Assembly (NCBI GenBank): GCA_965240325.2
Contig: OZ251235.1
Location: 1,054,001-1,118,000, forward strand
Reading direction: 5' to 3'
Source of the DNA: Rebecca billardiae RCC1528
Taxonomy: Eukaryota > Protista > Haptophyta
DNA length: 64,000 nucleotides
Under the pieces are notes generated by a model, which worked only from the letters and a program-made list of their open reading frames with translations, ran no database searches and was not told the origin of the DNA. This document shows, in pieces, positions 1 to 64,000 of the stretch. Position 1 is the stretch's first letter, and each line of letters opens with the position of its first letter. A program made the translations under genes and the position numbers.

Positions 1-999
1 GCTTGTGCCGGCGAAGCTCGCGCGCTCGCAGGTGGTGATCGTCGCAGACCTGTCCACGCCAGAGGAGGTCGTGCGCACAGTGCGCTACTGGCTCGATGCC
101 GTGCGCGCGCGCGTCGAGGTGTGCACGCGCGAGCTGCGCAAGACGGAGGAGGGCCAGGCCGCGCTGCGCGCGCTCGAGGAGGCCGGCGTGCCGCAGAGTG
201 ACGGCGTGCGGCCCATCGGCATCCCGGTGATCATCGCGGGCAACAAATGGGACCTCTTCGAGTCGCAGTCGCAGGCGTCGACAGAGACGCTGCAGGTCAT
301 GGCCAAGACGCTGAGATATGTTGCGTACGCGAACGGCGTGTCGCTCGTGTACACGCGTGAGCGCGACAAGGTGCTGTGCGGCGCGCGGTCGTCGTGCCGC
401 GCCCGCCGCGTCCTGTGCGCATCCGAGCCGACGACATGCGGCGCTCTCGCGCGCTCCGCCGCCCACGCCCGCAGGCACTTGTGGGCGCCCTCAAGCGGCT
501 CATCTCCCAGTACGCCTTCGGCGCGGAGCCCGTGCAGACCTTCCAGACCGAGTACACGAAGGCAATGGTCGTGCCGGCCGGGAAGGACTCGCTCACGTCG
601 ATCGGGTTCCCAGAGGGGATGCAGGGAGTCACAGACCACGAGAGGCTGTTCGACGCGTGGAACCGCATGTTCCAGGTGGGCGGCGCGGCGTGCGCCGGGG
701 CGCACCAACCCATGCGCCGACGTGCCCTGGCGCTCGGCTGTGCTCACGCCTTCCGTGCGCGCTGCCCTCGCCTCCGCCACGCCACGCAGGGCTTGTTCGG
801 CCCACCGTCGGAGCAGCGTTCCGACAAGCGCGACAAGAAGCACGTCGTCGACTCCGAGGCGTATGCCGAGGAGGCGGTCGACGCGATGCGCGCGCAGAAG
901 CTCAAGGAGCAGACACAACGAGCATCCCGCCTCAAGGCAGAGGCTGCCGCCGCGGCTGCGGGCATGGCGGGCGGAGCGGCGACCAACTTCAGGACCTGA
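1..999 (+). CDS. DYNC2LI1: Cytoplasmic dynein-2 light intermediate chain (D1bLIC), 3' part; exons <1-370, 475-675, 790-999
   Basis: Motifs VIVADLS, IPVIIAGNKWDLF, KTLRYVAYANGVSLVY, VPAGKDSLTSIG and YAEEAVDAMRAQK match D2LIC. GT-AG introns at 371-474 and 676-789 join the two ORF-track frames. Confidence 0.8.
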
Positions 1000-1412
1000 C
1001 GGACATCCATGATCCAACGCCCGAATCCCGATCATCCAACCTGCCGAAATGCGGGACTCTCGCTCACGGACCAGCGTTCAACTCGACGGTTCGAATTACT
1101 AATTAGCGGCACTCGATCATCTGGTACATATATATGCACAGTCTCACTCTATCTGACTCATGGAGGCCGGGCAAGTGTGACTCAGACTCACAGTCGATCA
1201 CGGTCTGACTCTGACGTCGACACTCGGTGCGGATGACTTATCGGAGTGACGGACGGCGCGTCTGCAGCCAGCAGTCTCGCCTCTCGCCCTAATCTCGCGC
1301 CCGCCTCTCGGCGGAAGCCTGGTTAGGCGGTTTTTGTCTGGGATCCGACGGTGATCATCACCGACACGTACCGATCTGGACGATGATCAGCATCATCACG
1401 CGGCATTATTCA

Positions 1413-1414
<2 letters not shown>

Positions 1415-1481
<67 letters not shown>
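1415..1481. repeat. (TA)n microsatellite
   Basis: Uninterrupted TA run of ~66 bp. Confidence 0.98.
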
Positions 1482-1483
<2 letters not shown>

Positions 1484-1962
1484 ATCACGCGCGCCCAATA
1501 ATTTAATGCGCCTATACGAATTAATCTGCCCGCGCCCAATAATTCCAATTTTAATAAATAACGCCTCAGCAATATGACTATTGTTAAGTCTAGTAAGACT
1601 GTACAGCAGCGGCGCCTGCGGCCACTTGGCACTTCACCGAGTTGGGCTGTTGGCACGCCGGGCCACTCGGCAGTCGCCAGTCGGCTCAGCGCAGCCCGCC
1701 CACGGCCACGCGGCTGACCGGCCGCTGACGGCAGTCGGTCGCGGGTCGTAGTACAACTAATGGCCCGCGGTGCAGGGCGGAGCGCGCAGCGAGGAGCCCG
1801 CAGCGCGGGCCCTAACTTACGGGCCTAACCACGTTTCAAAAACGAGCACGAGGAGACCGAACTCCGAACTTGGACACGCCACGTGGCACCGACGCCGGCG
1901 GGGCCTTCCGGCCCTCCGGCCCGGTGGTCCGTCGCGCGCCACGCACGCCGCCTGAGGTGACC

Positions 1963-2958
1963 TCAGTGCTCCTTCAAGTGCCTCGAGCGCGGGTTCGGGC
2001 GTGCAGGCTCGGGCGTTGGCGCGTATTTATGCGCGCAGCACAGGCCGAGGCAGATCAGCACAGCTGTCAGCGAGGCCAGAAAGAGGTCCACGCAGATGGC
2101 CAGCGGCTCGGCGCGGTCAAGTATCCGCTCGAGCTCGGCGTGCGTGTGTCTACCCGGGTAGGGCACGCCGTCGACGCAGGCCGGCGCGTCCTCAGCGCTC
2201 AGGCCGAGGAAGGCGCACAGCGGGCCAAGCCCATCCGCCGGCCGATGCACGAGCAGCTGCGCACTGGGCACAGCTGTCTGCACGTGCTCCACCCAGCGCT
2301 CGTGGGCCGTTGCCAGGGCACCGAGCTCGGGCGGCGTCAACGCGGGCCCGCGCGGAGCGCCTAGCGTCGACCACATGAAGGGATCGAGCACGCGCCAGAG
2401 AAAGAAGAGCTCTCTGGCCAACTGCCACGGCCGTCGCTTCAGAACGGGCGCGATTCGCAGCGTCGTGGCCGTCACATCACGCGCCCACGACTCGGCTGAG
2501 TCGGGGATGGTAAGGATGACGCGGGCGTCAGGGTAGCGCCCCAGCGCGTCCTCGAGCATGAGAGACGCCGGGAGGCCGACCGTGGCGTTGAAGCCCGCGC
2601 CAGCCAGCGTGTCGAACAGGTGGGTGCGCGCATGCTCGCGCATGGTCGCGTTGTCCAGCTCCCTGGCGTGGGCGAGCGTGGACCAGCCGCGGATGTGGCC
2701 GCTCTCGAAGACATTGCGGAGCGTGTACGGCCGGAAGCCGAGCAGCACCAGCGCCTCCTCGAGCTCGCTCCCGAGCGCGTGCTCCAAGCCTGCGCCGATC
2801 ACGCGCAACGGCTGGATCGGCTCAGCCCGCGCAGACACTGGTGGGAAGGAGGCTCTCCACAGGAGGCCGAAGATGTCCGTCTCCGCGTGCAGTGCCGCTG
2901 TCGCGCTCGCCAGGCGCAGCACCCACAGCATCAGCGACGCCGTGCGTCGCGGGTGCAT
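1963..2958 (-). CDS. Sulfotransferase_4-family P-loop protein with signal peptide and C-terminal TM helix
   Basis: LRVIGAGL..G.SEL.EAL..LGF, YPDARVILT..DSAESW, H..WV...VPSAQLLV and GLGPLCAFLG fit the family. Hydrophobic N- and C-termini. ATG at 2958 is preferred over the upstream ORF-track start. Confidence 0.75.
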   Translation of the reverse strand: MHPRRTASLMLWVLRLASATAALHAETDIFGLLWRASFPPVSARAEPIQPLRVIGAGLEHALGSELEEALVLLGFRPYTLRNVFESGHIRGWSTLAHARELDNATMREHARTHLFDTLAGAGFNATVGLPASLMLEDALGRYPDARVILTIPDSAESWARDVTATTLRIAPVLKRRPWQLARELFFLWRVLDPFMWSTLGAPRGPALTPPELGALATAHERWVEHVQTAVPSAQLLVHRPADGLGPLCAFLGLSAEDAPACVDGVPYPGRHTHAELERILDRAEPLAICVDLFLASLTAVLICLGLCCAHKYAPTPEPARPNPRSRHLKEH

Positions 2959-3308
2959 CCTCGCGACGGTTGGAGCGCGGACGCGGCGCTTGGCCACGCG
3001 TGCGACTTCTCGCCCGCGCCAAAGCCGGCTTGCCGCTCGGGATGGCGCCTTGGCCGCTTGGCGCTTGCGAGCGGCTTTGAGCTTGCGCTTGGCGAGCGCC
3101 GGAACCGCGGAAGCTTTCGTCAGGTTTCTGACCAGCAACCTGGGTTCGTGCCACCGGTGTCCCGCTGCGCGCCGCCGGCACAAGCGCGAAAAGCATCCAG
3201 GGCGTCGGAGTGGCGTAGTCTGCGCGCTCGGTCGGCGGAGGCCGTGGGCCGGACCGCGGCGAGCGTGGGGCTTGGGGCGCGCGTTAGACACCCTCGTGCC
3301 CTCGCGGC

Positions 3309-4271
3309 ATGTTCAACCTTGTCCGCATGCACGACATCGTCAAGATTCAGCCGTCCGAGTTCAGCAAGGATGTGCATGACGCGATCGTCGAGGCGATCAA
3401 CTGCAAGTACACAAACAAGGTGGTGCTGGAGACCGGGCTGTGCATGCAGCTGTACGACGTGCTCAGCATCGGTGACGTGTACCTCTACCCGGGGAGCGCG
3501 GCCCGGCACGTCGAGGTCAGATTCCGCCTGCTCGTCTTCCGACCGTTTGTTGGCGAAGTGGTCCTTGGCACGGTGCTGGGCACGTCCAAGCAGGGAGTGA
3601 CGGTGTCGCTGGGCTTCTTCGAGGACGTGTTGATCCCGATCGAGCTGATGTGGCCCACCGTCGAGTGGGACGACGTGGAGAAGACGCTGTGCTGGAAGAA
3701 CGAGCTCGGCGACTTTTACATCGACACGGGCGAGCACGTTCGGTTCCGCGTTGCCGAGATCGTGTATAATGGCTCGACCACGTTCGCGGAGCGGCCGGGC
3801 AGCAGCGTGGCGAACTGCGGGGGCATGGGGGCGGGTGTGCTCGGCCCCGGGGTGCCGGGATGCTCGGGGGCGGCCTCGGCCGCGGGGGCTGGCAGCAGCG
3901 CGCTCGCGGGCGGCGCGGGCCAGGCGGGGTCTGCGGGCGCAGCACATGGCGCGCGCGGGGCGGCAGGCGCTGCGCCGTCTCAACAGCAGGCTGGCGCTTT
4001 CGGCTCGGCGGCAAAGGCAGCCGCGAGCTTGGCGGGTGGGCTCGTAGGCATGCCCGGCGGCGCGCCGCATGGCCTGGGTAGGCAGCAGCCCATGGGTGGC
4101 CCGAGGGCGGCGCCGTTCAGCGCGGCGGAAGCGGCGCCATACCGGCCGCCGATGGCGCTCAAGGGCGCGATGAACGAGGACGGGCTTGGGCTGTTGTCGT
4201 GGTGGCCGGGCGAGGACAGCAACAGCGACGGCGCCAACCCCGGTGAGGGCTTCGACGACGATGCGGCGTAA
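3309..4271 (+). CDS. POLR3H: RNA polymerase III subunit RPC8/RPC25 with a long Gly/Ala-rich insertion
   Basis: KYTNKVVLETGLC, FRLLVFRPFVGEV, SLGFFEDVLIP, and the C-terminal NEDGLGLLSWW signature of RPC25. Confidence 0.92.
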   Translation: MFNLVRMHDIVKIQPSEFSKDVHDAIVEAINCKYTNKVVLETGLCMQLYDVLSIGDVYLYPGSAARHVEVRFRLLVFRPFVGEVVLGTVLGTSKQGVTVSLGFFEDVLIPIELMWPTVEWDDVEKTLCWKNELGDFYIDTGEHVRFRVAEIVYNGSTTFAERPGSSVANCGGMGAGVLGPGVPGCSGAASAAGAGSSALAGGAGQAGSAGAAHGARGAAGAAPSQQQAGAFGSAAKAAASLAGGLVGMPGGAPHGLGRQQPMGGPRAAPFSAAEAAPYRPPMALKGAMNEDGLGLLSWWPGEDSNSDGANPGEGFDDDAA

Positions 4272-5258
4272 GTGGTTCAAGCCACGCGGTTCGATCCGGT
4301 TCGGGCGATTAGCGGCGGGCCGCGCGCGGGGCGCCCCGCTGCCACTACAGCAAGTACGGCAGGCGCGGCGCCGCGCGGGCCACGCCCGCGCGCGCAGCAT
4401 CGCAGTCTCAGTTCTTCGCGACGACTATACTGCCACGGCGGCACGATCGTCGTCATCGGCATCATCATCATCATATGACGAGTGATGCCATCATCAGCAT
4501 CAGCAGCGCATGTATGATGCTGATTAATAGCGAGACGAGCAGAATATTCTGCATCAGCACTCGTCAGCAGACAGCAGATGCTGATGACGCGGAATTCGTC
4601 TTATAAATTCAATCAATAGTCATGCATAGTGTACAGCAGACACTGGCGCCGAGTCGGGCGGCGAGTGCCGCGTATATCGCCATCGGTACAGCACAGTGAC
4701 GCCGCAGCCCGGCAGGCAGCGCAGGCCTGACGGACAGCCGACAGGCGACAGGCCGGCATACGGTGCTTCGCTGGCTACTCGAGCAGTCCAGCGGCAGCCT
4801 CCGGGCGGCTCGCCTCCGGGCGTAGACGGATGCCCGCCTGCTTGGTCTTGGAGTGCGGGGCCGGCCGGATGATGACGCAACGATACATCGACGCAACACG
4901 TGTCACGTGCATGGAAGTGGACGCCGCCAAGGGCGAGCAGTCGCTGGTGGTCCGCAAAGTGCCAATGGCGATGGTCATGGACGCGCCACAATCAAGGTGA
5001 TGACGCCGCCAAGGGGATGTGAGCCGGGCAGGTATGGCGGTCCGCCCACCCGTCGCCAGGATAGAGTACAGAGCCCATGACGCAGGCTCAGCGTCGCAGT
5101 GCTAGCGACTGCGCGCCTCGCGGCGGTGCAGGAGACGCACACGCCGCACGCGCGGCCGCGCGCTGCGGCTGCGGTGGTATACATCGCACGCGACAAGCGC
5201 GGATGGTGCGCGGGCGGGCGGGCGGGCGGGCGGGTTGGGCCGGGCCGCGCCGCGCGGC

Positions 5259-8200
5259 CTACTCGGCCGCGCGCTCGGCAGCCCCCGCCTCGCCCTTCTC
5301 GGCGAGCACGGCGCGGAGCTGCGCGCTGAGGCTGCCGAGCGTCGCGTTGGGCGAGGTGAACGCCGAGAGGGGCACACCCACGCTGAACTCCTTTTGGAAC
5401 GTCGAGCGCATCTGCACGACGTCGAGCGAGTCGAGGCCGAGCTCGGCGAGAGATGCGTGCGCGAGCGGCTCCCCTGGGATGAAGCGCTCGAAGAAGGCGG
5501 CGAGCTTCGCGCCGCTCGGCGAGGCGTCGGCGTCGGCGGGCGCGGCGGGCGGCACGGCGCGGGCGCGCGAGCCGCCCGCCGCCTCATCGGAGCTGCCCAC
5601 CTCCGAGCCGCCATCCGTGCCGTCGTCCGCGTCCGTCTCCGCGCCGTCGGCGTCGGCCGCATCCTCCGACTCCGACGCGCCGAGCAGCTGCGCGCGGCTG
5701 AGCGCGCTGAGCGCGGAGTGGCCGTCCCAGACAGAGCGCTTCCACGAGACGTCGGCGACTGCGTACTGCGGCCGAGGCAGCAGGCGCGCGAGCGCCGCGC
5801 CGCCCGGCGCGGGCGGCTCGGCCGCGCTGCCCAGCTGCGAGCGCACATCCTCCAGAATGTCGGACAGGGCGCGCAGCGCGAGCGCGGTCGGTAGCGGGGT
5901 CTCGCCGCCCGCGACGGCCATGTCGTGCGCCTTGGTGCCCGCCGCGGCCATGCCCACCTCCGCCCACGGGCCCCAGTTGACCGCAACCAGCGCGGGTGGG
6001 GCGGGGGATGAGCCCTCCTCCTCCTCCTCCTCCTCCTCCGCCTCCGCCTCCGCCTCCGCCTCCGCCTCCGCCGCGTCCGCCGCCTCGCGTGCCTCTCCGG
6101 CCGCGCACGGCAGCGCGGCCTCCGGCGCGTGGGCAAGACGCGCGGGCCACGTGGCGGCGTGGTCGAGCAGCGCGTTCGCGGCGCAGTAGTTGGCCTGGCC
6201 GCCAAAGCCGAGCAGAGAGGACGTGGAGCTGAAGACAAGCGCCCACTCCGTGCGCCACCGCCGCGCTCGGCACAGCTGCAGCAGCGGCAGCAGCGCAGCT
6301 TTCGGGCCGAGCGGCGTGTCGAAGGCGGCCTCGGAGCCCATCCGACTGATCGCGCCGTCGGCGAGCGCTCCGGCGAGGTGTAAGATGCCGTCCACTCTGC
6401 GCAGCGAGCGGAGCTGCGCGCACGCGAGCAGGCCCTGCACGCTACCCATGTCGGGCGCCACGAGCACGCGCGCGCCGAGCGGGTGCGCGCCGCCGCCCTC
6501 GAGCGGCCGGCGCGAGAGGACGAGCACGCGCCGCGGCGCCACGCCACACGTCTGGATGAGCCAGCGCACGACCTCGCGGCCGATGCCGCCCGTCCCGCCG
6601 GTGACGAGGTACGTGCCGCGCGCGGCGTCGATGAGCGATGGCGGCGCGAGCGTGCCGCGCCCAGCCGCGGGCGCGGGCGCGGGGCCTGGCGGGCTGCTGA
6701 GCGGCTGCGAGCGCAGCCGGAGCGCCGACGCGCGCAGCCGCCGGCCGGCCGCCACCTGCAGCACCGTGTCTGACTCGCGCTCGCACGCGCCGCCCAGCGC
6801 GACGCGCAGCGCGCGCAGCGCGGCGGGCGGCGCAGCACTGTCTGCGGGCGCGCCCAGCCACGACGGCGCGCCAGCCGTGCGGACCAGCACGCGCCGCAGA
6901 GAGAGGTCCGGGTACTCAAAGGGGAGCGCCTTGGACGCGCCGAGGGCCAGGGCGCCGTCGGCGCCCGCGGAGCCGATGAGCACGAGCCGGCCGGACGCGT
7001 CCGCGTCGATCAGCGCGCGCAGCGTGCGCATCAGCTGCCATGCCTGCGCGCGCTGCCACGCCAGCCAGCTCACGTCGCCCGGCGCGCCCGCGCTCGGCGG
7101 CGGCGGCGCGCGCCGCAGGAGCAGCTCGCCGCGCGTGCGCAGCGCGTCCAGCTGCGCGCTGCCGACGGGGCTGGGCTCGGCGGCGCCCGGCGCGACGGCG
7201 GCGCCCTCGGCCGCCGCCGAGAGACTGTGCTCAGCCTCGGCCGCGCCCACGACCACTGACAGACGCCAGGCCTGCGCGGCCGCCTCTTCAGTGGCGCCCG
7301 CGCCGTCGGCCGTCGGCTCCCAGCGCACGGCGAAGAGCGGGTTGGGCTCGGCGCGCGGCGGCGCGCCGCCTGCGCGCTGCGGCGGCGCGCCCGCGCCGTC
7401 CGCATGCGGACGCAGCGCGTCCGCGAGCGCGCGCGTCAGCGCGCCCGCCTCCGCCTCCATGAAGCCATGGCCGCCACCAAAGCAGAGGGTGCGCATGCGA
7501 GCGCCGCTCGGCTCATCGCACGCGCGCCGCCACGCGGGCGCGTCGGCCGGCGCGAAGGCCGCGTCGGCGACGCCGCACGCGACGACGAGCTCCACAGGCA
7601 ACGCCCACGCCGCGCCCGCGCCCGCCTCGCCGCCCGCCGCCGCGCCCGCGAGCGCGCGCCGCACGCGCGCCTCGTTCCGCGCATCAAACCCGAGGTCTGA
7701 TTCCAGCATCGGCTCAAAGTAGCTCGCCCACGCCTCCGACGCTCGGGCCTCGGGGGAGGCGAGCGAGTAGGTGGCGACGGCCTCGCGCACGTCGACGGGC
7801 GCGGGCAGCGCGTCCGCCGCGGGCTCGGCGGGCGGCGCGCGCCCGGCGAAGAGGCACAGCACCAGAGGCCCGGACTCGGGCAGCGGCGGCGGCGCGGCGC
7901 CGCCGTCGGCGACCGCCGCGCCGGCCGCGCCGGCCGCGCCGGCCGGTTCGCCCCGCTGCAGGAGCGAGCGCGCGAGCTGCCAGCAGATGAGCGCGCCCAT
8001 GCTGAGCCCGACGAGCGCGCACGGCAGCGGCGAGGCGCGCTGCAGAGCGCGCACCGCACCCGCCAGCCCCGCCAGCTCGGCCTCATCCGCGCCGCCGTCG
8101 TCGGCGAGCGGCGGCGCGTCCGCGCGCGCGCCGCGCGCTGGCAGCTCGAGCGCGATCACCTCGAGCCACGGGGGCGCGGCGGCGGCCCAGGGGGCGAAGG

Positions 8201-11200
8201 CGGCGGAGGAGCCGCCGGCGTACGGCGCGCAGTACGCGCGCGCGCGCGCGCGCCCCGCGCGCGCGCTCGGCGTGAGCCGGACGAGGCAGCTCGGCAGCTC
8301 GGCCGCGGCCGCGGCGGCGCGCCGCGCGCGCCGGCTCGCGCCGCGCGCGCGCGCGCGCGCGTCAGCCGAGCCGCGCGCGCGCGCGCGCGCGCCCGCCGGC
8401 TGGTGCTGCGTGGCGAGAGCGGACGGCGGGCGCTCGGAGCCGGCGACGTAGACCGACGCGCCCGCGTGCTTCCAGTGCGTCACGCGCTCGAACGCGTACG
8501 TCGGCAGCGGCACGCGCCGCGCGGGCGGCAGCGCCGCGTGCGCTCGCTGCACGTCCGAGTGGAGCGCGGACCAGCCGACCGGCACGCCGAGCGTCCAGAG
8601 CTGCGCGAGGAGCGCGGCGAAGACGGCGCCGTCCGTGTCCGCGGAGGCGGGGCGGCGGATGGACTGCTTGAGCGAGGGCGCGGGCAGCCCCTCCGTCGCG
8701 CAGCACTTGGCGATCAGCGTGCTCAGCGTCGAGCCGGGACCGACCTCAAGCACCAGCGAGGGCCGCCACGCCATCAGAGACTTGACGTTGTGCTCCCAGC
8801 GCACGGCCGAGCGCATGTGCCGCGCCCAGTACGAGCGGGGCTCGTCCTTCGCGCACGTGCTCTCGGCACCGCCGCCGCCGCCGCCGCCGCCCGCGGCAGA
8901 CGCCGGCGCCAGGTCCGCCTCGGTGAGCCAGCCGCCCGTGACGTTGGACACAAGCGGCACGCGCGGCGCGCGCGTCGGCAGCGTGGCAGCGGCGCCCTCC
9001 AGCGCATCGCAGGCGCGCGCCATCAGCCGCGAGTGGAAGGCGTGCGAGACGTGGAGCAGCGCGCAGCGCAGGCGCGCGGGCTCCGCCGCCGCCGACGCGC
9101 CGCCGCCGCCGCCGCCGCCGCTCGCGTCAGCATGCGTCGTCGGCGGCGTCGGCGTCGGCGGCGGCGGCGGAGCCGGCGCGCCCACCGGCTCCGCCGCCGC
9201 CGCGGCGCGCGCCGGCAGGGGCGCCGGATCGGCGGCGATGGGCAGTCCGGGCTCTGCGCTCGCGGGCGGCGAGGCGCAGGCGACCGAGCCGGCCTCGTCG
9301 CTGGAAGAGGAGGGGACGGAGGAGGTCTCGCGCGTCGACGTCGACGCGGCCCCCTCCGCCTCCCAGCGGCGGTCGGCGGCCCAAGTTGGAGGCGAAGGCG
9401 GCGTGCGGCGCGCGGCGGCCGACGCGGCCGCCGCGGCCGCCGCGGCCGGCTCGGCGGCGCGCGCGCGCAGCGGCCGGGGTGCGTCGGCGTCGTCGGAGGG
9501 CGCAGGCGAGGCGGCTGGCGAGGCGGACGTCCCGAGCGTCGAGCCCTCGAGTCCCTCGAGCACACCCTTCAGCCGCGTGAGCGCGCCGAGCGAGCCGGCC
9601 ACCACCGTGTGCCGCGGTGAGTTGAACGCCGCGACATCCAGCTCGGACTCGAGGCCGAGCGCTCGGAGTGTTGCCTCCATCCACGCGCCGTCGACGCCGG
9701 TGACAGAGAGCATGCCGCCCACGCCCGCCGGCATGTGCAGCTCGGTCGCCAGCGCGCGCGCCGCCACCAGCCGCAGCGCCTCGCTCAGCTCGAGCACGCC
9801 GGAGAGCGTGGCGGCGACATACTCGCCGATCGAGTGGCCGCCGAGCGCGGACGGGTGCACGCCGCACGCGAGTAGCGTCTTGGCCATGGCGTACTCGGTG
9901 ACGAAGAGCGCGGGCTGCGTGACGGTGGGCCTGGCGAACGCCGCGTCCAGCTCCGCCTGCGACACGCCGCGCGCGCCCTCGTGTGCCGCGTACATGTGCG
10001 CGCGCACGTCGAAGCCGAGCAGCGGGCGCAGTGCATCGGCGCACTCATCGACGGCCGCACGAAACGTGACCGAGGTTGAGTAGAGGCCTGCACCCATGTT
10101 GTGGTACTGCGAGCCCTGGCCGGGGAAGACAAAGACGACGGACTGCGACGAGGAGCGGTTCCCCAGCGGCGCGGTGCTCGGCGGCGCGGGCTGCGCCGGC
10201 GCGGGCAGCGGGCTCGCGCGGAGCACCTCAGCGCCCGCGCCTCCGCCAGACTCTGTGAGCGCGGCGCGCAGCGCGCGCGCCGCCTCGCGCCAGCTGCCGT
10301 CGGCGACGACGACGGCGAGGCGCTCGGCGTGGTGCGTGCGTCCCGTCTGCAGCGTGAACGCCGCGTCGGCGAGCAGCGCCGGCGGCAGCTCCGACCCGTC
10401 CGCCGTGTCCGCGCGCTCGGCGTCCGCCGCGTCCGCGAGCCGCGCGGCGTGCGCGCAGATCCGCGCCGCCGTCTGCCGCAGCGACCAACTCGTCTTGGCC
10501 GAGATCGGCAGGATGCTCGGGAGCTGCGGCGGCGGCGCGGCGGGCGGCGGCGCGGCGGTGCCTCCGCTCGTCGCCTCCGTCGGCGGGCCCTCCGCGCCGC
10601 CGCCCGCCGCGCCGGCCTGCGGCAGCTTCGAGCCGAGCGACGCCGCGCGCCCGCCCGCATACGGCGCGTGGCCGGAGACGGAAGACTGCCTGTCGTCGTC
10701 GGCGACCGTCGACCCTCCGACCGTCGAGCCGCCGGAGGACATCCAAGAGCCGTGCGCGACGGTGGGGCCGGCGGAGAGCGCGGCGGACGAGAAGGCCGCG
10801 GTCGAGCGCGTCTCCTCGCGCTCGAGCTCGTCCGCCGCGCTCGCCGCCGCGCTGCGCTCGCGGAAGGACGGGTGGCGGCGCACAGGCCAGCGCGACGGCG
10901 TGCGTGCCGAGCCGGCGCCAGGCGGCCGGCGGCGCGCGCTCAGCTCGAGGTCCGCGGCCGGGGCGGCGGCGTGCGTGGCGCGCTCGTCAGCCTCGGGCTC
11001 TTCCTCGCCCGCGGCCGGCGCGTTCGGGCTGGGCGCCTCCTCCAGCACCAGGTGGCAGTTCGTCCCGCCGATGCCGAACGACGAGACGCCCGCGCGGAGC
11101 ACGCCGCCCGCGGCCGCGGCGGCCGGGGCCCACGGCACCAACGCGTTCGCCACCCAGAATGGCGAGCGCTCGAGCTCGATGCGCGGGTTGAGCCGGCGGT

Positions 11201-14147
11201 AGTGCGCAGTGGGCACGAGCGCGCGGTGGCGCAGGCAGAGCAGCGTCTTGAGCAGCCCGGTGATCCCCGCCGCCGCGTTCGCGTGCCCGATGTTCCCCTT
11301 CACCGAGCCGATCGCGCAGAACCGGCCGTGCGCGTCCGCGGAGCCGCCATTCGCACTGAAGGCCTCGTTGAGTCCGCGCACTTCGATGGCGTCGCCGACG
11401 TGGGTGCCGGTGGCGTGGCACTCGACGTACGAGATGGCGGAGGCGGGGACGCGCGCCATCCGCTGCGCCGAGAGCACCGCGCGCCGCTGCGCCGCCGCGC
11501 TCGGCGCCGCGTACCCCGCCTTGCTCGCGCCGTCGTTGGTGACGCCCCAGCCCTTGAGAACGCCGATCACGTTGTCGCCGTCGGCGAGCGCGTCCGAAAG
11601 GCGTCGTAGGACGACGGCGCCCGCGCCGTCGCCGAAGAGGGTGCCGTCCGCGTCGGCGTCGAACGGGCGCACGTGCCCGTCCGACGAGGACACCAGCCCC
11701 TCCGCGAACGTGTACCCCATGTTCGGGAACGTGATCGAGCAGCCGCCGGCAAGCGCCATCGAGCACTGGCGCGTGACGAGTGCCTGCGCCGCCTGCGCGA
11801 CCGCGACGAGCGACGAGGAGCATGCCGAGGTCACGGTCATCGCCGGGCCGCCGAGGTTGAGCCCGTACGCGACGCGCGTGGAGATGTAGTCCTTCTCGTT
11901 GCCCACCTCGCCCAGGAAGATCGCCCCCGGGTCGAGCACGTCCTTGAGCGGCTGCGCGTCGAGGTGGTGCACCAGGTAGCCATCGATGCCGCACGAAGCG
12001 AACACGCCAACGTCGCGAGGCTCGCCGCCTAGCCGCGGCGGGTAGCCGGCGTCCTCGAGCGCGGCCCAGGCGACCTCCATGAAGACGCGGTGCTGCGGGT
12101 CCATCAGCGCGGCCTCGGCGCGGCCGATCCCCCAGAACCGCGCGTCGAACTTGTCCGCCTCCGGCAGCGCCTGCGCCGCCCGGACGAAGTTCGGATTGTC
12201 CAGCACCTCAGCCGGTACGCCTTTTGCGCGGAGCGTGTCGGCGTCGAGGCGCGTGAGGGTGTCCCCGCCGGCGGTGAGCACGCGCCAGAAGTCGTCGAGG
12301 TCCTCGCAGCCGGGGAGCCGCCCCGCCATCCCGATCACCGCGATGTCGCAGTCCAGGCCGAGGTGCCGCCCGTCCTCGGACGCGTCCGCCGCGCCGGCGC
12401 CGCCCTTGGCGCGCGCCGCGCCGCCCGCGCCGTCCGCGCCGCCGTCCGGCTCCGCGTGCAGGGCAGAGATGTGCTTGGCGAGCGAGGTGACGGTGGCGTG
12501 GGAGTAGAGGTCGAGCACCGAGAGCGCGAGGCCGAGCGTCTTGTTCAGCCGCGCCACGAGCTCCGCCGCCGAGAGCGAGTGCCCGCCCAGGTCGAAGAAG
12601 TTGTCGTCCGGGTCGACGTGGCTGAGCCCAAGCTGTTCCGCCCACGCGGCGCAGAGCAGTTCGCGCGTGCGCTGCACGGACGCCATCGGCGTGCCCGACG
12701 CGGCGCCGCTCGGCTCGAGGAGGGTCTCGCCGTACGCGTCCGCGCCGTCCTGCGCCGTCCCGCCCTCCGCGCCCGCCGTCGCCGAGTGCAGGTCCCCCTG
12801 GATCAGGTCGCCCTCCGTCGGCTCCGGCAGCGCGCGCCGGTCGAGCTTGCGTGACTCGGAGGCCATGCGGGGAAGTCCCTCCTCCATCACGACATAGTAG
12901 GTGGGTACGGCGTAGGAGGGGAGCGCGATCTTGAGCTGCGACTTGACGAAGAGGAGCAGCTCCGAGCGGCGCACCGGCAGCGACTCGTGCGGCTCGATGT
13001 ATGCGCACAGCGCCACCGGCACCGGCCGGCCGCCGTCCGCGTCCGCCCGGAGCACAGGCTTGACCACGCCCGCGCGCACGCCCTCGACCTGCGCGAGCGC
13101 GGCCTCCACCATCGGGAGGCCGACCTTGAAGCCGCGGATCTTGATCGTGGAGCCCGTGCGCCCGTGCACGATGAGCTGGCACGACGAGTCGCCCGGCACG
13201 CCGCGCGACACCGCCACGCCGAGGTCGCCGGTCCGGTAGATCCGCCCCTGCCACGATGGCTGCCCGCCCGCGAACGGCGACGGCACGAACGCTTCGGCTG
13301 TCTTGGCCGCGTCGCCGAGATACCCCGGGATGGCGAGGCCGTTGGACTGCACGCAGACCTCGCCGAGCTCGCCGAGCTTGGCCGGCTCGAGCGAGCCGAT
13401 GCGCAGCACGCGCACCGTCACGCCGACGCACGGCACGCCCGCCGGCAGCGCGGACGACGCGTCGAGCCACTTGGAGATGTCCGAGGCAGACGCGGCGACG
13501 CCCGCCGCTGAGAGGACTGAGGACGTGGAACCGGACGTGGGCACGCGCGCGCCGAGCGCGGTGGCGGCGGGCGGCGGGGCGGCGGCGCCGGGCGGCGGCG
13601 GCGCGAGCGCGGACGCCGGCGCCGACTGCGCGCCCGCCGCGCCGCCCGCCGCCGCCGCCGCCGCCGCGCCGCTCGGCACCGCCGCCGCGGCCGTCGCGGC
13701 CGCGCCCGCCCACCCCGGCCCGTCAACGTGCATGCAGATGTCTCCCGCTTCCCACGTCGAGTACGAGTTGACGAGCGCGGCGGTTGGGAGGAGCTGGCGG
13801 AAGCGGCGCGCGGTCGCGCGCGCGCACATCTCGCCGCACGCGTACCACAGCCGCAGCCCCGAGTCCGCCAGCGCGGAGAACGCGCCGGGCGCCGCCTCGA
13901 GAAGCGTGTGCAGCAGCGACGGCGTCGTAAGGATCCGAGTCGCGCGCTGGTCATGCAGGAAGGCCAGAAGCTTCGACGGCTCGAGCAGCACGTCGTCGGG
14001 GACGCACACGGTGGTGTGCCCCGCGAGCGGCGCGCGCAGGCCCTCCCACACGAACATCACCTGGCACGCCTCGCGCTCGACGAAGCCGTACTCGTCAAAG
14101 TCGGCCGGCGCGTCCGAACCGCCGCCGCCGCCAAAGCCGCCGCCAAA

Positions 14148-14197
<50 letters not shown>

Positions 14198-16151
14198 TGC
14201 CGCCGCCAGGGCTGTAGGGAACGTACGCGTAGCGCGCCTCGATGCCGAGCTTGAGCGCCTGGTGCGGGCACATGATCCCCTTGGGCGTGCCCGTCGAGCC
14301 CGACGTCATCGTCACGATGATCGTCTGCTCGTCGGACATGTGAGACCACTCAGCGGGCGGCGGCGCCCACGCTTCCACCTCCGCCTCGGCTGCGAGCGTG
14401 CGCCGCCAGCCGTCGCGGAGCTCGCACACGCGCGTGCCCGGCGGCACGATCGAGTGGGGCAGGCGCGAGGCGTACGCGGCGCAGGTGAGCACGAGCGGCG
14501 GCTGCACGTCGCGCAGCATCTGCGCGATCGTCTGCACCGACCAGTTCGCGCCGAGCGGGAACAGCCCGCAGCCGACCCGCAGCGCACCCAGCTGCACGCT
14601 TACGTAGTCGCAGTCGTGCGGCAGCAGGACTGAGACGATCTGTCCGGGCTTGATGGCGTAGCGCTCGGAGGCCATGGCGGTGGCGAGCAGCTCGGCGTCG
14701 GCGCGCAGCTGCGCGAACGTGCGCTGCACGCTCGCGTCGATGCACGCCAGCCGGCGCGGCACCCGCGCCGCCGCCTTCTCGAACTGCTGCCAGATCGAGT
14801 GAGGCCAGACTGTCACGGCACCGCCGTCGAGAACCGCGTCCGGCAGCGCGGCGCGCGCGCTGCGGAGGTGGCGCACGATGGCGTCGAGGACGGCGGGGCG
14901 GGTGGCCTCGGCGTGGAGGTAGAAGTGGCCCCCGGCGAAGAGGAGCGGCGGCTCGGACGCCGCCGCGTCACCGTCGGCGGCCGCGCTTCCGGTGCCAGCG
15001 GCCGCCGCGGCCGCCGCGGCCGCCGCGGCCGCGGGCAAGGCCGCGCCACCGGTGGCGGCTGCGGCGAGAGGCGGCAGGGCGCGCGTGCCAAACGCGAGCC
15101 ACGCACGCATCGCCTCGGCGGGCACGGTGGGGTCGTCCGCGCCGCCGAGCGGCACCACCGGCACGGGCAGCGCCGAGTGCCGCCCGCCCTCCGACCCCCA
15201 CGTCTCGTGCGCGCGCAGGTCGGTGCGCAGGGACGGCAGGATGGCCGCCAGCAGCTCTGGGTCGACTAGCACGTCGTCGGGCATGTAGTCCCAGCGGCGG
15301 ACGGCGTCGAGGAACTGCGCGTCGGGCAGCTCGTGGATCCACTCCGACGGCGGCACACGCTCGTCCGGCGGCGCGTGCGCCGACGCGAGCACGAGCAGCG
15401 GCAGGCGCAGCGCGCGCGCCTCGAGCTCGCGCGCCACCTCATACGCGACCAACGCGCCAAGCGAGTGGCCGAAGAAGGCGAAGTTGCGCAGCGTGTGCGG
15501 GCGGAGCGCGTCGACGATCGCGACGGCGAGCTCGCGCACGCTCCCCAGCGCGGGCTCGCTCAGCCGGCTGCCCCGTCCTGGCGGGTTGATCGCCCACAGC
15601 TCGATGTCTGCGCGAGCGCGGGCGGCCGAGACGGCGGCGCGCGGGAGTGGGCGGCGCGCGCGCGCGCGCAGCGCGAAAAGGGGGCGTGAGCGAGGCGCGA
15701 CGGCGGCGAGGCGCGCGCGAAAGGCTCGCGAGCCAGCTGCGCGGGCTGCTCCACGCGGGACGCACGCCCGCGCCGGGATGCTCGATGCCCGCGGCACGGG
15801 TGTGAGGTGCACGCGCGCGCGGGCGCCCCCGGGGACCCCCCTGCTCGGCCGAGCAGCGCGCTGGGGAAGAGCGTGCTCGCGTACGCCTGGGCTGAGCGCA
15901 GCCACTGGGTGGCGCCCGTGCGACTGGCCCCAGCTCGCCGCGCGCCCCCTCCCCTCTTGACGGCATGCGGGCCGGCTCGCGCGCCGCCTGCCCCGACGCT
16001 GAGTGCCGCGCGACGCACCGTCTGGCAGCAGGTCAGCCCAGCCCGCGTACGACGAGGCGCTTCCACCGGCGTGCGGGAAGCAGAAGAGGGCCACGCGTGC
16101 GTCGTCGCGAGGCTTCAGGCACACCAGCCACCCGCCACCGGAAGACGCCAT
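5259..16151 (-). CDS. BurA-like hybrid NRPS/PKS, TE-A-PCP-KS-AT-TE-KR-ACP; exons 16151-16019 and 15607-5259
   Basis: TE1: FPHAGGSA, GHSLG (~15456-15470), GGHFY. A: TSGSTGTPKG (~14290), REACQVMFVWE, YRTGDLG, KIRGFKV. PCP: FFDLGGHSL (~12580). KS: DIAVIGMAGR, TSACSSS, ECHATGT, KGNIGH. AT: FPGQGSQ, GHSIG, HAFHS (malonyl type). TE2: PYAGGSS, VGLSMG (~8000), GGHGF. KR: TGGTGGIG, YCAAN. ACP: LGLDSL (~5430). A stop-free 411-nt GT-AG intron (15608-16018) explains the Arg-rich stretch in the 3727-aa ORF. Confidence 0.93.
14118..14207 (-). repeat. (GGC)n poly-Gly coding trinucleotide tract inside the A domain
   Basis: In-frame run of ccg/gcc triplets between the A3 and A4 motifs. Confidence 0.9.
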
Positions 16152-16871
16152 CCCGAGGCGCGTCGTGCCGCCAGCGTGGCGCGGCGGTGGTGGTATCAGC
16201 AGGGTATGCCGGTGCCGATGCGAGCTCTGGACTCTGTCGCCGATCGAGACCGCAGTGCTCACCAGCGTCCGCTTCGCGCGCCCGCGAAGGCGTCCGCCTG
16301 CGTCTGTGCATCTTGTGCCACTGATGGGAGGAATCTCACAACAACACCTTGGACCACGAGTCGTAAGAGCTATGTGGTCGCCAACCGCTATGGTATTCAT
16401 TAGGCTCGCAATTATGCACGGGCACCCTCTGATTGGCCACATCGTGACATCGGTTCGCTGAAAGATATGAGCAACTCGCGCGGATTCTCTTGCCGGCGAT
16501 AGTGAACCGATGCATCATTCGGAGCTCAAATGAAGAATTGACTCAGTTGAGTACTACACGCGAGTCATTTCAGACCGATATGTGCCCGCCTACCCAATAG
16601 TCATCTTGCCACGAGGCCTCTCAATTGCGAACCCATCTCTCTGCCCGGTCGCCTGTGCACGTAGCTATTCTTTTCCACCCAAGTTACCCATGTGGTATGT
16701 CACAATACAGACGATGACGTCATCATGCCGAAGAAAAGCATTTTCCCTTTTTTGACGGCCGCCGCCAGCCCGCCACCATTTTCCGTGCGCATCTCGGTCG
16801 CGAAATCCACCTGCCGCGCGCGCCGAACCTCCGCGTCTCGACGTTCGGGCGGCGGGCGCGCGGTCCCAACC

Positions 16872-18198
16872 ATGGTAGCGCCAGCGATCGAGCTGGCCAC
16901 GGACGCGACCGCGCTCTACGGCGATCCGTCGCCTGCACCCGTGCGTGGCCGGCAGAACCTCCCCTCCGGCGACTCGCCCCTGCTGCCCGAGACGATCGGC
17001 AGGCCGCAGAGCTGCGCTTTCCCGCTCGCCGTCACCGCGCCCCAGGGCGGGAGTGTGGCCGAGCCGGAGGCATACGCTGAGCCCGTGCGCCGGCTGCTCG
17101 ACGAGGAGGGCGCTCTCGAGCGCCACGGCGCCGTCCTCCTCCGGGGCCTGCCCGTCTCCACGCCCGAGGACTTTGGCCGCTTCTGCGCCGCGCTTGGCTG
17201 GAAGCGCAACCAGCTCGGCGGCGGCGGCACGGCGCGCACCATCCTGGGCAACAACGTGCGCACGGCGTCGGATGAGCCGCCCGAGCACACCATCGAGCCT
17301 CACCTGGACATGGCGCACAACGCGGCGTTCCCGCATCGTATCGCCTTCTTCATGCAGCACGGCCCGCCGCCCGGTGTAGGCGGCGAGACTGTGCTGACAG
17401 ACATGCGTGCCGTAACTGCGGACATGAAGGTGCGCGTGGGCACGCGCGCCCGCCGGCTGCCGCGGCGTCCGCCCCGCGCCGCACGCGGCGCCCACGCCCC
17501 CGCGACACGCCGCGCCGCTGCTTGCACGCGCCCGCGCGCAGGCCGCTGGCCTGGACGCCGAGTTCGAGCGACGCGGCGGCGTGCTATACACGAAGAAGCT
17601 CTGGTCGGCCGCCCGGGTCGAGCACTCGTTCACGTGGCAGCGCCGCTTCTTCTCGGAGGCGCGCGAGGGCGTGGAGGAGCAGCTGCGCCAGCTGCACAGA
17701 ACCGAGTGGGAGTGGACGTGCGCGCACGCTTCGTCGCGCGGCTGCGTTCCGAGCGCGCGCGCGCCCGCCCGCCCGCCCGCCCGCCCGCACCACCCGCCTC
17801 AGCCGCCCGTTGCCAACCCCCGCGTCCGCCTCCGTGCCCGGCGCAGCGACGACGAGACCCTCGTCACGCGCAACTGGCTCCCCGCAGTTGCCGAGCACCC
17901 GGGCACGCGCGAGGCCCTGTGGTTCAACGGCATCCACACCAACCACCGCGACTACTTCGACCTCGCGCCGCACATCGACACGACAGACGGCAGCCCGTTC
18001 GACTCGTCGTATGGCGACGGCACGCCGATCGACGACGAGACGCTCGCCCGCATCCGCGCGTCCATCTGGCGCAACTCGGTCGCGGTCGCGCTGCGCTCGG
18101 GCGACGTGGTGATCGTAGACAACATGCTCGCTGCGCACGGGCGCATGGGCTGGACGCCCGGGGCGCCGCGCAAGATGCTGCTCACCCACTTCGAGTGA
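16872..18198 (+). CDS. TauD/TfdA (SyrP/CAS-like) Fe(II)/2-oxoglutarate dioxygenase; exons 16872-17429, 17542-17717, 17847-18198
   Basis: HGAVLLRGL, iron motif IEPHLDMAH (HxD), GGETVLTD, EALWFNGIH, YGDGTPIDD, GDVVIVDNMLAAHGR (distal His). GT-AG introns at 17430-17541 and 17718-17846 restore a single frame. Confidence 0.9.
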
Positions 18199-18241
18199 GC
18201 GGAGCCCTGCGCCCTCGCGCAGGCAGGCACTAGCAGTGTAC

Positions 18242-18325
18242 TTTTGTGGCGGTGTCTTTGTGCAGTGTTGGATGGCGTTAATCACGCCTTAACCAAGTGT
18301 GCACGTTAAATCATAGTAAACTGTA
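18242..18325. mobile_element. 84-bp dispersed element end (Tc1/mariner-like ...ACTG|TA); exact reverse complement of 51711-51794
   Basis: Direct comparison of the two copies. Partial related copies at ~48066-48105 and ~57633-57667. Confidence 0.65.
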
Positions 18326-18622
18326 GGTGTAGGCAGTGGGGCAGCAGCTGACTTCACTCACTAGACTTCGTCAACGCCAGTCGATCGGACTGCTCCGATG
18401 TCAACACGTGGCCCGGCCCGGAGCATGGCCGCTCAGCAGTGCGGCGGCGCCGGGAGCGCGGGCGACGCCACTATATCAGCGACAGCATGCTGATGCACTC
18501 ATGCAGTCCCGGGCCGTTGGCCCGGACTTGATCACACCATCATCAGTCACTGGCAGAGCTGCTCGCCAATCAGTTTTGCGGCCACTTACTCTGAGCCTCT
18601 CGACAGCTGAGATCGTCAATGG

Positions 18623-19759
18623 TCACAGCGCCGGTGCCGGCCGGGCTCCACGGCGAGGCAGATGAGACGGCGCGCTGGGCGCGGCGCGCGCGCTCGGCTG
18701 GGCAGCCGCGCTCCCCTGCTCCGCCTCCTCGCGCGACAACCTCAGCGCCAGCTCGACCATCGCCTCCTCCTCGAGCGCCTGCTGCCGCGCCGCCTCCTCC
18801 CGGCGCGAGGCCTCGAGCGCGGCAGCCAGGGCCGCGGCCTCCTCCTCCTCGGACGCGTCGGCGTGGGCGAAGGAGCGCGGGCGCGCGGTGCTGCGCTGCA
18901 CCTCGGCCTGCCGCCGAGAGGCCTCCATTGCCGCGCGGAGCTCCTCGTCCTCGCCTGCGCCGAGGTCCGCTGCGGCCCCGCGCGCCCTGAAGGCGGCGGG
19001 GCCGCCGGCTCCGCCGCTCAAGCCGCCACCCGCGCCGCCCGCGCTGCCGGCCGCCAGCCTGGAGAGGCGCAGCGCCTCCTCGAGGTCGGCGTCCTCGCGC
19101 GCAGACAGCTCCAGCTCGTAGTCGTCGTCGTATGTGCCGAGCCGACGCCCCTGCCCCCGTCCGAACGCCTCCCCCCATCCCGCGGCCTCGCCAGCCGCTG
19201 CCGTGCCGCCCTGCCCTCGCCGGTATGTTGTCGTCTGCGTGCGACCGTCGGGGCCGGTGCGAGTGATGGTGACGGTGGCGCCGCCCATCGAGCCGAGCGC
19301 GGCGGCCTCGTCGAAGAGGGAGCGCCCGGACATCGCGCGCTCGAAGAACGAGCCGCCGCCTCCGCCCAGCGAGGCGGAGCGCGCAAACGAATCGGCGCCA
19401 CCGAAAAAGGCCCGAAAGATCGCATCCGCATCCCCCATGCTGAATGGGCGGAAGCCCGCGGCCGGGTCGAGGCCGGGGCCTCCCCACGGGCCATCCGCCG
19501 CGCCGGGCCCGTAGCTCGCGCCGCCGAACGGCGCGCTGGCGGGCTCGCTCCCCCCGAGGTCGTACTCGCGCCGCTTGTCCGCGTCAGACAGCGTGGCGAA
19601 CGCCACCGAGATCTCCTTGAACTTCTCCTCGGCGGCGTCGCGGTTCTCCGGGTTCTTGTCCGGGTGCCAGCGGAGGGCGAGCTTGCGGTACGCCTTCTTG
19701 ATCTCGTCCTCTGTCGCGTCCCGCTCGACGCCGAGCACGGCGTAGTAGTCTTTGGCCAT
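18623..19759 (-). CDS. DnaJ/Hsp40 (J domain + G/F-rich region) with four ubiquitin-interacting motifs
   Basis: DYYAVLGV...LRWHPDKN. UIMs: [57 protein letters not shown]. Confidence 0.9.
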
Positions 19760-19893
19760 CGGCACCACGCGGCGGACGGGCGTGAGGTACCGCCCGCGGT
19801 TCTACTTTGATGGCGCCCGACGTCTCGAAACTCGCTCCCCGTTTGCCAGGGCGACAGGACCCGGTTCGAAGCCGGACTCACGTGGCTCGCACG

Positions 19894-22800
19894 ATGCCGC
19901 TTCGGCAGCCTCCCGCCACCCGCGACGACGGTGCGGGCGAGGAGGCCGCCGCGGCGCAAGGCGCCGCGGGCGACGGCGTCGTCAAGCGGCCGAAGAAGTT
20001 CCGCAAGAAGACGCCCGCCGCCGACGGTGCGCGCGCCGCGGGCGGCGGCGCGAGCCTTCTCAGCTTTGGCGGCGAGGAGGAGGGTGACGACGGTGACGAT
20101 GGCGCCGGCGTGCTCGCGCGGCCCAAGCCTCGCGCGCGAGCACCCGGCGGGCTGCCGTCCGCCGAAGCGCACGGCCGGCAGCGCAAACATCGGCCCGGGC
20201 TGGTCGTGCCCATGCCGCCCGCGCCGCCCGCAGTCGTCGACACGCAGCGCGCACAGCCAGGCGAGTACACGGTCGAGCGGCTGGCGGAGCTCCGGCGCAA
20301 CGCGCTGCCGCCTCCGTCGGAGCAGCGCGCGGCCGAGCCGCGCGACGGCGAGGAGACCGATGCGCTCCCCGCCGATCCCGCGCCGGGCGTGCCCGCCGCG
20401 CCGTCCGCCATCCCGTCCGCCGACGCGGTGCGAGACGCGCGGATGGCGCGCGAGGCGGCGCGGCTGGCCGAAGCACACGGCAGCGACGGCGACGGCGACG
20501 AGGACGCGGGCAGCGGTGCGCGCGCGTTCATCCCGGTCGGTGCGCGCGGGGGCGTGGGCGGGCCGGCGGAGGACGACGAGGACGACGACGACGCCGGCTT
20601 TGGCGGGCTCGAGCGCGCGCCGCGGGCTGGCATCGGCGGCGGCGGAGGCGCGACAGCTCAGCCGAGCGCGCGGGGCGGCCCTGCTCGGCCGGGCGCCAAG
20701 CGCGGCACGCGCTTGACCGCATACGACGGGAGCGACGACGAGGGGAAGGACGACACGGCCGCCGCCGCCGCCGCCGCGCAGGCGCGCGCGCGCGCACAGC
20801 GCGCGGCAAACGGCGGTGGTCGCGCGGCCGGCGGACCGGACGGGGAGCCTGCTGGGCTGCCGACACTGCCGCCACCGCCGCTCGCAGCCGCCGACGCCAT
20901 CGGCAGGCTTGAGGCGGTGGTCGAGCGCGAGCGCGCGACGCTCGGCCGCGCGGAGGAGGCCCTTGACCGCCTCGAGGCCGACGCGCGCGCCGCCGCGGAC
21001 GCCCACGCCGCCCAGGTTACTCAGTCCGGACAGGCGGCGCGCTGCTACGAGTACTTACAATTACTCACGTCCTATGTGGAGGACTTGGTGGCGATGCTCG
21101 GGGCGAAGCGCGGCGCGATCGAGGCGGCGGCCGCCGAGGTGGATCGCGTGCGCGAGGCGCGGGCGCGCGCGCGCCGACGCCGCGAGCGCGCCGACGCCGA
21201 TGACGACGACGCGCGCGCCGCGCGGCTGCTGCGCGGCCTGTGGCCGGAGGCTCCGCCCGCGGCGGTGCGAGCGGCGGGCGCGGCGGCGGGCGGCGCGGCG
21301 GACGCGGCGGAGGAGGAGGTGGACGAGTTTGGGCGCTCGCGCGCGCTCGCTGAGCGCACGAGCGTCGCCCGCGAGCGCCGCCGCGCCCTGCGCGAGGCGG
21401 CAGAGGCGAGGCGGCGCAAGCGCCGCCTCGCGGCCGCAGCCGCCGCGCGCGCACCAGGCGGCGCTCGCGCGCGCGGCGTGTCGCCTGATGGCGCCGCCGC
21501 CGAGGATGGCGGCGCCCAAGCCCTTGGGCTGGCGATGGGCGAGGGCTGGTCCTCCGACGAGGCGGAGGAGGAGGCCGCCGAGCACGGCGGCGCGCGCGAG
21601 AACGGCGCGCCGCACGCCCACGCCGACGACGCCGCCGCCGCCGACGACGCCGAGGCGGAGGCGGAGGCGGAGGCGGAGGCAGTCGCTCTCGCAGCGCTGC
21701 GCGCCGTTCTCGACGACGACGTCGACGACGACTTCGCCGAGCCTCGGCGCGTGCTCGGCACGCTGCGTGGGTTCGAGCGCGCGTACCCGCAGCACTACGC
21801 CGACGCGTACGTCGGGGCGTGCCTGCCGAGGCTGCTCGCCCCTCTGCTGCGCGCGCGCGTCGCCGCCTGGGCGCCGGAGCGCGACGGAGGCGGCGGCCAT
21901 GCTGGCAGCGGCGGCCGCGGCGCGCAGGCGTGGCATGCGCCGCTTGTGGCGGGCGAGGCGGGCCTGCCCGACGTGCTCGGCGAGCACACGCCGCCGGCGC
22001 GCTCGCCCGCCGGCGCGGACGCCGAGGCCGAGGCCGAGCTCAAGCTCATCGCCGCCCTCAGCGCGCAGCTGGCCGCACCCAGGCTTACCCACTCGCTCTA
22101 TTTCAGCTGGGATCCGTATTCGGCGCGGCAGACGGCGCGGCTGGTGCGCGCGGCGGCGGAGGTGGCCGAGGCGCTGCAGTTCGTGTGCGAGGAGGGCGCG
22201 GCGGGCTCGGGCTCGCGCGGGCCGCGCGACGCCGCCGCGCGGCAGGGGGCGTGCGCGCTCGCCGGCGCGATGAGCGCGGCAGCCTCGGCCGGGAGCGCGG
22301 GCGAGGGCGGCGGCGCGGAGGAGGCGGCGCGCGCGCTCGAGCGTCTCCGGGCGGCGGTGCGCACGCGGCTGGCGGATGCGGTGGGCGAGTGCCGCGTGCC
22401 GCCGTGCCCGCCGCACGCGGCGGAGGGGATGGATCCGCGCGAGCACGCCGCCGTCTGGGCGATCGCCGAGCGTCGGTACCACCGGTCCCTCAAGCTGCTC
22501 CACTGCGCGTGCCTGTGGCAGCGCGCGCCGGGCGCGCTCCGGCGCGCTGAGCTGCAGCAGCTGGTGGCGCCGCTGGTGGGCGGCGCGCTGCTGCCCGCGC
22601 TGCGCGCCGTGTCGCGCGCGCAGCCGGTGCGCTGGGCGCTCGTCGCGCGGCTCGGCACCGCGCTCGTCGACGTGCTGCCGAGCGCGTGGCTCGAGCGCTC
22701 GGCCGGAGCGCCGGACGGCGCGCTCGGCGCCCTGGCGATCGTCGGGCCTGCGCATGCGCTGCTGCTGCAGCTGAGCGGCGCGCACGCCGCCGCCGCACGC

Positions 22801-22917
22801 GAGGCGGCGGACGGCGGGGGCGCGCTCAGCCGCGAGGACGTGGCTGCGGGGCGGCGCCTCGCCGAGCTGCTCGCGCGGCTGGGCGGCGGCGGCAGCGGGG
22901 GTGGGGGCGCACGCTGA
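19894..22917 (+). CDS. PAXBP1/GCFC2 (Ntr2/ILP1-like) spliceosome-disassembly factor
   Basis: LLSFGGEEE, GEYTVERLAELR, DEFGR, YP.HY.DAY...CLP.L..P..R and WDPYSARQT of the GCFC domain. Start codon uncertain (19810 or 19894). Confidence 0.8.
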   Translation: MPLRQPPATRDDGAGEEAAAAQGAAGDGVVKRPKKFRKKTPAADGARAAGGGASLLSFGGEEEGDDGDDGAGVLARPKPRARAPGGLPSAEAHGRQRKHRPGLVVPMPPAPPAVVDTQRAQPGEYTVERLAELRRNALPPPSEQRAAEPRDGEETDALPADPAPGVPAAPSAIPSADAVRDARMAREAARLAEAHGSDGDGDEDAGSGARAFIPVGARGGVGGPAEDDEDDDDAGFGGLERAPRAGIGGGGGATAQPSARGGPARPGAKRGTRLTAYDGSDDEGKDDTAAAAAAAQARARAQRAANGGGRAAGGPDGEPAGLPTLPPPPLAAADAIGRLEAVVERERATLGRAEEALDRLEADARAAADAHAAQVTQSGQAARCYEYLQLLTSYVEDLVAMLGAKRGAIEAAAAEVDRVREARARARRRRERADADDDDARAARLLRGLWPEAPPAAVRAAGAAAGGAADAAEEEVDEFGRSRALAERTSVARERRRALREAAEARRRKRRLAAAAAARAPGGARARGVSPDGAAAEDGGAQALGLAMGEGWSSDEAEEEAAEHGGARENGAPHAHADDAAAADDAEAEAEAEAEAVALAALRAVLDDDVDDDFAEPRRVLGTLRGFERAYPQHYADAYVGACLPRLLAPLLRARVAAWAPERDGGGGHAGSGGRGAQAWHAPLVAGEAGLPDVLGEHTPPARSPAGADAEAEAELKLIAALSAQLAAPRLTHSLYFSWDPYSARQTARLVRAAAEVAEALQFVCEEGAAGSGSRGPRDAAARQGACALAGAMSAAASAGSAGEGGGAEEAARALERLRAAVRTRLADAVGECRVPPCPPHAAEGMDPREHAAVWAIAERRYHRSLKLLHCACLWQRAPGALRRAELQQLVAPLVGGALLPALRAVSRAQPVRWALVARLGTALVDVLPSAWLERSAGAPDGALGALAIVGPAHALLLQLSGAHAAAAREAADGGGALSREDVAAGRRLAELLARLGGGGSGGGGAR

Positions 22918-23097
22918 GCGCAGCTTCGGCAGCTTGGCGAGGCCGCGCTGTGGCCCCATGCAGATGCTCGGGCGGCCGGATCTGATGATGATGATTGATG
23001 GTGATGATGATCTACGACGCGTATATATATTCGATGTAACGTAGTACTGCTGCTGATTCATCAATAGTATATGATGAGAGATACTATGGACGATCGA

Positions 23098-24855
23098 TCA
23101 TGACGACGACGATGCTGATGCGAAAGCAGCAGCAGCGCCGGCGCCATCATAATCACCATCCGCTCCGCCGCCCAGTAGCGGCCCTCGACCGGAGCCGCCG
23201 TGTAATGTGGGCTGACTCCTCACGAGGGCGCCTGCGGCCGCACAGCTGCCAGCCGCCACGGTGGAGTCGCGGACGATGCCATCGGCACCGCCACCGGCGA
23301 ACAGGGCGCCGCCGGCGCGGCAGGGGCTGCGCGCGCCTCCGTTCTGCGCGTCCGCAGCCGCCGCGTGTGCGTGCGGGAGGTGGATCAGGTGCTGCCCGCC
23401 GTAGTGGTGCTGCGTGCCGCTGCCGACTGCGTGGTCGAGCGGTATCGCCAGGCCCGAGCCTGCCTCGGCCACCGCCTCCCCGCCGAGCGGCGCGCGCGCC
23501 AAGCCTCCGCGCTCCGCGGCGGTGCGCGCCGCCTTGCGACGTCTGGAGATGGCTACGGTGAAGGCGGCGCCGGCGGCGAGCATGATGAGCGCCACGAGGA
23601 TGCCCACGACCAGCGCCATGGAGGCAAAGAAGCTCGCGACCGCCGCGTCGTCGCCGCCGGACACGCCGCCCGCAGGCGCGCTGCCACCCGCCGCGCGCTG
23701 CCGCAGCCCAAGCAGTACCGAGGTCCCAAGCAGGACGGCCGCGTCCGAGACGAGCTGCAGCGGCGTCGAGGTGACCTGCTCCTCGGCGGCGGCGAGCAGC
23801 CGCTCGTACACCATGCACCCGAGCGGCACGTACGCCAGGAACGTGCCCGTGCCCACCGTGACGATCCACGAGTAGGCCGAGAGCAGGCCCGCGCGCCAGC
23901 CGGCCGTGGAGGCGCTCACGAGTACCCCTCCGGCGCACGCCGTGCCCACCATCGCGTGCAGCGCGGCGACGTTGTCGGTGATGCGCGAGAAGCACGCGGT
24001 GGCGACGAGGACGAGCGCCGAGATCGTCATCTCCGACGTCGTGAACGCCGCCGGCGAGTCGCGCAGCCCCGCCGCGGCGAACAGCTCGGCCTGGTAGAAG
24101 TCGCGGTACGCGCGGAGCACGCCGCACAACACATATGCGCTCACCGCGAGTGACAGGCCCGTGCCGTAGCGCGCGAGGAGCTGCGCGCCCTCCTGGCGAA
24201 CGGAGACGAGCCGCGCGCGCGAGCCGCGACGCTTCACGTCCCACGCCGACGGCGGCGGGTGCCGCCCGACCACGATCGCGGACGCCGTGCCGCAGACGAG
24301 TCCGATCGATGCGCACGTGCGCACCATCGCGCGCTCGCTCAACCCGCGCTGCATCAGCGCAGCGCCGAACGACTTGACGACGCCGGCGACGCCGATGTAC
24401 GAGAAGGAGACCGTGGCGACGATCGCCTCCGTGTGCGTCCGCCCCTCGATCGAGCGCTGCAGCACGCTCCAGCTGGGCGAGAGGAAGACGCACGCCGCCG
24501 ACACGCACGGCACGCCCAGCCACGGCGGCGCGAGCGCGGACGCGACGACGAGGGAGCCCGCGCCCCAGACGATGGCGAGCATCGCCGGGAGCAGCTGACG
24601 CCGCTCCAGCTTGGGCGAGAGCGCGAGCGCCGGCCCCTTGCCCGCGAGGTAGCCGAGCGTCTGCGCGAGCGCGAGCGACGTCTTGAAGTCGCGCCCGAGG
24701 AACGTCTCGCCGCGCCAGCTCGCGGCGAACATGGCCATCTTGATGAAGAAGATGGAGGAGTAGAAGACGAAGGAGGCGATCGCCAGCCGGGCGGTGGAGC
24801 CCGTCACGCGATCGCGACCCACGATCAGCCCCGCGTTCGCCGCCGACGCCGCCAT
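23098..24855 (-). CDS. DUF5690-like multi-pass MFS-type membrane protein (putative transporter)
   Basis: About 12 hydrophobic segments. AQTLGYLAGK, IEGRTHTE, GVVKSFG, PPPS.WD..RR..R, LRAYRDFYQAEL and LAYVP...YERL resemble DUF5690 as I recall it. Confidence 0.7.
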   Translation of the reverse strand: MAASAANAGLIVGRDRVTGSTARLAIASFVFYSSIFFIKMAMFAASWRGETFLGRDFKTSLALAQTLGYLAGKGPALALSPKLERRQLLPAMLAIVWGAGSLVVASALAPPWLGVPCVSAACVFLSPSWSVLQRSIEGRTHTEAIVATVSFSYIGVAGVVKSFGAALMQRGLSERAMVRTCASIGLVCGTASAIVVGRHPPPSAWDVKRRGSRARLVSVRQEGAQLLARYGTGLSLAVSAYVLCGVLRAYRDFYQAELFAAAGLRDSPAAFTTSEMTISALVLVATACFSRITDNVAALHAMVGTACAGGVLVSASTAGWRAGLLSAYSWIVTVGTGTFLAYVPLGCMVYERLLAAAEEQVTSTPLQLVSDAAVLLGTSVLLGLRQRAAGGSAPAGGVSGGDDAAVASFFASMALVVGILVALIMLAAGAAFTVAISRRRKAARTAAERGGLARAPLGGEAVAEAGSGLAIPLDHAVGSGTQHHYGGQHLIHLPHAHAAAADAQNGGARSPCRAGGALFAGGGADGIVRDSTVAAGSCAAAGALVRSQPTLHGGSGRGPLLGGGADGDYDGAGAAAAFASASSSS

Positions 24856-25009
24856 CGCCCTCACGCTCGGCGACCTCGGGCCGAGGCGCCTCGGCGGTCG
24901 GCGTCCAGGACCGGCGACGACTCTGGACGCGCATGCGTGTGATAAAATGATGGTGGCACCGTCGAAACAAATTGCTTTTCCAGCTTTTGCTCACACCTAA
25001 TCGCCTGTG

Positions 25010-25188
25010 CTGCAGCGCGCAGGTGGATTGCGCTTCAGCAGCTCAAGAGTCAAGGCCGCGCTCAAGCTTTACGATCGCGGTGCAGGCTATGCTAGCTGCC
25101 ACCAACGCCGACTTCGTGTCGACGATCGGGCACTGCCTCCGACGAATCAGGAGACCCGCGTCGTCGTCCTACCTGTGTCGTTAAATCA
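25010..25188. repeat. Dispersed repeat, diverged copy at ~57440-57601
   Basis: Shared block caaggccgcgctcaagctttacgatcgcggtgcaggctatgc...cctacctgtgtcgttaaatca. Confidence 0.85.
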
Positions 25189-25193
25189 CATAT

Positions 25194-25335
25194 CTGTCTG
25201 ACCTGGACGGAAGGCGCGGACGCATTCTATGTGTCTGTTGCACTCTGAGCCTGACGCTTGTCCGATGCTGCCACGTCGTTAAATATATATAGGTAATAAC
25301 TAGTCGTTATATATTTAACGACGTGGCAGCATCGT
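25194..25335. mobile_element. Fragments of the TTAACGACGTGG repeat family; inverted copy of 27379-27471 plus a local 26-bp-arm hairpin
   Basis: 25194-25288 is the reverse complement of 27379-27471. gatgctgccacgtcgttaaatatata and tatatatttaacgacgtggcagcatc form an inverted pair. Confidence 0.7.
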
Positions 25336-26038
25336 TATATATGACCGCGTTCCGCGGTCCTTTTCCGTAGAACCAACGCAGTTCGGGGCCCGCGGCGCAG
25401 TGGTTGAGAATGAGACTGACGAGTCAGTCATCAGTCAGTCCGAGTCAGAAAGACAGTTCAGCCACTCTGAGAGGGAGAGTCAGACCCGAGACCGAGTCTC
25501 GGACTCGGCGCGAGTATGCGGGCGCGCACGGCCAAGGGTGGCATGGGACACCAGCGGACGGGCCGCGCGGGGAAGCGGGGCGGCGCGCTCGCAGGGCGAG
25601 AGGCGCGGACGGGCCGCGCGGGGAAGCGGGGCGGCGGCGCGCGCAGGGCGAGAGGGCGAGAGGCGCCGCGCGGCGCCGGGCCGGCGCGTGCGCGCGTGCG
25701 GGCGCACCTGCTTCAGCTTGCAAGGTGCTCGCGCTGCGCCATGCGCTCGACGAAGGGCCGCTGGTCGCGAGCCGGCGCGTGCGCGCGAGCGGGCGCACCT
25801 GCTTGAGGTACTCGCCCTGCGCCATGCGCTCGACGACGGGCCGCTGGTCGCTCAGCCGGCACGCCTCGTGCCGGCAGAGCGAGAGCGCGCGCCACTGCAG
25901 ACTGCTGGCCCGCCGGCCTGCCGGCTGCGCAGCCGCGCACCGAGACCGACCGAGCGGAGCTCGGGGCGGTGGAACGAGGCGAGCGGCGCGTCGCGCCTGC
26001 CGCCGCGCGTGCGCGCCTGCTCCACCGCGCCGCCGTGC

Positions 26039-26870
26039 TCGCCCGCCGCCTCCTCCGCCGCGTCGGCCTCGAAGACGGCGGCTGCCAGCGGCAGGCTGAG
26101 CTGCGCGCGGCTCACTCACACTGTCTGTGAGTCCTCACGCTGCTGCCGGACCTCCGCGCCGCCGTCGACCGAGTTGAGGAGGAGCTCGCGCTCGGCGTCG
26201 AGGCGCGAGCTCGCGTGCTCGAGCTCGCCCTTCAGCCGCGCGAGCTCCGGGCGCATCCGGCTCATCAGCTCTGCCGCGCCGCTCGCTCGGCGGCGGCGGG
26301 CGGCGCGCTCTGCTCCGGTCGGCGAGCGACGAGCTCGCGTGCTCCGGACTCGGCTCGCCCTTGCGCGCTGCTCCTCGAGTGACGAACGCGCCCGCGGGCA
26401 GGTTGTTGCCCGTCGCCCCCGCCGCGATCTCGCCGCCCCCGCCGCGATCTCGTCGCCCGCCGCCTCCTCCGCCGCGTCGGCCTCGAAGACGGCGGCTGCC
26501 AGCGGCAGGCTGAGCTGCGCGCGGCTCACTCACACTGTCTGTGAGTCCTCACGCTGCTGCCGGACCTCCGCGCCGCCGTCGACTGAGTTGAGGAGGAGCT
26601 CGGGCTCGGCGTCGAGGCGCGAGCTCGCGTGCTCGAGCTCGCCCTTCAGCCGCGCGAGCTCCGGGCGCATCCGGCTCATCAGCTCTGCCGCGCCGCTCGC
26701 TCGGCGGCGGCGGGCGGCGCGCTCTGCTCCGGTCGGCGAGCGACGAGCTCGCGTGCTCCGGACTCGGCTCGCCCTTGCGCGCTGCTCCTCGAGTGACGAA
26801 CGCGCCCGCGGGCAGGTTGTTGCCCGTCGCCCCCGCCGCGATCTCGCCGCCCCCGCCGCGATCTCGTCGC
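26039..26870. repeat. 414-bp tandem duplication of a degenerate coding-like fragment
   Basis: Units 26039-26452 and 26453-26870 are near-identical. The minus-strand frames are broken by stops. Confidence 0.9.
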
Positions 26871-27348
26871 GCATGTGTCCGTGGCGCGCGCCTGCGAGGT
26901 GACAGGCGGGCCGCGAGCTCAGCCTCGGGGAGAGCGGAGCGAGAGGGCGAGACGCGCGGCCTGCGAGGCGACAGGCGCGCTCGGGGAGAGCATTTTACTA
27001 TTCACATTTAGAAGTGATCAAGTTTCCCGAGCCCTTGCCTTGCCGTTTTTATCGGTTGGCGGTTGGCGGCAATCTCATACTTAAAATCGCGCTCGTAACG
27101 AACCGTTACACTAATGTCACGTCCAGCTGACGTCCAGATCGCACTTTACTTAAGGGAATCAGCTGGGCGCGGTTTTTTTCGGCCTAATAGACCTCTCTAT
27201 GCGATCTCAAAAACTCGAAACTCGGTCTCCGCCAGCCCTAAAAATCGCCCCCCGTCCCTTTTTTCTTGATCAAAGATCTTTTTGAAACGTGGTTCGGGCC
27301 CGCTGGTGCGGGCTCCACGCTGCGCGCTCCGCCCTGCACCGCGGGCCA

Positions 27349-28000
<652 letters not shown>

Positions 28001-28525
28001 CGACGTGGTATGCAACGGGCAGGCGTCAAAGTCAGCAAGCTGTAGCAGCATCAGATCGAGCAGCAGAGACAAACACCAGGATCAGCGCTCCTCGCCGTCG
28101 TCCCCCCCCCCTCGTAGTCGCCCATCACTCCATCGCCGAGCGGGTTATATATATATATATATTATAATAATATATATAGAATGAGTCAAGGTGTGATGCG
28201 GAGGGTAGCGCTGGGTCTGGGAGCTCGGCCTCGAGTCTCTGGTAACTCTGTGCAGACGACACGGTCTGACAGTCTGTGCACGCTGTGACGCCCCGGACGC
28301 TCACCGGAGTAGGACTGATCACTAGGAGACTGTCTGTCTGTCTAGGAGTCACACGCGGTGTCCGGAGACACCGGAGCGGTCCGCCCTGCGCGACGAGTCC
28401 CGCGTCAAGTAATACGAGCAGTACGCAGCGCGCGGCGTATTGTAGTCCGATAAGCTCTACTGAGTCGACTAAGTTCAAATGAAGTGCCACTGAGACCATA
28501 TGGAGCAGTAGGCTCAGCGTGCGCG

Positions 28526-29527
28526 CTAGCTAGTAGTAGCTGTAGTCTGGCCGTACGGCGGGTCTCTCACCCTTCTAGCCATAACCACAGGTCGTACTTG
28601 AGTCGTCGTCGACTGTGCTGGCGACGGAAGTAGTGCACCTTGCTGCCCGTGCTGGTGGTTGCGGTCGCCAGGCGAGTGGGTCGCATCATCTGCTGCATGG
28701 TTGCCCAGTCGCTGGCCCAGCCACTCAGCACCAGTGCGCTGCCTGCCATCAAACGAATCGGCGATCTTGCCATGCGAGCGCCAGGGCACAACGCGCGCCT
28801 TGACCAGCCGCGGCAGCTGCGAGTGCGAGCGCAGCTGCGCTGCGACATCAGAGACTGCAGCGGCGCTGCTCGTGTGATTCTGCTGTCGCTGGGCGGCGCT
28901 CGTACCCTGGTCGTCCATGCGTTGCTCCCGCTTGCGCTTGTGCCCAGAAGCGGGCCGAAGACGGATCATGCCGGCCAGCTTGTGCATAGCGCACCGGCTG
29001 GCGTGCGCGTCGCCCGGCATGGCAAACGAAGGCTGCTTGGTGCAGCCGGTGTGATCACACTTGGCGTTCTTCAAATCCACCATGCCGGCCAGCTTGTGCG
29101 TAACGCACCGGCTGACGCGCGCGTCGCCCGGCATGCCGAACGAAGGCTGCTTGGTGCAGCCGGTATGATCACACTTGGGGTTCTTCAAATCCACCATGCC
29201 GGCCAGCGTGTGCGCAGTACACCGGCTGGCGCGCGCGTCGCCCGGCATGCCGAACGAAGGCTGCTTGGTGCAGCCGGTATGATCACACTTGCTGCTCTTC
29301 AAATCCACCATGCCAGCCAGCTTGTGCGCAGCGCACCGGCTGGCGCGCGCGTCGCCCGGCATGCCAAACGAAGGGCACTTGGTGCAGTCGGTATGATCAC
29401 ACTTGGCGCTCTTCAAATCCACCATGCCGGCCAGCTTGTGCGTAGCACACCGGCTGGCGCGCGTGTCGCCCGGCATGGCAAACGAAGGCTGCTTGGTGCA
29501 GCCAGCGTGATCACACTTGGAGGGCAT
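28526..29527 (-). CDS. EsV-1-7-type cysteine-rich repeat protein (5 x 38-aa repeats)
   Basis: Five 114-bp units of KCDHxGCTKQPSFGMPGDARASRCxxHKLAGMVDL (C-x4-C-x16-C-x2-H), followed by a basic HKRKR motif. A degenerate sixth unit (ELAGTVDV) lies upstream. Confidence 0.8.
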   Translation of the reverse strand: MPSKCDHAGCTKQPSFAMPGDTRASRCATHKLAGMVDLKSAKCDHTDCTKCPSFGMPGDARASRCAAHKLAGMVDLKSSKCDHTGCTKQPSFGMPGDARASRCTAHTLAGMVDLKNPKCDHTGCTKQPSFGMPGDARVSRCVTHKLAGMVDLKNAKCDHTGCTKQPSFAMPGDAHASRCAMHKLAGMIRLRPASGHKRKREQRMDDQGTSAAQRQQNHTSSAAAVSDVAAQLRSHSQLPRLVKARVVPWRSHGKIADSFDGRQRTGAEWLGQRLGNHAADDATHSPGDRNHQHGQQGALLPSPAQSTTTQVRPVVMARRVRDPPYGQTTATTS

Positions 29528-29883
29528 CACGTCGACCGTGCCGGCCAGCTCGTATGCGTCTCGTGATTGTCGCGCAAGCCGAGCAGAGACTTGTGGCCAG
29601 CGGTCGCCCCAGCCGAAGACGCCGGCCGAGAAGTTGCGAGCGGCCTGCGGCTGAAGCCGGTGCTTGGCTGCTTCCTCATCAAGAGCGCCGCGCCGGACTC
29701 GTCGGAAAGGCAGCCGAGTGCGCGCATCATCGTTTTAGTTTCTTAATTTTATTCGAGGTCGTCATATTTAATGCGTGGCCCCGTCAGGCGTCGGACGAGT
29801 CGCGAGTGGGCGGCCCCTCGGACTCGGGCCTGAGTCCGTGACAGCACTGAGGGCGGCCTTCGGCAGGCGCGGCGAGTGCGTTC

Positions 29884-31984
29884 TCAGCCGCACACGTCGC
29901 CGTCGTGCAGCGTGAACGCGAAGAGCGTCGCGTTGCCGCACAGCGAGAAGCGAAGCTGCACCTCGCGCGCGCGCATCACGGCGAGGCTGTCGCCGCCTCG
30001 CCACGAGACGCCGACCGCGCGGCCGTCCAGGCGCGCGATGGGCTGGGCGTCGGCGGCGGCGAAGCCTCGGAAGGGCTCGCCCGTGCGCGTGTCCAGCACT
30101 TCGACGCGCACCTCGTCGAGCGCGCCCGCCGCGCGCACGTTCAGCGTGAGCGAGCGCGCGAACAGCGCGAACGGCCGCGTCACGAGCTCGCCGCACTCGC
30201 TCGCGCCTTTGGGGACGGACTGCCGGTGGCACTCACCGTCGCGCCGCAGCCCGCCGAGCCGGTGGAAGGGCCAGCTCGCGCGGATGAGCGTGGGCACGCG
30301 GGCCCAGCGGTTCTCGTGCTGCACCGCGCGCGCCTCGTAGTACAGGAGGTGCTCGCCCTGCGCCGTCGTCACCAGCTCGGAGACCGGCTGCATATACCCG
30401 TGGTCGGGCGGGCACAGCTCCGCCGTGTTGCGCTGGCAGTCGGGACGGCCGACGAGCGGCGTGTCGGCGTACACGGGGCCGAGGTCGTACGTGCGGCCGT
30501 CGTCGCGGGTGGGCGCGGCGAAGATGTCGAGCACATCCGTCGTGTACGGCGGCCGCTTGAGCGGCAGCCCGGGCCAGTGCAGGACCGTCATCACCCCGAG
30601 CAGCAGCGCGTCCTCAGCCGGAGCGGCGGACGGCGCCGCCGCCAGACGGTCCGCGGAGGCGCGCGGCGCGCTCTCGTCGCGGCGCACGCAGTGCGGCAGG
30701 CGCGTGGGCACCTCGCTCAGCGTGAGCGTGTAGATCTGCCGCTCGTACCGCTCCTGCCACCCCTCGCGGTCGAGCTTCCACCGCGTGAGCTCCTCGAACG
30801 AGTGCGGGTCGTCGTCGAGCCGGCGTGTGCGCGAGAGCGTCACGCCGCGCACCGCGCGCCACTCCGAGCTCTTGGCCGTGTTGCCGAACGCCTGCACGCG
30901 CGGCGCGCGAGGGCGTGGGGCCGCGATCGCGCGGCGTGAGCGCCACGCGTCGCGCGCCGGCCCCCGCCGCGCCCAGCCCAGCCCCCGCGGGCCGCCGCCG
31001 CCGCCGCCTTCGCGCGCGCACCATCCGCTTGTGCAACATGTGCGCGCGCTCGCGGTCCGACCAGCGCACGCAGTTGTACGAGTCTGCGTGGTTTGCGCAC
31101 GTCTTGCCGCAGCACTCGGCGATCTTGTCGCAGGTGGAGAAGCCGTACCCCGCGCGCCCGCTCGTCGGGTCCGCCTCGCGCTTCAGCGGCAGCCACCGCC
31201 CGAGCCCGTTCGCGCTCACGTTCGCCTGCGCCAGGCAGACAGACTCGGCGTTGTTGCCGCAGTGGTACCCCATCAGGAGGCGGCGGTGCGGCGCGTCGTG
31301 CGTGACGCACATGCCGAAGCCGTCGTAGCCGCCGCGGTTGACCCAGCCCTGCTTGCCCCACACCAGCCCGTCGTCCGACTCGACGTAGAACCCGTACTTG
31401 TTCCCCAGCCACATGCGCCACTTGCGGTACGCCGCGCTGGGCGGGAAGACGCTCCCGTAGAAGCTGAAGCGCGTCGCGTGGAACTTCTTGCACGGGATGG
31501 GCCCACAGTCCATCGACGCGTTGATCGGCAGCTTGGTCGGTGCCTCGTACGCGCGCGCCACGCAGCGGTGCCGCTCGATCGCGTGGTCGTCGAGCAGCAG
31601 CTGCGCCTCGCCCGGCCGCGGCGCGAAGGGCTTGCGGTGCAGCGATGCGCGGTAGCGGTCGGCCCAGCAGGACGTGCAGTAGGGCAGGTGCGACTCGTCG
31701 ACCACGTACCCGCGCGGCGGGCGGCGCATGTCGCGGTGCGCGCGGATCAGCCCGTCCGCCACCTTGTTCCGCAAGGTGCGGTCGCGCTCGCGGTCCTCTG
31801 CCGAGCGCCGCGGCCACGCGGGCAGCGGCTGGTCCGCGACGCGCGTCCAGGCGAAGGTGGCGCCGTAGTCCGCACCCGTGGCGCTCTTGTTGCTCCACGT
31901 CGCCGCGAGTGGCCAGGGCCCCGCCTCCGCTGGCCACGGCGCGCCGGCGCTGAGCACCGCGGTGGCGGCGAGGGCGACGAGCAT
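29884..31984 (-). CDS. Secreted five-bladed beta-propeller glycoside-hydrolase-like protein; exons 31984-31022, 30891-29884
   Basis: Signal peptide MLVALAATAVLSAG. QLLLDDHAIE, YGSV, ESDDGLVW (Asp-box-like), C-terminal LTLN...VRVEVLD...VSWRG...VQLRF...LFAF. GT-AG intron at 30892-31021. Confidence 0.65.
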
Positions 31985-32158
31985 CCCGATGGAGGCGTTG
32001 GGATGCGCGGTGGCTGTGGCCTGCCGCGCTGCACAGCCTCCGAGGCGATCCGGACTGCACGGCGAGCGCCGGACAATGCTTCCGTTGGTCAATGTCGCCG
32101 TCACTCGTACTTCGTCTCCGAACTCCGCGGCGTGCAGAACACGCCCATCAGCATCCCG

Positions 32159-35100
32159 ATGTCCGCTCGTGGCGGCGGCAACGTGTCGATGGAACGGGGC
32201 TTCGGGCAGCGCGGGCGCACCGGGCGCGGCAATCCATCTCGCGGACGCGGTGATTACGGACGAGGCCGAGGCCGAGGCGGAGGACCCCCGCCCGCCCCAC
32301 GCCAACCCCCGCACCAGGCGCGCACGTTCGACCCAGATCGTGCGATGCTGGAGGGCGCGGTCAAGAACGGCCGCCCCTTCAGCAGGTCTGGCGACGGGCG
32401 TCGTTTCTTGCGTGCGGCCGCGCACTTCGATGATGGTCTCGAGCTCCTCAACCTCCTCACCGCGCCCCAGTGGTATGGCTCCAAGCAGCTGCGGCTCGCG
32501 CTCTGCTCGGAGAGCGCGATCGAATTCCTCGAGCGCTCGGTGCTGCCCTTCCTCGCGTTCCTGGGCTCAGACGAGATGAACATGGGCATGTGCCGGGGAG
32601 CGACGTCGGAGGTGGTTGACGTCGTGTACACGTCGCCGGGCCTCATGGGCGCGCTGCGCGATGCCTTGGCGGGTGGCTTCATCGCTGCGACAAGCATGCA
32701 GACGATGGCGTGGCTCGCGTTGCACCTGGCCACACGCCTCCCGGAGGCGCGAGCCGACGCGGTCGTGCGGGCGATTGCGGACGAGCTCTCGCGGCGCGAC
32801 GTTGCTGGGAGTCGCCGCCTACAAGTCGTCCTGCGTAGCGGTTCGGGCGCCACCTCGGAGGGCCGCGACCTCGCCTCGATGTCGCTCGACGCCATGCGCG
32901 ACGTGCCGGGCGGGAGGCACCCCAACGACTTTGCAGACTTCCGCGACATCAAGCTGCTGCCCATCGCGGACGAGGTGACGTGCGAGCGTGACGCGTATCT
33001 GCCGCCACGATGGGAAGAGCAATCAGCCGCACACGCTGCCATGCCTTCCCCCGTGGCGTCGAGCAGTGCGCCAAGCGGCGGCACAACAAACGATGATGAT
33101 GGCAGCGGAGGAGACGAGCTCGCACGCGTGGAGCGCGAGGCTGCGATGCTCGACCGCCAGTTTCGCTTGCTGCGCGAAGATATGGTGGCCACGATGCGCG
33201 TCGAGTGGCGGCTGCTCAACCAATCGCCGCCCCACCGCCAGGCGGCCTTCGGCCCCGCACGCAACCGCAACGCGGTGCGACTCGCGCACAAGAAGACCTT
33301 TGGTGGCATCGCACTCTTCTCCATCGAGTTGTCGCCGAGACCGTGCGTGCGCGTGCGCTTCAAGCTGTCGAGCGGGCACGCAGCGCGCCGTCTCTCCTCG
33401 AAGAAAGAGCGGCTGCATTTCTGGAGCGGCGGCAGCGACAAGCACACGCTCCCGATGGACTCGCTCGTTGCGCTCGTCCGCCCACACCTCCCGCCGATCT
33501 TTGCGCAGGTCGTGTGCCGCGACGAGAGCTGGCTCGCGGATGAGACCACTGGCCCGTCGGTCGGCCTCTCGTTCCAGTGCGACAAGGAGCAGCTCGGCCA
33601 GCTTCTCGCCGACGTGGGCAAGGGGCTTCTGCCCGATGCCGCGCTGGTGCAGGCCGGCGCGCCCGTCTTCCAGTACGTGCCCGTTCTGCGCGCGCTGCAG
33701 CGGATGGACAACATCCAGCTGGGCGAGGAGCTCGTCTTTGGCGAGCCGAGCGCGCCGGCCGCCTACCTCCGCGATGCTGTCGACGTGGAGCGCGAGCTGC
33801 ACTTACTGGGTTCCATCAACCAGAGCCAGCGCGCGGCGATCAAGCTGGCTCTGTCCAAGCGCGTGGCACTCATCCAAGGGCCGCCCGGTACGGGCAAGAC
33901 GTTCCTCGGCGTGCGCATCGCGGAGATCATTCACCGCAACACGCCGGAGCGCATCCTCTGCGTATGCTTCACCAACCACGCGCTGGACTCGTTCTTGCTC
34001 GATCTGCACGCAGCGGGCATCGACAAGATCGCGCGTATCGGCGGCCGGTGCACGAGCGAGCAGCTGGACCAGTTCAGCATCCACCGGCTCGTCCAGGCAC
34101 ACCAAGGCGAGCGGACGCGCGCAGCCCGGCGCAGGCACGGCCAGCTGAAGGGCAGAATGGAGGAGCTCACGGAGCAGGCGAGGGCCTTGTCGAGCCAGCT
34201 CAACAAGTCGACGATCGGGCCCAAATGGTGGCGGACGATCAACACCTTCCTCGGCGACAACTACCCTCACCTCTGCGAGCAGCTCACCGTGCGCGGCGAG
34301 ACCGACGCCGACGGCTTCCGTCTGGTCGGCCCGGACGGCGCCGCCGTCGAGGCAGACTTCTTGTGGAGGCGATGGCTCGCAGGCGCAGACCCTGGACCGC
34401 TGGCCGATCACGTACGCTCGATCGTGTCCGCGCAGCGCGCGGCGCGTGCAGCACAGCAAGAGGAGGCGCAGCGCGAGCGCGAGCGTGAGTTGGACGATGG
34501 CGGCGGTGCGTCTCATGAGGCGATGCGCTCAGCAGACATCGGGGACATGGACCTCGGCCGCATCGACGACCTCTTCGCCCTGCGCCGCGCGGAGCGCAAC
34601 CGCGCGAGGGCAGCGATGCAGTACGAGCTGTTCCAGGCTGAGCGCGAAGAGCTCTCGAAGCTGCTTGAGCGATACGAGGCGTGCCGCTCGGAGCTGATGA
34701 CGGTACGGCAGGCCTCGTGGGCTGAGGTGCTGCGCGGGGTGCGCGTGATTGGCTGCACGACGACAGGCGCTGCAAAGTTCAAGGACGTGCTCGCGGACGT
34801 GACCATTGGCGTGCTGCTAGTAGAAGAGGCCGCCGAGATTCTCGAGGCGCACGTCCTGACGAGCCTGCAGCCCAACACGAAGCACCTGATCATGATCGGC
34901 GACCACAAGCAGCTGCGTCCCAAGTTGGAGTCGTTCGCGCTCACCGTGGCCGGGCGCGGCGGGCATGACTTCAATCGCTCCCTCTTTGAGCGCCTCGTGG
35001 TCGCTGGCAGCACACACGTGACGCTGAACGTGCAGCATCGCATGCGCCCGTCCATCTCGCGGCTGATCAGGCCGACTTACCCGGAGCTCGCCGATCACGA

Positions 35101-38100
35101 GTCGGTGCACAGCCACCCGCCCATGCGCGGCATGCGCACCAGCGTGGTCTTTGTCGATCACGATCAGCCCGAGGGCACGCGCGCTGTGCGCGGTTCGGGT
35201 GGCGACGCGGAGACTGAGGACGCCATGTCCAAGACCAACCAACACGAGGCGCAGCTGGTGAGTGCGATTGTCGTCTATCTCCTGCGGCAGGGGTACGCGC
35301 CGGAGCAGCTCGTCGTGCTCACGCCCTACCTCGGCCAGCTGGCCTTGCTGCGGCGGACGCTCGCGCGGGATCTGACCGTCCTCGTTGACGAGCGCGATGA
35401 GGACGAGCTGGTTGCCCAGGCCGGCGGCGAGGCCGATGGTGCTGCGAACGCTCCTGCAGCGGCGCCTTCTGCCGGGCACACGCGCTCGGCCGCGCCACAG
35501 CCCAGCGTGCGCGTTGCAACGGTTGACAACTACCAGGGCGAGGAGGCAGACGTGGTGATCCACTCCCTCGTCCGCTGCAACGAGAAGGGCACAATCGGCT
35601 TCCTGCGAGAGCCGGAGCGCGTCAACGTGCTGCTGTCGCGCGCGCGGCACGGGCAGATCCTGGTGGGCAGCGCGTCAACGCTACGTGCTGCAAGCGTGCG
35701 CGACGGCACCGGGCTGTGGAAGCGCATTTTGGACGACCTCGAGCAGCATGGCGAGCTGTTCGATGGCGTGCCCATCGCGTGCGCGAAGCACGCGCGCTCG
35801 CCTGCGTGCATGCCAAAGACAGGCTTGGAGCTCAGCACCTGCGCGCCGTGCGGCGGCTGCACTGAGCCATGCGACGTGCTGCTTCCGTGCGGCCACGAGT
35901 GCCCGCTTTCGTGCCACGCGTACGACGAGGCGCACGCCAGCGTCGCATGCTCTGCCCAGGTGGATGCGCGCTGCCTGGCCGGCCACCTCTTCACGCACGC
36001 GTGCTCAGAGCCGAGCGCTGAGTGCCCGACGTGCTCCACGCTGCGCGCCATGGAGCGCGCGGCACGCGAGCGCGAGGCGGCTCAGCGAGCGCTCGAGACG
36101 CAAACCCTTGCCAACCTCGCCATCGAGCGCAAGCAGGCCGAGCTCGCGCTCGATGCGATTCGGAGCGAGCGGGAGAACGAGGCGCGCCTCGCCGAGGCCG
36201 CCCTTGCAGCTCGAGCTGCCGAGTTGGAGGCAGAACGCGCCCAGCTGCAGCGAGAGCTAGACGCCGAGCGAGCGCCCACCGAGCAGCGGCTTGCCCTCGC
36301 AGAGGCGATGCGCCGCAAAGCCGCCGACTTCGAGCGCATGACCATCGAGGCACGAGCCCGCCACCAAGACCTCGAAGCTGCTGCGAGTGAGGCGGAGGCT
36401 GCGGTGGAGGCAATCAACACGCAGCAAGAGCAGCAAGAGCTCCAGGTGAGTGCCAGCGTGCTGTTGGCGACGCGGGGCCACCCGCCCTTAGTTGACTCGA
36501 TACGTGGCGCGCTGGGCCATGCAGTGTTCAACGGCACCGGCGTCGGCGGCGCCTCCGATCTCGGCGCGGCTGTGCGCGGTGTGCTCCAGAGCCACACGGG
36601 GGCTGGCAGAAATGGAGACGAGCTGAAGGCAGCGCTCACAGTGCTCGTCCGCAGTGCGGAGCTCGCGCAGCACATCATCAGCTCTGTGCTCGCACCCAAT
36701 CCAGCAGAGCACTGCTCGAGCTCGTCGCTGCCGCCGGTCATCACGCGCGCGATGGCGCTGATCAAACGCGATGAACACATGCGAGCGATCGCAGCACTCG
36801 GCGCAGGCGCAGACCCAGACCCCGCATGCGCAATGCTCGAGGCCGTATGCAAGCTGCACATCGGCGAGACGGCGAGCGTGAGCGTGCCCTCCGAGCCTCC
36901 CGCCGGCGCGGACACGGCACCAGCGGCGGTGCAGCTGTGGCACCTGGCGAGGGCTCTGCGTGAGCTCGCCCAGCCAGCACCTCCAGCAAGTGCAGAGCTG
37001 ACCGCATTCGGCCACCTGGTCGCCTTCCTCGCGCACCCGCTCGGGTCGACCGAGCTGGCTCCGCTGGCGCTGCCCGCTGAGCGCCGGCTGAAGACGCTGC
37101 TCCGCGCGTTCGGGCTGGTAGCTGCTGGTGCCTCGCCGCAGCCCGCGCTGAGCGCGGCCGATCGCGCAGCGGCCTTTGTGCGGCGTGCCGATGCGAGCGG
37201 CCTCGAGAGCCTGCGCGACGCTGCCAAGCTGATCGGCCTCGCGCCCGTGAAGGAGCACCTGCTGCGCAAGCACGCCCGGGTCAGTCTGGCTCGCGAGCGC
37301 GGTGAGGATCTGACCCAGGCAAATCATCACGCGATCTTCCTGGGCAACCCTGGCACCGGCAAGACCACCGCCGCACGGCTGTATGCGCGGCTGCTTCTCG
37401 AGCTGCGCGTGCTGAGCGGCGCGAGCACAGTGGAAACGAGTGGTGTGAAACTCGTGACAGGCGGAATTTCGAAGCTGAACGAGCACCTCACGACGCTTGA
37501 TGGAGGAGGTGTGCTCTTTGTGGACGAGGCGTACCAACTTGAGCCAGACAAGCACCCTGTTGGCGCGCAGGTGCTCGACACGCTCCTCACGGAGATGGAG
37601 GGGCGCCGCGGCAAGCTTGTCGTGGTCTTTGCCGGCTACGCTGACCGCATGGAGAAGCTGCTCGAGCACAACGAGGGGCTACCCTCGCGTTTTCCTGACA
37701 CGTTCGTCTTTCCCGACTTCGAGGACGATGAGCTCCTTGCCGTGCTGGAGACCCATATCAGCAGCTCCAAGCTTGAGCTCGTCGACCGCAAGCACGCACG
37801 CATCGCTGCGCGTCGGCTTGGCTTGCAGCGAGCCACGCCCGGCTTTGGCAATGCGCGCGCAGTACGCAATCTGTGGGAGCGCACGAAGGAGAAGCAGGCC
37901 GTTGCAAACGATCGCGAGCGCGCTGGTCGCACCGAGCTGATACCCGCCGACTACCGCGTCGTTCGCAGCGACATCCTTGGCCCGCGAGCCGTCGTGTCGT
38001 CCGAGCTGAAGGCGCTCGGGGAGCTCGAGCAGATGGTGGGCCTCGATCGCGTGAAGGAGCGAGTGCGCGCGCTGCTCGCGCTCATCGAGACCAACTCCGA

Positions 38101-40742
38101 GCGCGAGGAGGCGGAGAAGCCGATACAGCAGATTACGCTCAACGCGGTATTCCTGGGCAATCCCGGCACGGGCAAGACAACGGTGGCCAAGCTCTACGGC
38201 CAGATTCTCGCGGTGCGTGCGTGCGCATGCGTGCGCGCGTGCGTGCGTGCCCTCTTCTGACACATTGACCGCCGATTACCGCCCCTGGCTGGCCTGACTG
38301 ATGTGCTCACGCGCGCGCGCGCATCAGCACCTTGGCTTGCTTTCGAAAGGCGATGTCGTGAACAAGTCTCCGGCGGACTTTATCGGCGCGTTCACTGGGC
38401 ACTCGGAGAAAAACACGCTGAGCATCCTCGAGAATGCGCGCGGATGCGTTCTCGTGATCGACGAGGCGTACGGGCTGCATGCTGCCGGCAGCTCTGCGTC
38501 TGGTGGGAGGACGAGAGGCGCAAACTCATTTCAGTCCGCCGTGATCGACACGATCGTGGCAACGGTTCAGGGGGTGCCCGGTGATGACCGATGCGTGCTA
38601 CTCCTGGGCTACCGAGAGCCAATGGAGCGGATGCTCAAAGAGGCCAACCCGGGACTGGCGCGCCGCTTCCAGCTCTCGAGCGCGTTCGAGTTTGACGACT
38701 ACTCAGATGACCAGCTCGCGCGCATCCTGCGCGACAAGGCGGCTGCAATGGGATGGGAGCTGACGTGGGCAGCAGTCGAGGCGGCAGTGGCCGAGCTGGG
38801 CAAGGAGCGCATGAAGCCCAACTTTGGCAATGCCGGCGCCGTCGTGAACCTGCTCACAGCCGCAATCCAGCGATTCGAGCGCCGGCATGCCCGGTGCACG
38901 CCATCGGAGCGTGCCACGATGACACGGCTTGACGTGGCCGACCTCGTAGACGCCGGCGATTCTGCAGCGGGGACGGCGGCGATGGATGAGCTGTTCGCGG
39001 ATTTGGTTGGCTGCTCCGGCGTGCTGCGCAAGCTCCGCGAGATCCGCGACACGATTGCTCTTGCACAGCAGCTCGGGCGCGACCCAATGGACGACGTGGA
39101 GACGGCCTTCGTCTTCACCGGCGCACCTGGCACTGGCAAGACGACCGTTGCGCGCCGGATGGGTGACCTGTACCACGGCATGGGTCTGCTCGCGTCGAGC
39201 GAGATGAAGCAGCACTCCGCGAGCGACTTTGGGACGGGGTACGTCGGCCAGGCCGCTGGAAAGACGCGCAAGCTGTTCGAGGAGGCGCTCGGTGGCGTTC
39301 TCTTTATCGACGAGGCATACCGGCTGCACCCGCAGCACTCTTCTGGGGGCGGCTTCATGCAGGAGGTAGTGGACGAGATCGTCACGATGCTGACCGAGCC
39401 GCAGTTCAAGGGCAAGCTGGTTCTGGTCTTGGCGGGCTATGCGGCAGAAATGGACCAGATGCTCAATGCGAACGCCGGCCTCAGGTCGCGCGTCCCGGGG
39501 CGCATCCACTTTGATGACTTCGGCGCGGATGATGCGCGCTCAATCCTGCTTGCGCGCCTTGCCGTGAAGGGCGTGCAGCTCCTGCCAGCTGCCGACGCAG
39601 CGCTCGCGGAGCAGCTCGGCCGGCTGATCGCTGCCCCCGGCTCGGCTAACGCCCGTGACGTCGACACGCTTGCGAGCGTCATCTACCGGCTCGTGGCGAC
39701 AGCTGCGCCTGCTGAGGGTCGCGCGCGCGATGGCCGCGGACGCGGTGTGCCTGTTCATGTCGGCGTGCAGCTGCTCATCGAAGCAGTGGACAAGATGATT
39801 GGCACCAAGGGGCGCATTGCAAACTCCGAGGTGCCATCTCCGGCGCACGCGCCTGGCTTCCAGCGCATGCCCGAGCCAGTTGCCCCACCACCGCCACCAG
39901 CGGATGCCTACACGACGGCGAACTCTACGGAGCAGGTACGCGCCATGCGTGACTGTTGCATCGCAAAGGCGGAAGATGATGCGCGCGGCGCGTGACGAGC
40001 AGCTGGCCAATCGACCCTGCGAGCATTTGACTCCATTGTCCATGTGCTGTGCTCCCTGTGCAACGCGCCTCACTCCTCCCCGCCCAGCTGCAGGCGCCGT
40101 CTTCTCACCTCGATCTCGATGACGACGAGCAAACAACGAGACTCGAGGCAGGCGGAGTAGCGGACGAGGTACGTGTACGCTGACCGCCAACGCGCAATGC
40201 CCTGTCCGCACACGCGTTGGACCTCGATCGCGCACACTCACCCCACACTGCACCGTGCGCACGCGCAGGGCCCTGCCCCAACGAAGGGCATGCTGGTGGG
40301 CACAGATCACGATGAGATCTCCGTTGCGCTCCAGATTGCTATTGTGCACCTCGGGTACGACCGCGACCACGACCGCCGCCTCGAGCTGTGCACAATCCTC
40401 ACGCGCGTGCAGGGTGGAGCGCAGTTTCCAGGGAACATCGTCGATCACGTCCAGCGCGGCACTGGAGGAACGAGCGAGCGCATCGATGAGGTGCTGCGGC
40501 TTCAGGTACCCGCCGTCCTCGCAAGCTGCACTGCGGCCATACAGCACGAAGAGCAACTGCGTGCCGAACTTGCTGCCGCGGAAGAGGCAGAAAGGCAGCT
40601 GCGACTGGCTGAGGAGTCGCGGCTGCAGGCAAGACTCAAGAGCTCGGGGCGGTGCCCAGCAGGCTTCGCGTGGCACCAGGAAGGGAGCGGCTGGCGATGC
40701 AATGGCGGGTCACATTTCGTATCGGATCTTTCGTCACTTTGA
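32159..40742 (+). CDS. ZNFX1/UPF1-like SF1 RNA helicase + NF-X1-type Cys region + coiled coil + three CbbX/SpoVK-type AAA+ modules + C-terminal Cys/His knuckle; exons 32159-38212, 38328-39935, 40094-40168, 40269-40742
   Basis: GGRHPNDFADFRDI, LDRQFRLLRED, QGPPGTGKT, VEEAAE, IGDHKQLRP, SLFERL, QHRM, TVDNYQGEE, RVNVLLSRA, LPCGHECPLSCH. Walker A GNPGTGKT (x2) and GAPGTGKT, each with DEAY. Terminal CPAGFAW...GWRCNGGSH. Three GT-AG introns join the ORFs. Confidence 0.88.
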
Positions 40743-41088
40743 ACGAAGCTGACACTATACTACGAACTACTAAGTAGAACAACTTGAAGCAGGCGAACCA
40801 ACGACTGCTACTCATTCGCTACATGACTACTCATTCATCTCGTCTCGCCTGAGTGACGTATATGCTGTAATCGCGATGTATCATCTCAGTCTAATATTAT
40901 ACTATACAGTTGGCGGCTCGAAATGAAGTCTGCTGCAAGGGCTTCGTCAGTAACTTGTACTTGTAGTACTAGCTAGTAGCTACGGCTGAAGCGTCAATGT
41001 TGCCCGTCGGACGTCAGCAGCTCTTTATTTTGGGATCGAACATTAATCATGGCGGACGCGGAAAGAAAAGGGACGCACGTAGCATATT

Positions 41089-41340
41089 ATTTGACGACGT
41101 GGTATCATGCAACGGGCAGGCGTCAGGCTGAGTGCAGCAGACACGTAGAATGCGTCCTCGCCTTCCGACCAGGTCAGGCAGTCGCGCGCCACCCGCAGCC
41201 CTGCCCTCCTTCGGCCGAGTACGGGAGCGGGGCTGGGAGGAAGCACCGCCTCAGCCTGGGGCTGGGAGCGGGGCACGCGGCGGCGACGGCAAATGCCGCC
41301 GCGGCCGAGCGCCTTTCCGGAGCACCTGGATGAGGTGAGG
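41089..41340 (+). mobile_element. Diverged copy of the 27385-27610 element
   Basis: Collinear match tgacgacgtgg...gacacgtagaatgcgtcc...ggagcacctggatgaggtgagg. Confidence 0.75.
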
Positions 41341-42089
41341 ATCTGATATATGAGTTATTCCGGATTTTCGAACGACGACAGGGCTTCCCTTGAGACTGGT
41401 AACTCAGGTAAGGCGAGACTTCGATCGCGACTGAGCGTAGTCCGTATTCTATGCACCCCTTTTCCCGCGCAACCAGTATGCACATGCGCATACATCCCAG
41501 ACAAGATTGACCTGGTGCCTGCGTACACTACGAGTACAAATTACAAGCGCGCGGTCCTTGTTTCTTGTTCGCCGCATCATGATGATCAGCAATATGTGAA
41601 TAAGAAATGCAGCAACGCATGCCCTTTGCTGCTGCTGTGCTCATGCTAAATGCCGCCAATTGCGCCTCAGTGCTGCAACCTCGTGCCCGCTTGGGGCGAG
41701 AGTCAGCTGAGCTCTGCGCTCAGACTCAGAGTGAGAGTCCTGCTGCTCCGGATTCTGGCTGGAACCTGGATTTGCCCAGCGCCCTTGCGTCTCCAGTAGC
41801 TTAAACATATTGCAGACGAACCCTTGTGAGCTCCGCCCTAGACGACCCACCAAACCAACTGTGCAACAATGTAGCTACTGATGTAGTCATCATCATCATC
41901 GATATCAATCCGGGTCTCGTCTCGACTCCTCTGATGACTCCTCGTCGACTCCTCGTCGACTCCTGTGATGACTCCTCTCCCGTGGTCATCTCAACTCTCA
42001 GTGTTAGTCTACTGAAGCCTATACTCCGTCAGTCTCTCGTCTCGATCGACTGCTACTCTTATATTATTTCTACTACTGCGTACTACTAA

Positions 42090-42246
42090 CTAGTCGTCTC
42101 TCTCTCTCTCGTCTCTCTGGCTCTCTCGTCGACTCTCTCTTTGACAATGTACTACGCCATCATCAATCTTTATCTTAGCAGTGTCTCGACTCTCTCTCTC
42201 TGCCGTCTCTCTCGACTCTCGTCTCTCTCTCTCTCTCATCTCTCTA
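42090..42246. repeat. (CT)n-rich low-complexity tract
   Basis: Repeated ctctctct blocks. Confidence 0.8.
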
Positions 42247-42321
42247 GCAGCGAGGTTCTAGCGATGGACTAGCTATGACGCGACTAGAATAAAAGACTCG
42301 GCGACGGCAATGTGACCATGA

Positions 42322-43515
42322 TTATGTGCGCGCGCCGTAAGCGAGGCGGAGGGGGCCCACGCCTGCCCGCTCCTCTTGCAAGGTGCGCACGACGGTGCAG
42401 GCGTGGCCGCCCCAGCCTCGCGTCGTGACGCCTTCCTCCAGGTCGGCTATGGCGAGGTCGATGAACGGCATGGGCGCCCCATGCGCCGCGGCGTGCGCGC
42501 GCGCGATGCGCAGGTCCTTCAGCAGCAGCTCGAGCCGGAAGGCGCACGGGTTTGCCTGAGGGTCCTCGAAGCGGCGCGAGAATCAGTAGTGAGCCAGGCC
42601 GTGCACGTCGCCGGCGCTCCGGCCCAGGGAGCCAGCGCGCAGGCTGGCCCACACGGTTTCCAGCGGGATGCCCATCTTGACGCCCGCCACCACAGCCTCG
42701 CCCACTACGGCCGTGCACGCGGCGTTGGCAGCGTTGTGCAGCAGCTTGCAAGCCGTCGCCGCCCCCGGCGTGGCGCCGCAGTCGAGCACCGTGTCCGCCA
42801 TGGGGGCGACGTGGGGCCAGGCGGCGCGCACGGCAGCAGGATCGCCGGAGAGCATGATGCACAGGGCTTGCCCCGACCGCGCCACCGTGCCCGCAGGCGC
42901 GTCGTTCACCGGCGCGTCCACAAACTGCACGCCCTGAGCGTCGCACCGTCGCGCGAGGGCAGCGACGACTGCCGGCGCGTTGGTGCTCATGTCCACGACG
43001 AGGCTGCCGGCGGCAAGCATGGCGAGCAGACCCGACGGGCGCAGCGGGCGGGCGTCGAGGGCTGCACCGGACTCCCCTGACCCAGCGCCCGCGTCCCCCA
43101 GCTCGCTGTCGTCGCCGCGCCCGAGCATCACATTGGCCACGTCTGCGGGCATCGGAAGGGAGAGGAAGACCACGTGGGCCCCGCGCGCGCACTCGTCGAG
43201 GCTCGCCGCCTCGATGGCGCCCTCTGTGACAGCCGCAGCAACGCGCGCCGGAACGATGTCGAAGACGCGGGGCACGTGGCCCGCGCGGAGGAGCGCGCGC
43301 ACCATGGCCGAGCCAATGTTGCCGAGGCCCACAAAAGCGATCACAGGCGCGGGCGGTTCGTCGGCGGCCGGCGGCGGTTGCGCGCGGCGGAGCGTGGAGA
43401 TGCGCTCATCGATTAGGCCGCGTGCACGGTGGAGCACCTCCGCGTCGATGTTGGCGGATTCGTCGAGCAAGCGCGCGAGCGTCCCCAGCAGGTCGCTTCC
43501 GGCGTCGGGCGCCAT
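42322..43515 (-). pseudogene. Beta-hydroxyacid dehydrogenase (3-HIBADH / 2-hydroxy-3-oxopropionate reductase family) with an in-frame TGA at 42583-42585
   Basis: FVGLGNIG, FLSLP, DMST, FVDAPV, catalytic KLLHN. After HGLAHY-TGA the same frame continues 86 codons (FSRRF...FRLELLLKDLRIA...RGWG...LQEERAGV) to TAA at 42322-42324. Confidence 0.75.
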
Positions 43516-43579
43516 CGTCATTCTACCGGGTAACAAGCTGCGCCGTTTCGGCGCGGCGGCGTTCGCGCAGGGAGACAGG

Positions 43580-46186
43580 ATGGTGGACCGCGCCGAGACG
43601 GTCGACCGCGACCGGGCGCGGCGGCTGCTCGAGCAGTCGCGCAACCCGGGGGACCAGGGCCTGGAGAACGCGTGGTACGTGTTCGACGCGCTCCGCCGCG
43701 AGCAGGGCGAGCTGCTCCCCGAGACGGGGCTCGGCAGCGTCACGCGCGCGCGGCTGAAGGTCCAGCATGCGACCGGGCGCGCGCCCGAGCCGCTCGCGCC
43801 AAAGGCGGTGCGCAAGAAGGTGGAGGACGCCAGGGGCGCGAGCCGCACGGCGCATGCGCTCATGCGCTCGATCCCACGCCGCCCCATGAGCGCCGACGCC
43901 ATGCAGTACCAATCGCTCCGCGCGCCGATGCGCCTCTCGCGTCGCGCCAAGCACGCGACCTCATCGCACGCGGCTGCGCGTCGCGCGGTGTCGCGCGCCG
44001 GCGCGGTGCTCGCGTGGGAAGAGCCCGGCGCCCCGGCCGCGGACGTGGATGGGCCCGGCTCGCCGGTCGCGCGGGCGGCGTCGAGCCCCGCCGCTCCCGT
44101 GCCAAAGGCGGCGGGTCGCAGCGGCAGCGGCGGCCGAGGCGGCGGCGGCCGCGGCGCTGCCGGCCCCGATGCTGGCATCAGCGCGGCCGCCAGCGGCGGT
44201 GGCGACGGCGGTGCTGCCGGCCCTGGCGCGGCGGCGCGGCGCGCGAGCATGCACGCGACGCTCGACGAGCGCGTCGCGGCGCAGGTGCGCGAGCGCGCGG
44301 CCGAGTCGCTACGCCCCGGCCCGCGCGCGCGCGCGGGCTCAGCGCCGGCGGTGACGGGCGTGGCCGCCGCCGCGTCGGCCGCCGCACACGAGGCGATGCT
44401 CCGAGCGTCCAGCGTGGCGGCGGGCACGACCGGCGCGGACGCGGAGGCCGCCGGCGGGCGCTCGGCGCTCACCGCCGCCCTCTTCGCCGAGGCTGAGGCG
44501 CGGCTGGCCAGCTGGGACGTCATCATCGGCGGCTCGTCGCTGCGCGCCACCGAGCGCGATGCGAGTGCTGCGGCGAGCGTGCGCGCGAGCGGGCGCGCGG
44601 CGGATGTGGCGGGCGCGCGGAAGGAGCGCGTGGCTCGCGCGCTGCGCAGCGACGCGGTGCGGCGGTCCGACGTCACGGCGGCGGGCGGCGTCGAGTTCGT
44701 CCGCGGCAGGACGTCCGCGGACGCCGCGCCGCTCGTCTCTGCGGAGCAGCCCGTGCGGCGCTACACCTCCAACTACCACGGCGCACTCGTGAACGTGCTC
44801 GACGTGCCCGGCGCGCGCGATCCGTTCGCGCGCGAGTGCCGCGTGTGCCACACGGGCTGGTGCTACGAGTGCCGCGCGTGGGCGCGCCGCGCGCCGCCGC
44901 GCGCGCGCAGGCCCGCGCCGGTGTGGGAGCCCGAGGAGGAGGAGGAGGAGGAGGAGGAGGAGGTCTGCCCGTGGTGCCTCTCGCAGCAGACGCATGAGCT
45001 CTGGCTCGCGTCGGCGGCCAGCGTGGTGCTTACCGACATGCCCGACGTGGTGGAGCACACGCCGGCCACGCTGCAGACCCTGCACGAGCACTTCCGAGGG
45101 CTGCTCGCGCTGTACGAGCGCTTCGCGACCGCGGTGCTCTCGATGGCGCACGCCTCGTTCGCATACACGGTCGACGCGCGCGAGTGGCAGGTGCTGGTGG
45201 CCGAGTGCAAGCTCTCGTCGCTCTTCTTCAAGAAGACGCGCGCCAACATCGTCTTCGCGACGGTGCAGCGGCAGCAGAACCTGCAGCGCGACGTGAAGAA
45301 GAAGCACTCGCGCGAGCTCGACCTCTCCGAGTTCATGGAGGCGCTCGTGCGGCTCTCCTTCGACTACTTCAACCCGCGCTTCCGGGAGTATGGCCAGAAG
45401 GCACACACGACCGTGCCGGAGGCGCTGGCGCAGGCGCTGCGGGAGCATATCCTGCCGGAGGGGGTCGAGTCGATCCCGGTGCATCGCGAGCCGCAGCCCT
45501 CGGTGCGCGACGCGCCCGCCGTCGCCAGGTCGCTCGCCGAGGCGCGGCGCACGCTCCGCGCCGCGTTTCTCGCGTGCCGCCGCTCGGCCGAGGACGCGGG
45601 CCAGGCGCACGCGCTGCGCACGATGAGCCTCAAGGAATGGGCGGACATGCTGCGCCGCGCGGGCGTCGCAAGGATGGCGGGCGTGAGCATGCGCGCGGTG
45701 ACGCAGGCGTTTGTGATGGCGCAGCAGGAGGAGTGGCTGAAGGTGCGGGTGATCGTCGAGACGGACGACATCGCGCAGCTCGACTGGGCGGAGTTCCAGG
45801 AGGCGATCGCGCTGCTCGCCTTTCTCTCCTCCAAGCCTGGGGACGCGGAGCCGGCGGGCGGCGGCAGTTTCGGCGGCGGCAGCTTTGGCGGCAAGGCCGA
45901 GCGCGAGGCGTCGCCGCAGCCGACGCAGGTGACGAGGGTCACCTCGCACCGCCGCGGCTCCAACCCGCGCGTCGAGAACACGCTGGCGATCAAGGCGGCC
46001 ATCGCCGACGGCGGCGAGTCGATCGCCCGGCGCGTGCGCGCCATCTCGACGCAGCTCCAGTCGCACCCGGACGTCGCCGACATGATCAAGCGGCTCAACA
46101 CGCGCGCGCAGCGGCCGGTGAAGATGGCGCACCTGCGCCGCGAGTCGGACGAGTTCTACGCGAGCGTGAGCACGAGCGCGGACTGA
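43580..46186 (+). CDS. Hypothetical protein with a Cys cluster and C-terminal EF-hand-like helical region
   Basis: Long ORF with strong codon bias. CRVCHTGWCYEC...CPWC, ELDLSEFMEALVRLS, LDWAEFQEAIALLA. ATG at 43580 avoids overlap with the divergent gene. Confidence 0.7.
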   Translation: MVDRAETVDRDRARRLLEQSRNPGDQGLENAWYVFDALRREQGELLPETGLGSVTRARLKVQHATGRAPEPLAPKAVRKKVEDARGASRTAHALMRSIPRRPMSADAMQYQSLRAPMRLSRRAKHATSSHAAARRAVSRAGAVLAWEEPGAPAADVDGPGSPVARAASSPAAPVPKAAGRSGSGGRGGGGRGAAGPDAGISAAASGGGDGGAAGPGAAARRASMHATLDERVAAQVRERAAESLRPGPRARAGSAPAVTGVAAAASAAAHEAMLRASSVAAGTTGADAEAAGGRSALTAALFAEAEARLASWDVIIGGSSLRATERDASAAASVRASGRAADVAGARKERVARALRSDAVRRSDVTAAGGVEFVRGRTSADAAPLVSAEQPVRRYTSNYHGALVNVLDVPGARDPFARECRVCHTGWCYECRAWARRAPPRARRPAPVWEPEEEEEEEEEEVCPWCLSQQTHELWLASAASVVLTDMPDVVEHTPATLQTLHEHFRGLLALYERFATAVLSMAHASFAYTVDAREWQVLVAECKLSSLFFKKTRANIVFATVQRQQNLQRDVKKKHSRELDLSEFMEALVRLSFDYFNPRFREYGQKAHTTVPEALAQALREHILPEGVESIPVHREPQPSVRDAPAVARSLAEARRTLRAAFLACRRSAEDAGQAHALRTMSLKEWADMLRRAGVARMAGVSMRAVTQAFVMAQQEEWLKVRVIVETDDIAQLDWAEFQEAIALLAFLSSKPGDAEPAGGGSFGGGSFGGKAEREASPQPTQVTRVTSHRRGSNPRVENTLAIKAAIADGGESIARRVRAISTQLQSHPDVADMIKRLNTRAQRPVKMAHLRRESDEFYASVSTSAD

Positions 46187-46470
46187 GCCGCGCCGGCCGA
46201 TGAGCCGCAACGCGCCACTGCTCCAAAGACCGTAGGGGCAGCGTGCTGCCAACTGCCTCGGTTGGACCGCTCACGGGCGGGGCCGAGGAATTGGCCGAGG
46301 CGGCCTTTTTTTCGGCCCAGTGTGTATACACTGTACCATACAGACTGTATGGGGGTACATTGGCAGATACAGTTTCGTTCGCCGACGTATGTATGCAAGT
46401 ATAAACTCCGTGGACGCCCGCACCACGCAGCCGTCCGGCTGCCCGGCTCGAGACCCCCGTCCAAGACCCC

Positions 46471-47774
46471 ATGGACGCAGCGATCTTGCAAGCCGAGCGC
46501 GACGCCGCGGATGCGAGCCGAAAGGCGGAGCAGGCCCACGACCAGCTGATCGAGTGGACCGAGGGCGAGCGCAAGGTGATCCGCTCGCTCAAGGCCATCG
46601 GCCACGTGCTGCAGGGCGCCGAGTTTGCGCGAGTAAGCTCGGGCTTTGTGGAGCAGCACAAGCAGGCCTTCACGTTCGAGGACGAGAACAAGCTCGAGTA
46701 CACCGCGCTGCACGAGAAGTACGTCGAGCTGATGGAGGAGACAATCATGCGACTCGCCAGTGACGTCGACATGGACGAGCTGCTCGCGCACCTCCCCGAG
46801 TTCATGCGCGACCGCGCGCACAGCGGGAACCCCGAGAACACGGGCGCGACGATCGACTTCCTCCTCTCGCTCACCGACTTCACGACGTTCAAGAACATGA
46901 TGCTCGGCGCGCGTCTCGGCGACAACGTCGACGAGGGCGGCAGCCTCGCCGCGGCGCAGTCCGAGGAGGCCATCGGCGCGCTCAGCACCGAGCTCAAGAT
47001 ACCAGCGGCCGTCGTGGAGCGCGCGCGCGTGCTGCTGCGCCTCACCTCCGCCGACGCCAACGTCGCGTGGCACCACATCTCGGAGAAGAAAGGAGAGTAC
47101 TCGCTGGAGGACACGACACTCAACGGCGTCAAGTACATGCGCTCGCACCTGCTCGTCCCCCTCGACGCGCGCGAGAGCCTCCGTTGCCACTTCAACTGGG
47201 TCGACCCCGAGCTGTGCAAGTGGGACGACAAGTTTGAGAAGATCGAGCCGATCAGCGACGTGCGCGACGGGCCTGTGCACGACCAGCTGTTCCGCGTGTA
47301 CCTCAAGCTGCCCGGCGTGGTGAAGCTGGTGCCCTCCGTGCCCAAGTCGGTCGTCATGCGCATGGTCTGCCAGGAGGACGTGCCCTCGCCAGGCGCGTGT
47401 ACCATCGTGATGACGACGTGGGACCAGGCCACTGACCGGCCGGAGGGCGGCAAGATGTCGATGGTGCGCGCCGCGCTCGTCGTGCCCAACGGCGAGGGTC
47501 GGAGCCACATGTATAACGTCTCGCAGATGCCGTCGGCCATGCCTGGCTGGGTCGCCGCGCTCTTCATGACCAACACGATCATAAAGAGTTTTCCTGTGGT
47601 GCGCGCGCGCGCCGCGCCGCGCGGCAGCGCGCCGGCGTCGGACCGCCGGCATCATTCCAGGCCTGGCATGCGACACTCACAGCTGGGACCCCTCTCTCAA
47701 CTGGCGGCGCGCGCGTGATTCGCGTGGCGCCCCCGTAGGCGACAGCAAAGTACAAGAAGCTGCGAGGCTTGTGA
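46471..47774 (+). CDS. ARL2/ARL3-binding BART domain + START-like lipid-binding domain protein; exons 46471-47598, 47739-47774
   Basis: F.EQH...F.FEDENKLEYTALHEKY and LLSLTDFTTFKNMML (BART). KWDDKF..IE and MPGWVAALF (START-like). Intron at 47599-47738. Confidence 0.75.
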
Positions 47775-48140
47775 GTGACGGACGGTCAAGAGTCAGACCA
47801 GTCCCGTCAGTCCGCACCCTGACTCCTGAGCATGGACCGCACATGTGCGCAGACTTGGCGGTACCGCAGTGCCCGCGCCGCAGTGGCCTGACGCTGCACA
47901 CCTGCTGCATGCGCAGTTATGAGCACCGCCTTCTAATGGCCCTGGAAACGAAGAGGGTTGCTCGACCGTTACGACAGGAGACAATATTAAGATGCACGAC
48001 CTGAGTTCTGAGTGCGTACAGTTGGCGGGCGTCAACCTCGCCTGCCTGAGCTGTGTGCGTCTCTTATTCTTAGTAAACTGTAGCTATACTGTCAAATAAA
48101 CTGTACCGCTAGCTTGTCAGGATCAGTTCTTGAAAGTCTA

Positions 48141-48923
48141 CCGCGCGCGCGTCGCGCTCCTTCTGGCGATCCGGTGTTTACGATAGGCGGATGCAGGGGT
48201 TGCCTGGGGCCGCCAGTCGCCACGGGGGGGGGCAGGGCGGCGAGGCAGCGCCCGCCCGGCAGCACATCGCCCCCCCCGTGGACGCTGACTCAAGCCGCAC
48301 CCACCCCAGCGCGGCGATCCCACGCCAGGGAGGGCGGGCGGGAGGCGGAGGAGCGCCGCTGGCTGTCCGTGAGTGTGCCGGCGCCGCCGCGGCCTGCCGC
48401 CCGGGGGCCCCGGGCCCGGGCGGGGCCGCTGTGCTCAGGCGTCGGCCGGGGCAGGGTGCGCCGGGGGGCAGTCGCGGCGGAAGCGGTCGGCTGCACGACG
48501 TGGGCTGCCCTGACCGGCCCCGAAGGTGCGCCTGTCACGCCGAGGGTCGGCCCGCCTGCAGGTACGCTCACTTTCCGCTTGGTACCCGCGCCGCAAAGGC
48601 GAGCTGCTTCCGACTCACATCTCGTCACCGTGCGGTCACTCCGGCGATGCCGCTGCGAGCGCCGAGCCCGCGTCCGGCCAGGTATACGCCCACCTAGCGG
48701 GGAGGGGCACGGGCGGCGGCGGAGCAGCAACGCGGCAGTCATAACGCGATAACCGCCGCGGACTGCCAAACCCACCACTCCCGTCGCGTCGGCCATCGCC
48801 CCATAACCGCGCGCGCGTCGCGCTCCTTCTGGCGATCCGGTGTTTACGATAGGCGGATGCAGGGGTTGCCTGGGGCCGCCAGTCGCCACGGGGGGGGGCA
48901 GGGCGGCGAGGCAGCGCCCGCCC
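48141..48923. repeat. ~117-bp direct repeat (48141-48257 and 48807-48923) within a repeat-rich block
   Basis: Near-identical ccgcgcgcgcgtcgcgctccttctggcgatccggtgtttacgatagg... copies. Confidence 0.85.
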
Positions 48924-50486
48924 AAAGAGGCGCAGCGCCAGGCGCCACGCCGGCGTGGCCGGCGTCGGCCGGCGCGGCCGAGGCCAGGCCCGGCCCCGAC
49001 CCCCAGAGGCGCAGCGCCCTGCCCACCACCACGCCGCACGCCGCCGGTGTGAGGCCGCGGAGCGGCGGACTGGGTGCCCCCCCCCCTCCCCCCCAGCGCT
49101 CACTGCGCTCAGCCCCTGCCAGAGGTCGCCGAGAGCCCGCAGCGACCGGCGGACCACAGGACCACTGGCGTAACCCGCCCGTCGTCGCGCGCCGGCACAG
49201 GCCAGGCGAAGCGCTGCAGGTGACCCGCAGGCCACGCCGTCCACTTGCCCGACGAAACCGCCCAGCAGCACGCGCGCACTGCCGCCGCCGCCGCCGGCCG
49301 GCGAGAGCGCATGCGCCCGAGCCGTCGCGGAACACACCCGAGCCGACATGAGGCGCAGGTATCGACGTCGGCTTGCCGACAACGTCGTCAACCACGCGCC
49401 TGCAGACCGCACGAGCGCCCGTGAAAGCGCGCCGAAAAGGGGCGTGCGAGGTGACGCGCACGGTGCGCGAATGGTGATGGCCGTGCGGCGCACGAATGAC
49501 GATCGGTGCGCGCGCACGATGAGCGGTGCACGCGCGGGCGGATCGGAGCGCGCGCATGATAAACGGCGCATGATACTCGGCGCGCGCGCATGACGGCGCG
49601 CGCGCATGATGATCGGCGCTGGTCGGTGCGCGCGCATGATGATCGTCACGCGATGATCGGCGCGCGCGCATGACCATGCGCGCGCGTGACGAATTCGCCG
49701 CAACGGCTCGCGCGAGAGGCACAAGGCGATTGACGATGAACGCGACCACGTTCGAGCGCTCGAGCGAAGCAGGAGGTGATGAGTGAGGAAGATGGCACAG
49801 GAATGGGAGAGGAACGCGTGGCGCGTGGCGGGAAGGGCCAGGCACGCTCGGCGTGAGGAAAGGAACGCGCGTAGAAACGGAACGGAACGGAAAGCAGCGG
49901 TTCGAGCGATAGACAGGAGGTGATTGACGATGATGAGCGCGTCCGCGCTCGAGCGACGCAGAAGGTGACGAGCGAGGAAGACCAAGGCCAGGTGAAAGCG
50001 CCGCAGGTGGCCAGCGGGCCACGTCGCTTTTCGCGCCCGAAAACGCCCAGCAGCGCGCGCGCCCCGCTGCAGTGGCAGCCGACCGGCGAGAGCTGCATCC
50101 GCCAGAGCCGCCACGCGGCGCAGGTATCAACGCCGGCCCGCCGACAACGTCGTCCCCGACACCCCGGCCACAGACACCACGTACACCCATGTAAGCGCGC
50201 CGAAAGGTGCGCGCGAGGATGGCGCACTCGGCACCCGAATGATGATGATGGTTGCGCGGAGCACGAATGATGATCGGCGCGCGCGGGTATCAACGCCAGC
50301 CCGCCGACGACGTCGTCCCCCACGCCCCGGCCACAGACACCACGTACGCCCATGTAAGCGCGCCGAAAGGTGTGTGCGATGATGGCACGCTCGGCACCCG
50401 GATGATGATGCGATGGTTACGCTGAGCACGAAGTGATGATCGGCGCGCGCACATGATGATGATCGGCGCGCGCGCATGAGAAGACA

Positions 50487-50990
50487 GGTGCGAGTGACGC
50501 GCGGAGAAGATGCGCGCGGAGACGATAGGCGCGGAGGACATAGGCGCAAGTAACGCGCGGAGGAGATAGGCGCAAGTAACGCGCGGAGAAGATAGGCGCA
50601 AGTAACGCGCGGAGAAGATATAGTAGGCGCAAGTAACGCGCGGAGACATAGGCGCAAGTAACGCGCGGAGAAGATAGGCGCAAGTAAACGCGCGGAGAAG
50701 ATATAGTAGGCGCAAGTAACGCGCGGAGACAGGCGCAAGTAACGCGCGGAGAAGTAGATAGTATAGGCGCAAGTAACGCGCGGAGGAGGTATAGGCACAA
50801 GTGACGCGCGGAGACAGGCGCAAGAAACGCGTGGGGAAGTAGATATAGTAGGCGCAAGTAACGCGCGGAGAAGTAGATAGGCGCAAGTGACGCGCGGAGA
50901 CAGGCGCAAGTAACGCGCGGAGAAGTAGATAGTAGGCGCAAGTAACGCGCGGAGATGAGATAGGCGCAAGTGACGCGCGGAGAAGATAGG
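50487..50990. repeat. Minisatellite, ~24-35-bp unit AGGCGCAAGTAACGCGCGGAGAAGAT
   Basis: About 17 tandem variants. Confidence 0.92.
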
Positions 50991-51036
50991 GTGCGCACAC
51001 GATGATCGGCGCATGATGATCGGCGCGCGCGCGAGG

Positions 51037-51123
51037 GATAGACAGATAGACAGATAGACAGATAGACAGATAGACAGATAGACAGATAGACAGATAGATA
51101 GACAGATAGATAGACAGATAGAC
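51037..51123. repeat. (GATAGACA)n/(GATA)n microsatellite
   Basis: Direct inspection. Confidence 0.95.
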
Positions 51124-51425
51124 GCGCGAGTGAGCGACGGCGAGCTGTAGAGAAGGGTGAGTCGTGCGGCGGCGAGTGGCGGCGGCGTGCTTGCAGCGCG
51201 GCAGCGGCGTGCGGCGAGCGCGAACACGCGGAGCGCGCGCGGCTCCGCTGTTGCGCCCCGAGGGGCCCGCGCCGAAGAAGCGCGCTCGCTCGAGCGGGGG
51301 GCAGATCGAAGGTGATGAAGCGCGCGGTTCCGCTCAAGCGAAGTAGAAGGTGATGAGCGACGAGTGTGCCCGACGGACGACAGCGCAACGACACCTCACG
51401 CGCCGCCCCGCCGGCCGCCCAACAG

Positions 51426-51625
51426 NNNNNNNNNNNNNNNNNNNNNNNNNNNNNNNNNNNNNNNNNNNNNNNNNNNNNNNNNNNNNNNNNNNNNNNNNNN
51501 NNNNNNNNNNNNNNNNNNNNNNNNNNNNNNNNNNNNNNNNNNNNNNNNNNNNNNNNNNNNNNNNNNNNNNNNNNNNNNNNNNNNNNNNNNNNNNNNNNNN
51601 NNNNNNNNNNNNNNNNNNNNNNNNN
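51426..51625. other. Assembly gap (200 N)
   Basis: Run of n. Confidence 1.
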
Positions 51626-51710
51626 GCCCCGAGAGTGTCTGACAGTCAGGGCCCCGGGGTTGAGACTTGAGACTGTGTGCGTCCAACTTATTCTTAGTAA
51701 ACTGATGTCG

Positions 51711-51794
51711 TACAGTTTACTATGATTTAACGTGCACACTTGGTTAAGGCGTGATTAACGCCATCCAACACTGCACAAAGACACCGCCACAAAA
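51711..51794. mobile_element. Element end TA|CAGTTTACTATGATTTAACGTGCAC..., reverse complement of 18242-18325
   Basis: 84-bp identity with the other copy. Confidence 0.65.
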
Positions 51795-51859
51795 CAGACC
51801 GGCGCAGGCAGGTGAGGGGCGCGTTGCCAGTCTGCTGTCAGAAGACCCAGCGGCAGAGG

Positions 51860-53143
51860 ATGGCGGCGCCGATCATGCATCAGGCGGCCGGCAGATCACG
51901 TGTCGCCACGGCGGTGGCCGACGCGCCCGAAGTCGCCGAGGAGCGCGTGACGGCGAGGCGGGTTGGCAGCAGAGCCCTCACCGCAGCGCAGCTTGAGGTC
52001 ATTGAGGACGGGCCGTACCGAGAGCTGGAGGAGGACGAGGTGCACGCGGACGATGACGACGGCGTGCGCAAGCGCGCGGTCGTGCACGGCCGATGGCACT
52101 GGCTACTGGCACCGGGCGCGGTGATCGCGCTCACGGTGCTGACGCTCGTGCTGCGATCCACAACGCTCACCCGCGTGGACTACGAGATCCTACCGTTGCC
52201 CTGCATGCTCTGCGTCACTACCATCTACGGCTTGCGCGCGGCGACTCGGGCCGCGGAGCGCGACCCGAGCTGCCGCGGAATCGTGCTGCCGGGCGACGTC
52301 ACGGTGCCGGCGCACGCGGGCATGGTGCAGGCGGTGGCCGTGTGGCTCTCGCTTCTCCCTCACCTGCTCGTCATCTACATCGTCGGCGTCTTCGCGCTCT
52401 TTGGCGGCTCGAGGCTTGTGCCAGTGTTGCTCGCCGTGCCGACAGTGCTGCTGCTCAGCGAGCTGCTCGTGAAGCGCGCGCTCAAGCAGCCGAGGCCGGC
52501 GGGCTCGCTCGTGCGCAAGTCGCATGGCATGCCATCCTCGCACTCCGTCATCTGCGGCCTGATTGTCGCCTGGCACGTCCTCGACTCGTTTGCGTTGGAG
52601 CTGATGCGCGCGCTCGGCGGGCCGCAAGCGCGTGCGTACGTGGTCGCCGATTTCCTCGCGGTGACGAGCAGCCCACTCGTGCGGCCGGCGCCGGTCTGGG
52701 CGCGCGTGTGGTACAACCTGGTGTTACTTCCGCCCTTCAGCGCCGTGCCGTGGGCGCGCGTCGTCCTGCGCGACCACACACGTGCACAGGTGCTCGTGGG
52801 CGCCGCGTGCGGCGTGGCGTTTGCGCTGCCTTGGTTTTTCTTCACGGAGTGCGTTCTGTATCCGTGGCTGCAGGGGCTGTGCGACTGGGACATGCGCCCG
52901 GGCTGCTTCGTGCAGCCGTGGCTCACGCTCGACGGCCAGCTGGCCGCGCGAACCGCGCACCTGGGCGCGAGCGCTGTGCTTCCCTCGGCGGCACCTCTGT
53001 CCTCTACTCAACAGCACCCTGACACCGCAAGCGCTGCCATCAACGGCAGCTTCCCGGCGCTGGACCTTGGACCCGGCGAAGCGCACGCCGTCATCTTGCT
53101 CGGCTCGCAGCTCGAGCCGGGGGCTCCGCCGCGGTGGACGTGA
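51860..53143 (+). CDS. PAP2-family membrane phosphatase (dolichyl-diphosphatase-like)
   Basis: C1 KRALKQPRP, C2 GMPSSHS, C3 ARVVLRDHTRAQV, with several TM helices. Confidence 0.88.
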   Translation: MAAPIMHQAAGRSRVATAVADAPEVAEERVTARRVGSRALTAAQLEVIEDGPYRELEEDEVHADDDDGVRKRAVVHGRWHWLLAPGAVIALTVLTLVLRSTTLTRVDYEILPLPCMLCVTTIYGLRAATRAAERDPSCRGIVLPGDVTVPAHAGMVQAVAVWLSLLPHLLVIYIVGVFALFGGSRLVPVLLAVPTVLLLSELLVKRALKQPRPAGSLVRKSHGMPSSHSVICGLIVAWHVLDSFALELMRALGGPQARAYVVADFLAVTSSPLVRPAPVWARVWYNLVLLPPFSAVPWARVVLRDHTRAQVLVGAACGVAFALPWFFFTECVLYPWLQGLCDWDMRPGCFVQPWLTLDGQLAARTAHLGASAVLPSAAPLSSTQQHPDTASAAINGSFPALDLGPGEAHAVILLGSQLEPGAPPRWT

Positions 53144-53299
53144 TGATGATGATGATGATGATGATCCGTTCGATCTCGATTTGAACTACGTGCCTCCGAG
53201 CGCGGGGCGGCCGCTTGCTGCCGAATGGCCGCCTCGATGAGGTGCGGCAACGCGCCCCTCCCCCGGCGTTAGACTGCCCTGAGGGCAACGGGGCTTATA

Positions 53300-56200
53300 C
53301 TGCCCTGACCCAGGCGCCGCGTTTCGGCCCGCACTGGGGCGCGGCAAGGGTGGTCAGGGTCGCCGACTCCAGCGGAGTCCGGCGCCGGAGGTTCACCTAC
53401 AGATTTTTGCAGCGGAGCGGCCGCGCGGGGCCGCCGCCGCTGTGGCGGGCCGCTTGGGGCGTGCACGGCGTGGGCTCGTGCGGCCGCTGCTGCGCACGCC
53501 GAGCGATCTAGCGCGGTCTCGCGGCTTGTTGATGGCCTCGCGCGCCGCAGCGCGCCGCGCGCCTTGCCTAGCTTCACCTGTCTCGCGCCTCGGCCGCCGT
53601 GCACGCATGCGGGGCCAAACCGCAAGCTCGGCGTGCCTCTCAGCCGAGCGTGCACGTGCCTTGCGCGACGCGACGCGGGCATTGCCGCCGGGCGATGTAG
53701 CCGTAGGGTGGGCGCGCGACGTGAAGCCTCGGCGCGGATCGAGAGTGTCTTCAACGTCTCGGTCAGCTGTCGACAACTGCTGACGCATCAACCACCAATG
53801 GACATCACGGTCCTCCGTTGAACGATGGGATATCGCGACGCTGCGACTCGTGAAGACTAGTCGAGCGTTGTAGTCAAAAATACAAACGCCACTATGACGT
53901 GTGTGTGGGCCTTGCGTGACGATGCGACGTGACGATCGCCCCGGCAAGAGAGTCAGTCGTGCAGCTTTCAGCACTGCTCAACGCACAGACGGTCCACACG
54001 CGTACGCGGCATCATTTCATTGTTCTCGATCCGCGCCGAGGCTTCACGTCGCGCGCTCACCCTACGGCTACATCGCCCGGCGGCAATGCCCGCGTCGCGT
54101 CGCGCAAGGCACGTGCACGCTCGGCTGAGAGGCACGCCGAGCTTGCGGTTTGGCCCCGCATGCGTGCACGGCGGCCGAGGCGCGAGACAGGTGAAGCTAG
54201 GCAAGGCGCGCGGCGCGCTGCGGCGCGCGAGGCCATCAACAAGCCGCGAGACCGCGCTAGATCGCTCGGCGTGCGCAGCAGCGGCCGCACGAGCCCACGC
54301 CGTGCACGCCCCAAGCGGCCCGCCACAGCGGCGGCGGCCCCGCGCGGCCGCTCCGCTGCAAAAATCTGTAGGTGAACCTCCGGCGCCGGACTCCGCTGGA
54401 GTCGGCGACCCTGACCACCCTTGGGCGCGGCCAGGGCAGGCCAAGGCGGCTGCCCTGACCTCTCGTCTCGGCAGGCTGCCCGTGGGCTCCGACGGGCGAC
54501 GGCTCCGCTACTCGCGTGCGACGCTTTCCGCCAAGCGCGATACCGGCCCGCCCCCCCCGCGTTGAAGCGCGCTGGTGCACGAGCTCGCGTGTTGAGCGCC
54601 ATGGACGCTCTACGTTGGGCAGCGCCTCGCTCGCTCGCGCCTGTGGTGCCGCGCGCGCGCGTGCGCGCATGCTCAAGAGCCGCCGCCCGGCAAAGCTGAT
54701 GTACGCACGCGAGAGCACTGCCTTGATGCTGACCAGCGCGGTGGCTCGCATCTCGCAAGATGAGACGAATCCGATGTTTGCTTTCATCGCCTTGGAGCCC
54801 TCTCGCGCGTGGCCACCACAAGCACGCGCGTGCGCACGCACTGAGCAGCGCAGCGCAACACGACGCGTGTGCTCTTCTCGCGCTGCCATCCATCTCCCGA
54901 CGCAGAGGGCTCGAGCCTGTGCGCGCGCCTTGCCCTGCAGATGTGCGTATGCTCGCTGAACAGATCCGTGGGGGCGCCGAGCAGTCGGCGGCGTGCAGGT
55001 TGGGGGAGCAGCTTGAGAGTTGGCCTTGCGCCGCTGCTGCAGAGCCGAAGTCTCCTGGGACGCAGCCCTGGCGGCGCTGGGGGCGCGCACAGCGCGCGCT
55101 CGTACGGCCGTGGATGCGGCCGTGCAGGCCGAAGCCGCCTCTGGGCAGCCGCGAGAGAGCGCGCGGCGCCCTCCCATGCCGCGCGCCTCGCTCGCGCCAC
55201 GTTCGCCTCGTCTCAGGCCAGCGCGTACGCGCACGCGAGCGCGAGCGCCAGCCGTGCGCGCAGCCAACTGTCATCAGCTCGCGCGGGCGCGGGCCGCTGT
55301 GCGGTCGGCGTGAGTCAGGCGAGCCGCCGGGTGAGCCATTGGATGAGTTTGAGATGTCTTTGACGTGTAAACTGCTTCTCGCATCGTCGCGCTCGCGCGC
55401 CCGTGCCCCCGCGCCCGTGCTGTCATGTGACGATGCGTAGTTGCGTACGCAGCTTGTGCTACTTGCAGTGTGGCGGCCCAGCGCACACAAGTCTTGGAAC
55501 ACCTCAGATATGCACGTCGAAAGGAGAACGGCGTAGCTTCCGCACGGGGCGTGAGCGAGCTCATGCTAGACGAGGTCATTTGCTTAGCTGCTTAGCACCA
55601 ACGAGATCTCAACCTCACCCGGCGGCTCGCCTGACTCCGCCGACCGCACAGCGGCCCGCGCCCGCGCGAGCTGATGACAGTTGGCTGCGCGCACGGCTGG
55701 CGCTCGTGCACGCGTGCGCGTACGCGCTGGCCTGAGACGAGGCGAACGTGGCGCGAGCGAGGCGCGCGGCATGGGAGGGCGCCGCGCGCTCTCTCGCGGC
55801 TGCCCAGAGGCGGCTTCGGCCTGCACGGCCGCATCCACGGCCGTACGAGCGCGCGCTGTGCGCGCCCCCAGCGCCGCCAGGGCTGCGTCCCAGGAGACTT
55901 CGGCTCTGCAGCAGCGGCGCAAGGCCAACTCTCAAGCTGCTCCCCCAACCTGCACGCCGCCGACTGCTCGGCGCCCCCACGGATCTGTTCAGCGAGCATA
56001 CGCACATCTGCAGGGCAAGGCGCGCGCACAGGCTCGAGCCCTCTGCGTCGGGAGATGGATGGCAGCGCGAGAAGAGCACACGCGTCGTGTTGCGCTGCGC
56101 TGCTCAGTGCGTGCGCACGCGCGTGCTTGTGGTGGCCACGCGCGAGAGGGCTCCAAGGCGATGAAAGCAAACATCGGATTCGTCTCATCTTGCGAGATGC

Positions 56201-56562
56201 GAGCCACCGCGCTGGTCAGCATCAAGGCAGTGCTCTCGCGTGCGTACATCAGCTTTGCCGGGCGGCGGCTCTTGAGCATGCGCGCACGCGCGCGCGCGGC
56301 ACCACAGGCGCGAGCGAGCGAGGCGCTGCCCAACGTAGAGCGTCCATGGCGCTCAACACGCGAGCTCGTGCACCAGCGCGCTTCAACGCGGGGGGGGCGG
56401 GCCGGTATCGCGCTTGGCGGAAAGCGTCGCACGCGAGTAGCGGAGCCGTCGCCCGTCGGAGCCCACGGGCAGCCTGCCGAGACGAGAGGTCAGGGCAGCC
56501 GCCTTGGCCTGCCCTGGCCGCGCCCCAGTGCGGGCCGAAACGCGGCGCCTGGGTCAGGGCAG
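53300..56562. mobile_element. Large fold-back element: left arm 53300-53344 + 54424-55335, right arm 55614-56562, 278-bp spacer
   Basis: Arms are near-perfect reverse complements; the ORF track shows mirrored ORFs. Confidence 0.8.
53345..54423. mobile_element. Non-autonomous long-TIR transposon (400-bp TIRs, CAAGGG...CCCTTG) with TSD GGCGCGG, inserted in the fold-back left arm
   Basis: Arms 53345-53744 and 54024-54423. Duplication at 53338-53344 and 54424-54430. The empty site is visible in the opposite arm. Confidence 0.88.
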
Positions 56563-57879
56563 AGGCCGCTCGAGCGACTTCGTGTCAGGCGAGGCAGATC
56601 GCGCCAGTGCGAGGCGAGGCAGACGCTCGCCTGCCTCGCCCAGCAGGCGAGGCAGCTAAGCTAGTAAAGCCGCGGCCGAACTTTACGAAAGCCAAATGTC
56701 TGCCGGTGCGCCGCCCGTCTTTGCGCACGGTGACAAGGGCGCGCGAGGGCGCTTCCTCACGATCCCGAAGAGCGCTGCGCGCGGCGTCGCGTTGGCGGCG
56801 GCAGCGGCGCTGGGGTGTATCTTGCCCATTCTGCTTGGCGGTGCGCGCTCATGACGCCTCGGCCGCCGCCACGCCATGCGCGACCGGGCGTGTCGCCTTC
56901 TTGACGGGCAGTGCACACGCCCTTGCAAGCGCACAGCCGTGAAGAGCCGAGAGCGTCCGTCGCGCGCACGCCGCCCACGCGGGATGCTTTGTGTTATCAA
57001 CGAAGCCACCTTGCCCATGCGCTCCGCCGAGTTCGCCATGCGTTCAGAGCAGTCAAGATCGCTGAACGAGAGGATGTCATCGGCTGAAATGCAGGTGAGC
57101 AGTGGTCATCGTAGTTGCTACCCATGGTCATCATGGCTCGCACATGCCAGAGCGCGATCGCTCAGTGTCATACGAATAGTCCTGAAACCTCATCCCAGGA
57201 CTATTCGTATGACACTGAGCGATCGCCCGGGGAGCACGGGGCAGGTACGACCCTGGACGACGCCGCAGCGCCAGCCGCCGCCAGCCAGCCAGCTGGCTCG
57301 AGCGGCAAGCGCGTACGCGACCGCCCGGGGAGCACGGGGCAGGTACGACCAGCTGCTACCAGCGGCTGAGACTGCCAGCTGACATCCGGACCTGCACCAT
57401 CGCCCTCGCTCGGGGCACAGCAGGGCCATGCGAGCCGCGCAGCGCAGGTGGATCGCGCTCCAGCAGCTCAAGGCCGCGCTCAAGCTTTACGATCGCGGTG
57501 CAGGCTATGCTCTGCCACCAACGCCGACTTCGTGTCGACGATCGGGCACTGCCGCCGACGAATCAGGAGACCCGCGTCGTCCTACCTGTGTCGTTAAATC
57601 ATAGAATGAGTCTAACGCCGGGGCGCGCCCCTCCAAGTGTGCACGTTAATTAAATCATAGTAAACTATTATCATCATCAACTTTTATTAGTGAATCTCGT
57701 CATTATCATTATGCCGCTTATGATCATAATCAGCTACCATTCAGGCGGGCATTGCCGGGTTGCACCCGGCAATGCTGCATTCACCCCGGTCCTACCGGAA
57801 TGCAGGGCTCGCCCCGCTGGCCTACAGCTCTGTGACCAGTCAGCGCCGCGCGCCACATAACAGGCCACCACGACTTCAT

Positions 57880-58735
57880 CAATACTGCTGCACGCATGAT
57901 GGTACCAGTAGTGACAGAGTACTGGCGGTACCGTGCTGCGCGCATGGTATGGTACTGCTGGGCTCGTGGTATGGCACTCACATGGTCGCATGGTATGGTA
58001 CTGAGTGCACGCATTTGACATGATTGGTACTGTTTATTTGTTTTAACGTGCGTAAGGCTCACGGTGGCAGGTTGCCGCGCCATCCTTCATCGCACGCTCT
58101 CCGAAGAGAGACCTGGAAACCAAACCCCCAGTTTCCAGGTCTCTCTTCGGAGAGCGTGCGATGAAGGATGGCGCGGCAACCTGCCACCGTGAGCCTTACG
58201 CACGTTAAAACAAATAAACTGTAACTGGTACTGCTGCGCGCATGGTAGTATGCGGTACTGCTGAGCGCATGGTATGGTACTGCTGCATGCATGTAGTACG
58301 CATGATGGCCGTAATGGTATGGTACTGCTGCTCGCATGGTATGCAGTACTGCTGCGCGCATGGTATGGTGGGTACTGCTGCGCGCACTGTAGCTAGTGTG
58401 GAGTACTGATGCGTGACGCATGGTATGGTACTGCATGGTCTATGTTATGGCCTACTGCTGCGCGCATGGTATGGTACTGCTGCGTGCATGATGGTATGGT
58501 ACTGCTGCGCGCATGGTATGGTACTGCTGTGCGCATGGTAGTATGGTACTCTGCTGCACGCATGATCAGGTATGTACTGCTGCTGCGCGCATGGTATGGT
58601 ACTGCCGCGTGCATGGTATGGTACTGCTGCACGCATGATGGTATGGTACTGGCGGTACTGCTGCGCGCATGGTATGGCACTGCTGTGCGCATGGTATGGC
58701 GGTACTGCTGCGTGCATGGTATGCCGTACTGCAGT
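57880..58735. repeat. Minisatellite, ~21-25-bp unit GCATGGTATGGTACTGCTGCGC
   Basis: Dozens of degenerate tandem units. Confidence 0.9.
58030..58221. mobile_element. Palindromic MITE (89-bp perfect arms, 10-nt loop) flanked by TA
   Basis: 58032-58120 is the reverse complement of 58131-58219. Ends are TA|CTGT...ACTG|TA. Confidence 0.8.
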
Positions 58736-59433
58736 GCACGCAAGAAACAAGCGCGCAGGTGGTGGGAGAAGCAAGCAGAAGCAAGCGCGCAGGTGGTGGG
58801 AGTGCTCGCAGGTGGTGGGAGAAGCAAGAAGCAGCAGCTCGAAGCAGCAGGCACTCCGATGCGGCACCTCCCGAAGCTGCTGCATCCTTCTGACCGCCCG
58901 CGGTTTGCGGACGAAGCGTCCGCGACTGCGAGCCGCACGCGCACGCGGTGCGCGCAGCGGTCATGGCGCTGGGTCCGGCGAGCAGCCGGGGTGAGGTTCA
59001 GGTACGAGGGGCACACACTATTCCGCATGCGCCTTGGCACCGACCACGCGCCGCATCCACTGGGAGATCTGCGGCCGCAAGAAGCGCGCGCCTTGGCGAG
59101 GGCGAAGCATCGTAGACCCGCCTGCGCGCAGTGCTTCCGCACCGCCGCCGGGGCGGTCCGGCACTTTGCTTGGTGTTTGTCCGGCTTCCTCAGCATCATG
59201 ACATCATCACAGTCCTCACTCCTTCACCGATCACTGTGCACCGATCTCTTGAAGGGAGCGAGCAACGGAGGACGCTGTTTTTTATTCTGGTGAACACAGC
59301 TTTAAACAATTTTAATTCGTGAGAAAGCCCTGGGAGACCCAGCTCCGACCCCCTTTAATTGTGTGTGACGTACTGATGGGGAGAGTAATACCGGAGTAGG
59401 AATACGAAGAATGGGGCCTCAAACGTTTTTTGA

Positions 59434-59530
59434 TTAGGCACGCCTCGGGAATCGAGAACGCACTTGGTTAATTTTTGCGCCAATTAGGGCACGCCTCGGG
59501 AATCGAAGCGCATGTGGTTAATTTTTGCGC
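59434..59530. repeat. Two tandem ~48-bp units
   Basis: ggcacgcctcgggaatcga...tggttaatttttgcgc occurs twice. Confidence 0.8.
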
Positions 59531-60199
59531 GCGCCGCATAGAGATGTCGTTGCGATTCCCACAAATCTGGCGGCGATCTTAGCGGTACCCCCTTCTTACC
59601 CAGTTCATACCGCCTATACAATACGGTAACGGTACGGACCTGGCGCGCCTCGCCGTGCACCCGCACGAGGCCACGCCCCCCGGCGCGCGCGCGCCCGCGG
59701 CCTCGCACCCAAACTGCGAGACGCCGGCAGCGCTCGACGCGTGCCTCGCGCAGCGCGGCTGGCGAGCACGCTGAACGGCGTGGACGAGGCGCGCAACGCG
59801 GAGCGCCGCGAGGGTCACGCCGCGCGTCGAGCCGAACCGCGCGCGGCGCGCGAGGCCGCCGCGACCGACGCGGTCGCGCGCCATCTGGGCGTCCGGCGGC
59901 AGCAGCGCGCACGACGTGCGGACTGCAGTTGCTGCACGACTACCACGCGTCGATGGCCGACGCGCGCACGCACGGCGTGATCGGTGCGTGCCGTTGCCGT
60001 GCCGCCGTGCCCGAGCGGCCGTGCGCAGCGACGACTGCATCGACTGCATCGACGCGCGCCTCGCTGGCGCCTCGGTGGGCCTTGCAGAACTGGGAGAGCC
60101 ACGCTGCCGCACCTGGCTAATGGCTAAATCGCACACGCGACGCGCGAAGACGCGGCAGCTTGGATGATACCGTTAGTCAGCGCTGAACGGCCAACTCGT

Positions 60200-63100
60200 C
60201 TCATCGTCGTCGGGTCTGCCGGCCCTGGCAAGCTTCTCCGTCGCGTCCTAGACGCGCTGTGTTCGACCAGCCCCACCGGGAAAAGGCCGCTAGGCCCCCG
60301 CTGTTTATCAGCTCTTGCTCCGCTCGGCAGATTGCTCAGCTCCCCATAGAGCCCGGACTTAAAAAGTCCGGTATCCATGGAGAAAGAGATGTGCCCGCAG
60401 CGGAGGAAGAGCCGACCCAAGGCCTGCCAGTCGTGGGCTGGCCTGGGAGTTTGCTAACACGGCGGCACAGGCAATCGTCATCGTCGGATCTGTTCTGAGC
60501 AGCAGGTTGGCAAGCACAGCAGAAAAGGTTGGCAAGCACAGCAGAGACTGCCCCAAACACACAGGTGAGCACTTCTCTCACACGAGCCACAGCGTCGCAC
60601 GTGCTCGGCAGCGGTCGAGCGGCACACGAAGACAGAAGAGGCAGCACGAGCAATGGCAACACGAGCGTTCTGACCAACAGGTTCGCAAGCACAGCAGAAA
60701 CTGCCCCAAACACACGGGCGAGCACCTCTCTCACACGGGTAACAGCCTCGCACGTGCATGGCAGGGGTCGAGCGGTGGCACGAAGACAGAAGAGGCAGAG
60801 ACAGAAGAGGCAGCACCAGCAGTGGCAACACGAGCGGCGACGGTGCGGTGGGACGTGTCAACAATGCCAGCGCGGTGCATGGCACACAGGTCCGTCGCAT
60901 GGGCACGCACAGCAAGCATCATCCGGGCCGAGCAGCACGCACGCATGCGTGGGCGCAGTGCCGCGCCTCGTTCACCAAATTATTGGTGGCACGGTGGATC
61001 CGACGACGCGGGGTTGGGTTTCGTCCTGATGCGCGCAGTAAATTGAAAATGTGGCGGGAATAACGATATGAATGTGCGCGAAGCTCGTTGCGTTACGACG
61101 AAACTAGTCAGCTGGCGACGATGGCGGCGCCGACGCGAGTCTCGACACGCACGAGCAGCACGATGTCGCGCCTAGCGCGGCAGGCAGCTGCTCGCACGCT
61201 GACGCGACCTCTTCCGTGACTGCCGACACAGCAGCTGCCGAGCCAGCGGGCAGCTCGAGCCACCCCGGCAGCGTGCCGCACGCCATCGCAGGCGTCTCAT
61301 CCACGGGCATGATGTGCCTGGGCGACCGCCACAGCGAGCGATCCTTCGCACCGGAGGAGGTCGACTGCCTGCGCACCAAACTGTACGCGCCGTAGGCGGC
61401 CGAGGCACAGACGGGAGCGATCCTTGTGCTTGAGACCGGCATGCAGTACGACTGAGACGACAGGGTCAACCTCATCGGATGCTGGCCAGCTGGGCGCTGA
61501 TGACGTCTGATCACTGATGCGAGTGCGCGCGCGTCTGAATATGTGTACGCACACCTCAATATGCTGATGGCAGCGCTGACGATATACTCTCGCATTAAGA
61601 TGTCATACTCCACAGTAGCAGTGCCTGGCGTCAGACCCGTCAGTGCGGAGCGGTTGGCCCGCGGCCGCGCGAAACGGCCGGCGTACCGGCCGCACTGTGA
61701 GACATCAGACAGTGAGTGATTCAGACTGCGGCGTTATAATGTCGGGGCGCACAGACCGATCCTGAGCGTCGCTCGCCACAGCGCGCGAAACATTTCGATC
61801 GTCATCATTCATCATTGTCGTTCGTCGCCAGCCACCTTAATGCTGCGAGCGCACTCATCGTCGTCGGGTCTGCCGGCCCTGGCAAGCTTCTCCGTCGCGT
61901 CCTAGACGCGCTGTGTTCGACCAGCCCCACCGGGAAAAGGCCGCTAGGCCCCCGCTGTTTATCAGCTCTTGCTCCGCTCGGCAGATTGCTCAGCTCCCCA
62001 TAGAGCCCGGACTTAAAAAGTCCGGTATCCATGGAGAAAGAGATGTGCCCGCAGCGGAGGAAGAGCCGACCCAAGGCCTGCCAGTCGTGGGCTGGCCTGG
62101 GAGTTTGCTAACACGGCGGCACAGGCAATCGTCATCGTCGGATCTGTTCTGAGCAGCAGGTTGGCAAGCACAGCAGAAAAGGTTGGCAAGCACAGCAGAG
62201 ACTGCCCCAAACACACAGGTGAGCACTTCTCTCACACGAGCCACAGCGTCGCACGTGCTCGGCAGCGGTCGAGCGGCACACGAAGACAGAAGAGGCAGCA
62301 CGAGCAATGGCAACACGAGCGTTCTGACCAACAGGTTCGCAAGCACAGCAGAAACTGCCCCAAACACACGGGCGAGCACCTCTCTCACACGGGTAACAGC
62401 CTCGCACGTGCATGGCAGGGGTCGAGCGGTGGCACGAAGACAGAAGAGGCAGAGACAGAAGAGGCAGCACCAGCAGTGGCAACACGAGCGGCGACGGTGC
62501 GGTGGGACGTGTCAACAATGCCAGCGCGGTGCATGGCACACAGGTCCGTCGCATGGGCACGCACAGCAAGCATCATCCGGGCCGAGCAGCACGCACGCAT
62601 GCGTGGGCGCAGTGCCGCGCCTCGTTCACCAAATTATTGGTGGCACGGTGGATCCGACGACGCGGGGTTGGGTTTCGTCCTGATGCGCGCAGTAAATTGA
62701 AAATGTGGCGGGAATAACGATATGAATGTGCGCGAAGCTCGTTGCGTTACGACGAAACTAGTCAGCTGGCGACGATGGCGGCGCCGACGCGAGTCTCGAC
62801 ACGCACGAGCAGCACGATGTCGCGCCTAGCGCGGCAGGCAGCTGCTCGCACGCTGACGCGACCTCTTCCGTGACTGCCGACACAGCAGCTGCCGAGCCAG
62901 CGGGCAGCTCGAGCCACCCCGGCAGCGTGCCGCACGCCATCGCAGGCGTCTCATCCACGGGCATGATGTGCCTGGGCGACCGCCACAGCGAGCGATCCTT
63001 CGCACCGGAGGAGGTCGACTGCCTGCGCACCAAACTGTACGCGCCGTAGGCGGCCGAGGCACAGACGGGAGCGATCCTTGTGCTTGAGACCGGCATGCAG

Positions 63101-63500
63101 TACGACTGAGACGACAGGGTCAACCTCATCGGATGCTGGCCAGCTGGGCGCTGATGACGTCTGATCACTGATGCGAGTGCGCGCGCGTCTGAATATGTGT
63201 ACGCACACCTCAATATGCTGATGGCAGCGCTGACGATATACTCTCGCATTAAGATGTCATACTCCACAGTAGCAGTGCCTGGCGTCAGACCCGTCAGTGC
63301 GGAGCGGTTGGCCCGCGGCCGCGCGAAACGGCCGGCGTACCGGCCGCACTGTGAGACATCAGACAGTGAGTGATTCAGACTGCGGCGTTATAATGTCGGG
63401 GCGCACAGACCGATCCTGAGCGTCGCTCGCCACAGCGCGCGAAACATTTCGATCGTCATCATTCATCATTGTCGTTCGTCGCCAGCCACCTTAATGCTGC
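60200..63500. repeat. Tandem duplication, 1654-bp period (60200-61846 and 61854-63500)
   Basis: Apparently identical copies; ORF-track entries repeat with a 1654 offset. Confidence 0.95.
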
Positions 63501-63743
63501 TCGCTGCGCTCGCAGCTGATCAGTGATCTGATCTGAGCTCCCAGCTACCCTCCATCACACCTTACGAAGCTGAAGCACCTAGTCACGGGTCCTTGCTCTC
63601 TTGCCGAACCGTGAGGAACCGGAAGCAACCGAGAGGAAGCTGAAAGCAGTGTAATTAAAGCACCTTCACTGGTCCTTGCTCTCTCCAGCTTCATGTTGAC
63701 CGGTTTCCAAGCAACCGGGAGGAACCGAAGCATACGGGGAGGC

Positions 63744-64000
63744 CAAGGGTGGTCAGGGTCGCCGACTCCAGCGGAGTCCGGCGCCGGAACTTCAGCACCG
63801 ATTTTTTGCGGCGGCGCGGCGTGCGGGGCCGCTGCCGCTGTGGCGGGCCGCTCGGGGCGTGCACGGCGTGGGCTCGTGCGGCCGCTGCCGCGCACGCCGA
63901 GCGATCCGGCGCGGGCTCGCGGCTTGTCGATGGCCTCGCGCGCCGCAGCGCGGCGCGCGCCTTGCCTAGCTTCGCCTGTCTCGCGCCTTGGCCGCCGTGC
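63744..64000. mobile_element. Diverged copy of the CAAGGG TIR (as at 53345), truncated by the window end
   Basis: caagggtggtcagggtcgccgactccagcggagtccggcgccgga... is collinear with 53345-53600. Confidence 0.88.

What the first reader, a model, noticed from the sequence alone, without database searches (positions are those of the whole stretch)
5259..18198. Two-gene mini-cluster: BurA-like synthase head-to-head with an Fe/2OG dioxygenase (BurC analogue?)
Seen: the start codons are ~720 bp apart (16151 and 16872) on opposite strands, and the dioxygenase has an intact HxD...H triad. Known (from memory): in the bur pathway a 2OG dioxygenase, BurC, hydroxylates gonyol to gonydiol, and BurG then converts that to the cyclopropanol. 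Biosynthetic clustering is uncommon in microalgae. Inference: the alga may make a hydroxylated or otherwise oxidised gonyol. No KARI-like BurG or DMSP-synthesis gene is in this window, so the end product may be a new sulfonium metabolite. Caveat: divergent pairs are common throughout this window.
Basis: partly seen in the sequence, partly recalled or inferred. Interest (0 to 1): 0.82.

Follow-up and report, generated by a model that had tools for sequence, protein, structure and literature searches.

The report
Algal burA–burC-like head-to-head gene pair
A haptophyte-type alga carries, back to back, homologues of the two bacterial enzymes that build the sulfur osmolyte gonyol and then hydroxylate it, which gives testable gene candidates for an unstudied branch of marine sulfur metabolism.

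Summary
A BurA-type megasynthase (5259-16151, minus strand) and a three-exon Fe/2OG dioxygenase (16872-18198, plus strand) diverge from a 720-bp spacer. The His-x-Asp...His triad is intact.

The synthase has BurA's unusual domain order (TE-A-T-KS-AT-TE-KR-ACP). It also has BurA-type adenylation signatures, and its KS falls inside the BurA clade.

The dioxygenase is a BurC homologue, not merely an analogue:
- It is the best match to BurC in this genome, and BurC-like genes are its best matches in the bacteria sampled.
- In trees, its algal family is sister to bacterial BurC (support 97/96).
- It keeps all 16 residues shared only by the two clades.
- In bacteria, BurC-clade genes lie next to a BurA-type gene in 9 of 9 testable loci.

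The pairing is not conserved elsewhere. Orthologues in five other algal loci lie next to no PKS, and four other eukaryotic BurA-like loci hold no dioxygenase. No other bur genes are in the window.

Most likely the pair makes gonyol and a hydroxylated gonyol such as gonydiol.

The scan had already flagged the synthase separately (s1-363194).

The parts
5259..16151 (-). BurA-type hybrid NRPS-PKS gene with domain order TE-A, A, T, KS, AT, TE-B, KR, ACP. The stop codon is at 5259-5261.
   Evidence: Pfam domains. Collinear with eukaryotic and bacterial BurA-type proteins. KS lies in the BurA clade.
15168..16151 (-). N-terminal type II-like thioesterase (TE-A). It is interrupted by an in-frame intron at 15608-16018 (GTGCGT...CAG).
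   Evidence: PF00975. Comparison with P0024 and P0046 shows a 137-codon insert. Splice signals were read.
12723..14783 (-). Adenylation domain with BurA-family signatures. The A4 motif reads QVMFVWE, with no Asp235. The A5 motif reads NSYSTWEAGD, with an acidic residue.
   Evidence: Alignment with BurA of B. contaminans, Noviherbaspirillum and algal homologues, against canonical NRPS A domains. BurA-A features are from PMC7496086.
12468..12659 (-). Carrier (T/PCP) domain of module 1.
   Evidence: PF00550.
11199..12347 (-). Ketosynthase domain.
   Evidence: PF00109 and PF02801. It is 57-62% identical to bacterial BurA KS, against 43-50% to the nearest other KS, and sits in the BurA clade at 99/92.
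8400..10136 (-). Acyltransferase domain, with low-complexity inserts.
   Evidence: PF00698, two stretches. Collinear BLAST.
7404..8291 (-). Intramodular thioesterase (TE-B) between AT and KR. GLSMG carries the catalytic Ser and GGH the catalytic His.
   Evidence: Alignments A1 and A2. In the exhaustive profile search the top hits are BurA-architecture proteins.
6138..6617 (-). Ketoreductase domain.
   Evidence: PF08659.
5304..5453 (-). C-terminal ACP.
   Evidence: Second PF00550 stretch. 44-52% identical to the C-termini of P0046 and P0024.
16152..16871 (.). Shared divergent spacer and probable bidirectional promoter. It holds a TGACGTCA palindrome at 16715-16722 and an alternative in-frame ATG at 16725.
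   Evidence: Sequence read. No expression data could be obtained.
16872..17429 (+). Dioxygenase exon 1. It carries the N-terminal VRGR motif and the HxD of the facial triad (His 17301-17303, Asp 17307-17309).
   Evidence: PF02668 at 1.5e-13. 33% identity over 165 aa to BurC-like. Alignment A3.
17542..17717 (+). Dioxygenase exon 2.
   Evidence: Tiles onto the full-length orthologues between exons 1 and 3.
17847..18198 (+). Dioxygenase exon 3. It carries the distal His (18136-18138), the HGR and PRK arginines, and the stop.
   Evidence: PF02668 at 2.2e-15. 39-41% identity to BurC. It is the best match to BurC in this genome.

Best explanation
The two genes are the algal counterparts of bacterial burA and burC, transcribed divergently from one short spacer.

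Inferred mechanism:
1. The megasynthase loads a zwitterionic sulfonium acid, most likely DMSP, on its unusual adenylation domain.
2. It extends the acid once with malonyl-CoA, reduces the beta-keto group, and releases gonyol through its intramodular thioesterase, as BurA does.
3. The neighbouring Fe(II)/2-oxoglutarate dioxygenase then hydroxylates gonyol, probably at C2, to gonydiol or a close variant, as BurC does.

This is a two-enzyme sulfonium-osmolyte branch, not a malleicyprol cluster. The genes that make the cyclopropanol and the polyketide toxin are absent.

Shown here: the homology, the domain and motif content, the intact active sites and the adjacency. Inferred: the substrates, the products and co-regulation.
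For: Synthase:
- Domain order is TE-A-T-KS-AT-TE-KR-ACP. This is the published BurA order, with an N-terminal TE-A and an intramodular TE-B that releases gonyol (PMC9428774).
- The TE-B catalytic Ser and His are conserved.
- A TE-B profile search of 1.84 billion proteins puts BurA-architecture proteins on top. They come from Burkholderia, Noviherbaspirillum, pelagophytes, Prymnesium and MMETSP.
- The adenylation domain lacks Asp235 and has the YSTWExxD motif shared with BurA (features from PMC7496086).
- The KS lies within the BurA clade.

Dioxygenase:
- BurC of B. contaminans finds this gene as its best match in the genome.
- Exon 3 finds only the BurC-like gene in Noviherbaspirillum.
- Among 401 Pseudomonadota genomes, the two best matches to the closest full-length algal orthologue are BurC-like genes beside BurA-like genes.
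- Trees place the algal clade as sister to BurC at 97/91 and 97/96.
- The window protein keeps all 16 residues conserved in both clades and rare elsewhere.

Coupling and context:
- BurC-clade genes sit within 10 kb of a BurA-type gene in 9 of 9 testable bacterial loci across three orders and phyla.
- BurC converts S-gonyol to gonydiol in vitro (PMC9359912).
- Haptophytes hold 23-61 mM gonyol (PMC8269262).
Against: - Orthologues of the dioxygenase in Aureococcus, Chrysochromulina tobinii and three unnamed eukaryotic contigs have no PKS within the flanks held, up to 10 kb each side.
- Four other eukaryotic BurA-like loci have no TauD gene within the flanks held. One of them has only 664 bp upstream.
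- Identity to BurC is only 31-41%.
- The metal ligand is Asp where BurC has Glu.
- The algal clade is sister to, not inside, the bacterial BurC clade, so substrate or regiochemistry may differ.
- The plant CAS-like At3g21360 family was not in the trees. BurC scores 102 bits against it, which is not far below its score against the algal gene.
- Orthologues, and possibly this gene if it starts at 16725, carry hydrophobic N-termini that the synthase lacks. The two proteins may therefore sit in different compartments.
- No RNA run was listed, so splicing and co-expression in this organism are untested.
- 'Gonydiol' turned up in only one identifiable paper of the library, the bacterial BurG study.
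Confidence: 0.5

Rival explanations
1. The homologies are real but the two enzymes are functionally independent. The dioxygenase belongs to a widespread algal family that acts on some other small zwitterion or amino-acid-like substrate. Its place beside the synthase in this genome would be an accident of rearrangement, or a decaying remnant of an ancestral cluster.
For: - The dioxygenase family is conserved at 45-65% identity in many marine eukaryotes.
- It is unlinked to any PKS in 5 of 5 other loci.
- Orientation differs from the bacterial layouts. The pair is head-to-head here, but co-directional with genes in between in bacteria.
- This genome has about 18 TauD-family loci.
- Divergent gene pairs are the rule in this window.
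Against: - Adjacency of two single-copy genes whose bacterial homologues are always neighbours has a chance expectation near 1e-4.
- Sixteen clade-specific residues are shared with BurC.
- No bacterial protein outside bur-like clusters scored higher against the algal family in the genomes sampled.
Confidence: 0.3
2. The pair works as a two-step pathway, but on a different starter. The adenylation domain would load another cationic acid, for example a trimethylammonio acid such as beta-alanine betaine or TMAB, or dimethylsulfonioacetate. The dioxygenase would then hydroxylate the resulting 3-hydroxy acid, giving a nitrogen or shorter-chain analogue of gonydiol.
For: - The A4 motif differs from bacterial BurA (QVM.. 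against NVF..) and carries algal-specific inserts.
- BurA-A shares pocket features with a glycine-betaine-activating domain (PMC7496086).
- Haptophytes contain several such zwitterions (PMC3721227).
Against: - The acidic residue and the YSTWE motif are conserved with the DMSP-loading BurA.
- Gonyol is an abundant haptophyte metabolite with no known synthase.
- Earlier unchecked notes of this scan place DMSP-synthesis methyltransferase genes in the same genome.
Confidence: 0.15

Closest known systems
BurA (MalA) of Burkholderia thailandensis and the B. pseudomallei group: the gonyol-forming NRPS-PKS
   Same: - Identical eight-domain order, including the N-terminal TE-A and the intramodular TE-B.
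- The TE-B catalytic Ser and His are present.
- The adenylation domain has no Asp235 and carries the YSTWExxD motif.
- The KS is 57-62% identical and in the same clade.
   Different: - It is eukaryotic and has at least one spliceosomal intron.
- It has long Gly/Ala-rich low-complexity inserts, giving 3630 residues (ATG to stop, in-frame intron included) against about 2620.
- The A4 motif reads QVMFVWE rather than NVFLAWE.
- It is not followed by burB-burF genes.
BurC: the Fe(II)/2-oxoglutarate gonyol hydroxylase that forms gonydiol
   Same: - TauD/TfdA fold.
- A shared N-terminal V-x-V-R-G-R motif.
- 16 of 16 clade-specific residues.
- Reciprocal best hits and a sister-clade placement.
- It lies next to a BurA-type gene.
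   Different: - Only 31-41% identity.
- HxD instead of HxE.
- Three exons.
- Divergent rather than co-directional with the synthase.
- Its orthologues in other algae are unlinked to the synthase.
bur/mal malleicyprol gene cluster of Burkholderia
   Same: It contains homologues of two consecutive early steps, burA and burC.
   Different: - There is no SET-domain methyltransferase, aminotransferase, aldehyde dehydrogenase or decarboxylase.
- There is no KARI-like BurG and no second PKS, BurF.
- The neighbours are housekeeping genes (Rpc25, GCFC-like).
- No cyclopropanol or toxin is therefore predicted.
Clavaminate-synthase-like protein At3g21360 (PDB 1y0z) and SyrP-like TauD proteins of NRPS clusters
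   Same: Same fold and the same triad-plus-Arg layout. At3g21360 is the nearest solved structure for both BurC and the algal enzyme.
   Different: - The score is much lower: 49.5 + 19.8 bits, against 64.5 + 53.5 bits to BurC.
- SyrP-like and tier-2 bacterial proteins fall outside the algal + BurC clade.

Membership tests
BurA-type gonyol synthase | Domain order TE-A, A, T, KS, AT, TE-B, KR, ACP, with no C-terminal thioesterase | tested here: met
   Pfam scan. TE-B lies between AT and KR. The order matches PMC9428774.
BurA-type gonyol synthase | TE-B belongs to the BurA TE-B-like group and keeps the catalytic Ser (GxSxG) and His | tested here: met
   GLSMG and GGH are invariant. The exhaustive profile search ranks BurA-architecture proteins first.
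BurA-type gonyol synthase | Adenylation domain without Asp235 and with an acidic pocket residue (D606 of BurA-A) | tested here: met
   Alignment. The equivalence with D606 is inferred: the Asp is residue 586 in the B. contaminans homologue.
BurA-type gonyol synthase | KS groups with BurA KS domains | tested here: met
   The clade has 99/92 support and lies apart from the 11 nearest other hybrid KS domains.
BurA-type gonyol synthase | Converts DMSP plus malonyl-CoA to gonyol | not testable with these tools
   This needs an adenylation assay and heterologous expression.
BurC gonyol hydroxylase | TauD/TfdA-family Fe(II)/2OG fold with an intact 2-His-1-carboxylate triad and a 2OG-binding Arg | tested here: met
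   PF02668 on exons 1 and 3. H144, D146, the distal His and Arg are conserved. The carboxylate is Asp here and Glu in BurC.
BurC gonyol hydroxylase | Falls inside the clade of BurC proteins (orthology) | tested here: inconclusive
   Reciprocal best hits hold. The algal clade is sister to the bacterial BurC clade, not nested in it (97/96). Plant CAS-like proteins were not sampled.
BurC gonyol hydroxylase | Encoded beside a BurA-type synthase | tested here: met
   The spacer here is 720 bp. The feature holds in 9 of 9 testable bacterial loci. It does not hold in 5 other algal loci.
BurC gonyol hydroxylase | Hydroxylates S-gonyol to anti-gonydiol | not testable with these tools
   This needs an in vitro assay as in PMC9359912.
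bur/mal malleicyprol cluster | Presence of burB, burD, burE and burI (the DMSP route), burG (KARI-like cyclopropanol synthase) and burF (second PKS) | tested here: not met
   None is in the window. A BurG-like protein query and PF07991 found nothing in the genome. That is a weak test, because the housekeeping KARI was not seen either.

The most novel reading that the evidence does not exclude
Marine algae have a dedicated two-enzyme sulfonium pathway: a gonyol synthase plus a gonyol hydroxylase. It would produce gonydiol or a related dihydroxy-sulfonium acid as a so far unnoticed ocean metabolite. The first steps of the Burkholderia malleicyprol warhead pathway would share a direct common origin with it, by gene transfer between algae and bacteria. 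This head-to-head pair would be the only known eukaryotic locus that still keeps the two genes together.
Probability: 0.35. Interest if true: 0.85.

Novelty: new variant of a known kind. Interest (0 to 1): 0.68.

Why it matters
Gonyol reaches tens to hundreds of millimolar in haptophytes and dinoflagellates, and nanomolar levels in ocean particles. None of the 36 papers in the searched library that mention it names an algal gene for making or modifying it.

This locus offers two concrete candidates at once. It also gives a specific chemical prediction, a +16 Da gonyol derivative, that metabolomics can check.

It links an algal osmolyte route to the early steps of a bacterial virulence-factor pathway. 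That makes the evolutionary origin of the pathway testable.

The algal BurC-like family occurs in haptophytes and pelagophytes. Its product, if it exists, may therefore be widespread in the marine sulfur cycle.

Tried and rejected
- Expression: the look-up of sequencing runs listed no RNA run for 15000-19000. Read laying could therefore not be used, and splicing and co-expression stay untested in this organism.
- Whole-length word search with the megasynthase: swamped by multi-module PKSs. Only P0024 and P0046 were useful.
- Word search on the A+T region: timed out.
- Word search on the first half of the A domain: returned only multi-A NRPSs and no BurA.
- Algal-only motif scan of 185,579 species genomes: found no bacterial relative.
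- Metagenome scan: added only transcripts and further Chrysochromulina-like contigs, so no new gene contexts.
- BurG-like KARI: not found in the genome by a protein query or by PF07991. The housekeeping enzyme was not seen either, so this shows little.
- NCBIfam: gave only weak sub-threshold matches (GntD, clavaminate synthase) for exon 3.
- Full malleicyprol cluster: considered and rejected, because no other bur genes are present.
- DMSOP-forming S-oxygenase role for the dioxygenase: considered, but no evidence bears on it.
- Co-occurrence of the two families across algal genomes: could not be tested, because the genome collections hold only bacteria and archaea.
- The exons were searched, aligned and placed in trees as separate rows. 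Full-length natural orthologues, chiefly P0122 at 64-68% identity, served as proxies.
Full report
**Observation**

The minus strand carries a stop-free frame from 5259 to 16442. The first ATG that starts a recognisable protein, MASSGGGWLV...FCFPHAGG, is at 16151.

On the plus strand a TauD-family gene starts at 16872 and ends at 18198. I read three exons: 16872-17429, 17542-17717 and 17847-18198. Both introns read GTGCGC...CAG.

Pfam TauD matches exon 1 (1.5e-13) and exon 3 (2.2e-15). In an alignment with sixteen full-length, intronless algal orthologues the three exons tile end to end, so homology validates the model.

The triad is His144 and Asp146 in EPHLDMAH, plus the distal His in AAHGR. 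Conserved arginines follow. The spacer is 720 bp.

Two corrections apply. The synthase has an in-frame intron at 15608-16018 inside its first thioesterase. An upstream in-frame ATG at 16725 could extend the dioxygenase by 49 residues.

**The synthase**

Pfam gives the order thioesterase, AMP-binding, carrier, KS, AT, a second thioesterase, KR, carrier. This is the order published for BurA. In BurA the intramodular TE-B releases gonyol and the N-terminal TE-A proofreads (PMC9428774).

- TE-B keeps GLSMG and GGH.
- A TE-B profile searched against 1.84 billion proteins put 2.5-3.0-kaa proteins with the same layout on top.
- The named ones are from Burkholderia contaminans and B. ubonensis, Noviherbaspirillum, Pelagophyceae sp. 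CCMP2097, a Prymnesium MAG, MMETSP and EukProt.
- BurA's adenylation domain is said to lack Asp235 and to carry an acidic pocket residue (PMC7496086).
- In my alignment the window protein shares the family motifs xVxFxWE and N-x-Y-S-T-W-E-x-x-D with BurA homologues, where ordinary NRPS domains read F-D-x-S and N-x-Y-G-P-T-E.
- The KS is 57-62% identical to bacterial BurA KS and sits in a BurA clade (99/92), apart from the nearest other hybrid KS domains.
- The gene is single-copy in the 72-Mb genome.

**The dioxygenase**

A word search with exon 1 found 34 relatives at 45-65% identity. All came from eukaryotic plankton sources, among them Aureococcus and Chrysochromulina tobinii.

I reached bacterial BurC through the gene contexts of BurA homologues. 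In B. contaminans the order is burA, SET-domain gene, TauD gene (341 aa), aminotransferase, aldehyde dehydrogenase, second PKS. In Noviherbaspirillum it is BurA-like, decarboxylase, KARI, TauD gene.

- Exon 1 matches these BurC proteins at 32-33% over about 165 residues, and exon 3 at 39-41% over about 97. Full-length algal orthologues match over about 330 residues at E 1e-31 to 1e-51.
- This is well above the best solved structure, At3g21360, at 49.5 and 19.8 bits.
- BurC's best match in this genome is this gene, at 64.5 + 53.5 bits. The next locus scores 47.5 bits.
- Exon 3 finds only the BurC-like gene in Noviherbaspirillum.
- Among 401 Pseudomonadota genomes, the two best matches to the closest full-length orthologue (P0122) are BurC-like genes. 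I confirmed that the second of them lies beside a 2592-residue BurA-like frame.
- A motif scan of 185,579 species genomes found ten BurC-clade loci, in Burkholderiales, Hyphomicrobiaceae and Actinomycetota. A BurA-type gene lies within 10 kb upstream in all nine that have enough flank.
- Two maximum-likelihood trees place the algal clade, including both window exons, as sister to the BurC clade. Support is 97/91 and 97/96. SyrP-like and cyanobacterial or acidobacterial relatives fall outside.
- Sixteen alignment positions are conserved in both clades and rare in the others. The window protein has all sixteen.

**Is it a cluster?**

In this genome the adjacency is unlikely to be chance. Each gene is effectively single-copy, and the pair was defined in advance by the bacterial clusters.

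It is not conserved in the other eukaryotes I could reach:
- Dioxygenase orthologues lie among unrelated genes in Aureococcus, in Chrysochromulina tobinii and on three unnamed contigs.
- Four other eukaryotic BurA-like loci show no TauD gene in the flanks held.
- All of these relatives are distant. No close relative of this genome was available.

The window's other genes are a sulfotransferase, Rpc25, a GCFC-like protein, DUF5690, an EsV-1-7 repeat protein and a helicase. No other bur homologue is present.

**Mechanism**

The best-supported reading has three steps:
1. DMSP is loaded and extended to gonyol by the synthase.
2. Gonyol is released by TE-B.
3. Gonyol is hydroxylated by the dioxygenase, by analogy with BurC, which converts S-gonyol to gonydiol in vitro (PMC9359912).

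Haptophytes hold 23-61 mM gonyol (PMC8269262). Earlier, unchecked notes of this scan describe the genome as a haptophyte's and place DSYB- and DSYE-type DMSP genes elsewhere in it.

The substrates and products remain inference. Several points leave room for a different substrate or for functional independence: the Asp-for-Glu ligand change, the low identity, the sister rather than nested placement, the possible presequence, and the lack of linkage elsewhere.

**Limits**

- No RNA run was listed.
- Plant CAS-like proteins were not in the trees.
- Co-occurrence across algal genomes could not be measured.
- Exons were handled separately.

**Verdict**

This is a real, intact, head-to-head pair of burA and burC homologues in an alga. 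It is a eukaryotic two-gene variant of the early bur pathway and a good candidate for gonyol synthesis and hydroxylation. It is not a conserved cluster, and it is untested biochemically.

Noticed in passing
window 1963-3291 (-): A Sulfotransfer_4 (PF17784) gene lies two genes downstream of the synthase, separated from it by the housekeeping Rpc25 gene (3309-4271, +). A sulfotransferase near a hydroxy-acid pathway could be a tailoring enzyme, or it could be a coincidence.
   Followed up: no
window 15608-16018 (-): An in-frame 411-nt intron (GTGCGT...CAG) sits inside the N-terminal thioesterase of the synthase, so the long ORF reads through it. Other Gly/Ala-rich inserts may also be introns or real low-complexity loops. 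One example is the Gly run between adenylation motifs A3 and A4.
   Followed up: partly
window 16715-16727: A perfect TGACGTCA palindrome sits in the shared spacer. It is immediately followed by an in-frame ATG (16725) that would add an Arg/Ser-rich 49-residue N-terminus to the dioxygenase. Many orthologues have hydrophobic N-terminal extensions.
   Followed up: partly
L018 (Noviherbaspirillum sp. ST9) 10001-24873; L052, L053, L055 (Micromonospora, Saccharothrix): bur-like sub-clusters with BurA-like and BurC-like genes occur well outside Burkholderia, including in Actinomycetota and Hyphomicrobiaceae. In Noviherbaspirillum the cluster also holds a KARI (BurG-like), a decarboxylase and an aminotransferase.
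   Followed up: partly
L010 10001-11748 (Aureococcus anophagefferens, P0127): The Aureococcus orthologue of the dioxygenase is named 'platelet-activating factor acetyltransferase' in its source record. That does not fit its TauD domain.
   Followed up: no
G000:C32:267311-268210 and G000:C12:1979499-1980131: These are two distant paralogues of the dioxygenase. The C32 copy groups with the algal clade on a very long branch. The genome holds about 18 TauD-family loci in all.
   Followed up: partly
whole genome G000: Neither a BurG-like KARI query nor Pfam KARI_N found any match, although a photosynthetic alga should have a housekeeping ketol-acid reductoisomerase. The gene is probably split by introns or lies beyond this search's sensitivity.
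   Followed up: no
window 23098-24864 (-), 28526-29530 (-), 30785-38260 (+): These positions hold a DUF5690 gene, a five-repeat EsV-1-7 cysteine-rich protein, and a 2491-residue frame joining an AAA_11/AAA_12 helicase to a classic AAA ATPase.
   Followed up: no
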